From IMG/VR virus record IMGVR_UViG_3300045988_061891: a stretch of 64,000 nucleotides of DNA; one strand, given 5' to 3'. Positions within the stretch are counted from its first letter, which is position 1. Every line of letters begins with the position of its first letter. Both the position numbers and the translations under genes were made by a program. This document shows, piece by piece, positions 1-64,000 of the stretch. Below the pieces are notes generated by a model, which saw nothing but the letters and a program-made list of their open reading frames with translations, had not been told where the DNA came from and did no database searches. This DNA is from a virus.

Positions 1-947
1 ATCTGACCTGTCCATTTCACAGGGTCAATCTTGCTTGCATCTGCAATTGCTATTGAGCCTGTGATGAGTTGAAGAGTAATGGACTTGACTACAGAAGCAT
101 CTATAGCAAGTTCATTTGGGTCTGTAATTCCTTCTACCCTTCTTGGAGGTTCACTCTCCATAAAATCCTCATCAAATAGGGAACCTTGCCTTGCAATCCT
201 ACTCACTTCTTTGCTGTTGCCTTGATAGACAGGAGGTGTGAAAGGCAGTCCGTCATAATAAGGAATAGTTGAGAAGGGAGCCTTTGTAGCAGCCACTTTA
301 GTTTTGTTTTTCTTGATAACTTCAAGCCTTTCATTAATCTCAAGAAAGGGTTCAGTTACCTCTCCCTCCTTAACAATGTTGAGCATATTATATACAATAG
401 CTTCCTCCTCTACCTCTACAGTTCTTGTGCCTGTCTTCTCAATGTCATCAAAGGTTCTGTATATAAAGGTAGAGCTGATTACTTTCTTCTCTGTAATCTT
501 TCTTGTGATGGCAGCAGTATAAGTGCCTGCATTGTTTACAATAAGACTTACAAAGTGATTTCTATCATTACCTTCCTCTCTTAGAGTAGCAGTATCTGTA
601 CCACTGAAGAAAGTAGCCATGTTGTTATGGCTGTGTATTAAGCCCATCTGACAGTTAAGAAGCTCTGGATGGTCAGTCATATAGGCTACCACATCAGGAG
701 ACATATCAAACTCTGTATAGGTTTGGAAACCAATATCCATAGGGAATATGTCTACACATCTTATCTCAAGAGTTCCTTCCTCAAATGAGCCACTGTATGT
801 GTAAAACAGTGTACCAGACCACTCTACCTGTGATATTTTATTGCAGAGGTATCTTATCTTATTCTCTACATCAGCAGGAATAACTAATTTATATATATCT
901 GAGTGCTTCACCAGAGAAGGTATTTTCTTCTGTACTTGATTGTCCAT
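1..947 (-). CDS. JAB/MPN (JAMM) metallopeptidase-domain protein, partial (C-terminal part runs past the window start)
   Basis: Absent from the ORF track because no stop lies in the window. Hand translation from ATG 947..945 stays open to position 1: MDNQVQKK...VENKIRYLCNKISQVEWSGTLFY...GLIHSHNNMATFFSGTD. This is a canonical E...HxH-x7-S-xx-D JAMM signature. Overlaps the upstream ORF by 59 nt. Confidence 0.6.
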   Translation of the reverse strand, partial: MDNQVQKKIPSLVKHSDIYKLVIPADVENKIRYLCNKISQVEWSGTLFYTYSGSFEEGTLEIRCVDIFPMDIGFQTYTEFDMSPDVVAYMTDHPELLNCQMGLIHSHNNMATFFSGTDTATLREEGNDRNHFVSLIVNNAGTYTAAITRKITEKKVISSTFIYRTFDDIEKTGTRTVEVEEEAIVYNMLNIVKEGEVTEPFLEINERLEVIKKNKTKVAATKAPFSTIPYYDGLPFTPPVYQGNSKEVSRIARQGSLFDEDFMESEPPRRVEGITDPNELAIDASVVKSITLQLITGSIAIADASKIDPVKWTGQ

Positions 948-1971
948 ACTTGTTATTTATTGTTCTTAATATTCTATCAACTATAACCGCAACCATAGTT
1001 CTGGAAAGGAAGATGGACGCATTGGGGTCATCATCTACAGTCTTTACTATGTTGGTTATATTGAATGTTATAGTTCTATTCTTGAATCTGAAGAGGCTCC
1101 TTCCTATGAGCCTATTATAGTTAGCTTCTGTACTATAATTGGAGTCACGGGTATAATACAGTTTATTACCTATACATTTACCTCTAAAAAGTATCTCTCC
1201 TAAAAAGAGTTCTTCTCTTGGAGTTTGCCGTTCAGCTGGGAGGGAGTTATACCACTCAATAAAGAGGTTACTCAATGTTATGAACAGGTCTCTGTCAGAC
1301 ATAGCAATACCATAACTATCATTAAAGAAGTTGAACCCAAATGGTCTCTTTTTCAATATAAAAGGAATGAAAGCTACTATGTATGGTTCGAAACTAGAAG
1401 GGTACCTAACAATATGACTTAAGGGGAACTGAATCAACTGTGTAGTCCTATTGTTTCTTACACCTATTCTTTCAAGATACATATAAGGAACCCCAACGAG
1501 GGATTCTACAGTTACATATTTGGATAATTCAAGGCAGAATAGACTCCACATCTCCTCGGAGAATTGAGTAGCCAGAGATGCAATAGTATTTCTTATAGGA
1601 CCTCTGCCAAGACAGGGGTCAGACCAGCTATTGAAGTTATCTGCACTTATAGGATGAATATGAGAGTGACTGTAACCACTTATAAACTGTTCAAGTGTAA
1701 GCTCAGACCTCATCATCTGGAAATATCCATTTATAGTTCCATCAAGTAAGAGTTCTACCTTTACCCATAAGTGAGTTATATCCACACTTCGGTCATGTTC
1801 ATTGGTTACTTTCACCTTAGGGAAATGAATCAGTATAGTCTGCCCTTGTAAATCCACATTCTCTTCTCCAAAGAACTCATTGAAGATATTATGAATTATT
1901 GATATACGGTTTTGTTCTTCCATATAAATAAAAAAAATTGGGGAAGAGAGGTTTACACTTCTCTTCCCCAT
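889..1971 (-). CDS. hypothetical protein (contains YSHSHIHPISADNFNSWSD, a JAMM-like HxH...SxxD pattern with one extra spacer residue)
   Basis: 360-aa ORF. A more likely start is MEEQNR at 1923. Lies between the beta-grasp-like ORF and the JAB ORF. Confidence 0.55.
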   Translation of the reverse strand: MGKRSVNLSSPIFFIYMEEQNRISIIHNIFNEFFGEENVDLQGQTILIHFPKVKVTNEHDRSVDITHLWVKVELLLDGTINGYFQMMRSELTLEQFISGYSHSHIHPISADNFNSWSDPCLGRGPIRNTIASLATQFSEEMWSLFCLELSKYVTVESLVGVPYMYLERIGVRNNRTTQLIQFPLSHIVRYPSSFEPYIVAFIPFILKKRPFGFNFFNDSYGIAMSDRDLFITLSNLFIEWYNSLPAERQTPREELFLGEILFRGKCIGNKLYYTRDSNYSTEANYNRLIGRSLFRFKNRTITFNITNIVKTVDDDPNASIFLSRTMVAVIVDRILRTINNKYGQSSTEENTFSGEALRYI

Positions 1972-1998
1972 AGGTTATTGACTACAGATTAGTGTCTG

Positions 1999-2658
1999 TT
2001 AGCACATGCCACTAAACATGTCATCAATCTCATTGTCATCATAGGGAGAGTCAGATTCTGACTTACAATCATCAGACACTGTAGGAGTCGCTGCGGCACT
2101 ATTGAGGATGCCGAAGATTTTCCCTCTTACTTCACCTTCAATTACATAGTCTTCATTGAGGACATCTACAAGCATAGTAAGAGCAGCCCTTGCCTGAACA
2201 TCTACACAACCTGTCTTTACTTCTTCCTGCTGTGGCAGGTTGATGGTACTCTCTATAAGAGATACAAGGTCAGAGGTCTTGCACATAGTGAAATTCCTAC
2301 CGAATCTCTTCTGACATTCAGCCTGAAGACCCTTTGCTTTGATAGCATCATAGGCCTCAGTTCTTGTCATAGCACCAGACTTGATTTTCTTGTTGGTGTT
2401 GGTAAGCATAAATACCAATTCATTGGTGTTCTTAGTCTCACCTGTAGTTCTGTTGGTATAGGGTACATCCTTGGGAAGTACAGACTCATCTGTCTTGAGT
2501 TCAGTCTTTGAGGTACCTTCATAGAAAGTCATACCCTCATAGTCAATGCCTGCTTCTCTAAAGTCTTTCTTCAGTTCGCCAAGTGTCTCAGCACCTGACA
2601 TAATTACACTCTTTTTCTGAGTTTTCGTAGAGACAACTGTAATTTTTCTCGCTTCCAT
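1999..2658 (-). CDS. hypothetical protein; the N-terminal ~95 aa have a ubiquitin-like (beta-grasp) pattern ending KKIKSG (tentative)
   Basis: 219-aa ORF. KITVVSTKTQKKSVIMSGAETLGELKKDFREAGIDYEGMTFYEG...ELVFMLTNTNKKIKSG resembles the ubiquitin secondary-structure order. Acidic C-terminus. Confidence 0.5.
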   Translation of the reverse strand: MEARKITVVSTKTQKKSVIMSGAETLGELKKDFREAGIDYEGMTFYEGTSKTELKTDESVLPKDVPYTNRTTGETKNTNELVFMLTNTNKKIKSGAMTRTEAYDAIKAKGLQAECQKRFGRNFTMCKTSDLVSLIESTINLPQQEEVKTGCVDVQARAALTMLVDVLNEDYVIEGEVRGKIFGILNSAAATPTVSDDCKSESDSPYDDNEIDDMFSGMC

Positions 2659-2682
2659 GTTTTCATTCTTTTTTATTAGTTA

Positions 2683-3675
2683 TTACTTAAATAGACCTAT
2701 CATAATCTTTTGGAATTTTTCTTTATCCTGGAGGGAAAGATAGAGGTCTGACACATCTTTCGCACCATTGATATTAGGTAGTACTATATTAGTGAATCCA
2801 GTTTTTGAGGCTAATATTTTCGCATCTTTTAACCCTGCCTCATCATTGTCAAGCAATATATAGATATTCTTGAATCTACGTTTCAATTCACTAACAGCAG
2901 TATCACTGATAGTATATCCTTCACCTTGTATTGCCAAAGCAGGAATTCCTGTGTTAGACCATAGACATAGTGCATCCTTTAGGGAAGAGCATATACATAC
3001 TCTATCTCCTGTAGGAGGTACTTTAGTCCATAGACTTATCACAGACCTATCATGTTTATTGCTCCATTTGAATCCCTGCTTGTTGTATGGCTGATAAATT
3101 TTCAAAGTAGTCTTTCCATTCTTGAACTCTGCATAAGCATAGGCATACTTATCAGCTCCAAAGACATATCTTTGACCCTTCTTGGTTATTATCTTATGGG
3201 ATATAGGATGTACATTGGCATACTTCAGCCACTCTAATGAGATACCGTAGGATTCCCAGTATTCAATGTCATGCTTCTTCCACTCTCTTACCTTACACTC
3301 CATTGTCACATCATTGTTTCCTATATTGATGCGTGGTGCTATGGGCACATGCCCTGTGGATTCTATCTTAGCTGTTCCATTGAACTTACTGAAATCCTTA
3401 TATATTCTTGCAAGAGTTTCCTTAAAATTAGTGTTCCACATCTTACCAAGCAGGTCAAATATACCTCCCCTCTCTCCAGAAGAGAAGTCTATCCATGTTA
3501 CCCTGCTGCCATTAGGAGAAAACAACCCAAAGGAAGGACTTCTGTCCAACCTTAATGGGCTATTTATCTTGCATGGAATACTTGAGATACCCAAGTAGTA
3601 GTGAGCTATTTCAGCCTCGGTGGTCACCTTATATATATCTTCCAAAGATACAGAGGATTCACCTGAGCTTATCAT
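2683..3675 (-). CDS. DNA primase (Toprim domain, DnaG-like)
   Basis: 330-aa ORF. The C-terminal CICSSLKDALCLW...ALAIQGEG...IYILLDNDEAGLKDA...GAKDVSDLY matches Toprim E / DxD motifs. Confidence 0.75.
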   Translation of the reverse strand: MISSGESSVSLEDIYKVTTEAEIAHYYLGISSIPCKINSPLRLDRSPSFGLFSPNGSRVTWIDFSSGERGGIFDLLGKMWNTNFKETLARIYKDFSKFNGTAKIESTGHVPIAPRINIGNNDVTMECKVREWKKHDIEYWESYGISLEWLKYANVHPISHKIITKKGQRYVFGADKYAYAYAEFKNGKTTLKIYQPYNKQGFKWSNKHDRSVISLWTKVPPTGDRVCICSSLKDALCLWSNTGIPALAIQGEGYTISDTAVSELKRRFKNIYILLDNDEAGLKDAKILASKTGFTNIVLPNINGAKDVSDLYLSLQDKEKFQKIMIGLFK

Positions 3676-3678
3676 ACT

Positions 3679-4605
3679 TTACTTAATGTCCCAAGGACTT
3701 GAAGGAGCTGCAAATGGGTCAGCATCTGCATTGTCAGTGATAGTGGAACTCTTTACAGAATACTCATGGAATTCTACTGTTTCAAACTCAGTAGTGGCAT
3801 AAGCACCTGCATTTTTCCTCTCTTGTACATTGGCATCCAGCTTACTGTAATCAGATATACTGTTCTTCAAGAACATCTGAGTGAAAGCAGCTTGATACTG
3901 TCTGCCCTCATTGTCAGTTCTGATACCGAACAATATCTTAACCTTGTTGGTAGGTTGGAGGGAAAGAGCTCCTCTCAACTCAGAGAAGTCACCCTTGAAA
4001 TAGTCTTCAATGTGGTCAAGTCTACACTCTGAATCCTCTGGGTGGTCAACCATATACCACTTCTTCTCAGTGTTATTGTACCTCATCACAGAAGGAATGT
4101 TGAGGTAGGCAATCAGTAAGTTGGTAAGGTCCTCTTCACCTACATAGGCAGGTCTGTAGTCCTTGTCAAGATTGGCAGGACCATTGGCATACATAGGAAT
4201 CTCATGATTCTTGCATTCCTCGATAGTCACCCATGCAGTTCTACCATACTTGTCAATGACCTGTACTTTGGTTTTGTCTTTATTATACCTGTACCTCTTC
4301 TGAAGGAAGAGAGTCATACTGATAGGTTTGAGTTCAATACCTACCTTCTCAGGGTCAGGGAGTGCAAGGAAACTAAGCCTTACATTAGGATATTTCACCT
4401 TATTATCACCTTCAGTGACCTCTACAGTACCCACATATTCAGGTTCCTTGTCAAGAGGATTACCATAAATCTTCTCAAGCTGAGCCTTGTCAGGGTTGAG
4501 GCCTTTGATGAAGCAAGGAGCTACACCAATATACCTTTTGAAATCACCTTCTGTGGATTCTTTACCTTTGGCAATTGCCATGAATAAATAACCTTTGTTG
4601 TTCAT
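3679..4605 (-). CDS. putative ssDNA-binding protein (function tentative)
   Basis: ORF trimmed to MNNKGYLF (ATG 4605; alternative ATG 4581) because the listed start overlaps the upstream gene. Sits in the replication module and has an acidic/aromatic C-terminal tail ...DADPFAAPSSPWDIK. Confidence 0.45.
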   Translation of the reverse strand: MNNKGYLFMAIAKGKESTEGDFKRYIGVAPCFIKGLNPDKAQLEKIYGNPLDKEPEYVGTVEVTEGDNKVKYPNVRLSFLALPDPEKVGIELKPISMTLFLQKRYRYNKDKTKVQVIDKYGRTAWVTIEECKNHEIPMYANGPANLDKDYRPAYVGEEDLTNLLIAYLNIPSVMRYNNTEKKWYMVDHPEDSECRLDHIEDYFKGDFSELRGALSLQPTNKVKILFGIRTDNEGRQYQAAFTQMFLKNSISDYSKLDANVQERKNAGAYATTEFETVEFHEYSVKSSTITDNADADPFAAPSSPWDIK

Positions 4606-4639
4606 TTTGTAGTCTGTTGTTAGTTTATTGTTTATATTC

Positions 4640-5068
4640 TTATTCAAGTCCATTAAGAGGGTTGAAGGCTGCATCAGTAGCTGTAGTCTCCACTTCACCT
4701 ACCTTAGCCTCAGAGTCTATATCAAAGTCAGCTCCTGCACTATCTTCAGTAGGAGGAACCTCTACAGGTGCATGGAAAGTCAGTACCTGATTCTTGACTT
4801 GATACTTGCCTTCCTTATCCATCTTGGGAGTACCATCCTCATTAAACTGAGGCTCATATGTGCAAGTGATGAGGTCAATAGACCTGAAACCACCAGTCAT
4901 AGCCATAATACCAGCTTCACCACCATCAAGGATAGCTTGCTGGATAGTTCTTTCTTCTTGAAGTTTAGCAATCTTCTGGTCAATAGACTCAATCTTCTTC
5001 ATTGCGGGAAGTGAGTTCTTGAACTGCCTTTTGACAGCAGCAATTTCTCTAGTTGTTAATTCTTTCAT
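4640..5068 (-). CDS. hypothetical protein (N-terminal coiled coil)
   Basis: 142-aa ORF, tightly packed in the minus-strand operon. Confidence 0.6.
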   Translation of the reverse strand: MKELTTREIAAVKRQFKNSLPAMKKIESIDQKIAKLQEERTIQQAILDGGEAGIMAMTGGFRSIDLITCTYEPQFNEDGTPKMDKEGKYQVKNQVLTFHAPVEVPPTEDSAGADFDIDSEAKVGEVETTATDAAFNPLNGLE

Positions 5069-5085
5069 GTTTTCTTTTCTTTTTG

Positions 5086-5766
5086 TTAGTTATAATATTC
5101 ATCCATTGCCTTTACAACAAGACCTAAGTCATTAGGGATGAAGTCTTGTTCAAACATATCAGCAGGAGATTTGGCAGGAATCTCCGCTCCACCTTCCATA
5201 CATCTATGAGTATAGAATCCATAGCTAGCCTCTCCTTTGTCATTGTACTTGACAGAAGAGAAGAGAGTCATAGGAACTACCTCGGCAGGATTATAGCTAT
5301 TGTCAATAAGCTTACCTACTGTAGAGGTCTTATATCCTACGATAGTATTGTCAGAGTAGATTTCCTCACAGTGCATAATAATGAACACATTGAGATTATC
5401 CCTCAGGTTCTCAGCAGTGCTGACAATACTTTGGAAGTGGGCTGCAATATCAACAAACTTATTAAAGCCAGATACTTTAGCAGTCTTGAAATACTCTTTT
5501 CTCATAATGTAGGTGGCATCCTCTATAATGATGTTTCTAATATGAGGGGCAGACTTATCTACACCTTGCATATAATTCATTATAGTGGCATAGTCATCTA
5601 CATTGAAAAGATTCTTATTCTCTTCATTATAGAGAGACTTACTTCCCTTAAAAGGAAGCCTCTTCTTCAATACATTGAAGATAACTGTTTCTTTGGGGTC
5701 AAGACCTTTGATACTTGAAGATTTACCAGTACCAGTCTTGCCCAGAATGAGACAAATGTTAGCCAT
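5086..5766 (-). CDS. P-loop NTPase (RecA/Sak4-like AAA ATPase)
   Basis: Walker A LILGKTGTGKSS at the N-terminus; Walker B-like NIIIEDATY. Confidence 0.7.
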   Translation of the reverse strand: MANICLILGKTGTGKSSSIKGLDPKETVIFNVLKKRLPFKGSKSLYNEENKNLFNVDDYATIMNYMQGVDKSAPHIRNIIIEDATYIMRKEYFKTAKVSGFNKFVDIAAHFQSIVSTAENLRDNLNVFIIMHCEEIYSDNTIVGYKTSTVGKLIDNSYNPAEVVPMTLFSSVKYNDKGEASYGFYTHRCMEGGAEIPAKSPADMFEQDFIPNDLGLVVKAMDEYYN

Positions 5767-6782
5767 TTTTCTTGTTAAGTAAAGATTTTATTGATTTAAT
5801 AAAGAAGGAAACACCCTTCTTCTTTGGTTGTTTTAGTGTCTGAATATAGGTATAGACTCTTTCAAGTCCTTCCTTATCATCAGCTCTTGGAAGTTCTGCA
5901 AATGTACTTGCAGCACCATCAAAGAACAGAGGGCATATGTTGTTACTTGCACCATAGTCTCTATCCTCAATAACCTCCATAAACCTGATAAAGTTACCAA
6001 ACTTTGTAATGTCATATCCCTCATATTCTCTCAGTCCATATTTATAAGGACTATAAAGACCAAGGACAAAGTTGGCATCCCTTGTTGTAGTCTTACAGTC
6101 TGCAAGACCATCAGAAGATGGCTTAATCTTATTGAGCTTCTGATTTTCTATACCTTCTTGAGCCTGTGCCTGATGTTGAATGAGAACAAAGATGTACTTG
6201 AGCTGATTTCTCAAAATTATACCATACTTGGCAAGTTTATCAATGTTCTCCATTTTCTTCATACCACTTTCAAGTGCAAGGTTTGAAGCATTGTCAACTA
6301 TAACAATCCTATATTCCTCAGGGTCATCTGGGGTATAAGGATTGTCAGAGTCAACTACTCTTCTCTTGGTAATTTTGCTATCATCAAGAGGGTCTACAAC
6401 ATCAACCTCCTTGAAGTTGAGATGTCCATGAGATAAGGCATAATCTCTGCACCTTTTATTAATACCAGTAGGATTCTTATCCTCATCAATGAACTCAACC
6501 ATCTCATTGAACTTATCAATGTATGGTTTATATCTCTCAGATTCAAGTAGTTCAAGAACCTTCTCATCAACAGGCCTCTCTTGGTCAGTGCTTCTTAAGT
6601 CAGTAGGAGATATTCTTATGTTGTCAAGCCTATATAGCAAATGACAATAGAACTCATCCCTCTTTGCAGAGGGGCTCATCTCCAATGTGAAATAAAGAAT
6701 CTTTACCTTGAGTTCGGGATGTTCCATAGAAAAGAATAAAGGTTCATAGACCAGCATATAGTCAGTGAATTTACTTTTTCCT
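5759..6782 (-). CDS. DnaB-like replicative DNA helicase, exon 2
   Basis: ORF 5759..6802 contains the DnaB-family motifs GKSKFT (second half of the P-loop), YFTLEMS, IVIVDNASNL and LIQHQAQAQ. It lacks an N-terminus and a proper start (GTG). The proposed exon boundary lies after intron-terminal G 6783. Confidence 0.75.
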
Positions 6783-7692
6783 CGTACTACTATAGTTTTC
6801 ACTACCAGATTACTCTGTTTGTAGTCTGGACTATGTCTTCACCCTTAGCTTTACCTATTAGGGTGCACCTGCATCTAGTCTCTGGGGCTGTAGCATTACC
6901 TACTATGCCTCCTCAAGTCAGTCAGTATTGTTTCCAATAAAGCCTTCGAGGATATTCAGGTGTAATAATATATTAGATTACTCTAATGCACGACATTGCA
7001 TATAATTCTTGTATTTAGTATTCTGCTTATTAGAGTTAATAGTTAAAGGAGGTAAATTTTCTAATCTGTATGAAAATCTATATCCCTTACATTGCTGATA
7101 TGTCCCATTAGTAACTCTACAAATACTAGACTCACTGATACCTAGTCTTCTAGCAGTATCTTTAAGCCCTAATGGATTCTCAAACAGCAATTTTCCCTCT
7201 AAATTATATACATATACTGTAACAGGATTAAAGTTCCATTCTAGTTTTCCTTCATTATGAAGTCTTCTTCTAGTGTCTCCTTGTTTTATCCTTGATTCTT
7301 TGGATAGAATATTTCTCTTAACTATTCTAGTTATGTTGTATTCTGCTCCAAATAAATCTATACAATATTGCTCTTTTTCTGTAAGATTGTCACAATCACA
7401 AAGTTCTAAGACAAACCATCTAAAATTACTCTCACCATACTTATCCCAAGCACTTTGCAAGTGAGGGTTCTGATGTTTATTATGCCTAAGTAAGGCAAAA
7501 TGTTTTAACAACCTTTGATATATGTTCTTTGAACTTCCTATATAGGTTTTGTGATTGATGATGTTCTCAATGCAGTATATACCAGATACTTTTAATTCCT
7601 TTGTAATCTTATTCATAATGTTTTATATTTTACTGCAAATATAAAACAAAATTTCCAAATATACAATAGAATAAATGAATTACTTAGCTTTT
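6783..7692 (-). mobile_element. group I self-splicing intron carrying a GIY-YIG homing endonuclease ORF
   Basis: Interrupts the helicase P-loop. The 3' 195 nt are GC-richer and contain R-like CAGAGACUAGAUGCAGG (6868-6886) and S-like GAAGACAUAGUCC (6828-6840) elements, giving P7 GACUA/UAGUC. The 5' exon ends in U and the intron ends in G. Confidence 0.7.
6978..7616 (-). CDS. GIY-YIG homing endonuclease (intron-encoded)
   Basis: SGIYCIENIINHKTYIGSSKNIYQRLLKH...SAWDKYGESNF...EKEQYCIDL matches the GIY-YIG, R and E/N motifs. The C-terminal region looks like an HTH DNA-binding domain. Confidence 0.8.
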   Translation of the reverse strand: MNKITKELKVSGIYCIENIINHKTYIGSSKNIYQRLLKHFALLRHNKHQNPHLQSAWDKYGESNFRWFVLELCDCDNLTEKEQYCIDLFGAEYNITRIVKRNILSKESRIKQGDTRRRLHNEGKLEWNFNPVTVYVYNLEGKLLFENPLGLKDTARRLGISESSICRVTNGTYQQCKGYRFSYRLENLPPLTINSNKQNTKYKNYMQCRALE

Positions 7693-7853
7693 ATCTTCTG
7701 ATTGGCAGTAATAACCAAGAACTTCTCCTGTTCTATTCCAGGAAACAACCTTCTAAACCTTTGGAAAGGGAATGGAATACAGTTATATTTACCATCAAGG
7801 ACCCTTTGTCTCCTAACTCGGAGCCTTTGGATGTCACTCTTTAACTTTCCCAT
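7693..7853 (-). CDS. DnaB-like replicative DNA helicase, exon 1
   Basis: Unlisted 57-codon ORF: MGKLKSDIQRLRVRRQRVLDGKYNCIPFPFQRFRRLFPGIEQEKFLVITANQKIKAK*. The ATG lies 2 nt after the upstream stop. Joining ...ANQK-AT to A-GGA-AAA-AGT gives VITANQKIGKSKFT, a perfect AxxxxGKS Walker A. Confidence 0.7.
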
Positions 7854-7855
7854 AG

Positions 7856-8446
7856 TTAGATAGTTGTTGATGTCCAGTCATCCCTCAACACTTCTTCCTG
7901 ACCTTCATTTTCAATGTATGTGAGAAGTTCCGAGGTGTTTTCTATGTTACCTTCAAGCCCTCTTGCATCTTTGAATATAAAGTATTTCAGAGTCCTCATA
8001 AACTGATAGTTACCATTGAAACTTTCTACATATTTTCGGGCTGCTGTAAGAATTTGGTCATTAGTGAAGTCTCCATATTTCTTGAAGAATAACTTGAGTC
8101 TTCTCACTATGATAGTGGCTCCGTCACTCCAATAATTATTGGTACCGTCCTTCTTTCCTTTGGGAAATACTTCTCTAAGTTCCTGGGCAAGACTTATCAG
8201 TCTTGCGTCAGTGTCTTTCGGGGTAGAATCGGCTATTATGCCAGTAATGACCTCTTTACCTTTAGTAGTAAGTCGTAGTGGCAATGATAGTAGAGTATTA
8301 CTCGGTTTCTTCACATACCCTTTGGCTCTCATTGACTTTTCAGCCTCTTCCAGGTCTAGACCACTACCTATAGCTAAGAGATACAATGCTTCACCTACTG
8401 ATACACCGAGGGCTTTACAAGCATCTTCCGTAAGTGTGATAGTCAT
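7856..8446 (-). CDS. hypothetical protein (replication-module, directly upstream of the helicase)
   Basis: ORF trimmed to MTITLTEDACK (ATG 8446) to avoid overlap with the SF2 helicase. Confidence 0.6.
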   Translation of the reverse strand: MTITLTEDACKALGVSVGEALYLLAIGSGLDLEEAEKSMRAKGYVKKPSNTLLSLPLRLTTKGKEVITGIIADSTPKDTDARLISLAQELREVFPKGKKDGTNNYWSDGATIIVRRLKLFFKKYGDFTNDQILTAARKYVESFNGNYQFMRTLKYFIFKDARGLEGNIENTSELLTYIENEGQEEVLRDDWTSTTI

Positions 8447-8468
8447 ATCTGTTTTTCTTAAAAATTTA

Positions 8469-9644
8469 TTAAATTCTGAGTTCTTCCACAGAAGATACAG
8501 TCTTGACAAGTTCTGGGTTATAGTCTTCAAGCATCTTATTTACAAGTTCCTCTTCCCTTGTTCCCTTATAATAGGGAATTATAATGATAGGGTTTGGGTG
8601 TCTCAACAATCTACCTGTTCTCTGCTTGATAATAGTATCTGAACTGTTTAGATTGGCATAGATACCAACTCTGCAATCAACAAGGTTCATTCCCTCATTG
8701 AGCATATTACAGGCAGTAATATGGTGAACTACCCCCTTGTTGAAGAGTCTAAGTACATCATTTGATTCAGCATTCTGACTGTTAATACAGTATTCACCAA
8801 GTTTCTTGGTCTGTTCTATGCTGTTACAGAAGGTCAGAGTTCTCTGATGCTCGCAATGCTGCAATATCTTCAGTACTATAGGTACTTTACAATCACTAAG
8901 GTACTTGAGCCTGTCTCCACAAAGTTTAAGCCACCTGTTCTTACATACTATGTTGCCTCTTCTGTTCTTGAACCACTCTATTTGACCATTAAGGTCATCA
9001 AGATACTGAGTCTGTGTACAGAAGATATGGACAGGATTACTCTTCTGTCTCATGTAGGACCATCTTTCAGCCCAAGAAGCATAAATAACCCTGCCTTTAG
9101 CTTTGGGGTTCTTTATAATTCTTTCATTAGGCAACTTGTTGTCAAGAGTAAGAGGAAGAAGATAGACTGTTGGGTCAGGAAGCACACCATTATCAATTGC
9201 CTCTCTGAGGGTAGCATTATAATAGTAGAGGTCATCAAATACCTCTTTAAGTTCCTCTCTCAAGTCTTTCTTCACTGTAGCTGAAAGTAGAATAGTATAC
9301 TCTACCTCAAAATCACAGAGAGCCTCTCTGCACCTTTCTGACAAATGATGAGCCTCATCAAAGATAATGAAGTCCCACTTTCCTTTATGTTTAGGAAAAG
9401 AAACATATGTTGAGAAAGTGATATTCAGCTTGCAGTCAGGCCACCATTTGGCAATCTCATCTGCCCAGTTTACTTTAAGGACATTCTTTGGCACCACAAT
9501 AAGTAGATTCTTGTATTTTTTCTTTGCCAGATGCTTCACCCTTTCTATTGCATTCTTACTCTTTCCAAACCCAGTTGGTAAGGTCAGTAAGACATTCCTG
9601 TTAGGAATTGCCTTTACTTCCTTCAAGACTTCTTCTCTTGTCAT
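8469..9644 (-). CDS. superfamily 2 DEAD/DEAH-box (SNF2/UvsW-like) helicase
   Basis: Motif I LPTGFGKS, motif II IIFDEAHH, motif III LLSATV, motif VI QRTGRLLR. Confidence 0.8.
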   Translation of the reverse strand: MTREEVLKEVKAIPNRNVLLTLPTGFGKSKNAIERVKHLAKKKYKNLLIVVPKNVLKVNWADEIAKWWPDCKLNITFSTYVSFPKHKGKWDFIIFDEAHHLSERCREALCDFEVEYTILLSATVKKDLREELKEVFDDLYYYNATLREAIDNGVLPDPTVYLLPLTLDNKLPNERIIKNPKAKGRVIYASWAERWSYMRQKSNPVHIFCTQTQYLDDLNGQIEWFKNRRGNIVCKNRWLKLCGDRLKYLSDCKVPIVLKILQHCEHQRTLTFCNSIEQTKKLGEYCINSQNAESNDVLRLFNKGVVHHITACNMLNEGMNLVDCRVGIYANLNSSDTIIKQRTGRLLRHPNPIIIIPYYKGTREEELVNKMLEDYNPELVKTVSSVEELRI

Positions 9645-10128
9645 TACTGTTTACAATCCGTTTAAGTTTATGAATATATTTAGGGTCTTCTGCATATCCT
9701 ACCCTCTGAAGAAAACTATAGTAGTCTTCAGGAGGTTTATATCTCTTTTGCACCCACTCCTTATATGCTATAACACTCTTTGTCCAGTGGTCAAATCTAT
9801 GGTACCTATTAGTCCTACTATTGTATAGACCAAACAGATTATTATGTCTCAAACATCCTACTGATGTAAAGTGTCCTGTCTCAAGCAGTGCCTGAGCATA
9901 CACTATATCAGGGTGAGTGACATCATAATATTTAAGGGCATCTGCTAAGCCCTCTTTCATAGGTTTGTCCATAAATACTGGGACAGGGGTTATAGTGTCA
10001 GGAGGTGAAGTAACATCATGATTGGGTGGTCCAGCTTTATCTTCAAATTGGTGTATGAAGATAATACCAGCTGTACATATCCCAATCATCAATGCTACTT
10101 TGATGAAGTTTTTGATTCTTTCTGTCAT
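9601..10128 (-). CDS. membrane-anchored N-acetylglucosaminidase (FlgJ/LytD-type glucosaminidase domain)
   Basis: N-terminal TM segment ALMIGICTAGIIFI, then AQALLETGHFTS...NNLFGL, characteristic of the glucosaminidase family. Confidence 0.6.
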   Translation of the reverse strand: MTERIKNFIKVALMIGICTAGIIFIHQFEDKAGPPNHDVTSPPDTITPVPVFMDKPMKEGLADALKYYDVTHPDIVYAQALLETGHFTSVGCLRHNNLFGLYNSRTNRYHRFDHWTKSVIAYKEWVQKRYKPPEDYYSFLQRVGYAEDPKYIHKLKRIVNSNDKRRSLEGSKGNS

Positions 10129-11282
10129 CTTAGTTGTTTGATGTTTGATTCAATACTATCATTGTAGTAGACATGGTCTGGTACATAGTGTAGATTATCC
10201 ACAAGAGTATCAAGAATTTTCTCTTTCCCATGGATATTGTAATGAGGGGAGCCTGAGTTGTCAAGGTAATCCCAGCTATATATGCTATACTCCTCATTAT
10301 CTATGATATGAGTCATATCCATATGTGTAACAACTAAGTTAAGAGATATATTGTACTTCTTCACATAGTTGTCTATACAGTGCCTTTCATAGGCTCTGTT
10401 AAGGAGACCCATCTCAAGGATACCTGTCTTGAAGTTTCCCTGAAACTCATTGTCTATGTTAGACTCATATTTATCAGTCAGTTTATTAGGCTCTCTGAGC
10501 CTGTGTTTAGGTTCATAGCCATTACCATGTCTGGTAGTGTAAGTCCTAGTGACAAGGTACACCTCTGCATCCTTAAGGACAGAACTTCTGAGACCATTAA
10601 GTCCCACTCTTGAAGGAGTTACATTGGGGTATAGTCCACAGTCCATGTCAAGAAGCAACCCCTGTGTTCCCTCAAATATAAGAACATTATAGTCCTTTAT
10701 TGAGGGCTTATCGGAATATACTTCTGTAAGAATCTCAAGACAGGATTTCTTAAACATATCATCATATTTAGGAATCCTCTCTATCTTGTGATAGTTTGAC
10801 GCGCACTTAAGGATATACTCAGGCTTGTCCAGACTGAAAGAGACTCTTGTCCACTGACCATGTTTATACCTCTCAAATGTAGGATATATACCCTTGCCAC
10901 AAGTTCCATCTGATATTACCTTGCTGTTGTTTCTTCCAGCAAGAACATCATAGGGTGTGATAATTCTATGTACACCACGGAATAGCTTTGGAGACACTCC
11001 TTTACACTGTAGAGTTCTGAACTCATTCATAAGACATATGGGGTCCATATATACCTCTTCTGTATACATAGTAGGTACACCAAGTAATACACCACTTCCA
11101 AAAGAGGAACAGATATGCTCTGTTCCCCCATTGAAAATAGTATGTGCTGCTTGGGGACCACCTGAGAATCTTACCACAAGTGGTTTCTTCCCTTCTTCAA
11201 TAGCCTTTTTGCAAAGCCACTGAACAGTCACCCCTTTTCCTTCATCGCCAAAGGTGTGACCCAACACTATTTTAACTTCCAT
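10125..11282 (-). CDS. adenylosuccinate synthetase family protein (PurA-like; PurZ-like cannot be excluded)
   Basis: N-terminal GHTFGDEGKGVTVQWL P-loop, GGPQAAHTI (GHT-type His) and TRHGNGY. At 385 aa it is shorter than typical bacterial PurA. Confidence 0.65.
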   Translation of the reverse strand: MEVKIVLGHTFGDEGKGVTVQWLCKKAIEEGKKPLVVRFSGGPQAAHTIFNGGTEHICSSFGSGVLLGVPTMYTEEVYMDPICLMNEFRTLQCKGVSPKLFRGVHRIITPYDVLAGRNNSKVISDGTCGKGIYPTFERYKHGQWTRVSFSLDKPEYILKCASNYHKIERIPKYDDMFKKSCLEILTEVYSDKPSIKDYNVLIFEGTQGLLLDMDCGLYPNVTPSRVGLNGLRSSVLKDAEVYLVTRTYTTRHGNGYEPKHRLREPNKLTDKYESNIDNEFQGNFKTGILEMGLLNRAYERHCIDNYVKKYNISLNLVVTHMDMTHIIDNEEYSIYSWDYLDNSGSPHYNIHGKEKILDTLVDNLHYVPDHVYYNDSIESNIKQLR

Positions 11283-11355
11283 TTATTATATCTTGAGTTC
11301 TTGAGGAGCCAAATCCCCAAGCAACTCAAGATAACACCTATAAACCAAACTATAA

Positions 11356-12144
11356 TCATTTTGTAATATTCTTAAACAGTGTAGGTACCTGACCATAGAC
11401 TGGAAGCTTACCATCCCACTTCTCAATCCACATTTTCTCAAGAATCTGAGGAGTAAGAGCCTGTTGTTTCAGTCTGTTAGCTTCTGCTTCTGCCTGTGCT
11501 GCCACAATAAGAGACTTGGCTTTTGCCTCTGCAACTTTTACTTCATTCTCAGCTGCTTGAGCCTGTTGAATCTTCTCATTTTTAGCATTTACAGCCTTTA
11601 CAATAGTCGCAGGGTATTTGAGACCAGAAGTAAGTTGTTCAAGCTGGAAGTTTTCTCTTAACAAAGCTGTAGTTAGATACTTCTCAATAGCATTCTCAAT
11701 AGAGTCCCTATTACTTACAATGTAGTCAGTAGTAAAGTTGTTGAGCTGGATTCTGAAGGCATCTTTCACATAGTTATAGAGGGTTCCATGGACTATTTCA
11801 TCCAGTTTCTTCCTGTACTTCTTGAATACAAGAGGAGACTTACCGTCTATAATCTTCAGTGATACGGTAGGGTCAACAGTGAACTCAGAACCATCTTTTG
11901 CATTAATGGTGAAGGGTTCGTAGTCAACAGTCTGCACAAAGGTAGGATACTCGTACACTGACTGGGTGAATGGGTTGTACCATACCATGCCAGTACACAT
12001 AGATACATCACCTACACCCTTGTCATCACCATAGAGATTAACAAGAATACCTTCGTGTCCTGCATCTATTTTCTCGCAAGAACTCATACCTACTATAGCC
12101 ATACAGGCTACAAACATTACAAGAATTTTTTTAATTGTTCTCAT
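11356..12144 (-). CDS. SPFH/band-7 (prohibitin/stomatin-like) lipoprotein
   Basis: Signal peptide with lipobox VGMSSC. SPFH-like core followed by an Ala/Glu-rich coiled coil AQAAENEVKVAEAKAKSLIVAAQAEAEANRLK. Confidence 0.55.
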   Translation of the reverse strand: MRTIKKILVMFVACMAIVGMSSCEKIDAGHEGILVNLYGDDKGVGDVSMCTGMVWYNPFTQSVYEYPTFVQTVDYEPFTINAKDGSEFTVDPTVSLKIIDGKSPLVFKKYRKKLDEIVHGTLYNYVKDAFRIQLNNFTTDYIVSNRDSIENAIEKYLTTALLRENFQLEQLTSGLKYPATIVKAVNAKNEKIQQAQAAENEVKVAEAKAKSLIVAAQAEAEANRLKQQALTPQILEKMWIEKWDGKLPVYGQVPTLFKNITK

Positions 12145-12334
12145 TTGATTTTTTATTAGTTAAACTTATTGATGTGAAACATTTCGTTTTGATGGACAGC
12201 AGAGAGTATAGAACCACTGCGATAATACCAACTATATTGGCGATTGTACTTGGTTTGGTCAACATACTACAAGCCCATGTAAATAGGATTATAGTGACTA
12301 TAAACCATACTGTGATAATTATTATTCTTTTCAT
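12131..12334 (-). CDS. small membrane protein
   Basis: 67 aa with two hydrophobic segments. Confidence 0.5.
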   Translation of the reverse strand: MKRIIIITVWFIVTIILFTWACSMLTKPSTIANIVGIIAVVLYSLLSIKTKCFTSISLTNKKSNENN

Positions 12335-12337
12335 AGC

Positions 12338-12520
12338 TTATATTTCAAATAAGTATTTGTATACTCTTCCTTCATAGTTTGCACCATTCCACTTGTTGTA
12401 CCATAGATACACTCTGTAGTGGTCAATAAGTACTACAACTTCTATCTCCGGTTGGTACCATCTCCACAATGGAAATACAACACAAAAGAAGAGTATAAGT
12501 ATTGAAAGTATTATATTCAT
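12338..12520 (-). CDS. small membrane protein
   Basis: 60 aa with an N-terminal TM segment. Confidence 0.45.
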   Translation of the reverse strand: MNIILSILILFFCVVFPLWRWYQPEIEVVVLIDHYRVYLWYNKWNGANYEGRVYKYLFEI

Positions 12521-12579
12521 AACTATGTATGTTAAGAAGAGGGGTTAAGCAGAAATTCTCTCACTTGACCCATCATAGC

Positions 12580-12993
12580 TTAATCATCAAGGATTTCATA
12601 GCTGTAAGATACAGCATGAAAGTCATGTGCTAATAGGTCAAAGTGCTTCTTCAACCTCTCATGTACTGACATAGTGTCCCAAACTCTCTCTATCACATCT
12701 CCATCCTTGTTTCTTTTTGTAGGCCTAGAGAGTTTGACAGAGGTAGGAGTTGAAAGCATATACTCATATGCTTCTTCACAGATGTTGAGTTTCTGAATGG
12801 CCAACTTCTGCTTTCTGGTACGGATAACCAGAGATTTCTCTCTCTCCTTCTGATGTTTACCTTTTCCTTTGGTGAATCTGATAAGCATCTTGTCCTCATT
12901 GTAGTTCTCTTTGGGTTTTTTATCACACTCCTGCGAGCTGAGCATATTTGCACCTGGTACAAAAAAGCTCAGACTTACTTTTAATTCTGTCAT
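12580..12993 (-). CDS. hypothetical basic protein
   Basis: 137-aa ORF immediately downstream of the RNA cluster. Confidence 0.55.
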   Translation of the reverse strand: MTELKVSLSFFVPGANMLSSQECDKKPKENYNEDKMLIRFTKGKGKHQKEREKSLVIRTRKQKLAIQKLNICEEAYEYMLSTPTSVKLSRPTKRNKDGDVIERVWDTMSVHERLKKHFDLLAHDFHAVSYSYEILDD

Positions 12994-13030
12994 AAAATTA
13001 ATATAAGGTGAATAAATGTTTTCTAAAAAT

Positions 13031-13139
13031 AGCTACTTAAGTGATACATTGACAGTGTATTGCATTAACCACTATGCTAATCATTCATGGCGAATAATAT
13101 AGGATTCGAACCTATGAAGTAATAGTATTGTAAGTAGCT
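13031..13139 (-). tRNA. circularly permuted tRNA-Asp(GUC)-like gene: the 3' half precedes the 5' half, bracketed by a 9-bp helix
   Basis: Minus strand reads AGCTACTTA-CAATACTATTACTTC-[ATAGG TTCGAAT CCTAT]-ATTATTC-G-CCA-T-[GAATGAT TA GCAT AGTGGTTA ATGC A ATACA CTGTCAA TGTAT]-CACT-TAAGTAGCT. The acceptor strands pair 7/7 (one G-U). The outer 9-mers are perfect complements. Confidence 0.6.
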
Positions 13140-13143
13140 GAAG

Positions 13144-13267
13144 TAAGGCAGAGAAGAATCGAACTTCTGTTATAGGGACCCATTTTATTAATATAATATA
13201 GTGTTGTAAGTATCTTTAGATACTATATATTTATTAACCTATGTCCTAACCACTAGACGACTGCCTT
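13144..13267 (-). ncRNA. tRNA-shaped RNA with the anticodon loop replaced by a 61-nt AU-rich hairpin
   Basis: Perfect acceptor AAGGCAG/CTGCCTT, D-arm GTCT AGTGGTTA GGAC, T-arm AGAAG TTCGATT CTTCT and stem ATAGG/CCTAT enclose 13177-13237. That insert contains the ACTTACAA box. Confidence 0.5.
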
Positions 13268-13287
13268 ATGAAATTGGCACTACTTTT

Positions 13288-13362
13288 TATGCACTGATGG
13301 AATTGAACCATCTCTAATTGTACCCAAATTACAATTGTCCTAACCAAGTAGACGAAACGCAG
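13288..13362 (-). tRNA. tRNA-Gln(UUG)
   Basis: Hand-folded cloverleaf: CTGCGTT TC GTCT ACTTGGTTA GGAC .. loop ATTTGGG .. GATGG TTCAATT CCATC AGTGCAT A. Confidence 0.7.
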
Positions 13363-13387
13363 AATTATTATTGTAAGTGCCAAAAAG

Positions 13388-13495
13388 TGGGGAAGGTAGG
13401 AGTCGAACCTACATTGAATAATTTAAAAGATTATTGCTTATTTATATGATATTGTAAGTACCATTAGATACTATGTCCGTTTTAGCTACTTCCCC
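13388..13495 (-). tRNA. tRNA-Lys(UUU)-like gene interrupted by a 34-nt insert between the D-arm and the anticodon arm
   Basis: GGGGAAG TA GCTA AAACGGACA TAGT A [insert 13435-13468] ATAAT CTTTTAA ATTAT TCAAT GTAGG TTCGACT CCTAC CTTCCCC A. The insert folds as ATGGTA-CTTACAA-TATCAT. Confidence 0.55.
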
Positions 13496-13512
13496 TTGTG
13501 TAGTCACTATTT

Positions 13513-13586
13513 ATGTACATGTTAGAATCGAACTAACTACCCTTGAATTACCAGTTCAATGCTCTAACCAAATGAGCTAATGTTAT
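13513..13586 (-). tRNA. tRNA-Thr(GGU), acceptor stem unpaired at 1-3:70-72
   Basis: TA GCTC ATTTGGTTA GAGC A TTGAA CTGGTAA TTCAA GGGTA GTTAG TTCGATT CTAAC. The acceptor ATAACAT/ATGTACA pairs only at positions 4-7. Confidence 0.55.
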
Positions 13587-13650
13587 TAGTATTGTAAGTG
13601 ACTTCATTCCAATTCTTCAATTGGACAATAATTTAACAAGCTTAAATTGC

Positions 13651-13774
13651 GCCTATCATAGGGATTCGAACCCACTTTTTACTGACCTCTTCATCTCATA
13701 CCTACCTAGGTCAGTATGAGATTGCACAGCTTTTGGAATTCTTAATATGTGCACTAATAAGAATTCATGATAGG
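13651..13774 (-). ncRNA. 124-nt tRNA-like RNA (acceptor-type terminal helix plus T-loop, expanded body)
   Basis: CCTATCA...TGATAGG is a perfect 7-bp terminal helix. T-loop GGGTTCGAATCCC. 9-bp hairpin GAATTCTTA/TAAGAATTC. Interleaved complements ATCTCATAC/GTATGAGAT and CTGACCT/AGGTCAG. Confidence 0.4.
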
Positions 13775-13783
13775 CCTTAGTAA

Positions 13784-13810
13784 GTATAGGAGGCATCACT
13801 CCTCCTATAC
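13784..13810 (-). other. 10-bp stem-loop (GTATAGGAGG / CCTCCTATAC) running into a TACTTACTAAGG box
   Basis: Perfect inverted repeat with a 7-nt loop and no U-tract. It lies between the vWA gene and the 124-nt RNA. Confidence 0.5.
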
Positions 13811-13816
13811 CTTTAT

Positions 13817-13876
13817 TGATACTTAATAGCATTGATATTAACTTTTAAATGAGCTATAAAAATGTTGTAAGTATCA
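13817..13876 (-). other. ACTTACAA-box unit: 9-bp bracket helix TGATACTTA / TAAGTATCA enclosing a 42-nt segment
   Basis: Same architecture as the brackets around the tRNAs, but the enclosed sequence has only an ATAGC/GCTAT hairpin. Confidence 0.4.
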
Positions 13877-13891
13877 TTGGCTTTTGAACTA

Positions 13892-15715
13892 TTAAAGCAC
13901 GTTTTCTCTTACTATATCATATCTATTACTCCTAAATAATGATTGTAAAGGAGTATAGACATCCATAATATCCATATCTTTGAAGTTAGTTAAGAACTGT
14001 TCAATCTGCGCTACATTAGCAGGGATATAAATCATGTTCTCAATACCTTCAAATCTGTCGATAGAAGCACTATTGAAACCCCAACCACCATCTACATCAA
14101 TAGCTACAATATATGGCTTAAATCCAAAGTATCTTTGACACTTCATCATAAAGGCATTCATTGAAGCCTCAGGAGACTTTAATGAGTTCCACTCACCATC
14201 GCTGATGATAGTCCATACAGGATAGTTCTTTAGAGCATCAAGTATCTGAGGATTATTCTGACATTCTTTGTGCAAATCATCAGGTATGTTACTGATGTAA
14301 GTACAACCACCTTGGAATACTGCCTTACAGAAGCTCTTGATAGATTGATAGTTCTCATAGAAACTCTTCTTAGGGTCAACAAAAGGAGTTTGCTTGGTTT
14401 TTACTGTTTCACTTCTGATGAAAGAGTTTACAGAGTTATTCTTTCTGTCTATACAAGTATGCCAGTGACTTCTACTATTGAAGAAACCAAGTAAGTTTCT
14501 ACCATCATCATCTGGATTCTTACATAGACATACAGAAGCTAAGAATGTAGCAAAGTTAAAGGGACTACCGCCCATAGAGCCCGAATCATCTATAATCACA
14601 AGACTATTATAAGGAAGATTAACCTTAGTCATGAATGTTTCAAGCTTTAATTTATCTACATTATCACAACAGATGTCATTATATAGCTCTTTGAAGTTAG
14701 TTGCTCCTACAGTAACTTTAGCCTGCTTTGCAACTTTCTTCAACTTGATTTTATCTTCCTCTGTAGCCTGTCCCTGTCTAACCTTTTCTTCTAGAACTCT
14801 TTGTTCAGCTTGCTTAGATTCCTTGTATTTCTCCCATTCAGCAAGCCAAGGCTGGAACTTAGAATATTTAGCTTCTTCAGTATCTTTAATTTTACTGTAA
14901 AGAATTCTGTTCTTAACTCTAAATCTTGCTTGTGAAGGAAGCTTGTCAAACCAATCAATAAATGATTGTTCGTCAAACTCATTGATTTTACCTGTAGAGA
15001 ACAGTACTGACTCGAGGTCACCATTATAATCCTTTCTCCATTTCCTGTAGCCTTTGAAGTTTGCATAGTTTTCGCTTACTTCATACTCCCAACCCATAAG
15101 CTCTGAGAGCATTATGAGTAACTTGACCTTATCTTCCATTACCTTTTTAGTTTCAGGAAGCATCTTTTTATGATTGCTTCTTTTACTTACTCTAGGAAGT
15201 GTCAAGAATTTAGCAACAAGAGTTTTATTGAAAGGATTATTACTGTTGATAACCTTATAGAGGTAGTTTACAATAACCTCTCTGTATTTTGCTTCAGCAA
15301 AGAGATTGTGTATTCTGGTAACTCTAGAACCCTTTGTCTGTACTCTATTTCTAAACAGTAAGTCAAAGCAAGTATATTCATTGAACAAACCTGCTTCAAG
15401 GAACTTCACAAATTGAGTTTGACGTTTCTTCCACATCCACTCAAGGACTACTTGAAAACCTTCTCTATTGGCATTACCACCACTATCCTTCTTAATACCC
15501 TTAAAGATATTATGTTGTCTAGCTGTAATATCACCAATTGAGAAAAGTAAACTAAAGAACATTTGCTTATGCTCCTTATTCCATCGAACTTCTGACCAAC
15601 AAGCATCAAGTAATGCTGTGTCAATCGTGTTGCCTACACTCTGAAAGAGTTTAAGGCAATTCTTTAACCCATAAAAAGGATTATCGTTACTTTTATTTAA
15701 CTTTACCTGTACCAT
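13892..15715 (-). CDS. DUF2828-like helical domain plus von Willebrand factor A (vWA) domain protein
   Basis: 607 aa. MIDAS motif in VIIDDSGSMGG. The N-terminal ~370 aa are helical (NPFYGL...LLDACW...FSIGDITARQ...LEWMW), resembling DUF2828-type proteins (family name recalled, not searched). Confidence 0.65.
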   Translation of the reverse strand: MVQVKLNKSNDNPFYGLKNCLKLFQSVGNTIDTALLDACWSEVRWNKEHKQMFFSLLFSIGDITARQHNIFKGIKKDSGGNANREGFQVVLEWMWKKRQTQFVKFLEAGLFNEYTCFDLLFRNRVQTKGSRVTRIHNLFAEAKYREVIVNYLYKVINSNNPFNKTLVAKFLTLPRVSKRSNHKKMLPETKKVMEDKVKLLIMLSELMGWEYEVSENYANFKGYRKWRKDYNGDLESVLFSTGKINEFDEQSFIDWFDKLPSQARFRVKNRILYSKIKDTEEAKYSKFQPWLAEWEKYKESKQAEQRVLEEKVRQGQATEEDKIKLKKVAKQAKVTVGATNFKELYNDICCDNVDKLKLETFMTKVNLPYNSLVIIDDSGSMGGSPFNFATFLASVCLCKNPDDDGRNLLGFFNSRSHWHTCIDRKNNSVNSFIRSETVKTKQTPFVDPKKSFYENYQSIKSFCKAVFQGGCTYISNIPDDLHKECQNNPQILDALKNYPVWTIISDGEWNSLKSPEASMNAFMMKCQRYFGFKPYIVAIDVDGGWGFNSASIDRFEGIENMIYIPANVAQIEQFLTNFKDMDIMDVYTPLQSLFRSNRYDIVRENVL

Positions 15716-15737
15716 TTGCTAATGTTTTATTTTATTT

Positions 15738-15745
15738 TTGTAAGT
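15738..15745 (-). promoter_or_regulatory. ACTTACAA box about 20 nt upstream of the vWA gene start (candidate promoter element)
   Basis: Minus strand reads CGTTACTTACAAAAATAAAATAAAACATTAGCAAATG. The same 8-mer occurs 6 more times in 13128-13872. Confidence 0.35.
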
Positions 15746-15800
15746 AACGTAGTTAGGATATTCTTTTTATCTTTGAACTATATATGTCTTCCTTATACTA

Positions 15801-16241
15801 CTAGAAAGTTTCAGTTTCACTCATTGCTGAAAGCTCTGCTTCAAGTTCCTTAATCTTATCCTCAGGAGTTTTCTGAGACTCTTTAAGTTCTTTAAGTTTG
15901 GCTATAAGTTCAGCTTTCTTTTGAGCGTTTTCTGCAACTTCCATTTTGTATCTCTTATAACCTATTACTAGGTTTACGAGTTCTTTATACTCTTTAGCAG
16001 TATCTAACTGCTTTGCAGTAGAGCTACTTGCAACCCACTCATCTTGACTTTCAAGTTGTTTAATCCTGTTAGACAAAGCAAGCCTGATACTATTAAGAGA
16101 GTTTATTGTAGTACCATGAAGTAACTCAACTACATTGATAGGTGTGCCAAGCTTAGTATGTACTGTATTGTTATCAAGTAACATAATAAGCAGCAATGAA
16201 CACATCTTATCAAAGTGTTCTTTTGTGAAATTAATTGTCAT
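15801..16241 (-). CDS. hypothetical protein (C-terminal coiled coil)
   Basis: 146-aa ORF. Confidence 0.6.
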   Translation of the reverse strand: MTINFTKEHFDKMCSLLLIMLLDNNTVHTKLGTPINVVELLHGTTINSLNSIRLALSNRIKQLESQDEWVASSSTAKQLDTAKEYKELVNLVIGYKRYKMEVAENAQKKAELIAKLKELKESQKTPEDKIKELEAELSAMSETETF

Positions 16242-16252
16242 AGTTCTTTAAT

Positions 16253-16879
16253 TTAATAAGTTATAATTGCAAAATCTTCTAGGTCACCATATTTAGCTTC
16301 AGTAATGAGCATACCGAAGCATCTTCCGAAGTGTTCCGCAATTTCCCTAGATGCGCAGCCTAAGAATCCAACATGGCTAGTAGCACAGCCTACTCCATCC
16401 CTAGAATCAAAGTCACCTACGCCATCAAAAATACTAAAAGAAATAGAACCACCAAAAACGTTATATAGAATTCCTTTATTCTTGATTTTACCTATTATCT
16501 CCATTCTATTTGCTTTAATCATATTACTATAATAAGTACAATCTTCAATTGCAAATTGATTGTCAGGATACCACATGGAAGAACCTTTTGTAAGATATAA
16601 ACCTTGTCCCAAATTAAGTGCTTTTCTGATGATGTTCAACTTAAACATAGCAGCAGATGCTCTACTAAATGTGGCTATATTTCTGGCGGTAATGTTTGCA
16701 GCAATATAATCGTAATTAAGAGCAACACAAGCATCTTTGAATGTTTTAATGTTCTTAAAGTTGTATACTAACTCATCTTTGTTGAAGGCTTGAAGTGCAA
16801 TCTCTTTAAGAGATTCATTTCCACTGTTATACCACTCTTTAGCCTTATCAAGAGTGACAGTTACATTTCTTTTTTCCAT
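16253..16879 (-). CDS. hypothetical protein, paralog of 20272..20943
   Basis: MEKRNVTVTLDKAKEWYNSGNESLKEIALQAF... aligns along its length with MEKRSITITIKKAREWYNSGNEALKEAALQAF... Confidence 0.7.
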   Translation of the reverse strand: MEKRNVTVTLDKAKEWYNSGNESLKEIALQAFNKDELVYNFKNIKTFKDACVALNYDYIAANITARNIATFSRASAAMFKLNIIRKALNLGQGLYLTKGSSMWYPDNQFAIEDCTYYSNMIKANRMEIIGKIKNKGILYNVFGGSISFSIFDGVGDFDSRDGVGCATSHVGFLGCASREIAEHFGRCFGMLITEAKYGDLEDFAIITY

Positions 16880-17014
16880 ATATTTCTATTTTAATTATGT
16901 AATGTATTAGTAGCTTCTCCTTTGATATAGTTACCTCTTTTTTCACAGAGTTTAGCTACACAATATTTACATTCTCTAGTACAATCAAAGTATTCCATAT
17001 ACAAGTTTCATATT

Positions 17015-17200
17015 TTATTCCCAAATATATGCTTCAAACTCGCATTTAAGTTCCATCTCAGTCTGTTTAGCCTCTTCAAGATATATACTTAAAAAGAGTG
17101 AACAATCATTGAAGTTATTAATGTCTCCATCAAACTCAATATATAACCATAGTTCACAGTACTTTACTGCGGACCGTTGCTTTTCAGTTGACTTTCTCAT
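17015..17200 (-). CDS. hypothetical small protein
   Basis: 61-aa ORF overlapping the upstream gene's stop (ATGA-type junction). Confidence 0.45.
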   Translation of the reverse strand: MRKSTEKQRSAVKYCELWLYIEFDGDINNFNDCSLFLSIYLEEAKQTEMELKCEFEAYIWE

Positions 17201-17493
17201 ATATTTAGGAATTTTTTAATTTTATACCAAATACTAACTCTCTTTTTCTCTATTATACCTTTATTTTTTCTGTTTCTAACAATGCCTTTGGGACCTACTG
17301 TTAAAAAGCTTGCACCTGCATTGTTATCAGTAGAAGTTAGTATATAATACCAGTGGTATAGACATGCCCCTATAGTTCTGTTGATTTTAGATGAGGCTTG
17401 TCTACAGGCTTCCTTGATATTAAGAGGATTAGCTTGAATAGCCTGGACTAGAATTGTTTCTTCCTCTTTAGTCCATCTTCTTCTTGTTGTCAT
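17197..17493 (-). CDS. Myb/SANT-like DNA-binding protein
   Basis: RRRWTKEEETILVQAIQANP...CLYHWYYIL fits the SANT/Myb W-x-EE...W pattern. Confidence 0.5.
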   Translation of the reverse strand: MTTRRRWTKEEETILVQAIQANPLNIKEACRQASSKINRTIGACLYHWYYILTSTDNNAGASFLTVGPKGIVRNRKNKGIIEKKRVSIWYKIKKFLNI

Positions 17494-17523
17494 TTCATTA
17501 TTATTTTTAGTTTAAATGATTAG

Positions 17524-17608
17524 TACCTCCAGTGGGATTTGAACCCACACAGCTACAATAGCCAAGGGAGTTTAAGTCCCTCATGTCTACCAATTCCATC
17601 ATAGAGGC
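17524..17608 (-). tRNA. tRNA-Leu(UAA), type II
   Basis: GCCTCTA TG ATGGAATTGGTAGACAT .. loop CTTAAAC .. long variable arm .. GTGGG TTCAAAT CCCAC TGGAGGT A. Confidence 0.75.
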
Positions 17609-17695
17609 AAATAATACTACTAAACGCAAAAAGGCTTATTATATCCTTTCATTGCTTTTACAGAATACGTCTGTACCTATATAGTAGTATTGTAG

Positions 17696-17768
17696 TGCAT
17701 CCAGTGAGATTCGAACTCACAACTTACAGTTTAGAAGACTGTTACTCTGTCCATTGAGTTATGGATGC
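17696..17768 (-). tRNA. tRNA-Arg(UCU)
   Basis: GCATCCA TA ACTC AATGGA.. ACAGT CTTCTAA ACTGT .. GTGAG TTCGAAT CTCAC TGGATGC A. Confidence 0.75.
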
Positions 17769-17794
17769 CCTTAGTTATGTATATATCTCATAAC

Positions 17795-18004
17795 TTAAAC
17801 AGATTGAAAATCTTTGGTTATATCTTCATCACTTTGTGAAATATACTCATAATAAGTTTTTTTATTAAAGAGAGGGTCGTTTAGAGCTTCTTTAAAAGAC
17901 TCCCATTCATCAACATAATGACATGCTAAAGCTGTTGCAAAAGCTCTATCTCTAAGTAGGTTAGCTAATTTTTCTTCTGATATAAGTTTCATTTTCTTAC
18001 TCAT
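17795..18004 (-). CDS. hypothetical small protein
   Basis: 69-aa ORF. Confidence 0.5.
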   Translation of the reverse strand: MSKKMKLISEEKLANLLRDRAFATALACHYVDEWESFKEALNDPLFNKKTYYEYISQSDEDITKDFQSV

Positions 18005-18010
18005 TTTAGA

Positions 18011-18601
18011 TTACAAGAAAGCCTCGTTATAAAGATTTACAAATTGCTTGCCAAATTGCTCTGCACGCTCAGGTGTCTTAAAACAAAGTCGAGAACCGAA
18101 ATTATACGCATTTGTGGGTGTGTTAAAAGTATTCATAAACACGAACCCCGCAGTATTCTTGTCATAATCGAACCAAGGAATCCATTTGTCTTGACGCCGA
18201 TTCGAGAAATCTGGAACAAAATTATCTTCCTTGTTCCACGCTTCTGCGATGGTAAACAGTTTGTTCAAGGCAATCAACGCTTCAATGTGCTTAGGGTTGA
18301 TGTCGGTCACAAGTCTTTTGACAACTCCAGACCTGGGAATGTATCCTACATTGGGTTTCATTCCAAGTGCTTCTCTTGCACTCTCAAAATCCGTAATGAC
18401 TTCATTTACATCTTTAACATCTACTTCTTCAAGAGTGAAATCAAACAACAATAAATAGTTATTATCTCCAATATGCAAAAATTCATTATGGATGCGAATA
18501 TACCACATCAAGAAGTCTCCAGCTTCTTCACGTGAATTAAACTCACCTTTAATATCAGGACACGTACTTCCATTTGCATACTTAATTATATACTTTTTCA
18601 T
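18011..18601 (-). CDS. hypothetical protein
   Basis: 196-aa ORF. Confidence 0.6.
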   Translation of the reverse strand: MKKYIIKYANGSTCPDIKGEFNSREEAGDFLMWYIRIHNEFLHIGDNNYLLLFDFTLEEVDVKDVNEVITDFESAREALGMKPNVGYIPRSGVVKRLVTDINPKHIEALIALNKLFTIAEAWNKEDNFVPDFSNRRQDKWIPWFDYDKNTAGFVFMNTFNTPTNAYNFGSRLCFKTPERAEQFGKQFVNLYNEAFL

Positions 18602-18804
18602 TACTTATCGATTTCTGATTTAATAGATTCTACATATTTAACTATTCTCGCATATTCACGGCCGCTTCTACTATTGTCAGCATAAGCTCTTCTAATAAGC
18701 TCTTCTCCAGTACCAAGAAAACAACCAACTTTCCACATATTCCAGAGTTTCCTCTGAAAACTTGTATTTCTTTTCCATATTTTACTCTGTTTATACAAAA
18801 TCAA
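18601..18804 (-). CDS. hypothetical small protein
   Basis: 67-aa ORF; its stop overlaps the next start. Confidence 0.45.
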   Translation of the reverse strand: MILYKQSKIWKRNTSFQRKLWNMWKVGCFLGTGEELIRRAYADNSRSGREYARIVKYVESIKSEIDK

Positions 18805-19381
18805 ATAAGTTAAGTTTCTCTTTCATTCTAAGCTTGTTCTTCTTATTCATCCTAAGTGCATATAAGAATGGCATTATCTTCTCATACCATCTTGCGTCTT
18901 TTGCCATAGAACTTACCCATTGGTTATTTAGATTATCTGGAACATCAGTTTTGAATGTATAGAGTTTCTTCCAGTCCCCTTTACGGTTGCCACCAATGAA
19001 TTTGAGTTTTGGATAACACATTTCAAAAGTTTTACACATTTTAGCGAATTGTCTACATTCTGATTCAGAGTTCCATTTTTCAAGTATAATTCTTACATAC
19101 ATATCATCTTTGGTAAAGTCTGTAAAATCGCGTATATTGCGAACTATTTTATGTATATCAACACATGACTTAAAATTAATCAATCCATGGGCAAATTCCC
19201 ACTGTTTTGATTTGACGTTGAAATAAATGCGCAAATCAAATACTCTTGCTCCATTCTTGAATTGCTCTTCAATATTATGGTTTTGACATCTTGCGGAAAG
19301 CAAGCCTGGAAACAACCACCAATTTTTAATCGGCAAATATGTCATTGTATTATGACTGCCATATACTATTTGTTCATTCAT
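18791..19381 (-). CDS. PI-PLC X-domain-like phosphodiesterase (tentative)
   Basis: YGSHNTMTY...ARCQNHNIEEQFKNGARVFDLRIYF...WEFAHGL resembles the catalytic His/Arg pattern of PLC-like TIM-barrel phosphodiesterases. Confidence 0.45.
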   Translation of the reverse strand: MNEQIVYGSHNTMTYLPIKNWWLFPGLLSARCQNHNIEEQFKNGARVFDLRIYFNVKSKQWEFAHGLINFKSCVDIHKIVRNIRDFTDFTKDDMYVRIILEKWNSESECRQFAKMCKTFEMCYPKLKFIGGNRKGDWKKLYTFKTDVPDNLNNQWVSSMAKDARWYEKIMPFLYALRMNKKNKLRMKEKLNLFDFV

Positions 19382-19401
19382 AATATTTATTATTGATTAA
19401 G

Positions 19402-19475
19402 TGGGCCTATAGAGATTTGAACTCTAAACCTTCACATTATGAGTGTGCTGCTCTAACCACTTGAGCTATAGGCCC
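19402..19475 (-). tRNA. tRNA-Met or Ile2 (anticodon CAU)
   Basis: GGGCCTA TA GCTC AAGTGGTTA GAGC A GCACA CTCATAA TGTGA .. TAGAG TTCAAAT CTCTA TAGGCCC A. Confidence 0.75.
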
Positions 19476-19487
19476 TAAAAGATTCTT

Positions 19488-19718
19488 TTACTTTAGTTTA
19501 TCAATTATCCACTTTGTTCCTGTAATAATAGGAAGGTCATCTGCTGTTATGTGTATTCTACATAGTGTGATTAATCCTATGTTTACAATAAATGCAACAA
19601 TAAGATACCCGAAGCCTCCCTCTACAATACTATCTATACTAGCTATTGTTAGCATAAATATCGTTGCTGTATACCAAAACAAAATGGCTTTTAATGTTAA
19701 TTTAAGTCTAGTTTTCAT
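19488..19718 (-). CDS. small membrane protein
   Basis: 76 aa with two TM segments. Confidence 0.5.
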   Translation of the reverse strand: MKTRLKLTLKAILFWYTATIFMLTIASIDSIVEGGFGYLIVAFIVNIGLITLCRIHITADDLPIITGTKWIIDKLK

Positions 19719-19748
19719 TGTTAATTGTTTTAAGTTTTAAATTGTTTG

Positions 19749-19820
19749 TACCCTCAGATGGACTCGAACCATCATTTAGAGTTTAGGAAACTCTTGTTCT
19801 ATCCCTTGAACTATGAGGGC
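19749..19820 (-). tRNA. tRNA-Arg(CCU)
   Basis: GCCCTCA TA GTTC AAGGGATA GAAC A AGAGT TTCCTAA ACTCT .. GATGG TTCGAGT CCATC TGAGGGT A. Confidence 0.75.
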
Positions 19821-19912
19821 GGTTAAAAACTTCACATTATCTTCACAGACTATGTGAAGTGTCTAAACTAAAATTAAATGCTTATAACTTTTATATTTCT
19901 TACCTTTAAAAA

Positions 19913-20275
19913 CTATAAGTCTCTTTCAGGTTTTTCTGTTGTTAAAACACCTCCAATCATATAAAAGGTTGTGCCTTTTAATGATTCCTTTCTCTGTTGT
20001 GCCTGTCTTCTTGCTTTAGCCTTATTATAAGACTTTTTGACATATTCTCTATTTGTAGTTAAGTACTCATCAAGAATAATGGCATAACTATGAATATCCA
20101 TGTCAATAAGAGTATATACTCTTTGATGCTTAACAAGGTTATTCTTAAGTGCAGTCCAAAAGTGGGCTGATTTAGGGCAGCCACATCCTTTTAGGACTAT
20201 TTCCCATTGCTTCTTTGTGAAGCTCATATTGTTGAACTGGGAAAGTCTTTCAACAACAGCTAGTTGGTTTATCAT
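19913..20275 (-). CDS. hypothetical protein
   Basis: 120-aa ORF with a basic C-terminus. Confidence 0.55.
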   Translation of the reverse strand: MINQLAVVERLSQFNNMSFTKKQWEIVLKGCGCPKSAHFWTALKNNLVKHQRVYTLIDMDIHSYAIILDEYLTTNREYVKKSYNKAKARRQAQQRKESLKGTTFYMIGGVLTTEKPERDL

Positions 20276-20943
20276 CGTTGGTTGTTAACTTTGTGTCTAT
20301 TTTGTGTATAATCTTCAATAACTTCAAAGTCTGTTATATCACCAAATTTAGCTTTGGTAATGAGCATTCCGAAATATCTTCCAAAATGCTGGGCAATTTC
20401 TTCGGATGCACAGCCAAGAAATCCGACATTAGCAGCAGTACTACATATATCAAAGTTAATGAGAAACCTACCTAAGCCCTCACCACTATTAACAGTGTTA
20501 TCTCCACCAAGAACATAATATACCTTTCCCTCGCTCTTAATTTTACCTATTATTTCCACTTTACCTAATTCAAGTTTATCCTTAAAATAGGTAGAAGTTT
20601 CACTTATAACAGGAATGTAAGGGCAACAGATGTAAGAGCCCTTTGGGTCTCTTGCGAAGTGTAAATCTTGTCCTAAATTGAGTGCCTTTCTGACAATGTT
20701 CAGTCTGAACATAGCAGCAGAGGCTTCACTAATTCTAGCTATATTGTCGGCATTAATGAGGCACAACATGTAATCAAGATTAAGAGCTTTACAAGCCTTC
20801 TTGAAGGTTGTAATGACTCTATAGTCGAAGATTAATTCCTTCTCTTCAAATGCTTGAAGTGCGGCTTCTTTGAGTGCTTCATTGCCGCTATTATACCATT
20901 CTCTTGCTTTTTTAATAGTAATTGTTATGCTTCTTTTTTCCAT
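20272..20943 (-). CDS. hypothetical protein, paralog of 16253..16879
   Basis: See 16253..16879. Shared blocks include NIARISEASAAMFRLNIVRKALNLGQ and GFLGCASEEIAQHFGRYFGMLIT. Confidence 0.7.
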   Translation of the reverse strand: MEKRSITITIKKAREWYNSGNEALKEAALQAFEEKELIFDYRVITTFKKACKALNLDYMLCLINADNIARISEASAAMFRLNIVRKALNLGQDLHFARDPKGSYICCPYIPVISETSTYFKDKLELGKVEIIGKIKSEGKVYYVLGGDNTVNSGEGLGRFLINFDICSTAANVGFLGCASEEIAQHFGRYFGMLITKAKFGDITDFEVIEDYTQNRHKVNNQR

Positions 20944-20985
20944 TTTAATAAATTTTTATATTGTTAAAGAAAAGAACTATAAGAA

Positions 20986-21015
20986 AGGGCAAGAAGACTA
21001 ATGTCTCCTCACCCT
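20986..21015 (-). terminator. stem-loop terminator candidate
   Basis: Minus strand AGGGTGAGGAGAC-ATTA-GTCTTCTTGCCCT: 13 bp including 3 G-U pairs, followed by a T-rich run. Confidence 0.45.
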
Positions 21016-21028
21016 AAGCTTTATATCA

Positions 21029-21358
21029 TTAAATATCTGATGGAATAGATGGTATTTCACACTCTTCTACTATCATTCCTTCGTACCTTAATGGAGAATA
21101 ATAGTTAACCTCTACTTGTTCTTGTGGACTACCATCCTCAACATCATAACTATATTCTATAGACCAGTTATGTTCAAATGAAGCCTTAAAAAGTCTCTTT
21201 TGTGCATACATTATACACTCATAGTGAGCACTATTATCATCTGTAGAATATCCTATTACGTCAAGTACTACAGCTTTTATAGGATGCTCTACACTAGGTA
21301 CAAACATTTCTACTATCTGTCCTTTCTCAATAGATTGTCCATATATTATCTCTTCCAT
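21029..21358 (-). CDS. hypothetical protein
   Basis: 109-aa ORF. Confidence 0.55.
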   Translation of the reverse strand: MEEIIYGQSIEKGQIVEMFVPSVEHPIKAVVLDVIGYSTDDNSAHYECIMYAQKRLFKASFEHNWSIEYSYDVEDGSPQEQVEVNYYSPLRYEGMIVEECEIPSIPSDI

Positions 21359-21442
21359 AGTTTTTTTTTATTTAGAAGTAGTGTGGGATTTTACACCACA
21401 CTACTAGTTATACCTATTTTATTTCAAACTCTAGATGTTCCA

Positions 21443-21769
21443 TTACCACTCACCTTTTAAAGTAGCAATGAGTTCTCTTCTTGCATAGGCAGGAAGTTCT
21501 ACACCATAGGCCTCGTCGGTAGACTTGCCTAATGTGAGTACAAAAGTGTTGGTTACTTCGTTAATAGTGCCTACTGTGAAGTTTACGTCATGACCATCTA
21601 CAGGGATAGCTTCTCCTTCTTTAGGTACAGCATAACCAGTAAGTTCTACCGTATCACCCTGAAAGTTAGTTGTACCATTCAATGGATTATCAAAATGTTG
21701 TACCACAAAGTCTCTCAATTCATCACAGCCATTAAGAGGCTTAAGTGTTGGAATGTTATTTTCAAACAT
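21443..21769 (-). CDS. hypothetical protein
   Basis: 108-aa ORF. Confidence 0.55.
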   Translation of the reverse strand: MFENNIPTLKPLNGCDELRDFVVQHFDNPLNGTTNFQGDTVELTGYAVPKEGEAIPVDGHDVNFTVGTINEVTNTFVLTLGKSTDEAYGVELPAYARRELIATLKGEW

Positions 21770-22193
21770 AATATTTTTGTTTTAAGTTTTTTTGCTGGTT
21801 GTTATATATTGTGTTTTACACCTAAAACTTATCAAACACCTCTGTGTATTGAATATACTGTAATCGAGAGATAACATAATAAATAGGCTCTGTTATCCTA
21901 CCACCTCCTTGCCTAAGCGGACTTCACTTCTATACAGTATTTTATAAGAAACTGGTGCCCTCAACAACTTGGGAAGTTATTAAGTTTTTTATTAGGCTGT
22001 ATTGCTGTTAGGACCTGCATTTAACTAACCTGGCTGATGGTTAGCACCTGTTAATGTTAGTTTATAGTCCAACTATAGTTGCCTCTTGCAAACTTGTATT
22101 CAGATGCAGCTTGGTAGGTTGGAAAGACTCCCATGATATAACCAAGGGAGTCTTTTACTACGTATTTCTTAGAGCGGCTCATATAAGATTGAT

Positions 22194-22355
22194 TTATAGT
22201 TCCATCCACATATTTGCTCTGAAGACAAAAGTTGTCTCTGCGTAATTAAAATAATAACCTAGTTCAGGGTCATATTTCTGACGTGTTAACACATCTTCGT
22301 GTGATAGAGTTGATATATGCCCATCTGCCCAAAGTAGTTTTTCTGAGGTTCTCAT
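22194..22355 (-). CDS. possible small ORF (53 aa), first ORF after the repeat boxes
   Basis: Hand translation: MRTSEKLLWADGHISTLSHEDVLTRQKYDPELGYYFNYAETTFVFRANMWMEL*. Below the ORF-track cutoff. Confidence 0.3.
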   Translation of the reverse strand: MRTSEKLLWADGHISTLSHEDVLTRQKYDPELGYYFNYAETTFVFRANMWMEL

Positions 22356-22360
22356 AATTC

Positions 22361-22399
22361 TAATCTTGTTTGTTTTTAATCTTGTTAAATAATCTTGTT
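22361..22399 (-). repeat. three direct repeats of AACAAGATTA (plus strand TAATCTTGTT) at 22361, 22377 and 22390
   Basis: Exact 10-mers at 16- and 13-nt spacing, ending 5 nt upstream of ATG 22355. Confidence 0.7.
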
Positions 22400-22671
22400 A
22401 AACTTATGAACCCATCTGCATTTATAGAGGCTTTGGACTCTTACACCGTAGTGTAGCTGCATTAATCCAGGAGTAGTAAAAATAGTTATATATTTATGAT
22501 GTTGTGGTAAATACCGAAGAATGAAATCTTGGGATATTGAGAGGGAGATGTTTAGAACTACATCTCAAAAACTACACTCACTCTCTCTATTCTCTTGATT
22601 TACAAGGACATAATTAATTATAAACTGTCCTTTTACTCTCATTGTAATTTCGGTTCCCACATAGAAACCTT

Positions 22672-22707
22672 AAAAACAAAAGCCCAACACCCTTTCGGGT
22701 ATTGAGC
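22672..22707 (-). terminator. rho-independent terminator
   Basis: Minus strand GCTCAATACCC-GAAA-GGGTGTTGGGC followed by TTTTGTTTTT. Confidence 0.75.
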
Positions 22708-22723
22708 TTTGTACGAGAGTGGT

Positions 22724-23011
22724 TTACCACTCGAAGTCAAGGTCTGACTTCTCGGTTGTGTCGGGCATTTGTGCCTTCCAACCAAAGTCAGGGTCATAGA
22801 CAACTTCTGCCTTTGCTAAGGCAGATTTGTCTTTCTTTGTTGCCTCAACAATATTCTTGCTGAGAGTTACGAAGTTAAAGCCTTCGACGGAATTGCTCAG
22901 TCTGGCATACTGGATGTGTTCCTCGCTATTTTCATAGCAGGAAGCTGATTTGCGAAGGTCAGGTTTACCTGTTTCCTTCGCTACTTCTGAAAACCATTGT
23001 TTGAATGTCAT
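22724..23011 (-). CDS. hypothetical protein (GC-richer cassette at the divergence point)
   Basis: 95-aa ORF. Visibly higher GC than its neighbours, a GC-rich structured leader (23041-23100) and its own strong terminator. Confidence 0.6.
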   Translation of the reverse strand: MTFKQWFSEVAKETGKPDLRKSASCYENSEEHIQYARLSNSVEGFNFVTLSKNIVEATKKDKSALAKAEVVYDPDFGWKAQMPDTTEKSDLDFEW

Positions 23012-23169
23012 AGTTTCTCGGGTTTTGAGTTTAACAATATGTGACTTTGGTCACCACAGGGGGTAACACCCCCCATGGGCCACGCCCAGGGGGAGGTATT
23101 GGCTTCCTATCCTCACCTCATACCAATATACAAAATTTTCAAAAAAAATTAAAAATTTTCCTTAGCCTC

Positions 23170-23200
23170 TTGCATATATCAAATATTTTTATTACCTTTG
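23170..23200 (+). promoter_or_regulatory. Bacteroidetes-type promoter (TTG -33 / TACCTTTG -7)
   Basis: cTTGCatatatcaaatatttttatTACCTTTGca, with 20-nt spacing. Confidence 0.55.
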
Positions 23201-23485
23201 CATCCACTAGGACATAACAAGTACTAGCAGACATAACCAACCTATTAGAGTTGAAGAGGTTAAGATAGTTGAGAAGTCTCCAAGCCAACATGGGAAAGTA
23301 AAGGATACCATAAGTAGGGCAGAGGTAATTGGAGCTCGAGATAACTAAGAGAAGAACTAATAATATATAAACGCCTTCAATGCTATCTTAATACTATACC
23401 GGAGAGCTTAATTGGTGAATTGCTCTAGGTCTCTTTATATTCTTACTTAAACAGGTTGTTATGTTAGCTAGGAATCAAGATAACT

Positions 23486-23833
23486 ATGAAGTACAAAAAC
23501 AGAACAATAAAGATATTCAATTCTTCCTATAGAATACTTTATGTCAATGACATTAAGTCAGAGAACCCTGATAGAACTACTATGGGAGAAACTAACTTCA
23601 CTAGTAGAACAATAAAGATTAGAGTATTGGATGAGAAAGGACATCCTATACCAAGACAGGAATTGGAAATATGTCTATTACATGAACTGTTTCATGCAAT
23701 ATTGACAGAGGGTCAGTACCTATCAAGTACAGATGATGAACCACTTGTAGAATGGTTGGCAAGATGTACTAAACACTTACTGGACCAAAAAGTACTTAAT
23801 ATAGAACAAGCTAAAGATACTAAGGAAAAATAA
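23486..23833 (+). CDS. small HExxH zinc-metallopeptidase-like protein
   Basis: CLLHELFHAIL motif in a 115-aa ORF. Confidence 0.5.
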   Translation: MKYKNRTIKIFNSSYRILYVNDIKSENPDRTTMGETNFTSRTIKIRVLDEKGHPIPRQELEICLLHELFHAILTEGQYLSSTDDEPLVEWLARCTKHLLDQKVLNIEQAKDTKEK

Positions 23834-23844
23834 TTCAGTAAAGA

Positions 23845-23876
23845 TTTGCATATGTCAAAAATTTTACTTACCTTTG
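23845..23876 (+). promoter_or_regulatory. Bacteroidetes-type promoter driving the tRNA array
   Basis: aTTTGcatatgtcaaaaattttactTACCTTTGca, with 20-nt spacing. Confidence 0.6.
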
Positions 23877-23896
23877 CACCATAATTCAAATATCAC

Positions 23897-23967
23897 TGCC
23901 ACTTGGTGTAATGGTAACACATCAGTTTTTGGCACTGAGTTTAGAGGTTCAACCCCTCTAGTGGCAA
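23897..23967 (+). tRNA. tRNA-Gln(UUG)
   Basis: TGCCACT TG GTGT AATGGTA ACAC A TCAGT TTTTGGC ACTGA GTTT AGAGG TTCAACC CCTCT AGTGGCA A. Confidence 0.75.
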
Positions 23968-23972
23968 CAAAT

Positions 23973-24044
23973 GCTCCCTTAGTATAAAGGATAATGCAAT
24001 AGTCTTCTAAACTATGAATAAAGGTTCGATTCCTTTAGGGAGTA
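23973..24044 (+). tRNA. tRNA-Arg(UCU)
   Basis: GCTCCCT TA GTAT AAAGGATA ATGC A ATAGT CTTCTAA ACTAT GAAT AAAGG TTCGATT CCTTT AGGGAGT A. Confidence 0.75.
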
Positions 24045-24134
24045 CAAAGTTGTTTGTAATAGACTAAATTTTGTGCAAAGATAACGAAGAATTCATTAAC
24101 CTGCCCAGCCTGAGAAGGTGCAAGTAGGGTGCAT

Positions 24135-24208
24135 GATGCCTTAGAGTAATTGGTCAACTCGTCACTCTTTCAAGGTGAAGATTATGGGTTCAAGTCCCAT
24201 AGGCATTA
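24135..24208 (+). tRNA. tRNA-Glu(UUC)
   Basis: GATGCCT TA GAGT AATTGGTCA ACTC G TCACT CTTTCAA GGTGA AGATT ATGGG TTCAAGT CCCAT AGGCATT A. Confidence 0.75.
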
Positions 24209-24215
24209 CATATAT

Positions 24216-24289
24216 AGCTCATGAAGTGTAATGGTTTTGCATATCACACTGTCAATGTGAGGGAAGGGGTTCAATTCCCCCATGGGCTG
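24216..24289 (+). tRNA. tRNA-Asp(GUC)
   Basis: Anticodon arm TCACA CTGTCAA TGTGA and T-loop GGGG TTCAATT CCCC. The acceptor register is ambiguous by 1 nt. Confidence 0.65.
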
Positions 24290-24323
24290 CTGGTTATGTG
24301 ATAAAGGCTCAGAGGAGCCGACT

Positions 24324-24415
24324 GGAAGTTTAATCAGTAGGAGCTGAAAGATTCTCTTGGAAAAGAGAGGATTGACCTATGGAAAGGTATAGGGGTTCGA
24401 GTCCCCAAACTTCCT
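24324..24415 (+). tRNA. type II tRNA-Ser(GGA)-like with an 8-nt anticodon loop
   Basis: GGAAGTT/AACTTCC acceptor, D-arm TCAG TAGGAG CTGA, stem TTCTC/GAGAG enclosing TTGGAAAA, variable arm ACCT ATGGAA AGGT, T-loop GGGG TTCGAGT CCCC. Confidence 0.5.
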
Positions 24416-24417
24416 CT

Positions 24418-24615
24418 ATGATTCAAATTTTTAGAAAAGAAGGGTGGGTACTCAACCCTAATGATAAAGTAGTCAACTCAATACTTAAGAGAGTTGAACA
24501 GAACAATGGATTATGTCCCTGTCAGAATGACTCTGAGGATAAGCACTGCCCTTGTTCTAATTACAGAGTACTAGACCACTGTTGCTGTGGTCTATATAAG
24601 AAACTTGGAGAGTAA
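24418..24615 (+). CDS. ferredoxin-thioredoxin reductase catalytic-subunit-like small protein
   Basis: ORF trimmed to MIQIFRKEGW because the upstream part is a tRNA. Cys pattern LCPCQ...HCPC...HCCCGLY resembles the FTR-beta CPC..CPC..CHC signature. Confidence 0.5.
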   Translation: MIQIFRKEGWVLNPNDKVVNSILKRVEQNNGLCPCQNDSEDKHCPCSNYRVLDHCCCGLYKKLGE

Positions 24616-24694
24616 ATCTACTAGGAGTAGGACTGTCCTGCTAAGACAAGTGGTCATGTAAAAAGTGGCTTTGGTTCGAGTCCAATACTCTCCT
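24607..24694 (+). tRNA. tRNA-Ser(GCU), type II; its 5' end overlaps the last codons of the FTR-like ORF
   Basis: GGAGAGT/ACTCTCC perfect acceptor, anticodon arm TGTC CTGCTAA GACA, long variable arm, T-loop TTGG TTCGAGT CCAA. Confidence 0.65.
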
Positions 24695-24700
24695 CTATAT

Positions 24701-24773
24701 ATAGTAGTAGCTCAATTGGCAGAGTCCTAGGTTTGGGACCTAGATGTTGAAGGTTCGAGTCCTTTCTACTATA
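24701..24773 (+). tRNA. tRNA-Pro(UGG)
   Basis: ATAGTAG TA GCTC AATTGGCA GAGT C CTAGG TTTGGGA CCTAG ATGTT GAAGG TTCGAGT CCTTT CTACTAT A. Confidence 0.75.
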
Positions 24774-24780
24774 CTAAAAT

Positions 24781-24853
24781 GGGCTCTTAGTTAAGCTGGC
24801 TATAACACCTGCCTTGCAAGCAGGAGTCCTGGGTTCAAGTCCCAGTTAGTCCA
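24781..24853 (+). tRNA. tRNA-Ala(UGC)
   Basis: G3:U70 present. CCTGC CTTGCAA GCAGG; CTGGG TTCAAGT CCCAG. Acceptor pairs 6:67 and 7:66 are mismatched. Confidence 0.65.
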
Positions 24854-24937
24854 CTTTGTTTTCTTGTTTTCATAAAATTATATGACCATTGTTAGTCCCT
24901 CTTTTTGGTAGTTAGAGGCTAAAGAAACTGCCCATTT

Positions 24938-25008
24938 TGGGATATAGCTCGAAGGTCGGGCGTGAGACTGTTAATCTCTTGGTGAGAGTTCGATTCTCTC
25001 TATCCCAG
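24938..25008 (+). tRNA. tRNA-Asn(GUU)
   Basis: TGGGATA TA GCTC GAAGGTC GGGC G TGAGA CTGTTAA TCTCT TGGT GAGAG TTCGATT CTCTC TATCCCA G. Confidence 0.75.
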
Positions 25009-25142
25009 CATATAATAAAGAGAATAGTACTAGTGTAAGACTCAACGTAACTTAAAGGCTTTGTAAAATATAATGTAAGTTTAGCCCTTTTGAATGTCGT
25101 ATTATTCATCCTAGCTACAGGGAATGGTTAAAGGTAGCATAC

Positions 25143-25217
25143 ATTGGTGTAGCTCAATGGTAGAGCAGTAGTCTCCAAAACTACAGGTTGTAGGTTCAAG
25201 TCCTGCCACCTTTGCCA
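25143..25217 (+). tRNA. tRNA-Trp(CCA) with encoded CCA; acceptor positions 2:71 and 3:70 are U-U
   Basis: ATTGGTG TA GCTC AATGGTA GAGC A GTAGT CTCCAAA ACTAC AGGTT GTAGG TTCAAGT CCTGC CACCTTT G CCA. Confidence 0.65.
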
Positions 25218-25220
25218 TAC

Positions 25221-25294
25221 TGGGATATAGCTTAGATGGTCAAAGCATCTGACTGATATTCAGAGGACCGTAGGTTCAAGTCCTACTATCCCAA
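25221..25294 (+). tRNA. tRNA-Ile(GAU)
   Basis: TGGGATA TA GCTT AGATGGTCA AAGC A TCTGA CTGATAT TCAGA GGACC GTAGG TTCAAGT CCTAC TATCCCA A. Confidence 0.75.
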
Positions 25295-25296
25295 CT

Positions 25297-25366
25297 GTGT
25301 TGTTAGCTTATAGGTAAAGTGTCTCACTGTGGATGAGAAGAAGAGGGTTCGAGTCCCCACAACACC
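25297..25366 (+). tRNA. tRNA-His(GUG); no encoded G-1, T-arm one nt short
   Basis: GTGTTGT TA GCTT ATAGGTA AAGT G TCTCA CTGTGGA TGAGA .. GGG TTCGAGT CCCC ACAACAC C. Confidence 0.6.
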
Positions 25367-25476
25367 CCTGCTCATGAGTGGCATGGTAGTTCCTGGGGTG
25401 GTTTCAAACTGCTATGTCTAATTAACCCCCTTACAAGTTCTTTGTAAGGCACAGCCTGCTTAATAGCAGGCTTTAT

Positions 25477-25548
25477 GTCTCCTTAGCCAAGTTGGTAAGG
25501 CAAGGGTCTGCAAAACCCTCATCATTGGTTCAAGTCCAATAGGAGACT
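25477..25548 (+). tRNA. tRNA-Cys(GCA)
   Basis: GTCTCCT TA GCCA AGTTGGTAA GGCA AGGGT CTGCAAA ACCCT CATC ATTGG TTCAAGT CCAAT AGGAGAC T (U73). Confidence 0.75.
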
Positions 25549-25643
25549 CTAATAGAGGAGGCGGTGTAAATCCTTTCCTAGGGTGAAGTAGTCTAACTTA
25601 GGTATGACTACTGGGAGACAACCTCTATAAAAACACCGCGCCA

Positions 25644-25715
25644 CTTCCTATAGCTTAATGGTAGAGCTCCTGACTTTTAATCAGAAGGTTCTAGGTTCGA
25701 GTCCTAGTAGGAAGA
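25644..25715 (+). tRNA. tRNA-Lys(UUU)
   Basis: CTTCCTA TA GCTT AATGGTA GAGC T CCTGA CTTTTAA TCAGA AGGTT CTAGG TTCGAGT CCTAG TAGGAAG A. Confidence 0.75.
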
Positions 25716-25898
25716 CATAACATTTTTAACTCCAAATTAATAAAGTGTTATGAGAGTACTTAGTTTTATTAAGAAAGCAGCTAAAGCTTATTTCAGAGTG
25801 GCTGCTAAGAACTATTCCATAAGGTGTACAGGAGATGTATTCATTCCTGCTCCTTAAGGATAGTTCCTCTTCTTTTACCTTATTAGATTAAATGATAT

Positions 25899-25980
25899 GG
25901 GAGCATCGCATAGTGGCAATTGCAGCTGACTGTAAATCAGCCCTCATTAGAGTTCATAGGTTCGAGTCCTCTTGCTCCCA
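25899..25980 (+). tRNA. tRNA-Tyr(GUA), type II
   Basis: GGGAGCA TC GCAT AGTGGCAA TTGC A GCTGA CTGTAAA TCAGC, variable arm CCTCATTAGAG.., T-loop AGG TTCGAGT CCT, TGCTCCC A. Confidence 0.7.
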
Positions 25981-25992
25981 CTATTAAAATAT

Positions 25993-26066
25993 GGAAACTT
26001 GGTGTAGTTGGTTTGTCACGTAAGATTGAAGCTCTTGAGGCTGAGGTTCGATTCCTTGAGTTTCCA
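25993..26066 (+). tRNA. tRNA-Phe(GAA)
   Basis: GGAAACT TG GTGT AGTTGGTTTG TCAC G TAAGA TTGAAGC TCTTG AGGC TGAGG TTCGATT CCTTG AGTTTCC A. Confidence 0.7.
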
Positions 26067-26080
26067 CTAAATTTTATGAT

Positions 26081-26680
26081 ATGACTACATTAAAATTAGG
26101 TAGTAGAGGTAATGAAGTAAAGACTCTACAGAGTAAGTTAAACCTTATAGCTGATGGCATCTTTGGTCCTATAACTGAAGAGGTAGTTAAGGATTTCCAG
26201 AAGAAGAATGGTCTTACTGCTGATGGAGTAGTTGGTCCTAGTACATGGGATAAACTAGGAGTTACTAATAGCAGGTATATCAATGAGATTATTGTACATT
26301 GTAGTGCTACTGCTGAAGGTAAAGACTTTACAGTGGCTGATATAAAGAAGTGGCACTTGGCAAGAGGATTCTCTGACATAGGTTACCATTATGTAATATA
26401 TAGAGATGGTTCCATAAATAAGGGTAGGGATGAATCAAAGATTGGTGCACATTGTACAGGTCATAACTCACACTCTATTGGAGTATGTTACATTGGAGGA
26501 TGTGCTTCTGATGGCAAGACTCCCAAAGACACAAGGACTGCTGCTCAAAAGAAAGCTCTGTTAGAGCTACTGAAAGAGCTCAAAAAGAAGTATCCAAAGG
26601 CATCTATACACTCTCACAGGGACTATGCCAATAAGGCTTGTCCATCCTTTGATGCTACAAAGGAATATTCTTCTATTTGA
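26081..26680 (+). CDS. endolysin: peptidoglycan-binding domain plus N-acetylmuramoyl-L-alanine amidase (Amidase_2/PGRP type)
   Basis: LKLGSRGNEVKTLQSKLN...DGIFGP...GLTADGVVGPSTW is a PG_binding_1 pattern. IIVHCSAT...WHLARGFSDIGYHYVIYRDG...GAHCTGHNSHSIGVCYIGG is the amidase core. Confidence 0.8.
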   Translation: MTTLKLGSRGNEVKTLQSKLNLIADGIFGPITEEVVKDFQKKNGLTADGVVGPSTWDKLGVTNSRYINEIIVHCSATAEGKDFTVADIKKWHLARGFSDIGYHYVIYRDGSINKGRDESKIGAHCTGHNSHSIGVCYIGGCASDGKTPKDTRTAAQKKALLELLKELKKKYPKASIHSHRDYANKACPSFDATKEYSSI

Positions 26681-26688
26681 AATAGAGT

Positions 26689-26771
26689 GCTTCTGTGGTG
26701 GAACTAGTATACATGACAAGCTTAAACCTTGTTGCCCATAGGGATTATGGGTTCAAGTCCCACCAGAAGTA
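26689..26771 (+). tRNA. tRNA-Leu(UAA), type II
   Basis: GCTTCTG/CAGAAGT acceptor, ACAAG CTTAAAC CTTGT, variable arm CCC ATA GGG, T-loop TGGG TTCAAGT CCCA. Confidence 0.7.
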
Positions 26772-26776
26772 CAAAT

Positions 26777-26864
26777 GCCCAAGTGATGGAACTGGTATAC
26801 ATAATAGTCTTAGAAACTATGCCGAAGTAATAGTAGGATGTGGGTTCGACTCCCACCTTGGGTA
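26777..26864 (+). tRNA. tRNA-Leu(UAG), type II
   Basis: GCCCAAG/CTTGGGT acceptor, ATAGT CTTAGAA ACTAT, long variable arm, GTGGG TTCGACT CCCAC. Confidence 0.7.
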
Positions 26865-26865
26865 C

Positions 26866-27303
26866 ATGATAAGAACAGATATATTAGAGAGAAAGGCTGA
26901 CATATTAAATTGGATAGCCAACAAGGAATCTAACACTGAAATTGCAAGAAGACTTAACTGTAAGTTAGACACTCTCAAGTCCTACTATAGGAAAATGGGT
27001 ATCACCTATGCAGGTAATCAGGGTATGAAGGGTAAGAAGTCAGACCCTAAAAGAAAGTCTGCACTGGAAATACTAGGAAGCCTAAGTTTCTCTAACTCAG
27101 CTAAGAGAATTAGGCTAATAGAAGATGGAATAAAAGAAGAGAGGTGTGAATGTTGTGGACTATTGGAATGGATGGGAAAACCTATTCCACTTGAACTCCA
27201 TCATAAAGATTTCAATCATTACAACAACTCCTTAGATAATTTACAAATATTATGTGCAAATTGTCACATGCAGGCTCATAACTATTGTAACACTATAAAG
27301 TAG
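26866..27303 (+). CDS. HNH homing endonuclease
   Basis: ORF trimmed to MIRTDILERK because the listed N-terminal 57 codons are two tRNA-Leu genes. C-terminal CECCG...ELHHKDFNHYNNSLDNLQILCANCH is a classic HNH motif. Confidence 0.75.
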   Translation: MIRTDILERKADILNWIANKESNTEIARRLNCKLDTLKSYYRKMGITYAGNQGMKGKKSDPKRKSALEILGSLSFSNSAKRIRLIEDGIKEERCECCGLLEWMGKPIPLELHHKDFNHYNNSLDNLQILCANCHMQAHNYCNTIK

Positions 27304-27324
27304 GTTCGAGTCCTACATGGGGTA
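27300..27324 (+). pseudogene. orphan tRNA 3' fragment (T-arm plus 3' acceptor strand) abutting the HNH stop codon
   Basis: GTAGG TTCGAGT CCTAC ATGGGGT A. No matching 5' acceptor strand (ACCCCAT or a wobble variant) was found upstream. Confidence 0.55.
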
Positions 27325-27402
27325 CTATGAAGAGGTATTATTAGTTATCTTTCCTTCTCTTCACTTTTATTTGCATTCATCTTAAAAATAATCATCAAAT
27401 TA

Positions 27403-27434
27403 TTTGGTAGTTTTAAATATTTTACTTAACTTTG
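27403..27434 (+). promoter_or_regulatory. Bacteroidetes-type promoter
   Basis: aTTTGgtagttttaaatattttactTAACTTTGca, with 20-nt spacing. Confidence 0.55.
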
Positions 27435-27454
27435 CATCATCAAAGCAAGACAAT

Positions 27455-27527
27455 GCTTCCTTAGTATAGATGGTCATTATACTAGACTTGTAATCTTGAG
27501 AGGTAAGTTCGACTCTTACAGGAAGCT
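27455..27527 (+). tRNA. tRNA-Thr(UGU)
   Basis: GCTTCCT/AGGAAGC acceptor, loop CTTGTAA, GTAAG TTCGACT CTTAC. The junction between the D-arm and the anticodon stem is irregular. Confidence 0.65.
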
Positions 27528-27533
27528 CAATAC

Positions 27534-27607
27534 GCAGATGTAACTCAATTGGTCAGAGTGTCAGTCTTCCAAACTGAAAGTTGAGGGTTCAAACCCCTTC
27601 ATCTGCT
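27534..27607 (+). tRNA. tRNA-Gly(UCC)
   Basis: GCAGATG TA ACTC AATTGGTCA GAGT G TCAGT CTTCCAA ACTGA AAGTT GAGGG TTCAAAC CCCTT CATCTGC T. Confidence 0.75.
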
Positions 27608-27622
27608 CTAGATTATATAAAT

Positions 27623-27692
27623 TGTGGGTAGAGACGGTTCTCCATCGGGTCTCATAAGCCTGACTCCACCAGTTCGACTCTGGTACCCGCAA
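27623..27692 (+). tRNA. tRNA-Met (anticodon CAU), short D-arm
   Basis: TGTGGGT .. CGGGT CTCATAA GCCTG ACTCC ACCAG TTCGACT CTGGT ACCCGCA A. Confidence 0.6.
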
Positions 27693-27709
27693 CTAAATTT
27701 AAAAATATA

Positions 27710-27874
27710 TGGGAGAAGTTATGGTTAATAATGGCAAGATAATGACTGCTGCTGAAGCACAGACTATCAGAGAGTTAGTCGACCTTGTTAATGACTGCAA
27801 GATACCTAGGGAGGATGTTGTCTCAATCCTTCCCTCGAAAGAAGGTTATATAATGGTTTACTACTATTGAACAA
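27710..27874 (+). CDS. possible small protein (54 aa)
   Basis: Hand translation: MGEVMVNNGKIMTAAEAQTIRELVDLVNDCKIPREDVVSILPSKEGYIMVYYY*. Below the ORF-track cutoff. Confidence 0.4.
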
Positions 27875-27875
27875 T

Positions 27876-28112
27876 ATGGGAGAGAATAAGGAAGAGAAAA
27901 TAAAAGAACTTATGCTGCTTAGATTCGAGGCAGTATCAAAGTTCAAATCAGTCAAGAGGGCTTGGAGAAGAGGTCATATCTCAAACTATGGGTTTATCTA
28001 CCCAAAGAGACCTTTCAACAATAGGACTTCAAAAAAGAATACAAGGCCCTTTAATGAACTTAGAAAGGTAATATATGGGCAACTCAGAAGTAAAAACAGA
28101 ATTGCACAATGA
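27876..28112 (+). CDS. hypothetical basic protein
   Basis: ORF trimmed to the first ATG (MGENKEEK). Confidence 0.5.
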   Translation: MGENKEEKIKELMLLRFEAVSKFKSVKRAWRRGHISNYGFIYPKRPFNNRTSKKNTRPFNELRKVIYGQLRSKNRIAQ

Positions 28113-28308
28113 CTATAATGAAGAACCAGTCTTCTACTGTAAGCATTGTCTGTCCCTCAAAATAAGGGATGCAGGTCTTCCTGACCTACTTTACTGTGAT
28201 GATTGTGGCTCAGCTGACATCTATTCAACAAGCATAGAAGAGTGGGAGAAGCTCTATATTGAGAGACATGGGTTTAGATTTTTAGATAAAAACTACAATA
28301 TAAAATAA
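28075..28308 (+). CDS. zinc-ribbon small protein
   Basis: CKHC...CDDC pair in 77 aa. Confidence 0.5.
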   Translation: MGNSEVKTELHNDYNEEPVFYCKHCLSLKIRDAGLPDLLYCDDCGSADIYSTSIEEWEKLYIERHGFRFLDKNYNIK

Positions 28309-28309
28309 A

Positions 28310-28615
28310 ATGGAAGAGGATAAAATGGAAGAGAAAAAGGACGCGGCTGAACAGCCAACGAGATTTACTTATGAACAGCTTGAACAGATTGCAGGCAATC
28401 TAAGCACTCAGGTACAGCAGTTGAGTGCTAGGCTTCAAGAAGCTAATATGTTCAACATGTTCAAGAGGCTTGACTATTGCTTTAAAGTAGTTGAAGTAGC
28501 TTCTACCCTTTCTGCTACTATGTTCAGTCCTGGCTTTGTTGAAAAATGTGCAAAGGAGATTGAGGAACTCATGACTCCTCCTGCACCTGTAGAAGAAGAG
28601 ACAAAAAAAGAGTAA
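28310..28615 (+). CDS. hypothetical protein
   Basis: 101-aa ORF. Confidence 0.55.
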   Translation: MEEDKMEEKKDAAEQPTRFTYEQLEQIAGNLSTQVQQLSARLQEANMFNMFKRLDYCFKVVEVASTLSATMFSPGFVEKCAKEIEELMTPPAPVEEETKKE

Positions 28616-28620
28616 GGGAT

Positions 28621-29004
28621 ATGATGGGGAAGATGAACAATGTGATTAGAATCCCCACTTCAATAAGCACAAGTTTCTTTAGGTTTTGGTTTGAGTTCCT
28701 TAGACCTTTTCATAACCTCACTGACAGAGAGATGCAGGTAGCCTCCTCATTACTCAAGAGGAGATATGAGCTTAGTAAAGTCATACAGGATGAAGTTATC
28801 CTCGATAAGGTTGTGATGAGTGAAGACACAAAGAAAGTGGTGAGAGAGGAATGTAATATCTCTCTCCCTCACTTTCAAGTAATAATGGGAAAACTCAGAA
28901 AGAACAAGGTCATCCTTGATGGCAGAATCAATCCAAGATTCATACCTAATCTTACAGAGGAACAGGGTTCTTTCAGATTACTTCTTAACTTTGAACTCAA
29001 CTGA
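28621..29004 (+). CDS. hypothetical protein (possible HTH: NLTDREMQVASSLLKRRY)
   Basis: 127-aa ORF. Confidence 0.55.
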   Translation: MMGKMNNVIRIPTSISTSFFRFWFEFLRPFHNLTDREMQVASSLLKRRYELSKVIQDEVILDKVVMSEDTKKVVREECNISLPHFQVIMGKLRKNKVILDGRINPRFIPNLTEEQGSFRLLLNFELN

Positions 29005-29276
29005 TGGATTATAACAGCCTTGTAACTCAAGTATCTAAAGAACTGAACTTGCCATTTAGAGTGGTGGATAAAGTGTATAAATCTTATTGGAGGTCAATAA
29101 GAAACACTATTCAGGCATTTCCTCTCAAAGATGATATATCAGAAGAGGAGTTCCAGAAACTAAGAACAAATTTCAATATACCTTCTCTTGGCAAGCTATC
29201 ATGTACTTATGATAGAGTTAAAAGGGTAAAGGAAAGATATAGATACATAAAAAATTTAAGGGAGAAACGTGATTAA
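29004..29276 (+). CDS. hypothetical protein (weak HU/IHF-like N-terminal pattern)
   Basis: 90-aa ORF with an ATGA-type overlap with the upstream gene. Confidence 0.5.
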   Translation: MDYNSLVTQVSKELNLPFRVVDKVYKSYWRSIRNTIQAFPLKDDISEEEFQKLRTNFNIPSLGKLSCTYDRVKRVKERYRYIKNLREKRD

Positions 29277-29688
29277 AGTAAAGAAAATAAAGCCAATGTT
29301 CACCGCCCTTATAACTACCATGGACCTCTATGAGGTGGATGGTGTTACCAAAGGAGGTTTGATTGATTCAACAAAGCAGAAAGGCACTGTAAAGGAATAT
29401 CAGAAGGTAGTTGCAGTAGGAGATTCAGTTAGAGGCATCAAGGTAGGTGACTTGGTATGTATAGATGCAACAAGATTTGCAGTAAGAAAACATAAGGACA
29501 ATTCAATAAAGACTGACATTGAGGGGGGCAACCCAATCCTTGAATACAGGTTTGACATTGTAGAGATGGATGGTAAGAACTATATGCTTCTTCAGGATAG
29601 GGACATTCAATTTATCATAGAGGAATATGAGGAAGTTGAGGGACCCAAGCAATCCAGTCTTGTACAACCTCCTTCAATCATTGTTTAA
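29269..29688 (+). CDS. putative GroES/gp31-like co-chaperonin
   Basis: IKPMFTALITTM...TKGGLIDST..KGTVKEYQKVVAVGDSV.GIKVGDLVCID...MLLQDRDIQFII follows the GroES beta-barrel pattern. Confidence 0.4.
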   Translation: MIKVKKIKPMFTALITTMDLYEVDGVTKGGLIDSTKQKGTVKEYQKVVAVGDSVRGIKVGDLVCIDATRFAVRKHKDNSIKTDIEGGNPILEYRFDIVEMDGKNYMLLQDRDIQFIIEEYEEVEGPKQSSLVQPPSIIV

Positions 29689-29695
29689 TAATATA

Positions 29696-29733
29696 AGCCT
29701 GTATGGATTAAGTTTCATACAGGCTATTTTTTT
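29696..29733 (+). terminator. rho-independent terminator
   Basis: AGCCTGTATG-10 nt loop-CATACAGGCT followed by ATTTTTTT. Confidence 0.75.
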
Positions 29734-29750
29734 ATCGAAACTATTTAGAT

Positions 29751-30293
29751 ATGAAACTATTCAGATACGAAGGATATAAAATAACTATTTCTGAGGAAGC
29801 ACTGGTACTTGCTCCTTTCAAGAAGATATGGACTAGAGATAAGAGTACCAGCAAGAACAGAGCTATATCAGAGTTAGGCTTCATCTACTTTATGGCTGAC
29901 CCAAGAAGTGACTACCAGTACATTATAGATGAGGAAAGTAGAAAGACTTCCATTAAGGAAGGAGAGGGTCTCCCTAATGACTGGGAACCTGATAATCTTG
30001 TACTTGAAGCAATGGAGTTTTATAAAACCTTCAAGCCTGCATCTGCACTACTTCTTGAGGATACAAGAGTAGCAGTAGATAAACTTAGGACTCTATTAAG
30101 AGAGATTGACCTTGGTGCAGTTGATGACAAGGGTAAACCTATATATACCCTCAATACCATCACAGCTACTATCAAGCAGATTCCCTCTCTTGTAAAAGAC
30201 CTTAATGAGGCTGAGGCAGCTATTGCCAAAGAGATTGCACAAAGCAACAAGGTAAGAGGTACACAGGAAAAGGCAATGTATGAAGACTTGTAA
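29751..30293 (+). CDS. hypothetical protein
   Basis: 180-aa ORF. Confidence 0.6.
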   Translation: MKLFRYEGYKITISEEALVLAPFKKIWTRDKSTSKNRAISELGFIYFMADPRSDYQYIIDEESRKTSIKEGEGLPNDWEPDNLVLEAMEFYKTFKPASALLLEDTRVAVDKLRTLLREIDLGAVDDKGKPIYTLNTITATIKQIPSLVKDLNEAEAAIAKEIAQSNKVRGTQEKAMYEDL

Positions 30294-30672
30294 TATGATA
30301 CTTGAAGACGTAATTGAATCATTAAATAAGTATGTGGAGAGCAGAAGATATAATGATGAGAAGTGTGCAAAGGCTATAGAACACTTTGTGCTTCATAAAT
30401 CTATAACTCCTGCCCCTACATTCAAGACATATAAGGTACTTGAATATACTCTGTGGGTAGTAAAGGGAAGCAACAAGTACAGATTTTTTACTAAGAAACT
30501 CACAGTTAAGATTCCTACTGACTGTGAAGAACTTGTCATAAAGGACTTTGAGATGGGCTTCCTTACAGACTTATTTAAGGCACTCTTTGATACTAAGTCC
30601 TTGAATAACAAAGATAGAATAATTCTTGAAGATGTAATCTATGGAGAATACCTCAGCTATTGTAATGAATGA
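30280..30672 (+). CDS. hypothetical protein
   Basis: 130-aa ORF. Confidence 0.55.
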   Translation: MKTCNMILEDVIESLNKYVESRRYNDEKCAKAIEHFVLHKSITPAPTFKTYKVLEYTLWVVKGSNKYRFFTKKLTVKIPTDCEELVIKDFEMGFLTDLFKALFDTKSLNNKDRIILEDVIYGEYLSYCNE

Positions 30673-32887
30673 GTACCAGACCCCCTTGACTGATGAACTC
30701 CTTGGGTCTTTACCTGAGGAGGTCAAGGAGGAGTTATTGGAAACTATAAATAGTGTACCCCTGATAAAGAAGCTCATATCTCCAAACAGACCTTATGCAA
30801 GAGACCTCCCTAAAGATAGCCAAGGGAAAATTATAGTAGATATAACTAACCCTCATATAATAGAGGATGCTGATTATTTTAGACAACCTGCATTGCACTT
30901 TATGAAGCATGGCTGTTATACATTTCTTAAACCAAACTCAAACCCTAATAGTGAATATAGGAAGTACTGGGATAAAGAACTGGACAGGTGTCTCAATGGC
31001 TATGTTAGAGAGAGTGATGGAGAGTGGGTGACAGGGTTGTTATATTGGTTTCTTAATTATAGCCCTATGATGGTTAATCTTATTAAAGAGGGTAGTAAGA
31101 AAGCTATAAGAACAGAGTCTTTCCCTTTCTTCTTTGAGGGTATTTATTGGAGATTCCACTATCTTGAAAAAGCCAGAAATAATGGACATCATGCTATAGA
31201 ATTAGCTAAAAGAGGGGCTGGAAAGAGTTACTCTTTAGCAGCTATAATGAGTAGGAATCTCATATTAGGAGAATCAGAAGAATCAAGAAAGAGGGTTATT
31301 ACTGTACTTACTGCATATCAAAAAGAGTATCTTAGTGATAGTAAAGACGGTACTTTATCTAAATTTAAACCTTGTATTAATTTCAGTTTTTCTCATACCC
31401 CATTTCCGAGATTAATGCTCAAGAACTCTCCTAATGAAATGGCATGGCAGATGGGATATAAGGATGAGTATGGAGTTGAGAGAGGGTCTTTAAATCAAGT
31501 ACTGGCAGTTTCTGCTAAGGATGACCCAGAAAAGCTTAGAGGTAAGAGAGGTTGGATATTATTTGAGGAAATGGGGTCCTTTAAGGGTCTTCTTCCTCTA
31601 TATGATATTACAAGAAAGTCTGTTGAAGATGGTGACTACACATTTGCTCTGATGTATTTAATAGGCACAGCTGCCGAAGATGAGTCTGACTTTAGTTCAG
31701 CAAAAACCTTACTTTATAACCCTGAGGGATATAATATACAGTCAGTTGAAAATGTATATGACAAACCTAAGCAGGGTAAACCTACATTTGGGTTCTTCTT
31801 TCCTTCATATATAAATAGAGCAGGATGTTATAATAAAGACGGAGTGTCTGATGTTATAAAGGCTCTTATAGAGATTCTTACTTTTAGGTATAAGGCTAAA
31901 TATTCTGCCGACCCTAAGTCAGTACTAAGACTTATAGCAGAAGACCCTATTACTCCAGCAGAGGCTATTATAAAAGTAAAAGCTGCATACTTTCCTACAG
32001 TTGCACTTACTGAAAGACTTGCACAACTTGATTCTGACCCTCATGCTTTTGATGATGTCTACATTGGAAACCTCACTTTGGCAAGTGGTAATAAGGTTGA
32101 ATTCAGGATAAGTAATGATATACCTATTAGAAAGTATGGGGTTGACAACTCTACAGTAGGTGCTCTTGAGATATTCGAGATGCCAGAGAAACAAGCTAAT
32201 GGAGAGGACTTTAATTTAAGGTATATCATGGGTCATGACCCTGTTGATAATGACCAGGCTGAGTCCTCCTCACTCTCTTCAACCTTTGTACTTGACCTGT
32301 TCACTGACAGAATTGTGGCAGAGTACACTGGCAGACAGGCATTTGCAGAAGATAACTATGAGATAGTGAGACTTCTTTGTCTGTTCTATAATGCAAAGTG
32401 TATGTATGAATCAAATAAAAAGGGCATTTATGCCTACTTTAGTAGGATGCAATGTACACACCTATTAGCAGATACTCCTGAATATCTTAGAGACAAGCAG
32501 ATGATTAAGTACTCTGCTTTTGGCTCAAATGCAAAGGGTATCAATGCAAGTGCAGCAATCAACAACTATGCCAATAATCTTATAAGAGACTGGTTACTTC
32601 AGCCAGTTCCAACTGTAATAAAGGAGGGTGGAGAAGAGAAGGAGACCAACATACCAAGGCTCTATTCTTTAAGGAATAGGGCACTTATCGAGGAGTTAAT
32701 CTCTTATACTCCCGAACTTAATGTGGATAGAATCAGAGCATTGGGTATGGTTATGCTATATAGACAGGAGAAGATTATTCTTTATAGAGACAATCTTAAT
32801 GCTAAGTCACAAGAAGAAGCCAGCAGCTCATACTTAGGCAATGACTCCTTCTTTCAAAGGAACTATACACAAGGTAATATACAGTAA
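30641..32887 (+). CDS. terminase large subunit
   Basis: Walker A LAKRGAGKSYS and Walker B GWILFEEMG, with a C-terminal nuclease-like acidic block GHDPVDND. An alternative start is MNEYQ at 30665. Confidence 0.8.
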   Translation: MENTSAIVMNEYQTPLTDELLGSLPEEVKEELLETINSVPLIKKLISPNRPYARDLPKDSQGKIIVDITNPHIIEDADYFRQPALHFMKHGCYTFLKPNSNPNSEYRKYWDKELDRCLNGYVRESDGEWVTGLLYWFLNYSPMMVNLIKEGSKKAIRTESFPFFFEGIYWRFHYLEKARNNGHHAIELAKRGAGKSYSLAAIMSRNLILGESEESRKRVITVLTAYQKEYLSDSKDGTLSKFKPCINFSFSHTPFPRLMLKNSPNEMAWQMGYKDEYGVERGSLNQVLAVSAKDDPEKLRGKRGWILFEEMGSFKGLLPLYDITRKSVEDGDYTFALMYLIGTAAEDESDFSSAKTLLYNPEGYNIQSVENVYDKPKQGKPTFGFFFPSYINRAGCYNKDGVSDVIKALIEILTFRYKAKYSADPKSVLRLIAEDPITPAEAIIKVKAAYFPTVALTERLAQLDSDPHAFDDVYIGNLTLASGNKVEFRISNDIPIRKYGVDNSTVGALEIFEMPEKQANGEDFNLRYIMGHDPVDNDQAESSSLSSTFVLDLFTDRIVAEYTGRQAFAEDNYEIVRLLCLFYNAKCMYESNKKGIYAYFSRMQCTHLLADTPEYLRDKQMIKYSAFGSNAKGINASAAINNYANNLIRDWLLQPVPTVIKEGGEEKETNIPRLYSLRNRALIEELISYTPELNVDRIRALGMVMLYRQEKIILYRDNLNAKSQEEASSSYLGNDSFFQRNYTQGNIQ

Positions 32888-32932
32888 ATTTAGCAAAATA
32901 GAGTATCAAGACTTAATATTTTACTTATGAAC

Positions 32933-32963
32933 TTGCACAAGTTAAATGTTTTATATATCTTTG
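32933..32963 (+). promoter_or_regulatory. Bacteroidetes-type promoter upstream of the portal gene
   Basis: cTTGCacaagttaaatgttttataTATCTTTGta, with 20-nt spacing. Confidence 0.5.
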
Positions 32964-32987
32964 TACCACATTTAAGTTGAAGAATAT

Positions 32988-35390
32988 ATGAGTGATTTCA
33001 CAAATTTACCCCCACAACAACTACCTTTCTCCAGGAAGAATAAGGCCTGGAGAAAGAAGCACCTCGACTGGGCTGACTCTAAGACATTTTTCAACTATTC
33101 TTTGGTAAGGAAAAGTGTGATACATAAGAAAATTAACTACGATTTGCTTAATGGTAAATTACACATGAGCGACCTTGCAATGATATTGAATCCTGATAAT
33201 ATAAAGGCAGGTTATGTACCTGAAAGGATTCAACATTACCCTATAATGAATAGTAAGCTGAATGTTCTTGGAGGAGAGGAGCTCAAGAGAGTATTTGACT
33301 ACAAGGTAGTTGTAACTAATCCTAATGCTATCTCCGAGATTGAGAACAACAAGAAGCAGGAACTTCTTACAAGAGTTCAGCAACTGCTGTCTGAAGAGAC
33401 TCAGACAGAGGAAGAGTTCAATGCAGAGCTGGAGAAACTTAATGACTTCTTTACATTTGAGTGGCAGGATATGAGAGAGGTTCGGGCTAATGCCCTCCTT
33501 AATCACTACTCCAAAGAGCTTAATTTCCCTATTCTCTTTAATAAGGGTTTTAATGATGCAATGGCAGTAGGTGAAGAGATTTACCAATGTGATATTGTAG
33601 GTGGAGAACCAATTATAGAGAGACTTAACCCTCTTAAGGTGAGAATTTTCAAGTCAGGTTACAGCAACAAGATTGAGGATGCTGATATGATTGTACTTGA
33701 GGATTACTGGAGTCCTGGAAAAATTATAGATACCTATTATGATGTCCTTACAAAGAAGGACATGGAATATATAGAGAAGATGCCTAACTATACAGACCAG
33801 GTTACTGACTCTATGGATAACATAGATGACAGAATGGGCTTTGTAAATGGGCATATGGTAGGAGAGGAATTTACCTCACAGGAAGGTTTCTTCTGGGACC
33901 CTATAGGGATGACAGATGGTGTGGGCACCTCGCTTCTTCCTTTTGATGTAGCAGGAAACATTAGGGTACTGAGAGTGTACTGGAAGTCAAGAAGAAGAAT
34001 TAAGAAGGTAAAGTCCTATGACCCACAAACAGGCGAGGAAGTATTCAACCTCTATCCTGAGACCTATGTCATAGATAAAGATAAAGGTGAAGAGGAAAAA
34101 ATACTTTACGTCAATGAGGCGTGGGAAGGAACTAAGATAGGAAATGATATTTATGTCAATATGAGACCAAGAGTTGTCCAATATAACAGACTATCTAACC
34201 CTTCAAGATGTCACTTCGGTATTATAGGTTCAATCTATAATCTCAATGATGACAAGCCTTTTTCTCTTGTTGACATGATGAAACCTTATAACTATCTCTA
34301 TGACACAATCCATGACAGGCTCAATAAGCTTATTTCAAGGAACTGGGGTATGCTTATTAATCTTGACCTTGCCAAGGTTCCTAAAGGATGGGAGATAGAC
34401 AAGTGGATGTACTTTGCCAAAACTAATGGTATTGTGGTTACAGACTCATTCAAGGAAGGTAACTTTGGTGCAGCTACAGGTAAACTTGCAGGTGCCCTCA
34501 ACAATGCAAGTTCAGGAGTTGTCAATGCTGAACTTGGCAATACCATACAACAATACACTAATCTTCTTGAGTTTATCAAGATGGAGATGTCCGATGTGTC
34601 AGGTATCTCAAAGCAGAGAGAGGGTCAGATAAGTAACAGAGAAACTGTTGGAGGTGTTGAAAGAGCCACACTACAATCCTCCTATATCACAGAATGGCTG
34701 TTTTTAACTCATGATGATGTCAAGAGGAGGGCTCTTGAGGCATTCCTTGAGACAGCAAAGATAGCTCTTAAGGGTAGAAGCAAGAAGTTTCAGTATATAC
34801 TTTCTGACAACTCAAGCAAAGTCATGATTATTGATGGGGATGAATTCTCTGAGAATGACTATGGTCTTGTAGTTGATAACAGTAATGGAACACAGGAACT
34901 TAAGCAGAAGCTAGATGGGCTTGCTCAGGCAGCATTGCAGAACCAGACCCTTACCTTCTCTACTATAATGAAACTTTACAATAGTTCTTCTCTTGCAGAG
35001 AAACAGAGAATGGTTGAGAAGAATGAGCAAGACTTGATTCAGAGACAACAGGAAGCTCAACAACAGCAGACACAGTTACAGCAACAGCAAATGCAAGCTG
35101 AAGCTCAAGCCAAGGAAGCTGACATGCAGCTTAAGGACCAGATGAACCAGAGAGATAATGAGACTAAAATTATTGTTGCTACAATATCTGCTCAGTCATC
35201 TAAGACTGATGATGGTATTCAGGAACCTGAGTTCTCTGAAGAAGCAAAGGCTAAACTTATGGAAAATATGAGACAATTTGATGCTAAAATGAAATTGGAA
35301 AGAGATAAATTGGCAGAGGAGAAGATTAAGAGGGAAGAGGAAATGAGTATTAAGAGACAAAGTTTACAACATAAAAATAAACAACAATGA
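32988..35390 (+). CDS. portal protein (candidate)
   Basis: 800-aa ORF directly after the large terminase. Q-rich coiled-coil C-terminus. Assigned by position and size only. Confidence 0.55.
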   Translation: MSDFTNLPPQQLPFSRKNKAWRKKHLDWADSKTFFNYSLVRKSVIHKKINYDLLNGKLHMSDLAMILNPDNIKAGYVPERIQHYPIMNSKLNVLGGEELKRVFDYKVVVTNPNAISEIENNKKQELLTRVQQLLSEETQTEEEFNAELEKLNDFFTFEWQDMREVRANALLNHYSKELNFPILFNKGFNDAMAVGEEIYQCDIVGGEPIIERLNPLKVRIFKSGYSNKIEDADMIVLEDYWSPGKIIDTYYDVLTKKDMEYIEKMPNYTDQVTDSMDNIDDRMGFVNGHMVGEEFTSQEGFFWDPIGMTDGVGTSLLPFDVAGNIRVLRVYWKSRRRIKKVKSYDPQTGEEVFNLYPETYVIDKDKGEEEKILYVNEAWEGTKIGNDIYVNMRPRVVQYNRLSNPSRCHFGIIGSIYNLNDDKPFSLVDMMKPYNYLYDTIHDRLNKLISRNWGMLINLDLAKVPKGWEIDKWMYFAKTNGIVVTDSFKEGNFGAATGKLAGALNNASSGVVNAELGNTIQQYTNLLEFIKMEMSDVSGISKQREGQISNRETVGGVERATLQSSYITEWLFLTHDDVKRRALEAFLETAKIALKGRSKKFQYILSDNSSKVMIIDGDEFSENDYGLVVDNSNGTQELKQKLDGLAQAALQNQTLTFSTIMKLYNSSSLAEKQRMVEKNEQDLIQRQQEAQQQQTQLQQQQMQAEAQAKEADMQLKDQMNQRDNETKIIVATISAQSSKTDDGIQEPEFSEEAKAKLMENMRQFDAKMKLERDKLAEEKIKREEEMSIKRQSLQHKNKQQ

Positions 35391-36922
35391 TAAAATATTC
35401 AGGTATTTATGAATCTTCCACTCCCCCTCCAAGTACTAAAGCATTGTGGGTAGATGGAGGTGTTCTTAAGATTTATAAAAATGGAAGTTGGAGACCAGTA
35501 GACGACCCTAAGTCTAAGCTTAATATAGATTCTATTTTAAAAGCAAGTTCAACAAACCCAGTAGAAAACAGAGCTATACATAGTAGATTTATTGGCGTTG
35601 ACAAAAATATTGAAGTAAATAAAAACAATATAGGTGTTCTTACAGGTAGAGTAAACGAAGTTGATGGAATAGCTAAAGGTGCTGAAGCATTAGCTAAAGT
35701 TAATGAGAAACGTATTAACTCTGTTGAAGCATTGGCTAATGCCAATGAAGCCAAGTCTCAGGATAATGCGTCTAAAATCTATACTTTAAGTTATGGTTTA
35801 GCAAATGTCAAAAATACAGCTGATGGTAATAAACATGATATAGAGTCTCTTACAAATAGGACAATCAAACCTATAGAATCAAAAGTCTCACAGCTTCAAG
35901 AACTTAATGTAGTATATCCTAATAATATAAGAAATCTTACAACAGAATCTGATTACACAGAAGTCTATACGGCTTTTATTCCTAAAATTGGAGGTACTGA
36001 GGGTATAGCAAATACTCCCCATGTAGGCTATTTAATTAAAGGAAATAAAAATGGTGACGACCAGGATGACCCAGATTCTACTATCATAAGTGTAGAAATT
36101 GTTAAAATTGATGATAAAGACTGTCATAAGTTTATGTATATAGACAATAATAGAGATTTAGTAACTATGACAGTTTATTTAACTACAGGTACGGTTATTG
36201 AACGTTCTGTTGTATCTAATATTGATACTATAATTGATAAAATTAGTATATTCGATAAGAAGTTGAGTAGTGGCACACTTCGTGACCTGTACATCTCTGC
36301 GGGTGCGGTGTACAACGAGACGACAGGCTTCTACGAACTGAACGGGCTGACGGACATCACCGAGGAGGAAATGAGGGCGATATACAAATACGCTGGGACG
36401 CCACAAGCTAAAGCTGCATTCGCTTACTCTAAGGCAAGGACAAATCTTCCGATGCCAGGGATGTACAATGGCTCTTTATATGATGCGATGTTTTATGCAA
36501 GCAAAATCGAGGTAGTTAATCTTGGCTATCGACAGGCCAATCAGCCGAATCTTTTAGAGCCTTTTGTTGAACTTGAAGGTCAAAACGTATTTTATATGTG
36601 CAAAAATTTGCGGATAATCTACGGACGAATAGAGGAGTATTACACAATAAAAGATTGGGGTTTGACTTTTGGCGAATGTGGCAAATTGGAAGAAGTGCGA
36701 ATCTATAAATTAGGAACCAGCATTAAGTTTAGCTGGTCGCCCAATCTAAGCAAGGAATCAGTGCTATATATGATAACTAACGCCAACCCACCGAGCGGAG
36801 CGGCAGCAGGCAGCATAGCAATCACACTCCATCCCACCGCCTATGCCCGTCTGAAAGACGATGCGGACATAGTGGCGGCGTTGGAGGCAAAAGGGGGAAT
36901 TGTAGTATTAATATCAGCATAA
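35387..36922 (+). CDS. fibre-like protein with a coiled-coil shaft and a GC-rich, LRR-like C-terminal domain
   Basis: N-terminal LW..GVLKIYKNGSWRPV module, repetitive coiled coil, and a C-terminal ~210 aa encoded by visibly GC-richer DNA (from about 36270). Confidence 0.55.
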   Translation: MIKYSGIYESSTPPPSTKALWVDGGVLKIYKNGSWRPVDDPKSKLNIDSILKASSTNPVENRAIHSRFIGVDKNIEVNKNNIGVLTGRVNEVDGIAKGAEALAKVNEKRINSVEALANANEAKSQDNASKIYTLSYGLANVKNTADGNKHDIESLTNRTIKPIESKVSQLQELNVVYPNNIRNLTTESDYTEVYTAFIPKIGGTEGIANTPHVGYLIKGNKNGDDQDDPDSTIISVEIVKIDDKDCHKFMYIDNNRDLVTMTVYLTTGTVIERSVVSNIDTIIDKISIFDKKLSSGTLRDLYISAGAVYNETTGFYELNGLTDITEEEMRAIYKYAGTPQAKAAFAYSKARTNLPMPGMYNGSLYDAMFYASKIEVVNLGYRQANQPNLLEPFVELEGQNVFYMCKNLRIIYGRIEEYYTIKDWGLTFGECGKLEEVRIYKLGTSIKFSWSPNLSKESVLYMITNANPPSGAAAGSIAITLHPTAYARLKDDADIVAALEAKGGIVVLISA

Positions 36923-36934
36923 AAAACAAGAATC

Positions 36935-37267
36935 ATGGTAACAAAACAGAACAACGAGATTTTCAGCACGGAAGAGAAGTACGTGCATATCATAGGTACA
37001 GACAACTATTTCAAACGTGGACTTGCTATTGGTCTGTCAGTAGAGCAGTGCGAGGAAGTGGAGACCATACCTAATATTATCAATGATACAGAGTATGGAA
37101 ACCAGGTTAATGAATTAATTAGAGCTAAGTACTCTCTAAGTGAAGAACTAAGTCTTTTAAGACAGAGGGACTCAAAACAGGAAGAGTATCAAAAATATAA
37201 TGCCTATTGTGAAGAATGTAAAAAAACTGTTAAAGATAAAATAAGCGAAGGAGAGCCCTCCAATTAG
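36935..37267 (+). CDS. hypothetical protein (possible fibre assembly factor)
   Basis: 110-aa ORF whose 5' half lies in the GC-richer island. Confidence 0.5.
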   Translation: MVTKQNNEIFSTEEKYVHIIGTDNYFKRGLAIGLSVEQCEEVETIPNIINDTEYGNQVNELIRAKYSLSEELSLLRQRDSKQEEYQKYNAYCEECKKTVKDKISEGEPSN

Positions 37268-37323
37268 ATTATAGGAGGGTTCTAACTTAGTAGATTTAAA
37301 TGAACAAGTAAGTACTATAAGAA

Positions 37324-38376
37324 ATGAGAAGATTTAGAGCAATAGTACAGACTAATAAAGAGCCCGAAGATATTAATATACTATGGTATAGTAAGGGAGT
37401 ACTTAAATACTTTGATGCAGGAGAGTGGAAACCACTTAATGTAGTACATCCAGAGGATATTAGTATTACAATTGAGGCTCTACCTAATATAAAAAATCTG
37501 AAAGAGGCTCTTGATTATCTGTTTGAAAAGACTAATAACTATAGAATAGTAGGTACATATAAAGAATTAGAATCCTTAAAAAATGGAAAAATAAACAATG
37601 GTACACATTGCTATGTTACTGATATAAAGAGAAGTTATATATACTCTACAGAACTTAATGAGTGGGTATTAGAGGATGTACCTCAACAATTCTACTTATT
37701 TACAGACCATTCCATTGTTACTGATTTTAATTCTAAAACAGGCTATATAGAATTTAAAGACACTATTCATGCTGATACTGTTGCATATATAGCTTTTGGA
37801 GATGCAGCTACTGTATCTGACTTAAGCATATGTAGACTGGAAAAAGAAGGAGAAGATTGGTATTTAAAAGATACTAATAAGAATACTCCCAAGAAAGGGG
37901 ATTTTATCTATATAGTAGCTATTGACAGAGAAAGTAAGGAGGTACTTGTATTAGAAATAGATTTTGATGGGGAAGTGTCTCAGTCCAAGGTGCTGTGTTA
38001 TAATAACACTATAGACTCAATATTTAAGGACTCTTTAAACATAATAGAGGCTATTGTTGTCAACGCTGATAATATAAACACTCTCTTCACTTGGAAAAGA
38101 ATAATTGACAGTGACCAATTAGTACAAGACACCAAAATAGAGGAAAATAAGAACTATGCTCGGGAGCTTAATGAGAAAATAGATGCCAAAGTAATAGAGG
38201 CAGGGGGTGTAGCATTTGACTTAGAGCCTACTAAAGATAGTAAAAACGCAGTATTCAGTGGTGGTGTGCATAAATACATAGAAGATAAGTTCGTTGTATT
38301 AACTCCCGAGGAGTATGAAAGTTTAGTTATTAAAAACTCAAATACTTTTTATTTTATACTTGATGATACGAATTAA
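37324..38376 (+). CDS. fibre/receptor-binding-like protein sharing the N-terminal LW..GVLKY..G.WKP module
   Basis: 350-aa ORF: MRRFRAIVQTNKEPEDINILWYSKGVLKYFDAGEWKPLN. Confidence 0.5.
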   Translation: MRRFRAIVQTNKEPEDINILWYSKGVLKYFDAGEWKPLNVVHPEDISITIEALPNIKNLKEALDYLFEKTNNYRIVGTYKELESLKNGKINNGTHCYVTDIKRSYIYSTELNEWVLEDVPQQFYLFTDHSIVTDFNSKTGYIEFKDTIHADTVAYIAFGDAATVSDLSICRLEKEGEDWYLKDTNKNTPKKGDFIYIVAIDRESKEVLVLEIDFDGEVSQSKVLCYNNTIDSIFKDSLNIIEAIVVNADNINTLFTWKRIIDSDQLVQDTKIEENKNYARELNEKIDAKVIEAGGVAFDLEPTKDSKNAVFSGGVHKYIEDKFVVLTPEEYESLVIKNSNTFYFILDDTN

Positions 38377-38539
38377 TTCCAAAATTATAGAAACTATATA
38401 TCAAGGCAAACTTCCTATACAAGAGATAAGAAAAGGAGCTCAATTAATATGGGAGGCTATCAAAGGATGCTTTGGTAATGGTTTCTGGAAGAATGGAAGA
38501 GGTTGGATAAACACTGAAGGGTGGAGAAATACTAAATAA
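38363..38539 (+). CDS. possible small W/G-rich protein (58 aa)
   Basis: Hand translation: MIRINSKIIETIYQGKLPIQEIRKGAQLIWEAIKGCFGNGFWKNGRGWINTEGWRNTK*. Fills the gap before the giant ORF. Confidence 0.4.
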   Translation: MIRINSKIIETIYQGKLPIQEIRKGAQLIWEAIKGCFGNGFWKNGRGWINTEGWRNTK

Positions 38540-38544
38540 ATACT

Positions 38545-41500
38545 ATGGCGAATAAAGTTTATGATAAAGAAATAAATAAGCACTCTGACTGGGGTGGTGA
38601 TGCTAGTACAGAAAATCTGCCTGTCAGTGGGTCTAGGGTTCAAGAGTTTATAAAAAAGACTCTTGACGGTAAAATGGGGGTGTTCTATTATGACACAACC
38701 AATAATAGGTATCTTGTATTTGCTGATATTGAAAATAGGGATTTATATCTAGAGGACCCAACCAAGAATGAGTTGGTGCTAGGAACTTTTGATGCTCCAT
38801 TTAATTATGAGGCAGAGATAAATCTAATATCAGGCTCGTATAAAGCTGTTCAATTAGGTTCTACAGGAAATTATGTAGAATTCATCTTTGACACAAAGAA
38901 TAAACAAGGGGCTTCAGTAGGTGGTCTTGCTACTGTTACTTACACAATAATAAGAAACTCTACAAAGAAAGTTATTACTGAAACTCGTAATAGCAGAAGT
39001 ACTGTAAAATTCAATTTAGATAAGTACTTAGGTGAGGGTACAAATACTATTATCATAGGTATAACAGATAAAAACACCCTTGCAGCTACCACAGTTTCTG
39101 TCACATATCAAGTAGTTAATCTTACCATTAAAGATGAGCTCAATATATCAAAGGTTTATGACCTTTCTTCTGCCACTTCCCTTAATATGGAAGTACTATT
39201 TAATATTTCTGGATATGGTACGAAGACAGTAGAATGGTATATAGATGGTGAACAACTTGAGTTTGTTAAAGAGGAAGATGAAGTAGTAGATGTAGAGGCG
39301 TCTAGAACTAAGTATATCACTCTGTCTAATTTACAACAAGGTAGGCACTCATTACAACTTAGAGCACACTCTATAGTGAATGGTGAGAAGTTCTATACAA
39401 ATACCTTGTATAGGGATTTTATAGTATATACTGGTGCATCTACAGATACTATACTTGGTATTGCTATTGAGGTACCTTCAGAGCATGGTATAATAGGCCC
39501 CTCAGATAATGTATCAATATATAATATGGAGCAATATGTTCCATATAGTTTGAGGTTTGCTTCTTATTCTCCTACTAATGAACAAAACATAGAGGTAGGT
39601 ATCTATCTTAATGATGAGTTAAATGGAGCTATAACCTCGAGTAATGATACTGAAAATAACTATACGTTAGTATCTTCTAAGTCTGGAAATAAAGTGTTGA
39701 AGCTTGTGTCTGGGAAAGTAGAATATACAATCCCTGTTGTAGTGACTCCTACATCTATGAATATAAGTGACATCACTAATAATCTTGAACTGGATTTCAC
39801 AGCTGTAGGAAAAAGTAATTCTTCTCCCAATAGAGATATATGGTCCTATAACGGATATACAGGAACATTCTACGGTTTTAAGTGGAATGATGTTTCAGGT
39901 TGGGTTAATAATAGATTGTTAATGCCATCAGGAACTTCATTCTCTATAGATTATGCTCCGTTGGATAATAACCCTACAGGAACAGGAAAGACTATTGAAT
40001 TAGAGTTCTCTACATTAAATGTGAGAGAGGATGATGCTATTATATGTGACCTAAGGAATGCTAGTGGTACTGGATTACTTATAACTGCAACTAAAGTATC
40101 ATTGACTTCTGAGAATGGTGTTACTGTAGAAACTGAATTTAGGAGTGGTGAGAATGTAAGAATAGCGTTTGTTATAAATAAGAGTAGTGGTACTCTTAAT
40201 AAGTGTCTTTCTTTTATTTATACTAATGGTATTATATCTAGAGGAGAGGCATGGTCAGCTACTGATAAATATGATTCTCCTAAAACCATTAAATTCACTG
40301 CATCTGATAAAGTAGAAGTATCTCTTAAGGCTATAAGAATATATAACACTGCATTAACTTCTGACCAAATTCTCAATAACTATATTCTCTATAGAGATAG
40401 TATAGAAGAGATGACCTCTGTATATGAGAAGAATGATGTGTACACAGAAGGAACTACATCTTTTGACCCTAATAAGATGATGAGTAGAGTACCAGTGATG
40501 ATAGTAACTGGTGACATCCCAGTACTTGAAAATATCTCGGATAAGAATACTCAGATAATAGTAGATATAGACTACTACAACATGCAGGACCCTACTAGGA
40601 ACTTTAGTATGGTTAGTGCAGCTATGAGACCACAGGGTACATCTTCCATGGGTTATCCTAAAAAGAATTTTAGAATTTATACACAGAAGGTTGATGATAC
40701 AATATTATACGATTCTAATGGAAAGGTTGTTCAAGACAAACTATACTCTTTTAGGGAGGGTTCACAACCTGTTAATTGTTGGTGTCTTAAAGCTGATTAC
40801 GCAGAGTCTTCTGGTACTCATAATACTGGTATTGCTAAATTATGGAACAAAGCTCTATACAATGTTCAAATAGGCGGAGAATATGTATGTAGAACTAATG
40901 CTCAAAAAGCAGCTATTGTTGCAGATTATGAGTATGATGTAAGAACTGCTATTGATGGATTTCCTATACTTTTATTCTATAGAAAGACTAAGAATGATGA
41001 CCTTATATTTATAGGTAAGTATAACTTTAATAATGATAAATCCACAGAGAGTGTATTTGGTTTTAAAGGAATTCCTGGTTTTGATAATTCCAGAATGCAA
41101 TGCTGGGAGGTACTCAACAATGGTAATTCTTTAGCTCTATTTACTACCTCCGAGAACTTTGACACTAAATGGGAAGATGCTTTTGAAAGTAGATACCCTG
41201 ATACAAGCAATCCAGACATATCAGACTTAAAGACCTTTGCAGAGTGGATGAGCACTGTTTCTCAAGAAAACTTTGCTACAGAGAAATGGGAACATATGGA
41301 CATCTATAAACTGGCTGCATATTATGTATATATTCTAAGACATGCGGCAGTTGACCAAACTGTAAAGAACGCAATGTTTACTTCAGAAGATGGGTCCCAC
41401 TTCTACTATATTCACTATGATAATGATACTGTTCATGGTCTTATAAATACTGGTAGACTAAGAGTAAAACCAACAGATGACAGACAGTCTACTGATGATT

Positions 41501-44500
41501 CTGGTGCTTACTTATTTGCAGGTCATGACTCTAGACTTTGGAATATGCTTGAAAAGGATAAAGAATTCATGGGCATAGTTCAAAAGATGGATAATGCTTT
41601 ATATTCTGCGGGTATATCATATATCAATATAATTGATATGCTTGATGGAGAGCAGGCAGATAAATGGGTAGAAAGGGTTTATAATCAAGATGCTCAATAC
41701 AAGTACATTGGACCATATGCAGAGAAAGGAATTGATAACCTATTCATGTTACAAGGTAAAAGAGACTTACATAGAAAATGGTGGTTAGCAAAGAGGTTCT
41801 CTATATATGATGCTAAGTTTATTACAGGTCCTTATAAATCGCAGTCTATTGAGTTTAAATGTATCAATGGTACTCCTGCTGGTCAACAGTTTACTATTGT
41901 GTCAGGCTACCCAATAAACTTTGGATATGGCATTAATGATGAACCAAGAGAAACAGGTATTTATCTCGACAAAGACGGCGAGCATACATTTACTACTACT
42001 GAAGTACTTAATGTTGGTGACCCTATTAGAATATATGGTGCTCCTAATATTAAGGTTTTAGATACTAGGAAGATGGCTGATAAGCTAGCTACTATATCAA
42101 TAGCAGCTGTTTATGATGATAACTTAGGTACTTGTCTTACTCACCTTCGGCTTGGTAGCTCTTCATTAATTAATAATGAGGTTACTGCAATATCGGGATT
42201 AAAGCAGGCTAAAAGGTTAGAGTTTATAGATATAAGAAGTTTCAAAAAGTTGACTTCATTAGACCTATCAGAACATCAATATATTAAATCAGTATGGGCC
42301 TCAAATTCAGGCATAGCTTCCCTACTACTAGCTAAAGGAAGCCCTGTTCAAGTTCTTAAGCTCCCTGCTACTATAACTAATTTAACATTAGAGCAGCTCT
42401 CACTCTTAGCTTATAGTGCCATAACCTTTGATGATATTAAAACTCTGAAGAATATAAGTATCAAAGATTGTCCTCTTGTAAGCAATAACTTTGGTTTTAT
42501 CTATAATTGGTTCAATACTAAAGCAACAGATTCAAGTGAGTGTTCACTAGTAATGGATAATATAAATTGGACTAATGTAGATACTGCACAGTTACTTAGT
42601 TTAAAGGCTCTTGGTACTCTTAAATTAAAGGGTAGGATTAAACTAGTTGAAGTGAGTGAATCTCAGTTATCTGAGCTTCAGGCAGTGTTTGGAAATAATA
42701 TATTTAATTCATCATCTGAGTTATATATTATAGCTCCTCCTGCTGTATACTTAGTTGGTCCTGAGTCTTTAACTGAAGGTGGTACTGGTAAATATTCATG
42801 TGTTGTATCTGGTGCTGAATTACAATCAGCCTCTTTCTCTATAACATCAGGTAGCAGCTCAGCAATAACTCTAGATTCTACTACTGGTGTATTAACTACT
42901 ACAGAAGGTGCAGGTGGTAGAGTAATTACTGTGCAATTAATAGCTAAAATACGAAAGGAGGGAGAGACTAAAGTCACAACCACAACAAAGACAATGACTA
43001 CTAGGATTCTTCCAAAGACATACCCCTCAAGTGAGGACACAACACTTGAAGGAGATAGTCAGTTAGGAGTAGAGACTACTTATACAATAAAACATTCCAA
43101 TACTTATACAGGAGATTTTAATGTAACTTGGTCTTTAACTGGTCTTGATGGTTATGCAGAAATTACAGAGTCTAATAAAACTTCTTGTACTATAAAAAGG
43201 CTTCAAGTCATTAATACTGTTATAAGTGGTACTCTAACAGCAAAGTTCACTAAAGTTTATAATGGTTCTGCATTATTTACTTTATCAAAGTCTGTTCAGT
43301 TAGTTAATGACGACATTGCTGTTGCTGATGCTAAAATAGCAAAAGTATTCTATGATGCTAAATTATGTGCCAATAGTACCTATGTTACCAAAGAAGAGGC
43401 TGCTTCAATTACTACGGCTGATATACAGCCTGGTATTAATTATTCTACCTCTATATTTAGGTCATTAGACTCAGATTATTCTGGTGATTTTAGCGGATTC
43501 AAGTATTTTACATCAGTCACCGCTTTAAAAGATTATATGTTTGCTAGTAGACACTTTGAGCATTTATGCCTCCCCAACACTATAACTCTTATAGAGAGAG
43601 GCTCGGGATTGCGGTATGTGAAGCGTTTAGAGATAAATGAGGGACTTTCAGAGATGCATCTACTCTTTGAAGGGCAATACCTTAGTCTTCCAAATATTAC
43701 TTCTCCATCGAAGGGGGACATAGCCCTCTACGTAAATAATTCTGGTATGACCGTCACAGGGGGTAATAGTATGCCCAATACACTTCGTTATTTTCTTACT
43801 TTTTATACTACTAAAAAAGAAGGGTTATCAATAGAGAGCACAAATATCAGAGCACTAGTTAGTAATCAACTCTTCCAAATAACTAAGCTTGTAGTAGGAG
43901 GAGATGCTGGATTACCTACTACTGTTACAGCACCCTCAGGAGGGTACTTCGAAGATATGAATACCACGCAAAAGATTATTCTTGAGAAGATTAATACTAA
44001 TGTATATAAGATAGCCAATGAGATATATTATGCCACAGTAGTTATAGACACCAATATGTCTGAGCAAAACCCTGACTTCTTTGTTACTTATACCAACCAT
44101 GATGGCGAAGAAGTTCAAACTACAGTTAAGGCAGGTACTCATGTACTACCTATAAAGTATGGTACTACAGTTAAAGTAGTAGGCTCAGAGATAGAAAATC
44201 TTATGGTTTCTGATGGTAGTTGGTCATTTAGTGGTACAAGGTGTAAGGGTAGTATTTCTATGAATTATGTTGAAGCCGCTGATGTATATATTCAACATAT
44301 AGATGGCACTCTTTATACTAAAGATGATTGGAAGTCAAAAGGCTTTGCTAACGAGAAGGCAAATGGTGTTGCAGTAGTTAGACCAATTAGTGGCAGTTTT
44401 GTTATTGCTAAAGAGCAGGGTCCCAGTTTGGCATGGGGAGGTTATGATACCACTATTACAGGTATAGTTACAAGCACTTCACTTTCTACAGCAGTTTTAG

Positions 44501-44859
44501 ATAATGATGGAGCTGGTAATACACCTAAAATTATTGAGCAACTAGATGGAGTTACTGATAGTAAAGGGATAACAGGAGCTCCTGCGGCAGAATATTGTAC
44601 AGGATATACATTTCCTGATGGAAAGACAGGCTATCTTTGTGCCTTAGGAGAGTGGAAAGGTGTTATAGATAACTTCGATAAAATTCAGATGATTCTTGAT
44701 AATTATATTGGCGGTGATACTATAATTTTCGGTAGTTATTGGACTAGCACTCAGGGGAGTGTTACCAATAGTTGGGGGGCATCCCTTGACAGGCCTCACC
44801 CTATTTCTTCAGGGAAGACTGCTCAGTACCTGGTTCGGGCTTTTTGCCCACTCTCTTAA
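38545..44859 (+). CDS. giant multidomain tail/host-interaction protein (2104 aa)
   Basis: LamG-type signature KAIRIYNTALTSDQI; CotH-like block RPQGTSSMGYPKKNFRIYT...CWCLKADYAESSG; LRR-like repeats (LTSLDLSEH...NLTLEQL); Ig-like (Big_2-type) segment GPESLTEGGTGKYSCVV...; DUF1566-like C-terminus AAEYCTGYTF.DGKTGYLCALGEW. Confidence 0.6.
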   Translation: MANKVYDKEINKHSDWGGDASTENLPVSGSRVQEFIKKTLDGKMGVFYYDTTNNRYLVFADIENRDLYLEDPTKNELVLGTFDAPFNYEAEINLISGSYKAVQLGSTGNYVEFIFDTKNKQGASVGGLATVTYTIIRNSTKKVITETRNSRSTVKFNLDKYLGEGTNTIIIGITDKNTLAATTVSVTYQVVNLTIKDELNISKVYDLSSATSLNMEVLFNISGYGTKTVEWYIDGEQLEFVKEEDEVVDVEASRTKYITLSNLQQGRHSLQLRAHSIVNGEKFYTNTLYRDFIVYTGASTDTILGIAIEVPSEHGIIGPSDNVSIYNMEQYVPYSLRFASYSPTNEQNIEVGIYLNDELNGAITSSNDTENNYTLVSSKSGNKVLKLVSGKVEYTIPVVVTPTSMNISDITNNLELDFTAVGKSNSSPNRDIWSYNGYTGTFYGFKWNDVSGWVNNRLLMPSGTSFSIDYAPLDNNPTGTGKTIELEFSTLNVREDDAIICDLRNASGTGLLITATKVSLTSENGVTVETEFRSGENVRIAFVINKSSGTLNKCLSFIYTNGIISRGEAWSATDKYDSPKTIKFTASDKVEVSLKAIRIYNTALTSDQILNNYILYRDSIEEMTSVYEKNDVYTEGTTSFDPNKMMSRVPVMIVTGDIPVLENISDKNTQIIVDIDYYNMQDPTRNFSMVSAAMRPQGTSSMGYPKKNFRIYTQKVDDTILYDSNGKVVQDKLYSFREGSQPVNCWCLKADYAESSGTHNTGIAKLWNKALYNVQIGGEYVCRTNAQKAAIVADYEYDVRTAIDGFPILLFYRKTKNDDLIFIGKYNFNNDKSTESVFGFKGIPGFDNSRMQCWEVLNNGNSLALFTTSENFDTKWEDAFESRYPDTSNPDISDLKTFAEWMSTVSQENFATEKWEHMDIYKLAAYYVYILRHAAVDQTVKNAMFTSEDGSHFYYIHYDNDTVHGLINTGRLRVKPTDDRQSTDDSGAYLFAGHDSRLWNMLEKDKEFMGIVQKMDNALYSAGISYINIIDMLDGEQADKWVERVYNQDAQYKYIGPYAEKGIDNLFMLQGKRDLHRKWWLAKRFSIYDAKFITGPYKSQSIEFKCINGTPAGQQFTIVSGYPINFGYGINDEPRETGIYLDKDGEHTFTTTEVLNVGDPIRIYGAPNIKVLDTRKMADKLATISIAAVYDDNLGTCLTHLRLGSSSLINNEVTAISGLKQAKRLEFIDIRSFKKLTSLDLSEHQYIKSVWASNSGIASLLLAKGSPVQVLKLPATITNLTLEQLSLLAYSAITFDDIKTLKNISIKDCPLVSNNFGFIYNWFNTKATDSSECSLVMDNINWTNVDTAQLLSLKALGTLKLKGRIKLVEVSESQLSELQAVFGNNIFNSSSELYIIAPPAVYLVGPESLTEGGTGKYSCVVSGAELQSASFSITSGSSSAITLDSTTGVLTTTEGAGGRVITVQLIAKIRKEGETKVTTTTKTMTTRILPKTYPSSEDTTLEGDSQLGVETTYTIKHSNTYTGDFNVTWSLTGLDGYAEITESNKTSCTIKRLQVINTVISGTLTAKFTKVYNGSALFTLSKSVQLVNDDIAVADAKIAKVFYDAKLCANSTYVTKEEAASITTADIQPGINYSTSIFRSLDSDYSGDFSGFKYFTSVTALKDYMFASRHFEHLCLPNTITLIERGSGLRYVKRLEINEGLSEMHLLFEGQYLSLPNITSPSKGDIALYVNNSGMTVTGGNSMPNTLRYFLTFYTTKKEGLSIESTNIRALVSNQLFQITKLVVGGDAGLPTTVTAPSGGYFEDMNTTQKIILEKINTNVYKIANEIYYATVVIDTNMSEQNPDFFVTYTNHDGEEVQTTVKAGTHVLPIKYGTTVKVVGSEIENLMVSDGSWSFSGTRCKGSISMNYVEAADVYIQHIDGTLYTKDDWKSKGFANEKANGVAVVRPISGSFVIAKEQGPSLAWGGYDTTITGIVTSTSLSTAVLDNDGAGNTPKIIEQLDGVTDSKGITGAPAAEYCTGYTFPDGKTGYLCALGEWKGVIDNFDKIQMILDNYIGGDTIIFGSYWTSTQGSVTNSWGASLDRPHPISSGKTAQYLVRAFCPLS

Positions 44860-44939
44860 TTATAGTACAACTTTTCCCAAGGTATTTAAATATACCTTGG
44901 GTCAAAAGTTGCAAGAAGTAGCTTTAAAAATTAACCACA

Positions 44940-45452
44940 ATGATAAGAGTAACTAATTTAAAAGACTATTACACACCAATATCAGTTAGCGGTAATATAG
45001 TTAAAATAGCTTTTGATTATAAACCTTTTTATGACACTGATGAAGATGGTAATAAAGTAGAATCCAATGTAGGAACATGGGCTGAACATGTATTCAGGAA
45101 TAAGCCCTCTTTAAGTCAAATAAAAGATTTTATTCTTACAGAGATAAATAAAAGAACTGATGAACTTATATTGTCAGGCTTTGTATGGAAGGACATTCCT
45201 GTATGGCTCTCTATGGAGAATCAACTCAATTATAAGACAGCCTATGACTTAGCTGTACAAACAAATGGTCAGGTACTTCCTACCTTCAAGTTTGGCACTA
45301 CAGAGTCTCCTGTATATTATAAGTTTGAAAGTCTGGAGGATTTAAAGGATTTCTATATCAGTGCTATGTCCTATGTTACTGATACTTTAGCCACTGGGTG
45401 GCAGGAGAAAGACAAAATTGATTGGACGGTATATGAAGACTTGTTAAAGTAA
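44940..45452 (+). CDS. hypothetical protein
   Basis: 170-aa ORF. Confidence 0.6.
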   Translation: MIRVTNLKDYYTPISVSGNIVKIAFDYKPFYDTDEDGNKVESNVGTWAEHVFRNKPSLSQIKDFILTEINKRTDELILSGFVWKDIPVWLSMENQLNYKTAYDLAVQTNGQVLPTFKFGTTESPVYYKFESLEDLKDFYISAMSYVTDTLATGWQEKDKIDWTVYEDLLK

Positions 45453-45458
45453 AAAGTT

Positions 45459-45863
45459 ATGAGGAGTTTATTGATAGCAATCTTAATCTTCATAGTGGTC
45501 TCTTGTACTACCACAAAGTACGTAGATAGACCAGTTCTAGTGGAGACTGTAAGAACTGAGTATGTGAATCAGCTGTATAAAGACAGTATCTTTGTTCATG
45601 ACAGCATTGACAGATTTATAAGTGGAGACACAGTACATCAGTATAAGTACAAGTACATTTACAAATACTTTAACAGGACTGACACTGTTGTCAAAACAGA
45701 TAGTATTGAAGTACCAGTTGAGATTAAGACCACTGAAGTAAAAGAAGTCAACAGAATTAAAGGCTATCAATCATTCCTTATGTACTTTGGGTTTGTATTT
45801 ATTCTTATCCTGGTTTATAAGGTTATTAAGTTTATAAAAACCATCCTTAACAAGGGTACCTAA
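45459..45863 (+). CDS. lipoprotein with a C-terminal TM segment (unimolecular spanin candidate)
   Basis: Lipobox FIVVSCTT at the N-terminus; C-terminal TM FLMYFGFVFILILVY. Confidence 0.4.
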   Translation: MRSLLIAILIFIVVSCTTTKYVDRPVLVETVRTEYVNQLYKDSIFVHDSIDRFISGDTVHQYKYKYIYKYFNRTDTVVKTDSIEVPVEIKTTEVKEVNRIKGYQSFLMYFGFVFILILVYKVIKFIKTILNKGT

Positions 45864-45901
45864 CAAGTAAGATTGCTTGAAATAACAGAACTCAAATTAA
45901 A

Positions 45902-46255
45902 ATGATTGAAATGGAAACACTCCTTACTGGAGGTATAGGGTTACTTACTACTGTGGTTAGTGCTTGGGCTTCTTGGATATTTGCCAGAAAGAAGTATAAC
46001 AGCGAAGTAGACAATAATCTGATACAAAACATGCAAGAATCTCTTGACTTTTACAAGAAGTTGTCTGATGATAATAGGACAAGGCTGGAAGAGGTTCTAA
46101 AGAGAAATGAAGATTTGGAAGAGGAAGTTAGAGAATTAAGAACTCAACTGTTTAGTCTTATGAATTCTATTTGTACTGACCTCTCTTGCCAAATTAGGAG
46201 AAGAGAATTTACTAACTTAACTACATTCAAAAATGAAGAAAGTAAACCTGAATAA
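45902..46255 (+). CDS. N-terminal TM plus coiled-coil protein (holin or i-spanin-like candidate)
   Basis: GGIGLLTTVVSAWASWIFA TM segment followed by a coiled coil. Confidence 0.4.
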   Translation: MIEMETLLTGGIGLLTTVVSAWASWIFARKKYNSEVDNNLIQNMQESLDFYKKLSDDNRTRLEEVLKRNEDLEEEVRELRTQLFSLMNSICTDLSCQIRRREFTNLTTFKNEESKPE

Positions 46256-46430
46256 CCTGTATGAGTCTCCCTATCCCCCAACAGATATTAATGTTCTATG
46301 GGTGGACAAAGATGAATCAACTGGAGACATTAGAGCAATTCACAGATATGACCGTGCTGCTAAGGCATGGACTCCTTATCTAGTAGCAGTTGACTACTTA
46401 AAGCCTGATGAAGAAGGGCAAGAAGCTTAA
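46233..46430 (+). CDS. small protein carrying the shared N-terminal LWVD...W.P module
   Basis: MKKVNLNNLYESPYPPTDINVLWVDKDESTGDIRAIHRYDRAAKAWTPYL. Confidence 0.5.
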   Translation: MKKVNLNNLYESPYPPTDINVLWVDKDESTGDIRAIHRYDRAAKAWTPYLVAVDYLKPDEEGQEA

Positions 46431-46468
46431 TGACTCAATTATTAAATAACAATTAAAATCTAAAAATT

Positions 46469-46561
46469 ATGGGAAGAGCAAAACCTATGGTTGCTAAAGC
46501 AGGAGTGGCCAAACAAAGAGAGAGAAGATATGACTGTGAAGGTAAATTATTTAAAAGTTGA
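46469..46561 (+). CDS. small basic peptide (30 aa), paralog 1
   Basis: Hand translation: MGRAKPMVAKAGVAKQRERRYDCEGKLFKS*. Confidence 0.35.
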   Translation: MGRAKPMVAKAGVAKQRERRYDCEGKLFKS

Positions 46562-46566
46562 TTGTT

Positions 46567-46665
46567 ATGGCAAGGAGAGTAAAAAGACCCAGACCTATGA
46601 GTCCTAAAGCTGGTGTAAAGGCAGGCAAAAGATACGGCTGTGGAGGGAAACTTACTAAAAAATAA
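46567..46665 (+). CDS. small basic peptide (32 aa), paralog 2
   Basis: Hand translation: MARRVKRPRPMSPKAGVKAGKRYGCGGKLTKK*. Confidence 0.35.
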   Translation: MARRVKRPRPMSPKAGVKAGKRYGCGGKLTKK

Positions 46666-47095
46666 GTGGTGTGTTTATAGACACACCTCACCCTCTGGAA
46701 AGGTATATAAAAGTAAATCTTTATATAAAGTATTCTTGATTGCCTTAAAGTACATTCCAATACTAGTTACACTGTCATATATAGTCAATACTACACTATG
46801 TTGGTTTGGTATAGATGCACCAGTCTTAAGTAATGTATCAGGAATGTCACTATTAACTTGGCTATTCATGTATATAGCAACTTATGTATTTAAATTTTGT
46901 AACTATCATAGGCTGCTTCTGTACTTTATATTAATAGATGACAGCATTAACATATATGATTACTATTTCACTATACCATTGGAAGACTATATAATGCTTG
47001 AATTGCATACTGCAATAATTGGTATATTAGTGATAACACTATTGATAAATCATGTTAAAAGTCATAAGAAACCTACTGGTGAAAATAGTGAATGA
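46640..47095 (+). CDS. multi-pass membrane protein (start uncertain); its 5' end carries a GIY-YIG N-terminal remnant
   Basis: KWCVYRHTSPSGKVY resembles the first GIY-YIG strand pair and is followed by 3-4 hydrophobic helices. Confidence 0.45.
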   Translation: MEGNLLKNKWCVYRHTSPSGKVYKSKSLYKVFLIALKYIPILVTLSYIVNTTLCWFGIDAPVLSNVSGMSLLTWLFMYIATYVFKFCNYHRLLLYFILIDDSINIYDYYFTIPLEDYIMLELHTAIIGILVITLLINHVKSHKKPTGENSE

Positions 47096-47315
47096 TATTG
47101 ATGTAGGTAACAGCAATATCACGGAGAAGGAGGCAATGGAGCTAACCAAGGTTCTACAATCCTATACAGACAAGACTGTAAAGATGAGCCTCAAAATCAA
47201 CACTTTGGGGGTGCTATTTTTGTTTAATAGCATTATTAGGATTGCTAGATTGTTTAGTTTAACTTTAGGCCATGTAAGCTTACAACACAACAAGTTAATT
47301 AATCAAACAATCTAA
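47052..47315 (+). CDS. hypothetical protein (weak)
   Basis: 87-aa ORF overlapping the previous gene by 44 nt. Confidence 0.35.
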   Translation: MLKVIRNLLVKIVNDIDVGNSNITEKEAMELTKVLQSYTDKTVKMSLKINTLGVLFLFNSIIRIARLFSLTLGHVSLQHNKLINQTI

Positions 47316-47320
47316 CAATC

Positions 47321-48238
47321 ATGGAAAAAACTTATGTTTTTGACACTGCCGACAGAGGTGGGTTTGATTCTACTGCACTCATTGCAAGTCTAATGGGTAA
47401 CAGAGGTGTAGACCCTAACCTTATGGCTCTTATACAGAATGCCTCAAAGAACCAGGATGCCTGGGGTGGAGGTGGAATGTGGTGGATTTGGGTAATCATC
47501 ATGTTCTGGCTATGGGGTGGAAATGGTAATATGTTTGGTAGAAATGGTATGGCTGATGGTATCCCTAATCAGCTTAACAATGACTTTGGTAGAGAAGTTC
47601 TGCTTCAAGCTATCAATGGTAATGGTACTGCTCTATCACAACTTGCTACCACTCTTAACTGTGATGTAAATGCTCTCCAGACTGCTATTGGTCAGGTACA
47701 GTCTTCTATACAGTCTATAGCTAACCAAGTAGGTATGACAGGTCAGCAAATCATCAACTCCATTCAGCAAGGTAACTGTCAGCTTGGTAATCAACTAGCT
47801 CAATGCTGCTGCAACATCCAAGACTCTATTACAAGAACTAATTATGAGAACCAAATCTCCAATCTGAACCAGACCAATACTCTTCAGAACTCTATCAACT
47901 TTGTAAATAGCTCTGTTGAAAGAGGGTTTGCTGCTACAGCATATGCAACTGCAAATCAAACTTGTGAACTGAAGAATGCAATTGCTGCTCAGACTCAAGT
48001 AATCAATGACAAGTTCTGTGCTCTTGAAATGAGAGAGATGGCAAGAGAGAACAGAGACCTAAGAGACCAAGTTCAGGCTTATCAACTATCTGCTTCACAA
48101 CAAGCTCAGACAGCCAACATTGTTAATCAGATTAGGCCTTGCCCAACTCCTGCCTATGTTGTTCCCAATCCTTATGGATGTGGATGCAACAACTATGGTT
48201 ACCCATTCAGCAATAGCTGTGGATGTGGGAGTTGCTAA
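47321..48238 (+). CDS. hypothetical structural protein with a W/G-rich hydrophobic segment, Q/N-rich middle and Cys-rich tail
   Basis: GGGGMWWIWVIIMFWLWGGNGNMFG; C-terminus PYGCGCNNYGYPFSNSCGCGSC. Confidence 0.6.
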   Translation: MEKTYVFDTADRGGFDSTALIASLMGNRGVDPNLMALIQNASKNQDAWGGGGMWWIWVIIMFWLWGGNGNMFGRNGMADGIPNQLNNDFGREVLLQAINGNGTALSQLATTLNCDVNALQTAIGQVQSSIQSIANQVGMTGQQIINSIQQGNCQLGNQLAQCCCNIQDSITRTNYENQISNLNQTNTLQNSINFVNSSVERGFAATAYATANQTCELKNAIAAQTQVINDKFCALEMREMARENRDLRDQVQAYQLSASQQAQTANIVNQIRPCPTPAYVVPNPYGCGCNNYGYPFSNSCGCGSC

Positions 48239-48257
48239 CCATTAAATCTAAAGAACT

Positions 48258-48677
48258 ATGGCAGTAACAATTTCACCAGTAGGATTAGCTGCTGCTCCAG
48301 TAGCTAATACATTAGCCTTCATGGCTACTTACAAGGAAAAGCTATGCCGCCCGTTCTGTGTAGATTCAACTATACAACCTCAGGTATCTGTAGTTTATAC
48401 TACAGGTACCCCAAGGTTGGTTGAGACAACTGTCTTTATCCCTGTTAAGGCAGTGATAACAGTTGTAACTCAGAATAGTCAGTGTGGATGTAATGCTCAT
48501 ACTCAATTGTTTACTGAAAACTTTGTAGTTGCATTCCAAGGTCAGACTGCTCTACCTACAGCAGTAACACTTACCAATGTGGGAAGAGACCAGTTCGGGT
48601 CTAATATAAATTGTGGATGTGCTTTCTCATACACAATAAATGACTCTCTGACTCTTGCTATAACACCAGCGGCATAA
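48258..48677 (+). CDS. hypothetical protein with CGC motifs
   Basis: QCGCNAH and NCGCAF in 139 aa. Confidence 0.55.
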   Translation: MAVTISPVGLAAAPVANTLAFMATYKEKLCRPFCVDSTIQPQVSVVYTTGTPRLVETTVFIPVKAVITVVTQNSQCGCNAHTQLFTENFVVAFQGQTALPTAVTLTNVGRDQFGSNINCGCAFSYTINDSLTLAITPAA

Positions 48678-48702
48678 ATTAACCAACTAAACTATTAACA
48701 AT

Positions 48703-49215
48703 ATGTTTTCCAACTTAAGAACTAACAGTCAATTATACATACTTCACAAAGAATCTACCCCATATATTGAAGTGGGTCAGGTACTGAGTGTCTCTCAGCC
48801 TCAACCTAGATTCCCAGTAGCTAACTTTATGAATCCTCAGGAACTCGTAGTAGATGTTGTAGTGAGGATAAATGGCAATGATATTACATTGCAGAAACTC
48901 CCTGCAAACCTTGATATTGCAGACCAAGGAACTGCCAATGGTGCTTTGGTCATAACTACATCAAGAGAAGCTATGAACTCAGAGGTGGATTCCCTCAGAC
49001 AGAAGAGTCTTGGCATTCTTAATAGCGTTGATTACCATAAGAAAATAGTTCAAGATTGCGAAGTATTACTACAAAGACTAAACCCAGAGTTTGCTGAACA
49101 AAAGCAACAGAAGCAAGAGATAGATATGCTCAAGTCTCAGATGTCAGAGATGATGAGTGGTATGAAGGAACTGATGGCTCAATTTAAGTCTAAGGAAGAC
49201 ACAACTAAATCATAG
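48703..49215 (+). CDS. hypothetical protein
   Basis: 170-aa ORF with a C-terminal coiled coil. Confidence 0.6.
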   Translation: MFSNLRTNSQLYILHKESTPYIEVGQVLSVSQPQPRFPVANFMNPQELVVDVVVRINGNDITLQKLPANLDIADQGTANGALVITTSREAMNSEVDSLRQKSLGILNSVDYHKKIVQDCEVLLQRLNPEFAEQKQQKQEIDMLKSQMSEMMSGMKELMAQFKSKEDTTKS

Positions 49216-49218
49216 GAT

Positions 49219-49443
49219 ATGGGAAAGATTTTTCAAATAACTGAAGACTACGAAGAAAGAGGTAGAGGTATGAGAAGGGAAGATGAGGACTATATGCTTG
49301 AAAAGGCTTTCAAAGAAGGTTGCGAACATGGCTATAGAAAGGCTATGAGAGAAGCAGGCTTCGATGAAAGAGGCGGCTATAGAAAAAACTATAGGGAAGG
49401 CTTTGAGGAAAAGATTGAAAAACTCAAAGAAAAGTATAGATAA
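49219..49443 (+). CDS. hypothetical charged small protein
   Basis: 74-aa ORF rich in E/R/K. Confidence 0.5.
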   Translation: MGKIFQITEDYEERGRGMRREDEDYMLEKAFKEGCEHGYRKAMREAGFDERGGYRKNYREGFEEKIEKLKEKYR

Positions 49444-49445
49444 CT

Positions 49446-49847
49446 ATGGGTCTCAGGCAGCAGTTCAAGATAAGGAAGTATGACTGGGATGTGGTTATAT
49501 ACTACACTGTAGATGAGAAACAGAAGACTGAGATAGTTACTGAACTTAAAGAGCTTCAGCCTGACAAAGAAACCTTTGAGAAATTGGAAAGGAACTTGAT
49601 GAACTCAGAACTGGATACAGGTTTCATTTACTCAAGCTTCTACAAGAAGTTCTCACTTATAGTCATACACAAGGCTTCGAGTATAGGAGAATTTGTTAAC
49701 ACCTTTGAGCATGAAAAGAACCATCTTGAAATGCACATATGTGAGGCTCTTGACATCAATCCTTACTCTGAGGAAGCTGCAATACTTAGTGGTGAGACAG
49801 CTATGCAAATACTCAATGAGGCATTGTACAACATAGCTGAGCTATAA
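49446..49847 (+). CDS. hypothetical protein with an HExxH motif (FEHEKNHLEMH)
   Basis: 133-aa ORF. Confidence 0.5.
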   Translation: MGLRQQFKIRKYDWDVVIYYTVDEKQKTEIVTELKELQPDKETFEKLERNLMNSELDTGFIYSSFYKKFSLIVIHKASSIGEFVNTFEHEKNHLEMHICEALDINPYSEEAAILSGETAMQILNEALYNIAEL

Positions 49848-49851
49848 ACAT

Positions 49852-49882
49852 AAAGGGAGACATAATGTCTCCCTTTATTTTT
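49852..49882 (+). terminator. rho-independent terminator
   Basis: AAAGGGAGAC-ATAAT-GTCTCCCTTT followed by ATTTTT. Confidence 0.8.
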
Positions 49883-49922
49883 ACATTTTTATTTACATTC
49901 TATTAATATTTCATTTAGTCTG

Positions 49923-49953
49923 TTGTGCAGTATTAAAACTTTTTCTACCTTTG
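49923..49953 (+). promoter_or_regulatory. Bacteroidetes-type promoter
   Basis: gTTGtgcagtattaaaactttttcTACCTTTGca, with 20-nt spacing. Confidence 0.55.
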
Positions 49954-49968
49954 CAGTGAAGTTTAATA

Positions 49969-51129
49969 ATGAGAAGTTATATGGAAGAACTATCACTAGA
50001 CAACATCCTCACAGGTTCTGAAATAGAGAACTTGTTTGTAGATGAGGAAACACAGGAACCTGTGCCTGAAGATACAGGTAAAGAAAAAGAAGATAAGCCC
50101 GAAGAGGGCAAAGAAAAGAAAGAAAAAGAAACTACTGAGGTTAATGTAAACTCTTTATTTACAGAACCAGAGAGCGTAGGTAGTGAAGATGTAGAGGAAA
50201 AGGAAGATACTAGCCCTGACAAAGACAGTACTTCTCCCAAATTTTACTCTTCCATTGCCAAAGCCTTTGCAGAGGAGGGTATCTTCCCAGACCTTGATGA
50301 AGACACTATTTCCAAAGTAGAAACCCCTGAAGACCTTAGAAAACTAGTAGATGAGCAGATTAAGGCTAGTCTTGATGAGAAGCAGAAGAGAGTTGATGAG
50401 GCCCTCAATGCAGGAGTGGAACCTGATACTATAAGACAGTATGAAGGTGCCCTCAACTATCTTGACAGTCTTACTGATGATACTATTACAGCTGAGACTG
50501 AGGAGGGAGAGAAGCTGAGGAAACAACTTATATATCAAGACTTCATCAACAGAGGTTACAGTAAAGAAAGAGCCTCAAGAGAAGTTCAGAAATCTCTTAA
50601 TGGAGGCACTGATGTAGACGATGCAAAAGAGGCTTTGAAAAGCAATAAGGAATACTTTAAGTCCAAGTATGATGAAGTAGTTGAAGATGCCAAGAAAGAA
50701 GAAGAAGCAGAAGTAGCAAAGAGGAAGGAGCTGGCTACTCAGCTCAAGAACTCAATCCTCACTGACAAGAAAGTCTTTGGTGAGATAGAGGTTGACAAGG
50801 CAACAAGGCAAAGAATCTATGACAACATTGCCAAGCCTGTCTATAAAGACCCTGATACTGGGGAAATGCTCACTGCTATTCAGAGGTATGAGATTGAACA
50901 TAGGACAGAGTTTCTCAAGAACCTTGGTCTTATATTCACACTCACAGATGGCTTCAAAACACTTGATGGCCTTGTAAAAGGTAAAGTAAGAAAAGAAGTA
51001 AAAAAAGGGTTCAGAGAACTGGAAAATACTCTAAATAACACTGCTAGAACCTCAGATGGTAATCTCAACTATGCAAGTGGAGTTGATTCAGAATCCTTTA
51101 TAGGTAAGGGCTGGACCATTGATGCTTAA
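49969..51129 (+). CDS. acidic protein upstream of the capsid gene (scaffold-like candidate)
   Basis: 386 aa with a highly acidic, E/K-rich N-terminal half. Assigned by position only. Confidence 0.45.
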   Translation: MRSYMEELSLDNILTGSEIENLFVDEETQEPVPEDTGKEKEDKPEEGKEKKEKETTEVNVNSLFTEPESVGSEDVEEKEDTSPDKDSTSPKFYSSIAKAFAEEGIFPDLDEDTISKVETPEDLRKLVDEQIKASLDEKQKRVDEALNAGVEPDTIRQYEGALNYLDSLTDDTITAETEEGEKLRKQLIYQDFINRGYSKERASREVQKSLNGGTDVDDAKEALKSNKEYFKSKYDEVVEDAKKEEEAEVAKRKELATQLKNSILTDKKVFGEIEVDKATRQRIYDNIAKPVYKDPDTGEMLTAIQRYEIEHRTEFLKNLGLIFTLTDGFKTLDGLVKGKVRKEVKKGFRELENTLNNTARTSDGNLNYASGVDSESFIGKGWTIDA

Positions 51130-51158
51130 CAAAATATAACCAATAATCAATTCTATTT

Positions 51159-52673
51159 ATGGCTGGAAAACTGAATAAGTTCCAAATGATTAGCTTTTCT
51201 CACTGGAAAGGTCTGACTAAGGACAACCACCTTGGTCAAATCTTCCAGCTTGCTCCACAGAAGGCTACTAACCTAATGGTACAGCTGCTAGCTTGGTACA
51301 GAGGTAAAACTCTTGATACCTTCCTAAGTCAGTTCCCTACAAAAGAGTTTGAAGATGACTCAGAATATTACTGGGATGTGATTGGCTCTACTAGAAGGAA
51401 TATTCCTCTGCTTGAGGCAAGAGATGAGAATGGCAATGTAGTAACCGCAGCAACTACTGCCAATGTAGGTGTTGGCACAGCTGTGTTTGAACTTGTCTTC
51501 CCTGAAGACTGGTTTGCTGATGGCGAAGTTATTGTAGGTAATCTGAATGAGGTATATCCTATGAGGATTCTTGGTAATCCAAGAATGGAAGGTACTAATG
51601 CAGTTTACAAGGTAGAACTCATGGGTGGTATCACTCAGGGTATTCCTGCTGAAAGACTGCTTCCAGGAGAGAGATTCAGTTATGAATATGCTCCTGTTGA
51701 AAAGGCACTTTCGAGGAAAGTTGGTGATGTTAGATTCACTTCTCCTGTATCAATGAGAAATGAGTGGTCTACTATCAGAATTCAACACAAGGTACCTGGT
51801 AATATGCTTAATAAGAAGCTTGCCTGTGGTATCCCTGTAGCGAAGGAAACTCCTACAGGCTATACTAAATCTGTAGTTAACATGTGGATGCACTATGTTG
51901 ACTGGGAAGTTGAGCAGACATTCTCTGAATACAAGAACAACATCCTTGCTTTTGGTAGAAGCAACAGAAACAACAATGGTGAATACATGAACTTCGGTAA
52001 GTCAGGCGAAGTTATCAAGATGGGTGCTGGTCTGTTTGAACAGATGGAAGTAGCAAATACTCAGTACTACAATAGATTCAGTCTGAAACTTCTTGAAGAT
52101 GCTCTGTATGAACTATCTGCATCCAAGCTTGATTTTGGTGACAGATACTTTGTCATCAAGACAGGTGAAAGAGGTGCTATCCAGTTCCACAAGGCTGTAC
52201 TTCAGACTGTAAGTGGATGGACTCAATTCACACTGAATGGTGATGCACTTAACATTGTTGAAAAGACTCAGAGCAATCTGCACACTAATGCTCTTGCAGC
52301 TGGCTTCCAGTTTGTAGAGTATAGAGCACCGAATGGTGTAAGAGTAAAACTTGATGTTGACCCATATTATGATGACCCAATAAGAAACAAGGTACAGCAC
52401 CCTGATGGTGGTCCTGCCTTCTCTTATAGGTATGACATCATGTACATTGGTACTATGGACCAACCCAATATCTTCAAGTGTAAGATTAAGGGACAAGATG
52501 AGTTCAGAGGCTATCAATGGGGATTGAGGAATCCATTCACAGGTCAGCTTGGTAATCAATTCATGTCATATGATGAAGATTCAGCTACCTTCCATAGAAT
52601 GGCTACTCTTGGTGTCTGTGTTCTTGACCCAACTAGAACAATGTCACTTATCCCTGCTATTCTACAGGGCTAA
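51159..52673 (+). CDS. major capsid protein (candidate)
   Basis: 504-aa ORF following its own promoter and a scaffold-like gene, and followed by a strong terminator. Size and position fit crAss-like major capsid proteins. No fold evidence is available here. Confidence 0.55.
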   Translation: MAGKLNKFQMISFSHWKGLTKDNHLGQIFQLAPQKATNLMVQLLAWYRGKTLDTFLSQFPTKEFEDDSEYYWDVIGSTRRNIPLLEARDENGNVVTAATTANVGVGTAVFELVFPEDWFADGEVIVGNLNEVYPMRILGNPRMEGTNAVYKVELMGGITQGIPAERLLPGERFSYEYAPVEKALSRKVGDVRFTSPVSMRNEWSTIRIQHKVPGNMLNKKLACGIPVAKETPTGYTKSVVNMWMHYVDWEVEQTFSEYKNNILAFGRSNRNNNGEYMNFGKSGEVIKMGAGLFEQMEVANTQYYNRFSLKLLEDALYELSASKLDFGDRYFVIKTGERGAIQFHKAVLQTVSGWTQFTLNGDALNIVEKTQSNLHTNALAAGFQFVEYRAPNGVRVKLDVDPYYDDPIRNKVQHPDGGPAFSYRYDIMYIGTMDQPNIFKCKIKGQDEFRGYQWGLRNPFTGQLGNQFMSYDEDSATFHRMATLGVCVLDPTRTMSLIPAILQG

Positions 52674-52683
52674 AAATCAAAAT

Positions 52684-52719
52684 AAGGGGGAGAGGGCAAT
52701 TCTCTCTTCCCCTTTCTTT
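52684..52719 (+). terminator. rho-independent terminator
   Basis: AAGGGGGAGAG..CTCTCTTCCCCTT stem followed by TCTTTAACTTTTT. Confidence 0.65.
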
Positions 52720-52738
52720 AACTTTTTAAGGAGAAGAT

Positions 52739-53731
52739 ATGGCAAAGAAAAATAGGGAAGAAATAAACGTAGCTCAGATTGATTTATCTGATGAACTACC
52801 TCTAAAGGAGGTGCCTACGGCTGCACCTGTAGTTGAGGAACAGCCTATGAGAAAGGCACCAAGACAGTTGATTAACTGTCTTAGAAATGAGAGAATAATT
52901 GTAAGGCATATACCCAAGCTTGGTGGTATGATTACTAATCCTAAGCATATCCTCTATGGAGGTATGGCTGAAAATGCTACCAAGATATTTACAGTACCTA
53001 GACTAAGCTCAGGTATGTATGTAAATGTACTGACAGATGATGAGAAGGCTTTCCTTGAGCACATCATGAGACTTGAGGTAAATGCTCTTTCTATCTACAG
53101 AAAAACAGATAACTTCTGGGATGATACAAATGATAAAGGTATTTCAAGGGTAAGACTTACCAAACAGGATAACTACCTCAATCTATCAGACCCTGAAGAT
53201 TATATAAGATATAAGATTCTTCTAGCCAACAAGAACTATATTGCCCCATCACTTGAAGCATTGCAGGATGCTCCTAAGGCAAGTTATCAGTTTGTAATCA
53301 TTTCTGAGGGAGATGAAACAAAGAGTGCCAAGGTTAATATGAGTACCACGATGAAGTGCTACAAGGAGTTTGGCAAGATAGAGGAGGATGCAGACACTTT
53401 AAGAGTAGTTATTGAAACTATTGACGGAAGACCTCTTGCATCTACATCTAAACTTGAGTTCTTACAGACTAGGGCTAATGACCTCATTCAGGCAGATAGT
53501 AAAATCTTCCTTAGAGTTATCAGTGACCCAATGCTTCCTACAAAGGTTCTTATCAAGAAGTCCATTGAAGCAGGTCTTATCTCTAATAGAGGAAACTATC
53601 TATATCTGAGAAGTGATAATACTCCACTATGTGAAGCTAATGAAGAACCTACACTCAACATAGCAGCTAAGTATCTTAACAACCCTAAACATCAGGAAGT
53701 AAAGTTCAGCTTGGAGGCTAAATTAAAATAA
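52739..53731 (+). CDS. hypothetical virion-module protein
   Basis: 330-aa ORF. Confidence 0.6.
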   Translation: MAKKNREEINVAQIDLSDELPLKEVPTAAPVVEEQPMRKAPRQLINCLRNERIIVRHIPKLGGMITNPKHILYGGMAENATKIFTVPRLSSGMYVNVLTDDEKAFLEHIMRLEVNALSIYRKTDNFWDDTNDKGISRVRLTKQDNYLNLSDPEDYIRYKILLANKNYIAPSLEALQDAPKASYQFVIISEGDETKSAKVNMSTTMKCYKEFGKIEEDADTLRVVIETIDGRPLASTSKLEFLQTRANDLIQADSKIFLRVISDPMLPTKVLIKKSIEAGLISNRGNYLYLRSDNTPLCEANEEPTLNIAAKYLNNPKHQEVKFSLEAKLK

Positions 53732-53765
53732 CCTGCTCTATACTTATAGAGTAAAAAAGAACATT

Positions 53766-54581
53766 ATGACTAATTTAGAGTTTAGTAATGAGTTTGATGT
53801 GCTCTATAATAATATCACAAGTAATCAGGCTCCAGGTCTTGATGAGTATGAAAAGTCTGTGTTTTTAACAAAGGCTCAAGATGAAATCATCAAAGCTTAC
53901 TTCAATCCAAGGACAAATAAAACGCAGGAGGGCTTTGATGGTAATGAGAAGAGACAGATTGACTTCTCTATGATTATGAGGAGTCATATCTATACTTACT
54001 CCAAAGGAGCACCAGACCCATTTACTACTTCTTTCTTTGACCTTAGGGACAACACTAAAGCAGTTGCTCTTAACCCTGACATTTTAATGTTTGTCAATGA
54101 ATATGTTGAAGTTACAAGAAATGATAAAACTGTCAGGCTTACAGTAGTTCCAATAAACTATATGGAATACTCAAGGCTTATGAGTAAGCCATTCAAGAGA
54201 CCCATCAAGAACCAAGCATGGAGACTACTTGATAATAGTGATGGAATCAAGAAAGCAGAGCTTATTGTAGGACCTATAGATACTATAACAAAGTATGTAA
54301 CAAGGTATGTAAAAAGACCTAGAGCTATCATCCTTGATGTTTTATCTGATGGCACATCTCTTGATGGTTATGTAGGAGCTGATAAGGAGGGTAATCCAAC
54401 AACTGATGTAAGTAAAGCTACACAAGGAATTACTTGTGAGCTTGACCCAATTCTCCACCCTGAAATTCTACAGAGGGCGGTTGAACTTGCAAAAGCAGCA
54501 TATACTGGTGACCTTGCTTCACAGCTTGCTCTTGGTCAGAATTCACAAACCAATATGGGTATTGTAACTCAAAGTAAATAA
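53766..54581 (+). CDS. hypothetical virion-module protein, tandem paralog A
   Basis: MTNLEFSNEFDVLYNN...LDEYEKSVFLTKAQDEII parallels the next ORF. Confidence 0.65.
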   Translation: MTNLEFSNEFDVLYNNITSNQAPGLDEYEKSVFLTKAQDEIIKAYFNPRTNKTQEGFDGNEKRQIDFSMIMRSHIYTYSKGAPDPFTTSFFDLRDNTKAVALNPDILMFVNEYVEVTRNDKTVRLTVVPINYMEYSRLMSKPFKRPIKNQAWRLLDNSDGIKKAELIVGPIDTITKYVTRYVKRPRAIILDVLSDGTSLDGYVGADKEGNPTTDVSKATQGITCELDPILHPEILQRAVELAKAAYTGDLASQLALGQNSQTNMGIVTQSK

Positions 54582-54583
54582 TT

Positions 54584-55270
54584 ATGACAAATGAAGAGTT
54601 CTCAAATGAATTTGATACTTTAGTTAATAGTAATTCTACTTTTAGTTCCACTCTCACTCCATTGGAGTTTGATGAATATGAGAAGTCTGTATTTCTTACA
54701 AAAGCACAAGAGAGTGTAGTAATAGCTCTCTATAAGGGAACTCTTACAGGAGATTCATTTGAAAAGACAGAAGAACTGAGAAGATATTTGGATAGTCTTG
54801 TGAAGACCTACTCTACTAGTGAACAAGTAGTAGGAAAGGTACTTACAAGTAATTCATATCTCTTTAACCTTCCTAAAGACACTTGGTTTATAACCTATGA
54901 GGCTGTTGAATCAAAAGATAAAAGGCTGGGCTGTACCAAAGGTTCTATTATGGAAGTAGTTCCTGTTACTCAGGATGAACTTCACAAAACCCTTAGGAAT
55001 CCATTTAGAATGCCCAACGAGAGGAGGGTACTAAGGCTCGATACAGAAGGAAATACTGTTGAACTTATCTCAGTCTACAGCATAGATAAGTATTGGATTA
55101 GATACCTTTCTAAGCCTGACCCTATCATCCTAATTGATTTACCCGAGGGTATTACTATTAATGAGGAGAGAGTAGCAACTAAATGTAAATTAAATCCTGC
55201 AATACATAGAGTGATACTAGAAATGGCAGTTAGCCTTGCCTTGAAGAGTAGAGCCAATGCAGGTAAGTAA
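54584..55270 (+). CDS. hypothetical virion-module protein, tandem paralog B
   Basis: MTNEEFSNEFDTLVNS...FDEYEKSVFLTKAQESVV. Confidence 0.65.
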   Translation: MTNEEFSNEFDTLVNSNSTFSSTLTPLEFDEYEKSVFLTKAQESVVIALYKGTLTGDSFEKTEELRRYLDSLVKTYSTSEQVVGKVLTSNSYLFNLPKDTWFITYEAVESKDKRLGCTKGSIMEVVPVTQDELHKTLRNPFRMPNERRVLRLDTEGNTVELISVYSIDKYWIRYLSKPDPIILIDLPEGITINEERVATKCKLNPAIHRVILEMAVSLALKSRANAGK

Positions 55271-55290
55271 AAACTTAATAAAATAAATTT

Positions 55291-56331
55291 ATGGTATTTT
55301 CAACTAACCAAGTAAGACAACTTTATGTAGTCACAGCAGTACAAGGTACTGCACAAAAGACAGATGGTAAAGTGAGTGAGTCAGATGCTGCTGGTACCAT
55401 TGCTCTCAAGGCTGATGCTGAAAGTAAGAACCTGTATTTCCAGTACAAGGGAGCTGACAACCTTATGAGGAGTGACCTTATCAATAAAGATAATATCCTC
55501 TACGTAAAGGCTGTAAGTGCAGAAGCTGATGCTCAGAAACATGCACTTAAGAAAGCTGTGGTTAAACTTGATTCGAATGTAAATGGAGGTGAGCCTATTG
55601 GAGGACAGGATTACATTCTTAGAATCTGTATCAACCCTTATGTAGGAATGTCAGATGAAGAACCATACTTCAAGTATGGTGCTGTTCATGCTATGAAGGG
55701 TATGAAGCCTTCTGAGTTTTATACTAAACTTGCAGCTTCTCTCTATAAGAACTTCAGCAGAGAGCTAGGCAAAATGCTTGAGTTTACTATTGCTGACAAG
55801 GTTGTAGGAAGAGTCAAAACTACTGCTGATGGCACTGAATCTCTCATAGATACTACTGGTGCAGCTATCACTGTTCCTGAAGAGTATGTCGATGGTATAA
55901 CTATCACTGAAGTAGAGCAGGAATGGACTCTTGGTATCAAGGAACAGACTAATGTTAACTTCACAGTTACTCCTACTACTGTCATCTCTGATGGAGATGA
56001 AGTTAAGTGGGGCACTGTCACTTATGATAAGAGTGATACTGTAAGGAATAATGGTAGAAAGATAGCAGACCTTGAGTATTTCTGCATGGGTGAAAGAGGT
56101 GACCAGTACAGAAATGTTGGATGGCCTAACAGCATTCCAACCAAATATCTTGTTGACCCTAGCACTGCATACAATGTTCTTGAAATCCATTATGCTTATG
56201 TAGGTGCTAATGAAGGACCACAAAGGTCAGAGAAGGACATCACTATTGTATGTGATAACAAGACAAATCTAAACAAGCTCATTGGTCAGTTTGCAGCTGC
56301 CTCTGGGGTAGATATTGCAGAACTAGCCTAA
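55291..56331 (+). CDS. abundant structural protein candidate (function unknown)
   Basis: 346-aa ORF followed by a strong terminator. Confidence 0.55.
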   Translation: MVFSTNQVRQLYVVTAVQGTAQKTDGKVSESDAAGTIALKADAESKNLYFQYKGADNLMRSDLINKDNILYVKAVSAEADAQKHALKKAVVKLDSNVNGGEPIGGQDYILRICINPYVGMSDEEPYFKYGAVHAMKGMKPSEFYTKLAASLYKNFSRELGKMLEFTIADKVVGRVKTTADGTESLIDTTGAAITVPEEYVDGITITEVEQEWTLGIKEQTNVNFTVTPTTVISDGDEVKWGTVTYDKSDTVRNNGRKIADLEYFCMGERGDQYRNVGWPNSIPTKYLVDPSTAYNVLEIHYAYVGANEGPQRSEKDITIVCDNKTNLNKLIGQFAAASGVDIAELA

Positions 56332-56335
56332 TCAT

Positions 56336-56362
56336 AAGGGAGGTCACAAGCCTCCCTTTTTT
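56336..56362 (+). terminator. rho-independent terminator
   Basis: AAGGGAGG-TCACAAG-CCTCCCTT followed by TTTT. Confidence 0.8.
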
Positions 56363-56373
56363 ATTATACTCCC

Positions 56374-56898
56374 ATGATAAAGTACAATACACTAAAGATA
56401 GAAGGCAGCAATCTTATAATAGACATTGAGGTTGAGGACAAGTCATACTATAGCAATATCAGTATAGAAGGTGTGAGGGTTGATACTCCTCTTACCTATG
56501 GAACTGATACTCCATATTATCCTAATTTTACCCAAAATGAAGATAATGTAACAAGATACAAGGCTGAAATCCCTATTTCTGATGTCAAGAAGGAGCTTCT
56601 TATTATTACTCCACAGGTGCATGTTGAACTTCCCCCTGATACTCCTTGTGGAGCTGATGTAATTGATATGGCTGCTGTCTATGACAGAAATGTTCTGCTT
56701 GATAAAGGACTTGGATACCTTAAGGAACTGGGGGATACCTGTGAAATACCAAAAGGCTTTGTAGATTTCATACTTAAGAGATATGCTCTTGACATGGTTA
56801 TAGATACCTGTAACTATAGTATGGCTATCAAGTATTGGAAGATGCTTACAAGGATAAAGGGGACTACTATAAAAGGATGTGGATGCAATGGAAAATAA
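56374..56898 (+). CDS. hypothetical virion-module protein
   Basis: 174-aa ORF. Confidence 0.6.
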   Translation: MIKYNTLKIEGSNLIIDIEVEDKSYYSNISIEGVRVDTPLTYGTDTPYYPNFTQNEDNVTRYKAEIPISDVKKELLIITPQVHVELPPDTPCGADVIDMAAVYDRNVLLDKGLGYLKELGDTCEIPKGFVDFILKRYALDMVIDTCNYSMAIKYWKMLTRIKGTTIKGCGCNGK

Positions 56899-57124
56899 TA
56901 GACTTTATGACACTCTTAACAGGTACTTTAAGAGACTGTCTCAAGTAGGTTATATTCCTGACAATGACACATTCTCTGTTCTAGTACTGGCTTATATTAC
57001 AGAGCTGAAGGAAAAGACCTCTCTTACATCTGAACAGAACTTTATTATAGAGAAGGCTCTCTCATGTTTACAAGGAAGCTGTCTTATCCCTTATAACTCT
57101 TGTAAAGGAACTTGTTTACAGTAA
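56879..57124 (+). CDS. hypothetical small protein
   Basis: 81-aa ORF overlapping the previous gene by 20 nt. Confidence 0.5.
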   Translation: MDAMENNRLYDTLNRYFKRLSQVGYIPDNDTFSVLVLAYITELKEKTSLTSEQNFIIEKALSCLQGSCLIPYNSCKGTCLQ

Positions 57125-57144
57125 AAAATAAAAATTATTATGCT

Positions 57145-57175
57145 GTTGTGAAAGTCAAGAATTATTCTTACCTTT
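57145..57175 (+). promoter_or_regulatory. Bacteroidetes-type promoter
   Basis: gTTGtgaaagtcaagaattattctTACCTTTGca, with 20-nt spacing. Confidence 0.55.
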
Positions 57176-57202
57176 GCAACAGCATTTTAATTTTATAAGG
57201 AT

Positions 57203-57931
57203 ATGACATATAGAGAGATTACATATATGTGCCTTGATTCTCTTAAGGTAGCATCAGATGATTCATACATGACTTTGGAACATGTTCTCTTTCTTATATC
57301 AAAGATAAGAGCTTTAGTACTTAAGCAAAGATATTCTGATGTAAGAAAGGAGATACCTCAAAGTAACTATCAGACATTATGCTTAGACCTTATACAGGTA
57401 CCAGCTATTGCAGGGGAACCTTGTGAAGGAGGAACTTATCTAAGAAGTGAACAGAAAATTCCTTCAACTATGTCTATAGGAACCAATACTGTTTATCCTG
57501 TAGACTTCTACCAAGGAACTCATATTACTTATGTTAGTAGAGAAAGGATGAGATATGTAGGTGAGAACAGATGGCTTAAGAACATTATCTATGCGTCAAA
57601 AGGGCCTGATGACTACCTATACTTCAAGTCAAGTAATCCTCAGTTCCTTTATCTTGAAAAGGTAAGAATGACAGGCATCTTTGAAGACCCTGAAAAAGCA
57701 GCAGAGTTGGAGTGTGATTCCGATACTAAACCATGTGATGTACTGGACAGGGATTTCCCTCTTGAAGAAGGACTTGCATCTACAGTAATTGAACTCACAG
57801 TCAAGTATCTCTCAGGTGCAGTTTATAGACCTAAAGACCAAGATAACAATGCTAATGATGACCTATCTGACCTTGTTGCCTTTATGAGGAAAAACATGAA
57901 GTCAAACTTTCAAAAGCAGATTGAAGACTAA
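57203..57931 (+). CDS. hypothetical virion-module protein
   Basis: 242-aa ORF. Confidence 0.6.
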   Translation: MTYREITYMCLDSLKVASDDSYMTLEHVLFLISKIRALVLKQRYSDVRKEIPQSNYQTLCLDLIQVPAIAGEPCEGGTYLRSEQKIPSTMSIGTNTVYPVDFYQGTHITYVSRERMRYVGENRWLKNIIYASKGPDDYLYFKSSNPQFLYLEKVRMTGIFEDPEKAAELECDSDTKPCDVLDRDFPLEEGLASTVIELTVKYLSGAVYRPKDQDNNANDDLSDLVAFMRKNMKSNFQKQIED

Positions 57932-58467
57932 TGGATGAGTTCAGAAAACAAGTACTCAAGATTAATGGACCAAGAGTCCATAAGGTAAACAATTCATATG
58001 GAGTATATGATATATACAAGTATATCAGAAAGAACAAATGGTTTGATATAGGACAGCCTGTCACAGAACATCAGTTCTACTCCATAATAAGAAGAATGAA
58101 TAACCTTCTTGCTGATGCACTCATACATGGTCATGATATAGAGTTACCATGTAGGATGGGTGCCATAGAGGTGAGGAAATATGATGCAAGAATCTCAATT
58201 GAGAATGGTAAGATAAAGACTAACCTACCTGTAGATTGGGACAGAACACTTAAATTATGGTCAGAAGATGAGGAAGCCTATAAGGAAAGAACACTCATTA
58301 AAATGGAGGAGAAAGAGATATTTTCTATCTTTTATAACAGGACAGCGGCTAACTACAAGAATAAATCGTTCTATGAGTTTAGGCCCAATAGACAATTAAA
58401 GCTAATGATTAAAAGAAGAATCAAAGCTGGAAAATTAGATGCTTTTATGTTATGTGGAACGACTTAA
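57931..58467 (+). CDS. hypothetical virion-module protein
   Basis: 178-aa ORF with start/stop overlap. Confidence 0.6.
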   Translation: MDEFRKQVLKINGPRVHKVNNSYGVYDIYKYIRKNKWFDIGQPVTEHQFYSIIRRMNNLLADALIHGHDIELPCRMGAIEVRKYDARISIENGKIKTNLPVDWDRTLKLWSEDEEAYKERTLIKMEEKEIFSIFYNRTAANYKNKSFYEFRPNRQLKLMIKRRIKAGKLDAFMLCGTT

Positions 58468-59159
58468 GTATGAAAGAAAGAGCAGCTCTTATTAAGTTAG
58501 GTGTTGAGAGCGGAGTATATGATATAGATGAAATAAAAGATAGTTATAATCAATATAAAAATGGAGGTTATAAACCATCATATTCAATAAAAAAGAGAAT
58601 ATCTGATTGGGAAGGAAGTTCAATGAAAACTAATAGAGGTTTTGAGGATGAGGCTAGAAGTTTTAATATGGTGCTTCCTCAAGATGCAATATCAAGACTT
58701 ACTCAAGAACAACTTGATGGTTTATACAGTTATAGCTATAACGTAGGTGCTGGAACTTTTAAGAAGAGAGTTGCTCCTGTACTTGCAAACTATATAGCAG
58801 GAAGAGCCACTGCACAAGATGTGCAGAGTGCTATGTGGGCTAGTAAAGATAAGAAACTTAGAGGACTGGCAAAAAGAAGAAATGTTGAAAGAGCTATGTT
58901 TGGAAGTTACAATCCTACTTATGATGCTCCAAAAATTGATATTCCTACATTAGATGTTAATCCTATTTTTACAGAGAATGTTGTTGAACCCCCTCAATTA
59001 GAATTAGATGATACGCCTAATTTAGAAATACCAACTATTGATGACCCTGTACCCAGTTCTACAGAAGAAACAGATTATAATAGCTTTAATCCATTCAATA
59101 ATATTCTTAGTATATTAGGAACAATGGAAAGTCCAAGAAAAATAAATATCCATATATAA
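58452..59159 (+). CDS. lysozyme-like (GH24-type muramidase) protein in the virion module
   Basis: ISDWEGSS...QLDGLYSYSYNVGAGTFKKR...LRGLAKRRNVERAMF matches the phage-lysozyme E...YN.G.G...RR..E pattern. Confidence 0.55.
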   Translation: MWNDLSMKERAALIKLGVESGVYDIDEIKDSYNQYKNGGYKPSYSIKKRISDWEGSSMKTNRGFEDEARSFNMVLPQDAISRLTQEQLDGLYSYSYNVGAGTFKKRVAPVLANYIAGRATAQDVQSAMWASKDKKLRGLAKRRNVERAMFGSYNPTYDAPKIDIPTLDVNPIFTENVVEPPQLELDDTPNLEIPTIDDPVPSSTEETDYNSFNPFNNILSILGTMESPRKINIHI

Positions 59160-59857
59160 TGGAAAGGTACGTTTCAATTAAAGAAATTTTAGACAACCTA
59201 CTTGATAATCCTTTACTTCAAGATTTAACACTTGAAAGGGTAGTCAATTATGCTGTCAGATTCATACAGAAGGTAGGTATGCCATCAATCTTTCTTGAGA
59301 AGACAGAGGAGATTGAGATAGAGAACTATAGAGGCAAACTGCCTTGTGACTTCTATGAGATGATACAGGTGAGAGCAGTAGGACACAACTGTGATGGAGT
59401 GTTCCATGAGGTGTTCAGGTACTCCACTGACTCATTCCATATGAGTCCTAATAAGACAAAGGATAATGACCTTACATATAAACTACAAGGTAGTTGCATT
59501 TTTACTTCTATGAAAGAGGGAACTATCGAAATAGCATATAGGGCATTCAATACTGACGAGGAGGGCTTTCCCCTTATACCTGAGAATGGCTCTTTTGAAG
59601 AAGCTCTTGAACTCTTCATAAAGGTAAAGCATTTCACTGTACAGTTTGAACTTGGCAAGATTGCACCACAGGTTCTACAACATGCAGAACAGCAATATGC
59701 TTGGGCAGTAGGACAGGCTCAGTCAGACCTTGTAAGACCTTCTATTGACCAGTTACAATCTTTCACCAACTCTTGGAATACCTTGATACAAAGAACTACT
59801 GAGCATAGTCAGGGATTTAAGAACAATGGTACCCAAGAGAAAATAAAGCTTCAATAA
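59159..59857 (+). CDS. hypothetical virion-module protein
   Basis: 232-aa ORF. Confidence 0.6.
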   Translation: MERYVSIKEILDNLLDNPLLQDLTLERVVNYAVRFIQKVGMPSIFLEKTEEIEIENYRGKLPCDFYEMIQVRAVGHNCDGVFHEVFRYSTDSFHMSPNKTKDNDLTYKLQGSCIFTSMKEGTIEIAYRAFNTDEEGFPLIPENGSFEEALELFIKVKHFTVQFELGKIAPQVLQHAEQQYAWAVGQAQSDLVRPSIDQLQSFTNSWNTLIQRTTEHSQGFKNNGTQEKIKLQ

Positions 59858-59859
59858 TT

Positions 59860-62800
59860 ATGCAGCAAGATAACCATATATTTCAAGGGCTAAGAAGAGA
59901 TAATCATCCAATAAGACAGGATGCTAAATTTCTTTGGGATGCCCATAATATAAGATTTACAGCCAGGGATGATAATACTTTATTATCAATGACTAATGAA
60001 AGAGGTACAGAACCTATTGATACTGTTGATATTAAAGGTTTATATGTTGGACATTGTATTATAGGGGAATATATAATTGTTTTCACTGAATATAAAAGAG
60101 TAGTTAAAACTAATTATATTTATAGAATTTCTAAAGTAAATGACACTTGGAAAAGTGTACAAATATATGAGGGAGATTTAAAAATGAATTGCAAGAATCC
60201 CCTTCAAACTTTAGGAATATATGAAGGTGATTTAGTACAAAAAGTTTATTGGGTAGATGGCATTAATCAACCAAGAGTTATTAATGTAGTAGCTGATAAA
60301 CTAATATATGATAAAGATATTTCTGAATTAACAAGTACTGAAAAGTCTAAATTATATCCACAAGGATGCTTTGACTTTGTACAAGAGCTGGGTCTTAATG
60401 AAGAGATAACAGTTACTAGAGAAGAAGGTGGTGGAGCATTTCCACCAGGTACTATACAATACGCATTCTCTTATTATAATAAATATGGACAAGAAACTAA
60501 TTTGTTCTATACTACTGAATTATTTAGTACTTCTTTTATAACTAGAGGAGGTAGTCCAGAAGATGTAGTTAATAATACTTTTCATATTTCTATTGAAAAC
60601 CCAGAAACTAGATTTCAATATCTTAGAATCTATTCTATACATAGAACATCTATTGATGCTACACCTACTGTTAAGATAGTTACTGATGTAGAAATTACTA
60701 ATGATTCTACTAAAATAGTATATATTGATACGGGACTAACAGGTAGTAATATAGACCCAACAAAAATGCTTTATATTGGAGGAGAGTCTATTATAGCTGG
60801 AACTATTGCTGAAAAAGATAATACTTTATTTCTAGGTAATATAGAACTTGAAAGACAATCTATTTCAGATGAGATTAAGGATAATCTTAAATTTAAGAAA
60901 GAGAATAATAAAATTACAATAAGTGCATCTTCTAGAGACATAACATTAAATAGTATTAATAATTCAAACTCAGTATACGAATATAATAATCAATTGTCTA
61001 TAGGTAATACATCTACATTTAAAATAGGTGATGTTTATAGATTAGGTGTTCAGTTTCAACATAAGAGTGGAAAGTGGTCAGAACCTTGTTTTATAAAAGA
61101 TTATGTTATTCCTAGAACAAAAAAACCAGAAATAGAAAATGATGTATTAACAGTACCCAGTATTAAAGTAACTATTGATAATGAAACTATAAAATCATTA
61201 GAGGGTCTTGGTTACAAAAAAGCTAGACCTTTAGTAGTTCTTCCTACTGTCTATGATAGAATGGTTATTGCTCAAGGCATATTATGTCCTACTGTATTCA
61301 GTGTAAAAGATAGAGTGTCCAATACTCCATTTGCTCAGTCTTCTTGGTTCTTTAGACCAATGTCTGAAACAAATGATAATTCTATAGATATAGGAAAAGG
61401 AGCAACAGTCTCTTTTGCTCATCTAGAGTCTTTAAAAACAGGAAGTGATAGAGGAGCAGAAATACAGAACATGACTTATATTCCATTTGCGACAGTTAAT
61501 GATGCTGCTAAAAAAGATAGAAGTATAAATAATAGTGCATTCTTTATAGACCAATCTATTGTAACTATGCACTCACCAGATATAGAGTTTGATGATAGTA
61601 CCAAACAAGCTCTGGAGAATGGTGAATTTGAACTTAATATTGTAGGTCTAACAAATTTTAAATCCAATGCTAGTGATATAAGTATTCAGACTTCTTCAAG
61701 TGTTCCATCTCCCAATGATATTGGTTTTTTTCATAAAACATTTCTTACTACAGATTATGAAAATAAAGGTATGGTAGCAGGTATGTTTTATAAAAGTCAT
61801 TTAATTGATGATTCTAAAAATGCCGAGTCATTTGGTGGTTATAACGAAACTGAAAAGAATTGGGAATTAAATTGGCTTGTATATCCTTGGCATAGGTCTG
61901 GGTCATTAAATAATGATATAGTTAGACCAAGTGATAAAGGTACTAGAACTTCTGTATTAAAAAGAAAAGTAATATCTAATATTAGATTTTCTCCTGACAA
62001 TATTTGGTTAAACGATGTGTGGAGTTCTAAGAAGAAAGATAATACTACTGGTATTACACCAATATCTATTTTTAGCAGTAACGAAGTATCTCTTATTAAA
62101 ATTCCAATACCTAAAAACTCAGGTATAAAGGTTCTTAATTATTATGGTAATGTAGACACTTTAATTACAACAGATGATGAATATACATTTTATGTATCTC
62201 CAAACACAGGGGTTGATTTAAATGATTCTGGTGTTGTAGCTAATTCATTTACTAAATACCCGTTACAGAATATAAAAGTAAATTATACATTTTCTGGAGA
62301 TTACCATAAACAATTGCAAACTACTACAGACCCAGTAAGAATGAAATATAAATCTACTGACCATGCTGTATTTGCTTTTGATTATTTAGATAATGCTTCT
62401 CCAGTAATACTACCCAGTATAGAGTTTCTTAATTCTGGTACAGATACATTTATAAATAAGTATACAAATATTAATACTGTCCCATTTTGGTCAAATAAAA
62501 AGGACGATACTCCTTCATTTGTAGTTACAGGAAGAGCACAATATGAAGATATACAAGATATGTCTGGAGTAGCCAATATTGAAGCCCGTATATTAGCTGA
62601 ACTGAACATCACATACAATGATGCTACTACTGATACATATGCTATATGTACTTGTTCTAGTAGACCAGGTGACCCTAACTTCGCTGATTTATATCAAGGA
62701 ACTGGAAACACTACTTCTCCTTGGAAAAAAGTAGAATTAACAAGTGGTGATGTAGATAAAGTATATGAAAGTATGAGTACAGCAACCTATTGGCAAGTAA

Positions 62801-64000
62801 AAAATAATGGAAGTACATTTGTTCTTACCAGACTTAAGACTGAATTAGTGTATTCCGTAAAGCAAGATACTATAAAGGCTCCTGATGATAAACTTTATGC
62901 TTGTCTCTTTTTAGCAGAGTTAAGAAGAAAAGCTGAACCTGCTAACATATTTGGAGGAGACTCTGATGAAGCTTTAAGAAATAATTTGTGGATTCCAGCA
63001 GGAAAACCTGTTAGTTTGAATAAACCTATAGATTTTATATATGGAGATACTTATTATCAAAGATATGATTGTTTAAAGACTTATTCTTTTACAACAGAAG
63101 ATGAGAACAGTGTAGTTGAGATAGCTTCTTTTATGTGTGAATCTAGAGTTAATTTAGATGGTAGATATGATAGAAATAGAGGTCAAATAAGTAACTTAAA
63201 CATGTCTCCACAAAACTTCAATCTTATTAATTCAATATATTCACAGAGAGATAATTTCTTTAATTATAGAATATTAGATAAGAAATATTATAGAAATGTC
63301 AAATATCCTACACAAATATTATGGTCTATGGAAAAATCATATTTAGATGACATAGATATATGGTCTAATATCACCTTAGCCAATTCACTAGACCTTAGTG
63401 GAAGTGCAGGAGCTGTTACTTCTATTGAAGTTTTTAATGATTTGTTAATTGCATTTCAAGAAAAGTCTGTAAACCAAATTTTATTTAATAGTAGAGTACA
63501 AATTCCTACATCAGATGGGGTTCCTGTAGAAATTAGCAATAGTTATAAAGTTGATGGAGCTAGACCAATAAGTACAAATATAGGATGTCAAAGTAAATGG
63601 TCTATAGCTAAATCACCGATAGGTCTTTATTTTATTGACAATACTACAGATACTTTATATTTGTATAATAGTCAACTACAAGATATTAGTACACAATTAG
63701 GTGTAAAATATTGGTTAAGAGAAAACCATCCTACTGATGATTCTTTTATAAGATTAAGTTATGATACTAAGAACAGAGACTTATACTTAAGTCCAAAAAA
63801 CAATGAGTCTCTATGTTATTCAGAACAGCTTGGTCAATTTACATCTTTAATGAGCTATGTAGATGTAATTATGTTTCCAATGGATAATGATTTCTTATCA
63901 TTTAAATGTGATGAAGCATTAAATAAAGTTAGTTTATGGGAGAATTTTAAAGGTCCATATAATAGTTTCTATAATGAAATAAAGTTACCGAGTTTTACAT
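59860..64000 (+). CDS. very large tail/virion structural protein, partial (continues past the window end)
   Basis: Absent from the ORF track because no stop lies in the window. ATG 59860 opens MQQDNHIFQGLRRDNHPIRQDAKFLWDAHNIRF..., and no plus-strand stop-bounded ORF is reported after it. The three minus-strand ORFs inside it look antisense-spurious. Confidence 0.6.
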   Translation, partial: MQQDNHIFQGLRRDNHPIRQDAKFLWDAHNIRFTARDDNTLLSMTNERGTEPIDTVDIKGLYVGHCIIGEYIIVFTEYKRVVKTNYIYRISKVNDTWKSVQIYEGDLKMNCKNPLQTLGIYEGDLVQKVYWVDGINQPRVINVVADKLIYDKDISELTSTEKSKLYPQGCFDFVQELGLNEEITVTREEGGGAFPPGTIQYAFSYYNKYGQETNLFYTTELFSTSFITRGGSPEDVVNNTFHISIENPETRFQYLRIYSIHRTSIDATPTVKIVTDVEITNDSTKIVYIDTGLTGSNIDPTKMLYIGGESIIAGTIAEKDNTLFLGNIELERQSISDEIKDNLKFKKENNKITISASSRDITLNSINNSNSVYEYNNQLSIGNTSTFKIGDVYRLGVQFQHKSGKWSEPCFIKDYVIPRTKKPEIENDVLTVPSIKVTIDNETIKSLEGLGYKKARPLVVLPTVYDRMVIAQGILCPTVFSVKDRVSNTPFAQSSWFFRPMSETNDNSIDIGKGATVSFAHLESLKTGSDRGAEIQNMTYIPFATVNDAAKKDRSINNSAFFIDQSIVTMHSPDIEFDDSTKQALENGEFELNIVGLTNFKSNASDISIQTSSSVPSPNDIGFFHKTFLTTDYENKGMVAGMFYKSHLIDDSKNAESFGGYNETEKNWELNWLVYPWHRSGSLNNDIVRPSDKGTRTSVLKRKVISNIRFSPDNIWLNDVWSSKKKDNTTGITPISIFSSNEVSLIKIPIPKNSGIKVLNYYGNVDTLITTDDEYTFYVSPNTGVDLNDSGVVANSFTKYPLQNIKVNYTFSGDYHKQLQTTTDPVRMKYKSTDHAVFAFDYLDNASPVILPSIEFLNSGTDTFINKYTNINTVPFWSNKKDDTPSFVVTGRAQYEDIQDMSGVANIEARILAELNITYNDATTDTYAICTCSSRPGDPNFADLYQGTGNTTSPWKKVELTSGDVDKVYESMSTATYWQVKNNGSTFVLTRLKTELVYSVKQDTIKAPDDKLYACLFLAELRRKAEPANIFGGDSDEALRNNLWIPAGKPVSLNKPIDFIYGDTYYQRYDCLKTYSFTTEDENSVVEIASFMCESRVNLDGRYDRNRGQISNLNMSPQNFNLINSIYSQRDNFFNYRILDKKYYRNVKYPTQILWSMEKSYLDDIDIWSNITLANSLDLSGSAGAVTSIEVFNDLLIAFQEKSVNQILFNSRVQIPTSDGVPVEISNSYKVDGARPISTNIGCQSKWSIAKSPIGLYFIDNTTDTLYLYNSQLQDISTQLGVKYWLRENHPTDDSFIRLSYDTKNRDLYLSPKNNESLCYSEQLGQFTSLMSYVDVIMFPMDNDFLSFKCDEALNKVSLWENFKGPYNSFYNEIKLPSFT

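What the first reader, a model, noticed from the sequence alone, without database searches (positions are those of the whole stretch)
13031..13876. Seven exact ACTTACAA boxes, each tied to an RNA unit by flanking complementary brackets
The minus-strand 8-mer ACTTACAA occurs at plus-strand coordinates 13128, 13204, 13371, 13452, 13592 and 13865, and again at 15738 upstream of the vWA gene. I did not see it elsewhere in the window in this orientation. In four units, the bases 5' of and overlapping the box pair with a sequence downstream of the enclosed RNA. These pairs are TTGGCACT(T)AC / GTAGTGCCAA around tRNA-Gln, AGTCACT / AGTGACT around tRNA-Thr, AGCTACTTA / TAAGTAGCT around the permuted tRNA-Asp, and TGATACTTA / TAAGTATCA around a 42-nt unit. 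In two units the box lies inside the tRNA-body insert. The box could be a phage-specific promoter or start signal; it differs from the TAnnTTTG promoters on the other strand. It could also be a processing or ligation signal, or the footprint of a small mobile cassette that shuffles tRNA pieces.
Basis: seen in the sequence. Interest (0 to 1): 0.7.

Follow-up and report, generated by a model that had tools for sequence, protein, structure and literature searches.

The report
Y-RNA-like box-stem RNAs beside phage Ro60-like gene
The repeated ACTTACAA box is one half of a conserved RNA stem-plus-bulge tag on a family of small, mostly tRNA-shaped RNAs and on the mRNA of the neighbouring gene in gut crAss-like phages; that gene encodes a protein shaped like the RNA-binding protein Ro60, so this is probably an undescribed phage version of the Ro60/Y-RNA system, not a promoter.

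Summary
There are seven exact minus-strand ACTTACAA boxes, all non-coding, six of them within 750 nt (P about 1e-12).

The box extends to G-N-Y-ACTTACAA-W-A. It is conserved in 27 related Crassvirales loci whose neighbouring protein is 50-98% identical.

In 77% of 186 boxes, the 4-5 nt before the box plus ACT pair with a downstream AGT+complement (4% at control sites). A further 11% form the same duplex as a local hairpin. UACAAWA stays unpaired.

The helices enclose tRNA-like bodies, circularly permuted tRNA-like bodies (T arm, closed acceptor hairpin, D arm, as in bacterial YrlA Y RNAs) or short 40-60 nt units.

The same module sits on the leader of the adjacent 607-aa gene and usually encloses its start codon. 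That protein is an alpha-solenoid plus vWA domain, and its best solved-structure match is Deinococcus Ro (Rsr).

Family members at 24-34% identity keep the architecture with lineage-specific boxes (TATAATA, TAGAATTAA, TAGTAA).

A promoter reading fails: in two relatives the start codon lies 1-4 nt after the box.

Best reading: a protein-binding tag of a Ro60/Y-RNA-like ribonucleoprotein with autoregulation. This is inferred, not demonstrated.

The parts
15685..15749 (-). Box-stem module on the leader of the 607-aa gene. 5' arm CGTTACTT is at 15742-15749, the box at 15738-15745, the start codon at 15713-15715, and the 3' arm AAGTAACG at 15685-15692 inside codons 8-10.
   Evidence: (the helix appears in the unconstrained MFE fold). 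The helix is kept in relatives with covarying outer pairs: CGTTACT/AGTAACG, TGTTACT/AGTAACA, AGTTACT/AGTAACT. In L032 it is TTTCACT/AGTGAAA at the same codon position.
13892..15715 (-). Gene for a 607-aa protein: an N-terminal alpha-solenoid of about 360 aa plus a C-terminal vWA domain with a MIDAS motif (D375-x-S377-x-S379). It is Ro60-like in architecture and is the proposed partner of the box-stem RNAs.
   Evidence: AF2 model: pLDDT 90.6, pTM 0.86. Foldseek against PDB: top hit 2NVO (D. radiodurans Rsr), E 5.4e-5, 624 aligned columns, TM 0.27/0.31. BFVD: DUF7788/VWFA proteins, TM 0.5-0.65. Weak profile hits to Ro60/TROVE chains. Pfam VWA_2 in 26 of 70 family members and vWA_Ro60 in 2.
13817..13876 (-). 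Cassette C1: 9-bp box stem (TGATACTTA/TAAGTATCA) enclosing a 42-nt unit without a tRNA fold.
   Evidence: (MFE -12.5 kcal/mol, z -4.5).
13778..13811 (-). Strong 11-bp hairpin (13783-13811). Its 3' arm runs into a one-mismatch box ACTTACTA (13778-13785), making a degenerate local-hairpin form of the module.
   Evidence: (MFE -16.3, z -6.4).
13648..13776 (-). tRNA-like / tmRNA-like structured RNA: a 9-10-bp acceptor-type stem, a T arm, and two internal hairpins with pseudoknot potential. It starts 1 nt after the degenerate box. Among close relatives it is present only in the window and L001.
   Evidence: weak tmRNA T-loop match; MFE -40.9, z -4.2.
13502..13603 (-). Cassette C3: 7-bp box stem (AGTCACT/AGTGACT), an internal loop containing UACAAUA, and a tRNA-like body (D, anticodon GGT and T arms) with only a 4-bp acceptor stem.
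   Evidence: (RNAalifold recovers the closing helix and the three arms but no full acceptor stem; compensatory changes are seen).
13388..13495 (-). Unit Y: a tRNA-shaped RNA with a 7-bp acceptor, D arm, anticodon-type arm with loop CUUUUAA, and T arm. A roughly 35-nt insert between the D and anticodon arms holds a local hairpin (13458-13471) and the box (13452-13459).
13274..13383 (-). Cassette C5: 8-bp box stem (TTGGCACT/AGTGCCAA) enclosing a Gln-like tRNA-like body with a 9-nt anticodon loop.
   Evidence: (33 bits). In L007-L009 the same stem (TTGGTACT/AGTACCAA) encloses a short unit with no tRNA body, 34 nt in L007.
13144..13267 (-). Unit X: a Glu-like tRNA-shaped RNA with a 61-nt insert in the anticodon region. 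The insert forms a long hairpin tipped by AGUAUCU-aa-AGAUACU (13209-13224), with the box (13204-13211) as a 3' bulge.
   Evidence: (44.5 bits, 61-nt insert). The anticodon stem covaries in relatives: ATAGG/CCTAT against ACAGG/CCTGT.
13031..13139 (-). Cassette C7: 9-bp box stem (AGCTACTTA/TAAGTAGCT) enclosing a circularly permuted tRNA-like body. The order is T arm, 7-bp acceptor closed by the loop G-CCA-U, D arm, anticodon arm (GUC). This is YrlA-like.
   Evidence: In orthologues the anticodon triplet is GTC/GTT/TTT/GAT/TCA, or the arm is deleted.

Best explanation
What the module is. The box is the sequence-specific half of an RNA module made of two parts:
- a 7-10 bp helix, formed by 4-5 variable nt plus ACU(UA) on one strand and (UA)AGU plus the complement on the other;
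- directly after it, on the box strand, the unpaired conserved UACAAWA.

Where it sits. The module closes, or is inserted into, a set of small RNAs transcribed from the minus strand just downstream of the 607-aa gene. It occurs once more on that gene's own leader.

Proposed function. It is the binding site for the product of that gene, a solenoid+vWA protein with Ro60-like architecture. The RNAs would be Y-RNA-like partners: a stem plus bulge that holds the protein, and a tRNA-mimicking or other 'effector' module, as in bacterial and phage Ro60/YrlA particles. Binding to the leader helix, which encloses or abuts the start codon, would give translational feedback.

How the RNAs are made. The compact array is most simply one precursor. 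It would be cut at the two units with full acceptor stems (X, Y) and at other tRNA-like ends by host RNase P/Z, releasing the stem-closed cassettes.

Shown: the motif, the helix and its covariation, the cargo types, the linkage to the gene across 24-98% protein identity, lineage-specific box variants, and the Ro60-like fold match.

Inferred: that the protein binds the module, the autoregulation, the processing route, and any downstream role (tethering a host RNase such as PNPase, RNA quality control, or decoying tRNA-targeting defences).
For: 1. Motif. G(-3) is present in 91% of boxes, Y(-1) in 95%, then ACTTACAA-W-A, across 171 distinct sites in 27 loci.
2. Helix. 143 of 186 boxes (77%) have a downstream partner extending 4 nt or more beyond ACT/AGT, against about 4% of 7,246 control ACT sites. 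Another 21 of 184 have the duplex as a local hairpin, against 1% of controls.
3. Helix geometry. The outward length is sharply 4 nt (77 cases) or 5 nt (45 cases). The 3' arm consensus is AGU-R-N-C-W-A-U. RNAalifold and unconstrained MFE folds recover the helix, with compensatory pairs UA/AU 8:7 and CG/UA 10:5.
4. Cargo. Of 120 distinct cassettes, 37 are in tRNA order, 29 are T-arm-first or T-arm only (19 of them with a D arm after the T arm, YrlA-like), and 40 are short without tRNA arms. Cargo is swapped or deleted between close relatives while stem and box persist.
5. Not decoding tRNAs. C3-type acceptors are 4 bp, with covariation ACAT/ATGT, GCAT/ATGC, GTAT/ATAC. The anticodon arm is absent in several C7 orthologues. 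With introns allowed, ARAGORN gives anticodons AAT and ATA.
6. Linkage. The module is confined to 13.0-15.8 kb of the 64-kb window.
7. Leader. The module is found within 130 nt upstream of the gene's start in 24 of the 27 loci and the window; in the other three (L019, L023, L025) only the 3' arm AGTAAC is seen next to the ATG. It is also upstream of the gene in L029, L031, L032 and L033. The arms covary even where the 3' arm is coding: CGTTACT/AGTAACG against TTTCACT/AGTGAAA, at the same position before the NPFYG codons.
8. Co-variation with the protein. The box is TACAAWA in the window clade, TATAATA at 34% identity, TAGAATTAA at 26% and TAGTAA at 24%.
9. Protein. A confident AF2 model has D. 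radiodurans Rsr as its top, and only full-length, strong PDB hit. Five of nine weak profile hits in the PDB are Ro60/TROVE proteins. vWA_Ro60 appears among the weak Pfam hits.
10. Precedent. YrlA RNAs are permuted-tRNA-like, lie within 4 kb of Ro60 on the same strand, and occur in phages (PMC4201824). Thermus phage phiLo Ro60 binds two adjacent Y-like RNAs and host PNPase (PMC12135203).
Against: - No binding or transcript data exist; all evidence is comparative.
- The Ro60 relationship is weak. TM-score to Rsr is only about 0.3, there is no Pfam TROVE hit, and NCBIfam and PHROGs are silent. The closest structural relatives are uncharacterised DUF7788/VWFA viral proteins.
- The box does not resemble the known Ro60-binding motif GNCGAAN0-1G / CGAA.
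- The position of the stem relative to the tRNA-like body is not fixed. It is found beyond the acceptor, in the variable region, in the anticodon loop and at position 26. That fits a generic tag better than one defined particle shape.
- UA-N-A-A-U resembles a -10 hexamer.
- Several C7-type cassettes keep a 7-bp acceptor followed by N-CCA and an intact anticodon arm, so some cargo may be real tRNA after processing.
Confidence: 0.55

Rival explanations
1. RNA processing or stability signal read by a nuclease. The stem plus the A/U-rich single strand marks the boundaries of units in a polycistronic precursor. A host endonuclease (RNase E/G/Y type) or an unidentified phage endonuclease cuts there. 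On the mRNA leader it would control decay. The neighbouring protein is not the reader.
For: The modules sit at unit boundaries in a tightly packed array, with 4-6 nt between units. The unpaired conserved segment is A/U-rich and lies next to a stem. 3' arms are often followed by A-U-rich or U-rich tails. The array alternates stem-closed cassettes with full tRNA-shaped units, which would be cut by RNase P/Z.
Against: Eight invariant bases plus G(-3) is much stricter than known RNase E/Y preferences. The box sequence changes in step with divergence of the adjacent protein, while the hosts are presumably all Bacteroidota-like. The module is confined to that gene's neighbourhood and its own leader. 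No nuclease gene was recognised among 28 window ORFs scanned.
Confidence: 0.17
2. Splicing or circularisation signal for fragmented tRNA genes. The helix brings together the ends of permuted, split or intron-containing tRNA genes, as the bulge-helix-bulge motif does in archaea and Cyanidioschyzon. An endonuclease and a ligase then produce mature, decoding tRNAs.
For: All three topologies expected from that model are present: permuted, insert-containing, and whole with leader-trailer pairing. Several permuted cassettes have a 7-bp acceptor followed by N-CCA and an intact anticodon arm: the window, L014, L018 and L024. Anticodon triplets change cleanly between relatives.
Against: The helix is a continuous 7-10 bp duplex without two symmetric 3-nt bulges. 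A third of cassettes hold no tRNA part. C3-type bodies have 4-bp acceptors, conserved as such. C7 orthologues often lack the anticodon arm. Removing the inserts gives anticodons AAT and ATA. The same module sits on an mRNA leader. No EndA, RtcB or Rnl-type gene was found in the scanned ORFs, and that scan was incomplete. The phage already carries ordinary tRNAs for Asp, Lys, Gln and Thr.
Confidence: 0.08
3. Phage-specific promoter. The box (TAnAAT-like) is a -10-type element for a phage sigma factor or RNA polymerase, and each cassette is its own transcription unit ending at the 3' arm plus U-run.
For: UACAAU, UAUAAU and UAGAAU fit TAnAAT. The motif is strictly strand-specific and lies upstream of RNA units and of one gene. 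T4 late promoters show that a -10-only promoter is possible (own knowledge). Some 3' arms are followed by U-runs.
Against: The covarying 5' arm lies upstream of the supposed -10 element, so it would not be transcribed. 31% of boxes end in A rather than T. There is no -35 or extended -10 signal, and the scan equals the shuffle expectation. In L017 and L032 the ATG lies 1 and 4 nt after the box. Boxes occur inside tRNA-shaped bodies, where initiation would yield only 3' fragments. Only one protein gene in 64 kb has the box.
Confidence: 0.06
4. DNA-level cassette system. The inverted arms fold in single-stranded DNA and, together with the box, form a recombination or transposition site (attC-like or IS200/IS605-like) that shuffles tRNA fragments.
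For: The layout is an array of same-orientation cassettes. Cargo differs between close relatives while the boundaries persist. The box contains TTAC, and arm complementarity is kept rather than arm sequence.
Against: No recombinase or Y1 transposase was recognised nearby. Particular arm identities (AGTCACT, AGCTACT, GTTACT) are kept at the same array positions in relatives down to about 50% protein identity, and AGTCACT and AGCTACT arms recur in L029 at 34%; this argues against frequent shuffling. One arm lies in an essential coding region and covaries with the UTR arm. The arms enclose the cargo instead of forming a compact site.
Confidence: 0.04

Closest known systems
Bacterial and phage Ro60 (Rsr) with YrlA-type Y RNAs (Chen et al. 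2014, PMC4201824; Wang et al. 2018, bioRxiv 10.1101/312249)
   Same: - Several small RNA genes lie next to, and on the same strand as, a solenoid+vWA protein gene.
- Each RNA is closed by a 5'/3' stem that has a conserved motif on the 5' strand at the stem/loop junction.
- The effector part mimics tRNA and is often circularly permuted: T arm, closed acceptor hairpin, D arm.
- A 7-bp acceptor with CCA occurs in some, as in M. smegmatis YrlA.
- Companion RNAs without a full tRNA-like domain exist, comparable to YrlB.
   Different: - The protein is not recognisable as TROVE by sequence and matches Rsr only weakly by fold.
- The conserved RNA motif is G-N-Y-ACUUACAAWA, not GNCGAAN0-1G.
- There are 6-9 RNAs per genome rather than 1-2.
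- The stem can sit at several positions of the tRNA-like body, or appear as an internal hairpin.
- The same module is on the protein's own mRNA leader.
- No Rfam family other than tRNA and tmRNA matches.
Thermus phage phiLo Ro60 with Yrl1/Yrl2 (PMC12135203)
   Same: A phage-encoded Ro60-type protein has adjacent Y-like RNAs, defined by a 5'-3' stem flanking a bulge with a short conserved motif. They are proposed to recruit host PNPase. In a profile search, this protein gives the best Ro60-family hit (second overall) to the crAss-like family (E 0.012, MIDAS region).
   Different: phiLo Ro60 is a bona fide TROVE protein, and its RNAs carry the CGAA motif. There are only two RNAs, located upstream of the gene. 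No leader operator is described.
DUF2828/DUF7788-type viral vWA proteins (BFVD: Acinetobacter phage ME3, Pithovirus, CroV, Myoviridae sp.)
   Same: These are the best full-length structural matches to the 607-aa protein (TM 0.50-0.65, E 1e-9 to 1e-11). One family member weakly hits Pfam DUF7788.
   Different: They have no known function, and no associated RNAs have been reported to my knowledge. Sequence identity is 12-16%.
Permuted, split and intron-containing tRNA genes processed through bulge-helix-bulge motifs (archaea, Cyanidioschyzon merolae)
   Same: Permuted, insert-containing and leader-trailer-paired tRNA-like genes coexist. In each, a helix joins the points that would be ligated.
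   Different: There is no BHB geometry, much of the cargo is not tRNA, the deduced anticodons are implausible, and no endonuclease or ligase was found.
Translational operators of RNA-binding proteins (for example the MS2 coat protein hairpin over the replicase start codon)
   Same: A stem with a specific unpaired sequence encloses or abuts the start codon of a gene in a phage. The arms are maintained even where one of them is coding.
   Different: Here the operator is a long-range 7-8 bp helix around about 50 nt. It is shared with a set of non-coding RNAs. Repression has not been shown.

Membership tests
Ro60/Y RNA (YrlA-type) ribonucleoprotein | The partner protein is a Ro60/TROVE orthologue: a HEAT-repeat ring plus a vWA domain with MIDAS. 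| tested here: inconclusive
   For: a solenoid+vWA architecture with invariant D375/S377/S379; Foldseek top PDB hit Rsr 2NVO at E 5.4e-5 over the full length; weak Ro60/TROVE profile hits. Against: TM is only 0.27/0.31; there is no Pfam TROVE, NCBIfam or PHROG hit; the nearest structures are DUF7788/VWFA viral proteins.
Ro60/Y RNA (YrlA-type) ribonucleoprotein | The RNA genes lie within about 4 kb of the protein gene, on the same strand. | tested here: met
   In the window all boxes lie between 30 nt upstream of the gene's start codon and about 0.9 kb downstream of its stop, on the same strand. The same holds in 27 relatives and in distant members L028, L029 and L031, where the modules lie within about 2 kb upstream of the gene on the same strand.
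Ro60/Y RNA (YrlA-type) ribonucleoprotein | A terminal 5'/3' stem carries the conserved Ro60-binding motif (GNCGAAN0-1G / CGAA) on the 5' strand. | tested here: not met
   A terminal stem with a conserved 5'-strand motif is present, but the motif is G-N-Y-ACUUACAAWA, with lineage variants UAUAAUA, UAGAAUUAA and UAGUAA. It is not CGAA.
Ro60/Y RNA (YrlA-type) ribonucleoprotein | A tRNA-like effector domain in the order T arm, closed acceptor-like stem-loop, D arm. | tested here: met
   Met in cassette C7 (13031-13139) and in 19 of 120 distinct cassettes, with 10 more that are T-arm only. It is also seen in L028 and L031. Other cassettes have different layouts.
Ro60/Y RNA (YrlA-type) ribonucleoprotein | A match to curated covariance models of Y RNA families. 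| tested here: not met
   cmscan of 12950-13950 at E up to 10 returns, for these units, only tRNA and weak tmRNA matches; the remaining hits are weak, on the opposite strand and far below their gathering scores.
Ro60/Y RNA (YrlA-type) ribonucleoprotein | The RNA is physically bound by the protein and tethers an effector such as PNPase. | not testable with these tools
   Needs EMSA, RIP or a structure.
Bacterial or phage promoter | Recognisable promoter elements at fixed spacing (-35/-10, or the Bacteroidota -33/-7 TAnnTTTG). | tested here: not met
   There is no information upstream of position -6. Sigma-70-type matches number 14 against 13.6 in shuffles, and only two overlap boxes. TAnnTTTG is present upstream of 6% of boxes, equal to background.
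Bacterial or phage promoter | Initiation a few nt downstream, giving a transcript that contains the start codon of the downstream gene. | tested here: not met
   In L017 the ATG lies 1 nt after the box, and in L032 4 nt after. The covarying 5' arm lies upstream of the box.
Bulge-helix-bulge tRNA splicing / permuted tRNA expression | A helix(4 bp) flanked by two 3-nt bulges at the exon-intron or leader-trailer junction. | tested here: not met
   The duplex is a continuous 7-10 bp, with a single conserved unpaired segment on one strand only.
Bulge-helix-bulge tRNA splicing / permuted tRNA expression | Removal of the insert, or rejoining, yields a canonical tRNA. | tested here: not met
   X gives Ile(AAT) and Y gives Tyr(ATA) with an odd variable arm. 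C3 has a 4-bp acceptor. Many C7 orthologues lack the anticodon arm.
Bulge-helix-bulge tRNA splicing / permuted tRNA expression | A splicing endonuclease and an RNA ligase are available. | tested here: inconclusive
   None was found among 28 window ORFs scanned with Pfam. The window is only part of the genome, many ORFs have no hits, and host enzymes were not examined.

The most novel reading that the evidence does not exclude
CrAss-like phages of this clade deploy a previously unrecognised Ro60-like ribonucleoprotein. Its 6-9 partner RNAs are tRNA mimics whose anticodon triplets are under diversifying selection: GTC/GTT/TTT/GAT/TCA in otherwise identical arms, and GGT/TGT/TAT/CAT in another cassette. 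On this reading they act as decoys or sensors for host tRNA-targeting defences (anticodon nucleases), or as exchangeable, non-canonically processed tRNAs held together by the box stem. The protein would load, protect or present them and would autoregulate through the same tag on its own mRNA.
Probability: 0.2. Interest if true: 0.88.

Novelty: new variant of a known kind. Interest (0 to 1): 0.68.

Why it matters
Crassvirales are the most abundant phages of the human gut, yet almost nothing is known about their non-coding RNAs.

If the reading holds, a whole clade carries an unannotated multi-RNA ribonucleoprotein system. The protein is currently labelled 'cobalamin biosynthesis protein' or hypothetical.

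This would extend the Ro60/Y-RNA principle to a protein family that sequence methods do not recognise. It would also give that family a simple, testable RNA recognition code: a 7-bp stem plus UACAAWA.

It would explain the odd 'broken', 'permuted' and 'intron-containing' tRNA genes that tRNA finders miss or mis-call in these genomes.

The anticodon-specific variation offers a direct handle on whether tRNA mimics take part in the phage-host contest over tRNA cleavage.

Practically, the motif can be used to annotate these RNAs in thousands of metagenomic phage genomes.

Tried and rejected
- **DNA similarity to deposited phages.** blastn and tblastn with the protein found nothing, so no cultured relative or published transcriptome could be used.
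- **Sequence annotation of the 607-aa protein.** PHROGs, Pfam, NCBIfam, and PDB phmmer/hmmsearch with a shallow profile gave no hits.
- **First AF2 model.** Built from a shallow alignment (pLDDT 73), it gave meaningless Foldseek hits. Only the deep alignment built from the representative search worked.
- **The search for related loci with the deep alignment.** Replaced by exact look-ups of distant members.
- **Literature.** Searches for permuted or split tRNAs in phages, for the box sequence, and for Ro60/Y RNA in Crassvirales found no prior description. Burroughs and Aravind 2016 on RNA repair systems is not held.
- **crAss virion RNA polymerase promoter.** Considered and dropped. The phi14:2 study found no common motif upstream of early transcripts, and the box is not distributed like a promoter.
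- **Target-site duplication around the X insert.** A direct repeat TTAATAAA flanks it, but this is not seen in relatives, so it was not pursued.
- **Intrinsic terminator reading of the 3' arm plus U-run.** U-runs follow only some cassettes and are absent inside the window's array. At most this is a secondary feature.
- **C7 as a recent rearranged copy of the phage's own tRNA-Asp.** Rejected: only 59% identity, no better than to other tRNAs.


Full report

ACTTACAA occurs on the minus strand at 13128, 13204, 13371, 13452, 13592, 13865 and 15738, exactly as reported. The other five copies in the window are on the plus strand and lie inside or antisense to ORFs. Dinucleotide shuffles give about 4.8 copies per 64 kb on both strands. 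Six copies within 750 nt on one strand therefore have a Poisson probability of about 1e-12.

I found three further things:
- A fifth bracket belongs to the box upstream of the vWA gene: CGTTACTT 15742-15749 pairs with AAGTAACG 15685-15692, inside codons 8-10.
- An eighth, one-mismatch box (ACTTACTA, 13778-13785) sits on the 3' arm of a strong hairpin.
- The two boxes that lie inside tRNA bodies have the same duplex as a local hairpin immediately upstream.

**2. What kind of genome is this?**

The window is an AT-rich phage. It has a terminase, portal and major head protein on the plus strand, replication-type genes on the minus strand, and 26 ARAGORN tRNAs. The nearest database protein to the vWA gene product is labelled Crassvirales. 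No deposited phage genome matches the region or the protein.

**3. The box in relatives**

A search of IMG/VR with the 607-aa protein returned 27 loci at 50-98% identity. In every one, ACTTACAA recurs on the gene's strand, with 1-10 copies per locus. Usually one copy lies about 30 nt upstream of the gene, one just after it, and several further downstream.

Aligning 171 distinct sites extends the motif to G(-3, 91%) N Y(-1, 95%) ACTTACAA W A. There is no information further upstream.

**4. The helix is general**

For each of 186 boxes I looked within 400 nt downstream for AGT followed by the complement of the bases preceding the box.
- 77% of boxes have at least 4 further complementary bases, against about 4% of 7,246 control ACT sites.
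- The outward extension is sharply 4 nt (77 cases) or 5 nt (45 cases). The inward extension is 0-2 nt. This gives a 7-10 bp duplex.
- The 3' arm consensus is AGU-R-N-C-W followed by A-U.
- A further 21 boxes have the partner immediately upstream as a tight hairpin (1% in controls). These are the boxes inserted in tRNA-shaped bodies.

Arm sequences differ between cassettes (AGTC, AGCT, TGAT, AGAC, CGTT, TTGGC), and each has a matching partner. Unconstrained MFE folding and RNAalifold both recover the helix, with compensatory changes UA/AU 8:7 and CG/UA 10:5.

The unpaired UACAAWA always lies on the cargo side of the duplex. The long-range and hairpin forms are therefore the same module with different connectivity.

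**5. What the helices enclose**

Enclosed lengths are bimodal, at 40-60 and 80-110 nt. The 120 distinct cassettes break down as follows:

| Cargo type | Count |
|---|---|
| D arm then T arm (tRNA order) | 37 |
| T arm then D arm (permuted, YrlA-like) | 19 |
| T arm only | 10 |
| Short, no tRNA arm | 40 |
| Other (D arm only 8; longer, no tRNA arm 6) | 14 |

The window's array, read on the minus strand, is:
- C1, a short cassette (13817-13876)
- a hairpin with the degenerate box (13778-13811)
- a tmRNA-like/tRNA-like structure (13648-13776)
- C3, a tRNA-like body with anticodon GGT (13502-13603)
- Y (13388-13495)
- C5, Gln-like with a 9-nt anticodon loop (13274-13383)
- X (13144-13267)
- C7, permuted (13031-13139)

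Only 4-6 nt separate the units from C3 to C7.

**6. The cargo mimics tRNA more than it is tRNA**

- The C3-type body has only a 4-bp acceptor stem in all relatives, and that stem covaries (ACAT/ATGT, GCAT/ATGC, GTAT/ATAC). The three top pairs are never formed. Rfam aligns only model positions 4-67.
- C7 is T arm, 7-bp acceptor closed by G-CCA-U, D arm, anticodon arm. In L002, L006, L007 and L009 the anticodon arm is missing, and the D arm runs straight into the 3' arm.
- With introns allowed, ARAGORN calls X as Ile(AAT) and Y as Tyr(ATA), which are implausible anticodons.
- Cargo is replaced or deleted between close relatives while stem and box persist. For example, the TTGGYACT stem encloses a Gln-like body in the window but only 34 nt in L007.
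- The ordinary tRNAs of the phage (plus-strand array and 17.5-19.8 kb) have no box.

**7. Link to the neighbouring gene**

In the 64-kb window, a relaxed scan (CTTANWA with a partner of at least 7 nt) finds the module only at 13.1-15.7 kb.

The gene's own leader carries the module. A box lies within 130 nt upstream of the start in 24 of the 27 loci and in the window; in L019, L023 and L025 only the 3' arm AGTAAC is seen next to the ATG.
- GTTACT pairs with AGTAAC. The 3' arm is either the Ser-Asn codons just before the conserved NPFYG motif or lies 1-2 nt before the ATG.
- The outer pair covaries: C-G, T-A, A-T.
- In L014 the partner has moved to a different Ser-Asn codon pair.

**8. Distant family members**

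A profile search of 1.8 billion cluster representatives finds only 183 clusters, so the family is small. Exact look-ups of members at 22-34% identity show the same architecture with lineage-specific boxes:

| Locus | Protein identity | Module |
|---|---|---|
| L029 | 34% | 8-bp stems + UAUAAUA, one directly before the gene |
| L028 | 26% | five AG-N4-CT stems + UAGAAUUAA (a sixth copy has only a 6-nt, 300-nt-distant match), one enclosing a YrlA-like body |
| L031 | 24% | 7- and 10-bp stems + UAGUAA, a YrlA-like cassette just upstream of the gene |
| L033 (443-kb contig) | 22% | AUUUUACU UAGAAUAAU ... AGUAAAAU in the 5' UTR |
| L032 | 31% | UUUCACU UAAAAUG ... AGUGAAA enclosing the start codon, with the 3' arm at the same position before NPFYG as in the window |

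Control CT sites in these loci have partners of at least 7 nt in 2-6% of cases. The RNA module and the protein therefore travel and diverge together.

**9. The protein**

Sequence libraries are silent on the window protein: PHROGs, Pfam, NCBIfam and the PDB give nothing significant. Only the vWA domain is detected, and only in distant members: VWA_2 in 26 of 70, vWA_Ro60 in 2.

With a deep alignment, AF2 gives a confident model (pLDDT 90.6, pTM 0.86). It consists of a roughly 360-aa helical solenoid and a vWA domain with an invariant MIDAS motif.
- Foldseek against the PDB ranks D. radiodurans Ro (Rsr, 2NVO) first, at E 5.4e-5. The alignment spans 624 columns, but TM is only about 0.3. Every other significant hit is vWA-only.
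- A profile search of PDB sequences returns nine weak hits. Five are Ro60/TROVE proteins, including the Thermus phage phiLo Ro60, all aligned at the MIDAS strand.
- In BFVD the best full-length matches (TM 0.50-0.65) are uncharacterised DUF7788/VWFA proteins of a myovirus, Acinetobacter phage ME3, a pithovirus and CroV.

My reading is that the protein is Ro60-like in architecture and possibly distantly related. It is not demonstrably a TROVE family member.

**10. Comparison with the known system**

Bacterial and phage Ro60 genes are flanked, within 4 kb and on the same strand, by Y RNAs. These have a 5'/3' stem with a conserved 5'-strand motif and often a tRNA-like domain arranged as T arm, closed acceptor stem-loop, D arm; that is, circularly permuted tRNAs. 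M. smegmatis YrlA has a 7-bp acceptor, is cut by RNase P and receives CCA (PMC4201824; bioRxiv 10.1101/312249). Thermus phage phiLo Ro60 binds two adjacent Y-like RNAs and host PNPase (PMC12135203).

C7 and its relatives fit this description feature for feature, except for the sequence of the conserved motif.

The differences are:
- many RNAs per genome
- variable placement of the stem on the tRNA-like body
- internal-hairpin versions of the module
- short cargo-less cassettes
- the copy on the mRNA leader

I found no paper connecting Crassvirales with Ro60 or Y RNAs in the held library.

**11. Why not a promoter?**

UA-N-A-A-U does look like a -10 hexamer. Against that reading:
- The covarying 5' arm lies upstream of it.
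- 31% of boxes end in A.
- There is no -35 or extended -10 signal, and the two-hexamer scan equals the shuffle expectation.
- The host-type TAnnTTTG element is no more frequent upstream of boxes than elsewhere (6% against 6.5%). A few relatives (L013, L016, L017, L023) have one 16-25 nt upstream of the first cassette, which would place the whole module inside the transcript.
- Boxes sit inside tRNA-shaped bodies.
- In L017 and L032 the start codon lies 1 and 4 nt after the box.
- The phi14:2 study found no common motif for early crAss-like promoters.

**12. Why not tRNA splicing?**

The three topologies recall archaeal and red-algal fragmented tRNA genes. However:
- The duplex has no bulge-helix-bulge geometry.
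- A third of cassettes hold no tRNA part.
- The deduced products are not canonical tRNAs.
- No endonuclease or ligase was recognised among 28 ORFs. That test was incomplete.

I keep this as a minor rival because some C7-type cassettes retain a 7-bp acceptor, N-CCA and an intact anticodon arm.

**13. An unexplained feature**

Among five lineages whose C7 anticodon arms are otherwise identical over 17 nt, the only differences are in the triplet: GTC, GTT, TTT, GAT, TCA. If six or more substitutions fell at random, the chance that all would land in those three positions is about (3/17)^6, roughly 3e-5 (my estimate).

The C3-type cassette shows GGT, TGT, TAT and CAT among close relatives, while U33 and A37 are kept.

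This could be drift at positions freed from decoding. It could also be selection, for example to match host tRNA-targeting nucleases, or real anticodon switching of a processed tRNA. I cannot tell which.

**14. Verdict**

The finding is real and not ordinary. The box is half of a conserved RNA stem-bulge tag. It marks a family of Y-RNA-like, largely tRNA-mimicking RNAs and the leader of the adjacent Ro60-like gene in a clade of crAss-like phages.

The most likely mechanism is recognition by that protein, with feedback on its own mRNA (confidence about 0.55). That it is an RNA-level structural signal of some kind is much more certain, about 0.8.

It is best classed as a new variant of the Ro60/Y-RNA kind.

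Noticed in passing
window 13648-13776 (-): A 129-nt structured RNA with a 9-10-bp acceptor-type stem (GCCTATCAT/ATGATAGGC), a T arm, a 12-bp internal hairpin, and a second hairpin whose loop (TGACCT) can pair downstream (AGGTCA) as a pseudoknot. It is tmRNA-like, but no tag ORF was called. Among close relatives it is present only in the window and L001; the others have a short GACACT-stem cassette at that position.
   Followed up: partly
window 13031-13139 (-) and orthologues in L003, L004, L005, L011; window 13502-13603 (-) and orthologues: The anticodon triplet differs between close relatives while the rest of the anticodon arm is identical: GTC/GTT/TTT/GAT/TCA in C7-type cassettes and GGT/TGT/TAT/CAT in C3-type. 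The variation is restricted to positions 34-36.
   Followed up: partly
window 10125-11282 (-): An adenylosuccinate synthetase homologue (Pfam Adenylsucc_synt, 3e-30) whose PHROG family description reads '2-aminooxy adenylosuccinate synthetase' (a PurZ-type label, by my own reading). This may point to modified (2-aminoadenine) DNA in this phage.
   Followed up: no
window 11356-12144 (-): An SPFH/Band-7 family protein is encoded two genes downstream of the RNA array. From memory, Band-7 proteins accompany some RNA-repair operons; I could not check this because the paper is not held.
   Followed up: no
window 24324-24416 (+): ARAGORN calls a 93-nt tRNA with a four-base anticodon (ggaa) and undetermined identity inside the regular plus-strand tRNA array.
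   Followed up: no
L032 1322-3927 and L033 6088-6630: In distant family members from 186-kb and 443-kb contigs, the solenoid+vWA gene sits next to tellurite-resistance-type genes (TerD, TerC, and a TerF-like vWA gene).
   Followed up: no
window 6978-7616 (-): A GIY-YIG / NUMOD-type homing endonuclease gene lies within the replication gene block.
   Followed up: no
window 38545-44859 (+): A 2104-aa ORF matches large uncharacterised PHROG families and has a weak CotH kinase domain hit. I did not confirm that it is the crAss-type virion RNA polymerase.
   Followed up: no
window 13783-13811, both strands: The strong hairpin after cassette C1 is conserved in relatives, with covarying arms (for example GGTATAGGAGG, GTGTAGGGGAG, GGGTGGGTGAGG). 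The simple scan scores it as a terminator on the opposite (plus) strand. Its role is unclear.
   Followed up: partly

What the first reader, a model, noticed from the sequence alone, without database searches (positions are those of the whole stretch)
13144..13267. tRNA-shaped RNA whose anticodon loop is replaced by a 61-nt AU-rich extended hairpin
The acceptor (AAGGCAG/CUGCCUU), D-arm and T-arm are canonical. The stem AUAGG/CCUAU, however, encloses 61 nt (13177-13237) instead of 7. The insert can zip into a long imperfect helix (UUAAUA/UAUUAA, AUAUAG/CUAUAU) capped by a region containing AGUAUCU/AGAUACU and the ACUUACAA box. Removing 12 nt (UAUCUAAAGAUA) would leave AUAUAG-CUUACAA-CUAUAU, again a Val(UAC)-type loop. 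At 61 nt it is far too short for a group I intron, and bacteria lack the archaeal/eukaryal splicing endonuclease, so it is neither a typical bacterial nor a typical archaeal tRNA intron.
Basis: seen in the sequence. Interest (0 to 1): 0.65.

Follow-up and report, generated by a model that had tools for sequence, protein, structure and literature searches.

The report
Phage tRNA mimic beside Ro-like gene
The odd "tRNA with a 61-base insert" is real, but it is most likely a tRNA-derived non-coding RNA and not an intron-bearing tRNA: it is one of about eight RNA units, all carrying the same small hairpin signal, that lie next to a Ro60-like protein gene in a gut crAss-like phage, a layout that recalls bacterial Y RNAs.

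Summary
**Observation:** confirmed. On the minus strand, 13267..13144 folds as a complete cloverleaf with 61 nt in place of the anticodon loop (Rfam tRNA 44.5 bits).

**Not a strain-specific insertion.** Eleven distinct relatives carry it:
- Exon-like parts are 97-98% identical.
- The central hairpin plus UACAAU is 93% identical.
- The rest of the insert is only 66-69% identical.
- No anticodon loop is conserved.

**The "ACUUACAA box" is a repeated module.** It consists of a 7-bp helix (NNNYACU/AGURNNN), whose variable part covaries, followed by UACAA(U). The module takes several forms:
- It flanks tRNAs.
- It sits inside tRNA-like genes.
- It closes a circularly permuted, YrlA-type tRNA-like gene.
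- It brackets the start codon of the adjacent 607-aa gene.

All copies lie within 2.9 kb.

**The 607-aa protein.** It is an α-helical domain plus a vWA/MIDAS domain, and it occupies the syntenic slot of the TROVE (Ro60) gene of phage crAss001. That gene is likewise followed by tRNA-like genes carrying an analogous module (helix + UUACUUCAA).

**Best reading (confidence about 0.5):** a tRNA-Glu-derived Y-RNA-like mimic whose hairpin module is the docking site for the neighbouring Ro-like protein.

**Unproven:** binding, expression, and TROVE homology of the protein's N-terminal domain.

**Rivals:** an RNA-processing signal, or a protein-spliced intron.

**Novelty:** a new variant of a known kind.

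The parts
13144..13267 (-). The finding: a tRNA-Glu-derived tRNA-like RNA. The 5' part is 13267..13238, the 61-nt insert 13237..13177 and the 3' part 13176..13144.
   Evidence: Rfam tRNA 44.5 bits over the full model with a 61-nt insertion. ARAGORN -i detects it. 11 homologues aligned. Its D-arm stretch TCGTCTAGTGGTTAGGACATA is identical to that of an uninterrupted tRNA-Glu(UUC) in L017.
13201..13224 (-). Module inside the finding: hairpin AGUAUC-UAAA-GAUACU (13224..13209) followed by UACAACAC (13208..13201).
   Evidence: 93% pairwise identity among relatives against 66-69% for the flanking linkers. The same module recurs in other units.
13031..13139 (-). Circularly permuted, YrlA-topology tRNA-like unit. 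Order: AGCUACU|UACAAUACUA, T arm, acceptor 3' strand, loop GCCAU, acceptor 5' strand, D arm, anticodon arm (GUC), AGUAGCU.
   Evidence: Read directly from the sequence. The acceptor-like stem covaries among relatives (GAAUGAU/AUUAUUC, GGAUGAU/AUUAUCC, AGAUGAU/AUUAUCU). The anticodon arm is variable or deleted in relatives.
13275..13382 (-). UGGCACU|UACAAUAAUAAU, then tRNA-Gln(UUG) (13363..13287), then AGUGCCA.
   Evidence: ARAGORN and Rfam detect the tRNA. The helix covaries to UGGUACU/AGUACCA in L007-L009.
13388..13495 (-). Second tRNA-like gene (GGGGAAG.../...CUUCCCC) with hairpin module AGUAUC-UAAU-GGUACU|UACAAU (13472..13457) and a long extra arm.
   Evidence: ARAGORN -i. Homologues are present in most related loci.
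13502..13603 (-). AGUCACU|UACAAUACUAAUA, then a tRNA-Thr(GGU)-like gene with only a 4-bp acceptor stem (13583..13517), then AGUGACU.
   Evidence: Rfam tRNA 50.8 bits over model positions 4-67. The helix covaries to AGUUACU/AGUAACU in L005.
13651..13811 (-). GC-rich hairpin GGUAUAGGAGG...CCUCCUAUACU|UACUAA (13811..13777), followed directly by a degenerate tRNA-like element with a 9-bp acceptor-like stem and a T loop (13775..13651).
   Evidence: Read from the sequence. Not analysed further.
13817..13876 (-). Module right after the stop codon of the 607-aa gene: UGAUACU|UACAAC, a 46-nt non-tRNA loop, then AGUAUCA.
   Evidence: The helix is kept in L001-L011 and L013 while the loop sequence is not.
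13892..15715 (-). 607-aa protein: N-terminal all-alpha domain (about 365 aa) plus a C-terminal vWA domain with a MIDAS motif (DDSGSM 376-381, T472, D506). It is the positional counterpart of the crAss001 TROVE/Ro60 gene Gp96.
   Evidence: AF2 model. Foldseek finds vWA folds in the PDB, and the best full-length BFVD hit is shared with a TROVE model. hhalign to the Gp96 family: vWA domain 94.8% probability, N-domain no signal. Synteny. No Pfam TROVE hit.
15685..15749 (-). Module bracketing the 5' UTR and start codon of the 607-aa gene: CGUUACU|UACAAAAA (15749..15737), ATG at 15715, then AGUAACG (15691..15685, codons 9-11).
   Evidence: The helix covaries among loci (CGUU/AACG, UGUU/AACA, AGUU/AACU).

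Best explanation
The locus encodes a non-decoding tRNA mimic derived from a tRNA-Glu gene. Its acceptor, D and T arms are kept under strong selection. Its anticodon loop has been replaced by an arm that displays a conserved module: a 6-7-bp helix ending in ACU/AGU, followed on the 3' side by single-stranded UACAA(U).

It is one unit of a roughly 900-nt array transcribed with, and just downstream of, a gene for a Ro60-like protein (alpha-helical domain plus vWA/MIDAS).

Proposed mechanism, by analogy with bacterial Ro60(Rsr)-YrlA particles:
- The module is the docking site for the neighbouring protein.
- The tRNA-shaped body is the effector end. It is recognised by tRNA-binding enzymes such as RNase P/Z, modification enzymes, or an exoribonuclease such as PNPase.
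- The RNA therefore tethers or gates the phage Ro-like protein early in infection.
- The copy of the module around the protein's own start codon would give autoregulation.

**Shown here**
- The cloverleaf and the insert.
- Conservation of the exon-like parts and the module, with decay of the anticodon region.
- Helix covariation.
- Clustering of the modules next to the gene.
- A neighbouring unit with YrlA topology.
- The same layout behind a bona fide TROVE gene in crAss001, cr106_1 and a metagenomic relative.

**Inferred**
- That the 607-aa protein is a Ro60 relative.
- That it binds the module.
- That the RNA is expressed and stable.
- Any downstream effector.
For: **1. The structure is real and selected.** Rfam tRNA scores 44.5 bits with a 61-nt insertion. 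Exon-like parts are 97-98% identical, hairpin plus UACAAU 93%, and linkers 66-69%. The 27-43 pair makes a compensatory change.

**2. It does not decode.** The bases next to the 3' strand of the anticodon stem differ among close relatives (GGGUC, UCAUC, AGGUC, UAGUA, UUUCAAUC, UUUCGGUC).

**3. The module is a helix.**
- 153 of 184 ACTTACAA sites have an exact AGT+rc(N4) partner within 200 nt. Controls with N4 permuted among sites give a mean of 43.9 and a maximum of 60.
- Homologous helices covary between genomes.
- Hairpin versions use at least 8 different stems.

**4. The modules cluster.** In the 64-kb window, 6 of the 7 sites between 13135 and 15745 have an exact partner, and the seventh pairs through a G-U. 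Only 1 of 11 sites elsewhere has a partner.

**5. YrlA topology.** Unit 13031-13139 has exactly the published YrlA order: 5' strand, T arm, closed acceptor-like stem-loop, D arm, 3' strand. YrlA genes lie within 4 kb of Ro60 on the same strand (PMC4201824; 10.1101/312249).

**6. The protein.** It has a vWA/MIDAS domain plus an alpha-helical N-domain. Its vWA domain is homologous to that of crAss001 TROVE Gp96 (hhalign 94.8%). Its top full-length structural neighbour, A0A481Z9J2, is also hit by a TROVE model. It sits in the syntenic slot of Gp96.

**7. True TROVE genes show the same layout.** Behind the TROVE genes of crAss001, cr106_1 and L163 lie tRNA-like genes with 50-70-nt inserts (one Rfam tRNA hit at 46.6 bits). 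All 10 UUACUUCAA sites there have a 7-bp partner. In crAss001, 4 of the 7 sites in the roughly 100 kb examined fall in that 900-nt gap.

**8. Timing.** crAss001 TROVE is an early gene (PMC8375218).
Against: - No TROVE signal was found in the 607-aa protein, in 12 relatives, or in 10 distant family members. No Ro60 chain appears among the top 50 PDB fold hits.
- The N-terminal domains show no profile similarity to Gp96, and the model is only moderate (pTM 0.49).
- The conserved motif (ACU|UACAA) does not resemble the known Ro-binding motifs GGUCCGA or GNCGAAN0-1G. No Rfam Y RNA family matches.
- The finding itself has the normal tRNA order with open acceptor ends, unlike YrlA.
- The same module flanks apparently usable tRNAs (Gln in the window). 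In L019/L025 it interrupts a tRNA-Glu(UUC) with an intact anticodon arm. This fits a role in tRNA biogenesis at least as well.
- There are no expression or binding data for this phage.
Confidence: 0.5

Rival explanations
1. RNA-processing or punctuation signal. The helix plus UACAA module is a cleavage or stability site, comparable to the RNase III sites of phage T7 or rRNA processing stems. It would cut the early polycistronic transcript into mRNA, tRNAs and tRNA-like pieces. In the finding the site simply sits in the anticodon arm, and cleavage would yield two halves held together by the cloverleaf. This is not exclusive of protein docking.
For: Modules sit at unit boundaries: after the stop codon, around the 5' UTR, and flanking tRNA-Gln and the tRNA-Thr-like gene. 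Spacing is bimodal, at 40-60 nt and 70-110 nt. The helix persists even where the enclosed tRNA has decayed.
Against: A 7-bp helix is short for RNase III. The modules are confined to one 2.9-kb region and are not used genome-wide. Punctuation does not explain why tRNA-like bodies without anticodons are so strongly conserved. No nuclease gene was identified among the roughly 40 ORFs scanned.
Confidence: 0.22
2. A new protein-dependent tRNA intron or permutation system. An endonuclease and a ligase would recognise the module, remove it and rejoin the RNA, as the archaeal bulge-helix-bulge (BHB) machinery does for introns, permuted tRNAs and split tRNAs. Functional tRNAs would result.
For: The module occurs at several tRNA positions: the anticodon loop, between positions 26 and 27, the variable region, and outside the acceptor stem. 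It also closes a permuted gene. This is the same repertoire as archaeal BHB substrates. L019/L025 carry a tRNA-Glu(UUC) with an intact anticodon arm interrupted at 26/27. In L015/L016, joining ACG to GC-UUUGUAA-GCCGU would create a perfect Thr(UGU) arm (by inspection).
Against: - For the finding, no deletion gives a conserved 7-nt loop.
- Linker lengths and sequences vary, so no fixed cut-site rule emerges.
- No 3-4-3 BHB geometry is present.
- Modules also enclose non-tRNA loops and a start codon.
- No EndA, RtcB or Rnl-like gene was found in the ORFs scanned.
Confidence: 0.1
3. A decaying pseudogene. A small mobile repeat (MITE-like) landed in a redundant phage tRNA gene, and the gene is now drifting.
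For: The anticodon region is decaying. Neighbouring cassettes have lost their tRNAs in some relatives. The phage has a separate, complete canonical tRNA cluster at 23.9-27.7 kb.
Against: Exon-like parts are 97-98% identical across genomes whose neighbouring protein is only 82-98% identical, and they include a compensatory pair change. The module helix covaries rather than being copied. The arrangement is conserved as far as loci with 50-60% protein identity, and in the TROVE clade.
Confidence: 0.06
4. An internal promoter. UACAAU would be a -10 box (TACAAT), and the repeat marks transcription starts for each unit.
For: TACAAT lies about 7-13 nt upstream of several tRNA 5' ends. A crAss-like middle-promoter motif is reported upstream of tRNA genes (10.1101/2020.03.07.982082).
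Against: - Sigma-70-like matches are not enriched (17 against 14.7 +/- 5.1), and only 2 of the TACAAT sites have a -35-like hexamer.
- From general knowledge, Bacteroidota promoters use a different consensus.
- A promoter does not explain selection for complementarity between the 7 nt upstream of the motif and a site 15-110 nt away.
Confidence: 0.05

Closest known systems
Bacterial/phage YrlA Y RNAs with Ro60 (Rsr) (Chen et al. 2014, PMC4201824; Wang et al. 2018, 10.1101/312249)
   Same: - A tRNA-shaped domain with conserved D and T loops and no anticodon loop.
- A stem carrying a conserved motif attached where the anticodon stem would be.
- Encoded just downstream of, and on the same strand as, a Ro60-type gene.
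- The neighbouring unit 13031-13139 has the exact YrlA order (T arm, closed acceptor-like hairpin, D arm).
- A conserved UA follows the 5' strand of the stem.
   Different: - The finding keeps the normal tRNA order with open acceptor ends, and its motif-bearing stem is a closed hairpin.
- The motif is ACU|UACAA (UUACUUCAA in the TROVE clade), not GNCGAAN0-1G or GGUCCGA.
- There are up to about eight units per locus in three topologies, some enclosing apparently usable tRNAs.
- No Rfam Y RNA model matches.
- The partner protein in this clade has no detectable TROVE domain.
Archaeal and algal BHB-processed tRNA genes (introns at many positions, circularly permuted and split tRNAs)
   Same: One small RNA signal occurs at many tRNA positions, in permuted genes and in flanking stems.
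   Different: There is no bulge-helix-bulge geometry, no splicing endonuclease or ligase was found, the host is bacterial, and no consistent exon junctions could be derived.
Phage T7 RNase III processing hairpins and rRNA processing stems
   Same: Conserved helix-plus-loop signals lie between units of a polycistronic early transcript, and some are retained at mRNA ends.
   Different: The helix is only 7 bp, the signals are restricted to one 2.9-kb locus, and they are embedded inside tRNA-like bodies.
Bacterial tRNA genes with group I introns (e.g. cyanobacterial tRNA-Leu(UAA))
   Same: An insert lies in the anticodon loop of a tRNA gene in a bacterial-type genome.
   Different: From general knowledge, group I introns are roughly 200 nt or longer with a P1-P9 ribozyme core. 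This insert is 61 nt, has no Rfam intron match, and sits in no conserved anticodon context.

Membership tests
Decoding tRNA | Cloverleaf with acceptor, D and T arms and conserved D/T-loop nucleotides | tested here: met
   Rfam tRNA 44.5 bits over model positions 1-71. ARAGORN -i detects it.
Decoding tRNA | 7-nt anticodon loop (U33, purine 37) with an anticodon conserved among orthologues | tested here: not met
   61 nt replace the loop. The residues adjoining the stem differ among 11 relatives, and ARAGORN assigns AAU, AUA, UAU or UUA according to genome.
Group I intron in tRNA | Ribozyme core of roughly 200 nt or more, recognisable by the Rfam Intron_gpI model | tested here: not met
   The insert is 61 nt. 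No intron family appears even at E <= 10.
BHB (archaeal/eukaryal-type) tRNA intron | Two 3-nt bulges separated by a 4-bp helix at the exon-intron junctions | tested here: not met
   By inspection of the fold and alignment, the junctions lie in AU-rich linkers of variable length with no 3-4-3 motif.
BHB (archaeal/eukaryal-type) tRNA intron | Splicing endonuclease and RNA ligase available | tested here: inconclusive
   None was found among about 40 window ORFs scanned with Pfam and PHROGs. The rest of the genome and the host were not examined.
YrlA / Y RNA | Encoded within about 4 kb of a Ro60 (TROVE) gene on the same strand | tested here: inconclusive
   The finding lies 625 nt downstream of, and on the same strand as, a helical+vWA protein that occupies the syntenic slot of crAss001 TROVE Gp96. 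No TROVE domain is detectable in that protein.
YrlA / Y RNA | tRNA-like domain lacking an anticodon loop, with conserved D and T loops | tested here: met
YrlA / Y RNA | T arm 5' of D arm, closed acceptor-like stem-loop, and 5'/3' ends forming the protein-binding stem | tested here: not met
   The finding has the normal tRNA order with open acceptor ends. The neighbouring unit 13031-13139 does meet this feature.
YrlA / Y RNA | Ro-binding motif GNCGAAN0-1G or GGUCCGA in the 5' strand of the stem | tested here: not met
   The conserved motif is NNNYACU|UACAA.
YrlA / Y RNA | Bound by Ro60 in vivo | not testable with these tools
   Needs RIP, CLIP or gel-shift experiments.
Ro60/TROVE protein (for the 607-aa ORF) | TROVE (HEAT-repeat ring) domain | tested here: inconclusive
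   There is no Pfam hit and no hhalign signal for the N-domain. The N-domain is all-alpha in the AF2 model. The top full-length BFVD neighbour is shared with a TROVE model.
Ro60/TROVE protein (for the 607-aa ORF) | C-terminal vWA domain with a MIDAS motif | tested here: met
   DDSGSM, T472 and D506 are invariant. Foldseek finds vWA folds. hhalign to the Gp96 vWA domain gives 94.8% probability, E = 5e-8.

The most novel reading that the evidence does not exclude
The helix plus UACAA module is the recognition signal of a previously unknown RNA cutting-and-joining system that is protein-based and found in a bacterial virus. The system would splice interrupted tRNAs, mature circularly permuted ones, and release flanked ones. 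It would be a functional analogue of the archaeal BHB machinery, possibly involving the adjacent 607-aa protein.
Probability: 0.07. Interest if true: 0.95.

Novelty: new variant of a known kind. Interest (0 to 1): 0.62.

Why it matters
Crassvirales are the most abundant phages of the human gut, and the role of their early TROVE/Ro-like gene is unknown. This analysis links that gene to a conserved array of tRNA-derived RNAs that share one small structured signal.

- **A testable RNA partner.** It gives a concrete set of candidate partners for the phage Ro-like protein. This can be tested directly in crAss001, which is cultured.
- **Relevance to Y RNA origins.** The array holds normal-order, permuted and tRNA-flanking versions of the same design side by side. 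That bears on the proposal that Y RNAs evolved from tRNA or dimeric tRNA transcripts (10.1101/312249).
- **A practical warning.** tRNA finders run with intron options will mis-annotate these genes. They assigned the homologues of this one gene as Ile, Tyr or 'Stop' depending on the genome.

Tried and rejected
- **Promoter reading of TACAAT.** The sigma-70 scan was not enriched, and a promoter does not explain the complementarity.
- **Motif search AGTATC-N3-8-GATACTTACAA in IMG/VR.** Of 121 hits, only about 8 were in a tRNA context and the rest were chance. It was abandoned as a way to enlarge the data set.
- **Literature searches.** Searches for permuted tRNAs in phages, for the motif string, and for Y RNAs in crAss-like phages found nothing directly relevant. 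One review could not be retrieved.
- **tblastn of the 607-aa protein against GenBank phages.** No match.
- **Sequence routes to TROVE.** All were negative for the N-domain: PDB profile search, Pfam on 13 relatives, Pfam on 10 distant family members from an exhaustive HMM search, and hhalign on the N-domains alone.
- **Deriving a universal splice rule by hand.** Tried on units in L014, L018 and L022. No consistent junctions emerged.
- **Non-coding RNAs of phi14:2.** They were examined as a possible expressed analogue. That region holds a tmRNA-like gene, not the module.
- **Origin from the window's own tRNA-Glu.** It is not similar to the finding. The tRNA-Glu origin therefore rests on L017 and L019/L025, and on recalled similarity to E. 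coli tRNA-Glu.
Full report
**1. Setting**

The window is part of a crAss-like (Crassvirales) phage genome.
- Its only DNA matches in GenBank phages are tRNA genes of cr116_1 and IAS virus.
- The nearest database protein is labelled Crassvirales.
- The genes on the minus strand between 0.9 and 13 kb are collinear with those of Bacteroides phage crAss001.
- It carries a canonical tRNA cluster on the plus strand at 23.9-27.7 kb and a few tRNAs on the minus strand.

**2. The observation**

On the minus strand, 13267..13144 reads AAGGCAG-UC-GUCU-AGUGGUUA-GGAC-A-UAGG-[61 nt]-CCUA-UAAC-AGAAG-UUCGAUU-CUUCU-CUGCCUU-A.
- The Rfam tRNA model aligns all of positions 1-71 at 44.5 bits, with 61 nt inserted in place of the 9 central positions.
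- ARAGORN sees the gene only when introns are allowed, and it then assigns a meaningless anticodon.
The energy itself is unremarkable for such AT-rich RNA (z = -1.59).
- One detail is wrong. Deleting UAUCUAAAGAUA leaves a 9-nt loop CUUACAACA, not a 7-nt Val-type loop.

**3. It is conserved, and selection acts on the arms and the hairpin, not on an anticodon**

Using the neighbouring 607-aa ORF as a handle, I collected 27 related loci from IMG/VR. Further copies came from exon patterns searched in IMG/VR and metagenomes. Eleven distinct versions of this gene exist.

Mean pairwise identity by region:

| Region | Identity |
|---|---|
| 5' exon-like part | 97% |
| 3' exon-like part | 98% |
| Central hairpin plus UACAAU | 93% |
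| 5' linker of the insert | 66% |
| 3' linker of the insert | 69% |

- The 27-43 pair changes from U-A to C-G in three sequences.
- The bases that should form the 3' side of an anticodon loop vary freely (GGGUC, UCAUC, AGGUC, UAGUA, UUUCAAUC, UUUCGGUC). They look like the eroding remains of a Glu loop.
- An uninterrupted tRNA-Glu(UUC) with an identical D-arm stretch (TCGTCTAGTGGTTAGGACATA) exists in L017.
- L019 and L025 carry a tRNA-Glu(UUC) with an intact anticodon arm and the module inserted between positions 26 and 27.
- The window's own canonical tRNA-Glu is not related to the finding.

The gene is therefore a tRNA-Glu derivative that no longer needs to decode.

**4. The 'ACUUACAA box' is a repeated RNA module**

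The motif occurs six times between 13125 and 13872 and once at 15745, all on the minus strand. It occurs essentially nowhere else in 64 kb in a comparable form.

- In every case the 7 nt ending in ACU just before UACAA are complementary to an AGU-led 7-mer nearby.
- Across the window and 27 loci, 153 of 184 ACTTACAA sites have an exact Watson-Crick partner within 200 nt. When the variable 4 nt are permuted among sites, the mean is 43.9 and the maximum 60.
- Homologous helices covary between genomes: AGUC/GACU to AGUU/AACU, UGGC/GCCA to UGGU/ACCA, and CGUU/AACG to UGUU/AACA or AGUU/AACU.
- Hairpin versions use at least eight different stems.

The module appears in these arrangements:
- **(a)** 5' strand, UACAAU..., tRNA, 3' strand. 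Examples are the tRNA-Thr-like gene (13502-13603) and tRNA-Gln (13275-13382).
- **(b)** A closed hairpin inside a tRNA-like gene. Examples are the finding and 13388-13495. In other phages this form also occurs at position 26/27.
- **(c)** 5' strand, T arm, acceptor 3' strand, loop, acceptor 5' strand, D arm, (anticodon arm), 3' strand. This is a circularly permuted tRNA-like gene (13031-13139).
- **(d)** Around 40-60-nt loops with no tRNA, for example right after the stop codon of the 607-aa ORF (13817-13876).
- **(e)** Around the 5' UTR and start codon of that ORF (15685-15749).

A sigma-70-type promoter reading is not supported.

**5. The neighbouring protein and the crAss001 parallel**

The 607-aa ORF (13892-15715) has no Pfam or PHROG family.
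- Its alignment shows an invariant MIDAS signature: DDSGSM, T472 and D506.
- The AF2 model (pLDDT 73, pTM 0.49) is an all-alpha N-terminal domain of about 365 residues followed by a vWA fold.
- This is the domain plan of Ro60.

crAss001 encodes a bona fide TROVE protein, Gp96.
- Pfam TROVE scores E = 5.5e-13, with a weak Ro60-vWA match.
- It is reported as an early gene and 'a possible ribonucleoprotein component' (PMC8375218).
- By synteny, the 607-aa ORF sits exactly where Gp96 sits. In both phages the gene is followed by about 900 nt without ORFs and then by the Gp94 homologue.

Tests of homology between the two protein families:
- Profile comparison detects homology of the vWA domains (94.8%, E = 5e-8). 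It detects none for the N-terminal domains.
- No TROVE hit was obtained for distant family members found by an exhaustive HMM search.
- Ro60 itself is not among the top PDB fold hits.
- A weak transitive link exists. The best full-length BFVD neighbour of the 607-aa model (A0A481Z9J2: E = 8.5e-8, TM 0.56 normalised to the target, 0.47 to the query) is also hit by a model of the crAss001-type TROVE protein (E = 8.8e-8). That TROVE model's top hits are annotated Ro-like/TROVE phage proteins.

I therefore call the protein Ro60-like in architecture and position. Homology of the ring domain is not shown.

**6. The same RNA design follows true TROVE genes**

- The 900-nt gap after crAss001 Gp96 holds two tRNA-like genes with 70- and 53-nt inserts. 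One scores 46.6 bits with Rfam tRNA.
- The gap also holds four copies of UUACUUCAA. These are 4 of only 7 copies in the roughly 100 kb examined.
- In crAss001, cr106_1 and a metagenomic relative (L163), all ten such sites are preceded by 7 nt that pair with a partner. The partner lies either about 40 nt upstream (a hairpin inside the tRNA-like gene) or 32-99 nt downstream. The first module lies directly after the TROVE stop codon.
- The logic is identical to that of the window. The single-stranded motif differs by a short indel: UUACUUCAAUA against (U)UACAAUA.

**7. Comparison with what is known**

Bacterial and mycobacteriophage YrlA Y RNAs have these properties (PMC4201824; 10.1101/312249):
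- They are tRNA mimics encoded within about 4 kb of Ro60 on the same strand.
- Their order is: 5' Ro-binding strand, variable region, T arm, closed acceptor-like hairpin, D arm, 3' strand.
- They lack an anticodon loop.
- At least one is cleaved by RNase P.

Unit 13031-13139 has exactly this topology. In relatives that have lost its anticodon arm (L002, L006-L009) the match is complete.

The finding is the non-permuted counterpart. It keeps the tRNA order and open acceptor ends, and its motif-bearing stem is closed by a tetraloop.

The differences are real:
- The motif is unrelated to GNCGAAN0-1G or GGUCCGA.
- No Rfam Y RNA model matches.
- The locus holds many units, some enclosing usable-looking tRNAs.

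I found no paper describing such RNAs in Crassvirales.

**8. Mechanism proposed, and its status**

The most likely reading (about 0.5) is as follows.
- The RNA is a stable tRNA-shaped scaffold that presents the module to the adjacent Ro-like protein.
- The tRNA-like end engages tRNA-recognising factors.
- The module over the protein's own start codon provides feedback.

*Shown:* the structure, its conservation pattern, helix covariation, clustering, the YrlA-type neighbour, and the parallel behind true TROVE genes.

*Inferred:* binding, expression, the effector, and Ro-type fold of the N-domain.

Rivals:
- A cleavage or punctuation signal (about 0.22, and compatible with protein docking).
- A new protein-dependent splicing or permutation system (about 0.1). 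This is attractive because of the range of insertion positions and the interrupted but intact tRNA-Glu in L019/L025. However, no consistent junction rule or enzymes were found.
- A pseudogene hit by a repeat (about 0.06).
- A promoter (about 0.05).

**9. Verdict**

The element is best filed as working like a Y RNA (a tRNA mimic plus a protein-docking stem). It fails several sequence and topology criteria for membership in YrlA, so I rate it a new variant of a known kind. Interest: 0.62.

Noticed in passing
window 10125-11282 (-): A 385-aa ORF matches PHROG 1211, '2-aminooxy adenylosuccinate synthetase' (PurZ-like; E = 6e-40). This hints at modified DNA bases in this phage.
   Followed up: no
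window 24324-24416 (+): ARAGORN reports a 93-nt 'tRNA-???' with a four-base anticodon (ggaa) inside the canonical tRNA cluster.
   Followed up: no
window 13031-13139 (-) and homologues in L001-L011: The anticodon of the permuted tRNA-like unit differs among close relatives (GTC, GTT, TTT, GAT, TCA), or the whole anticodon arm is deleted. The stem, D arm, T arm and acceptor-like stem are kept.
   Followed up: partly
window 13517-13583 (-): The tRNA-Thr(GGU)-like gene has only a 4-bp acceptor stem. That stem covaries among relatives (ACAU/AUGU, GCAU/AUGC, GUAU/AUAC). Positions 1-3 and 70-72 never pair.
   Followed up: partly
L022 ~5533-6800; L025 ~4488-5800; L026 ~5527-6800: In three distant relatives the Ro-like gene is interrupted just after the MIDAS 'SDG' by about 1.3 kb carrying an ORF. 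The gene then resumes with GEWNN..SPEAS. This looks like an intron with a homing-endonuclease-like gene.
   Followed up: no
window 6978-7616 (-): A GIY-YIG plus NUMOD-like homing endonuclease ORF lies within the replication module.
   Followed up: no
L151 (Cellulophaga phage phi14:2, NC_021806) ~3990-4530: The long non-coding region reported as very highly transcribed in phi14:2 contains a tmRNA-like gene (GGGGUCGAC ... GGGGGUUCGAAUCCCCCCGACUCCAC). It does not contain the module.
   Followed up: partly
window 13484-13490 (-): AGUAGCU inside the 5' part of the second tRNA-like gene (GGGGAAGUAGCUAAA, conserved in relatives) is also complementary to the AGCUACU strand of the permuted unit 350 nt downstream. 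This could be an alternative long-range pairing or a coincidence.
   Followed up: no
window 13651-13811 (-): A GC-rich hairpin followed by UACUAA directly abuts a degenerate tRNA-like element with a 9-bp acceptor-like stem, and ORF finders call a 58-aa ORF across it. In relatives L002-L011 the same hairpin is followed by ACUCACUUCAA, which resembles the crAss001-clade motif.
   Followed up: partly
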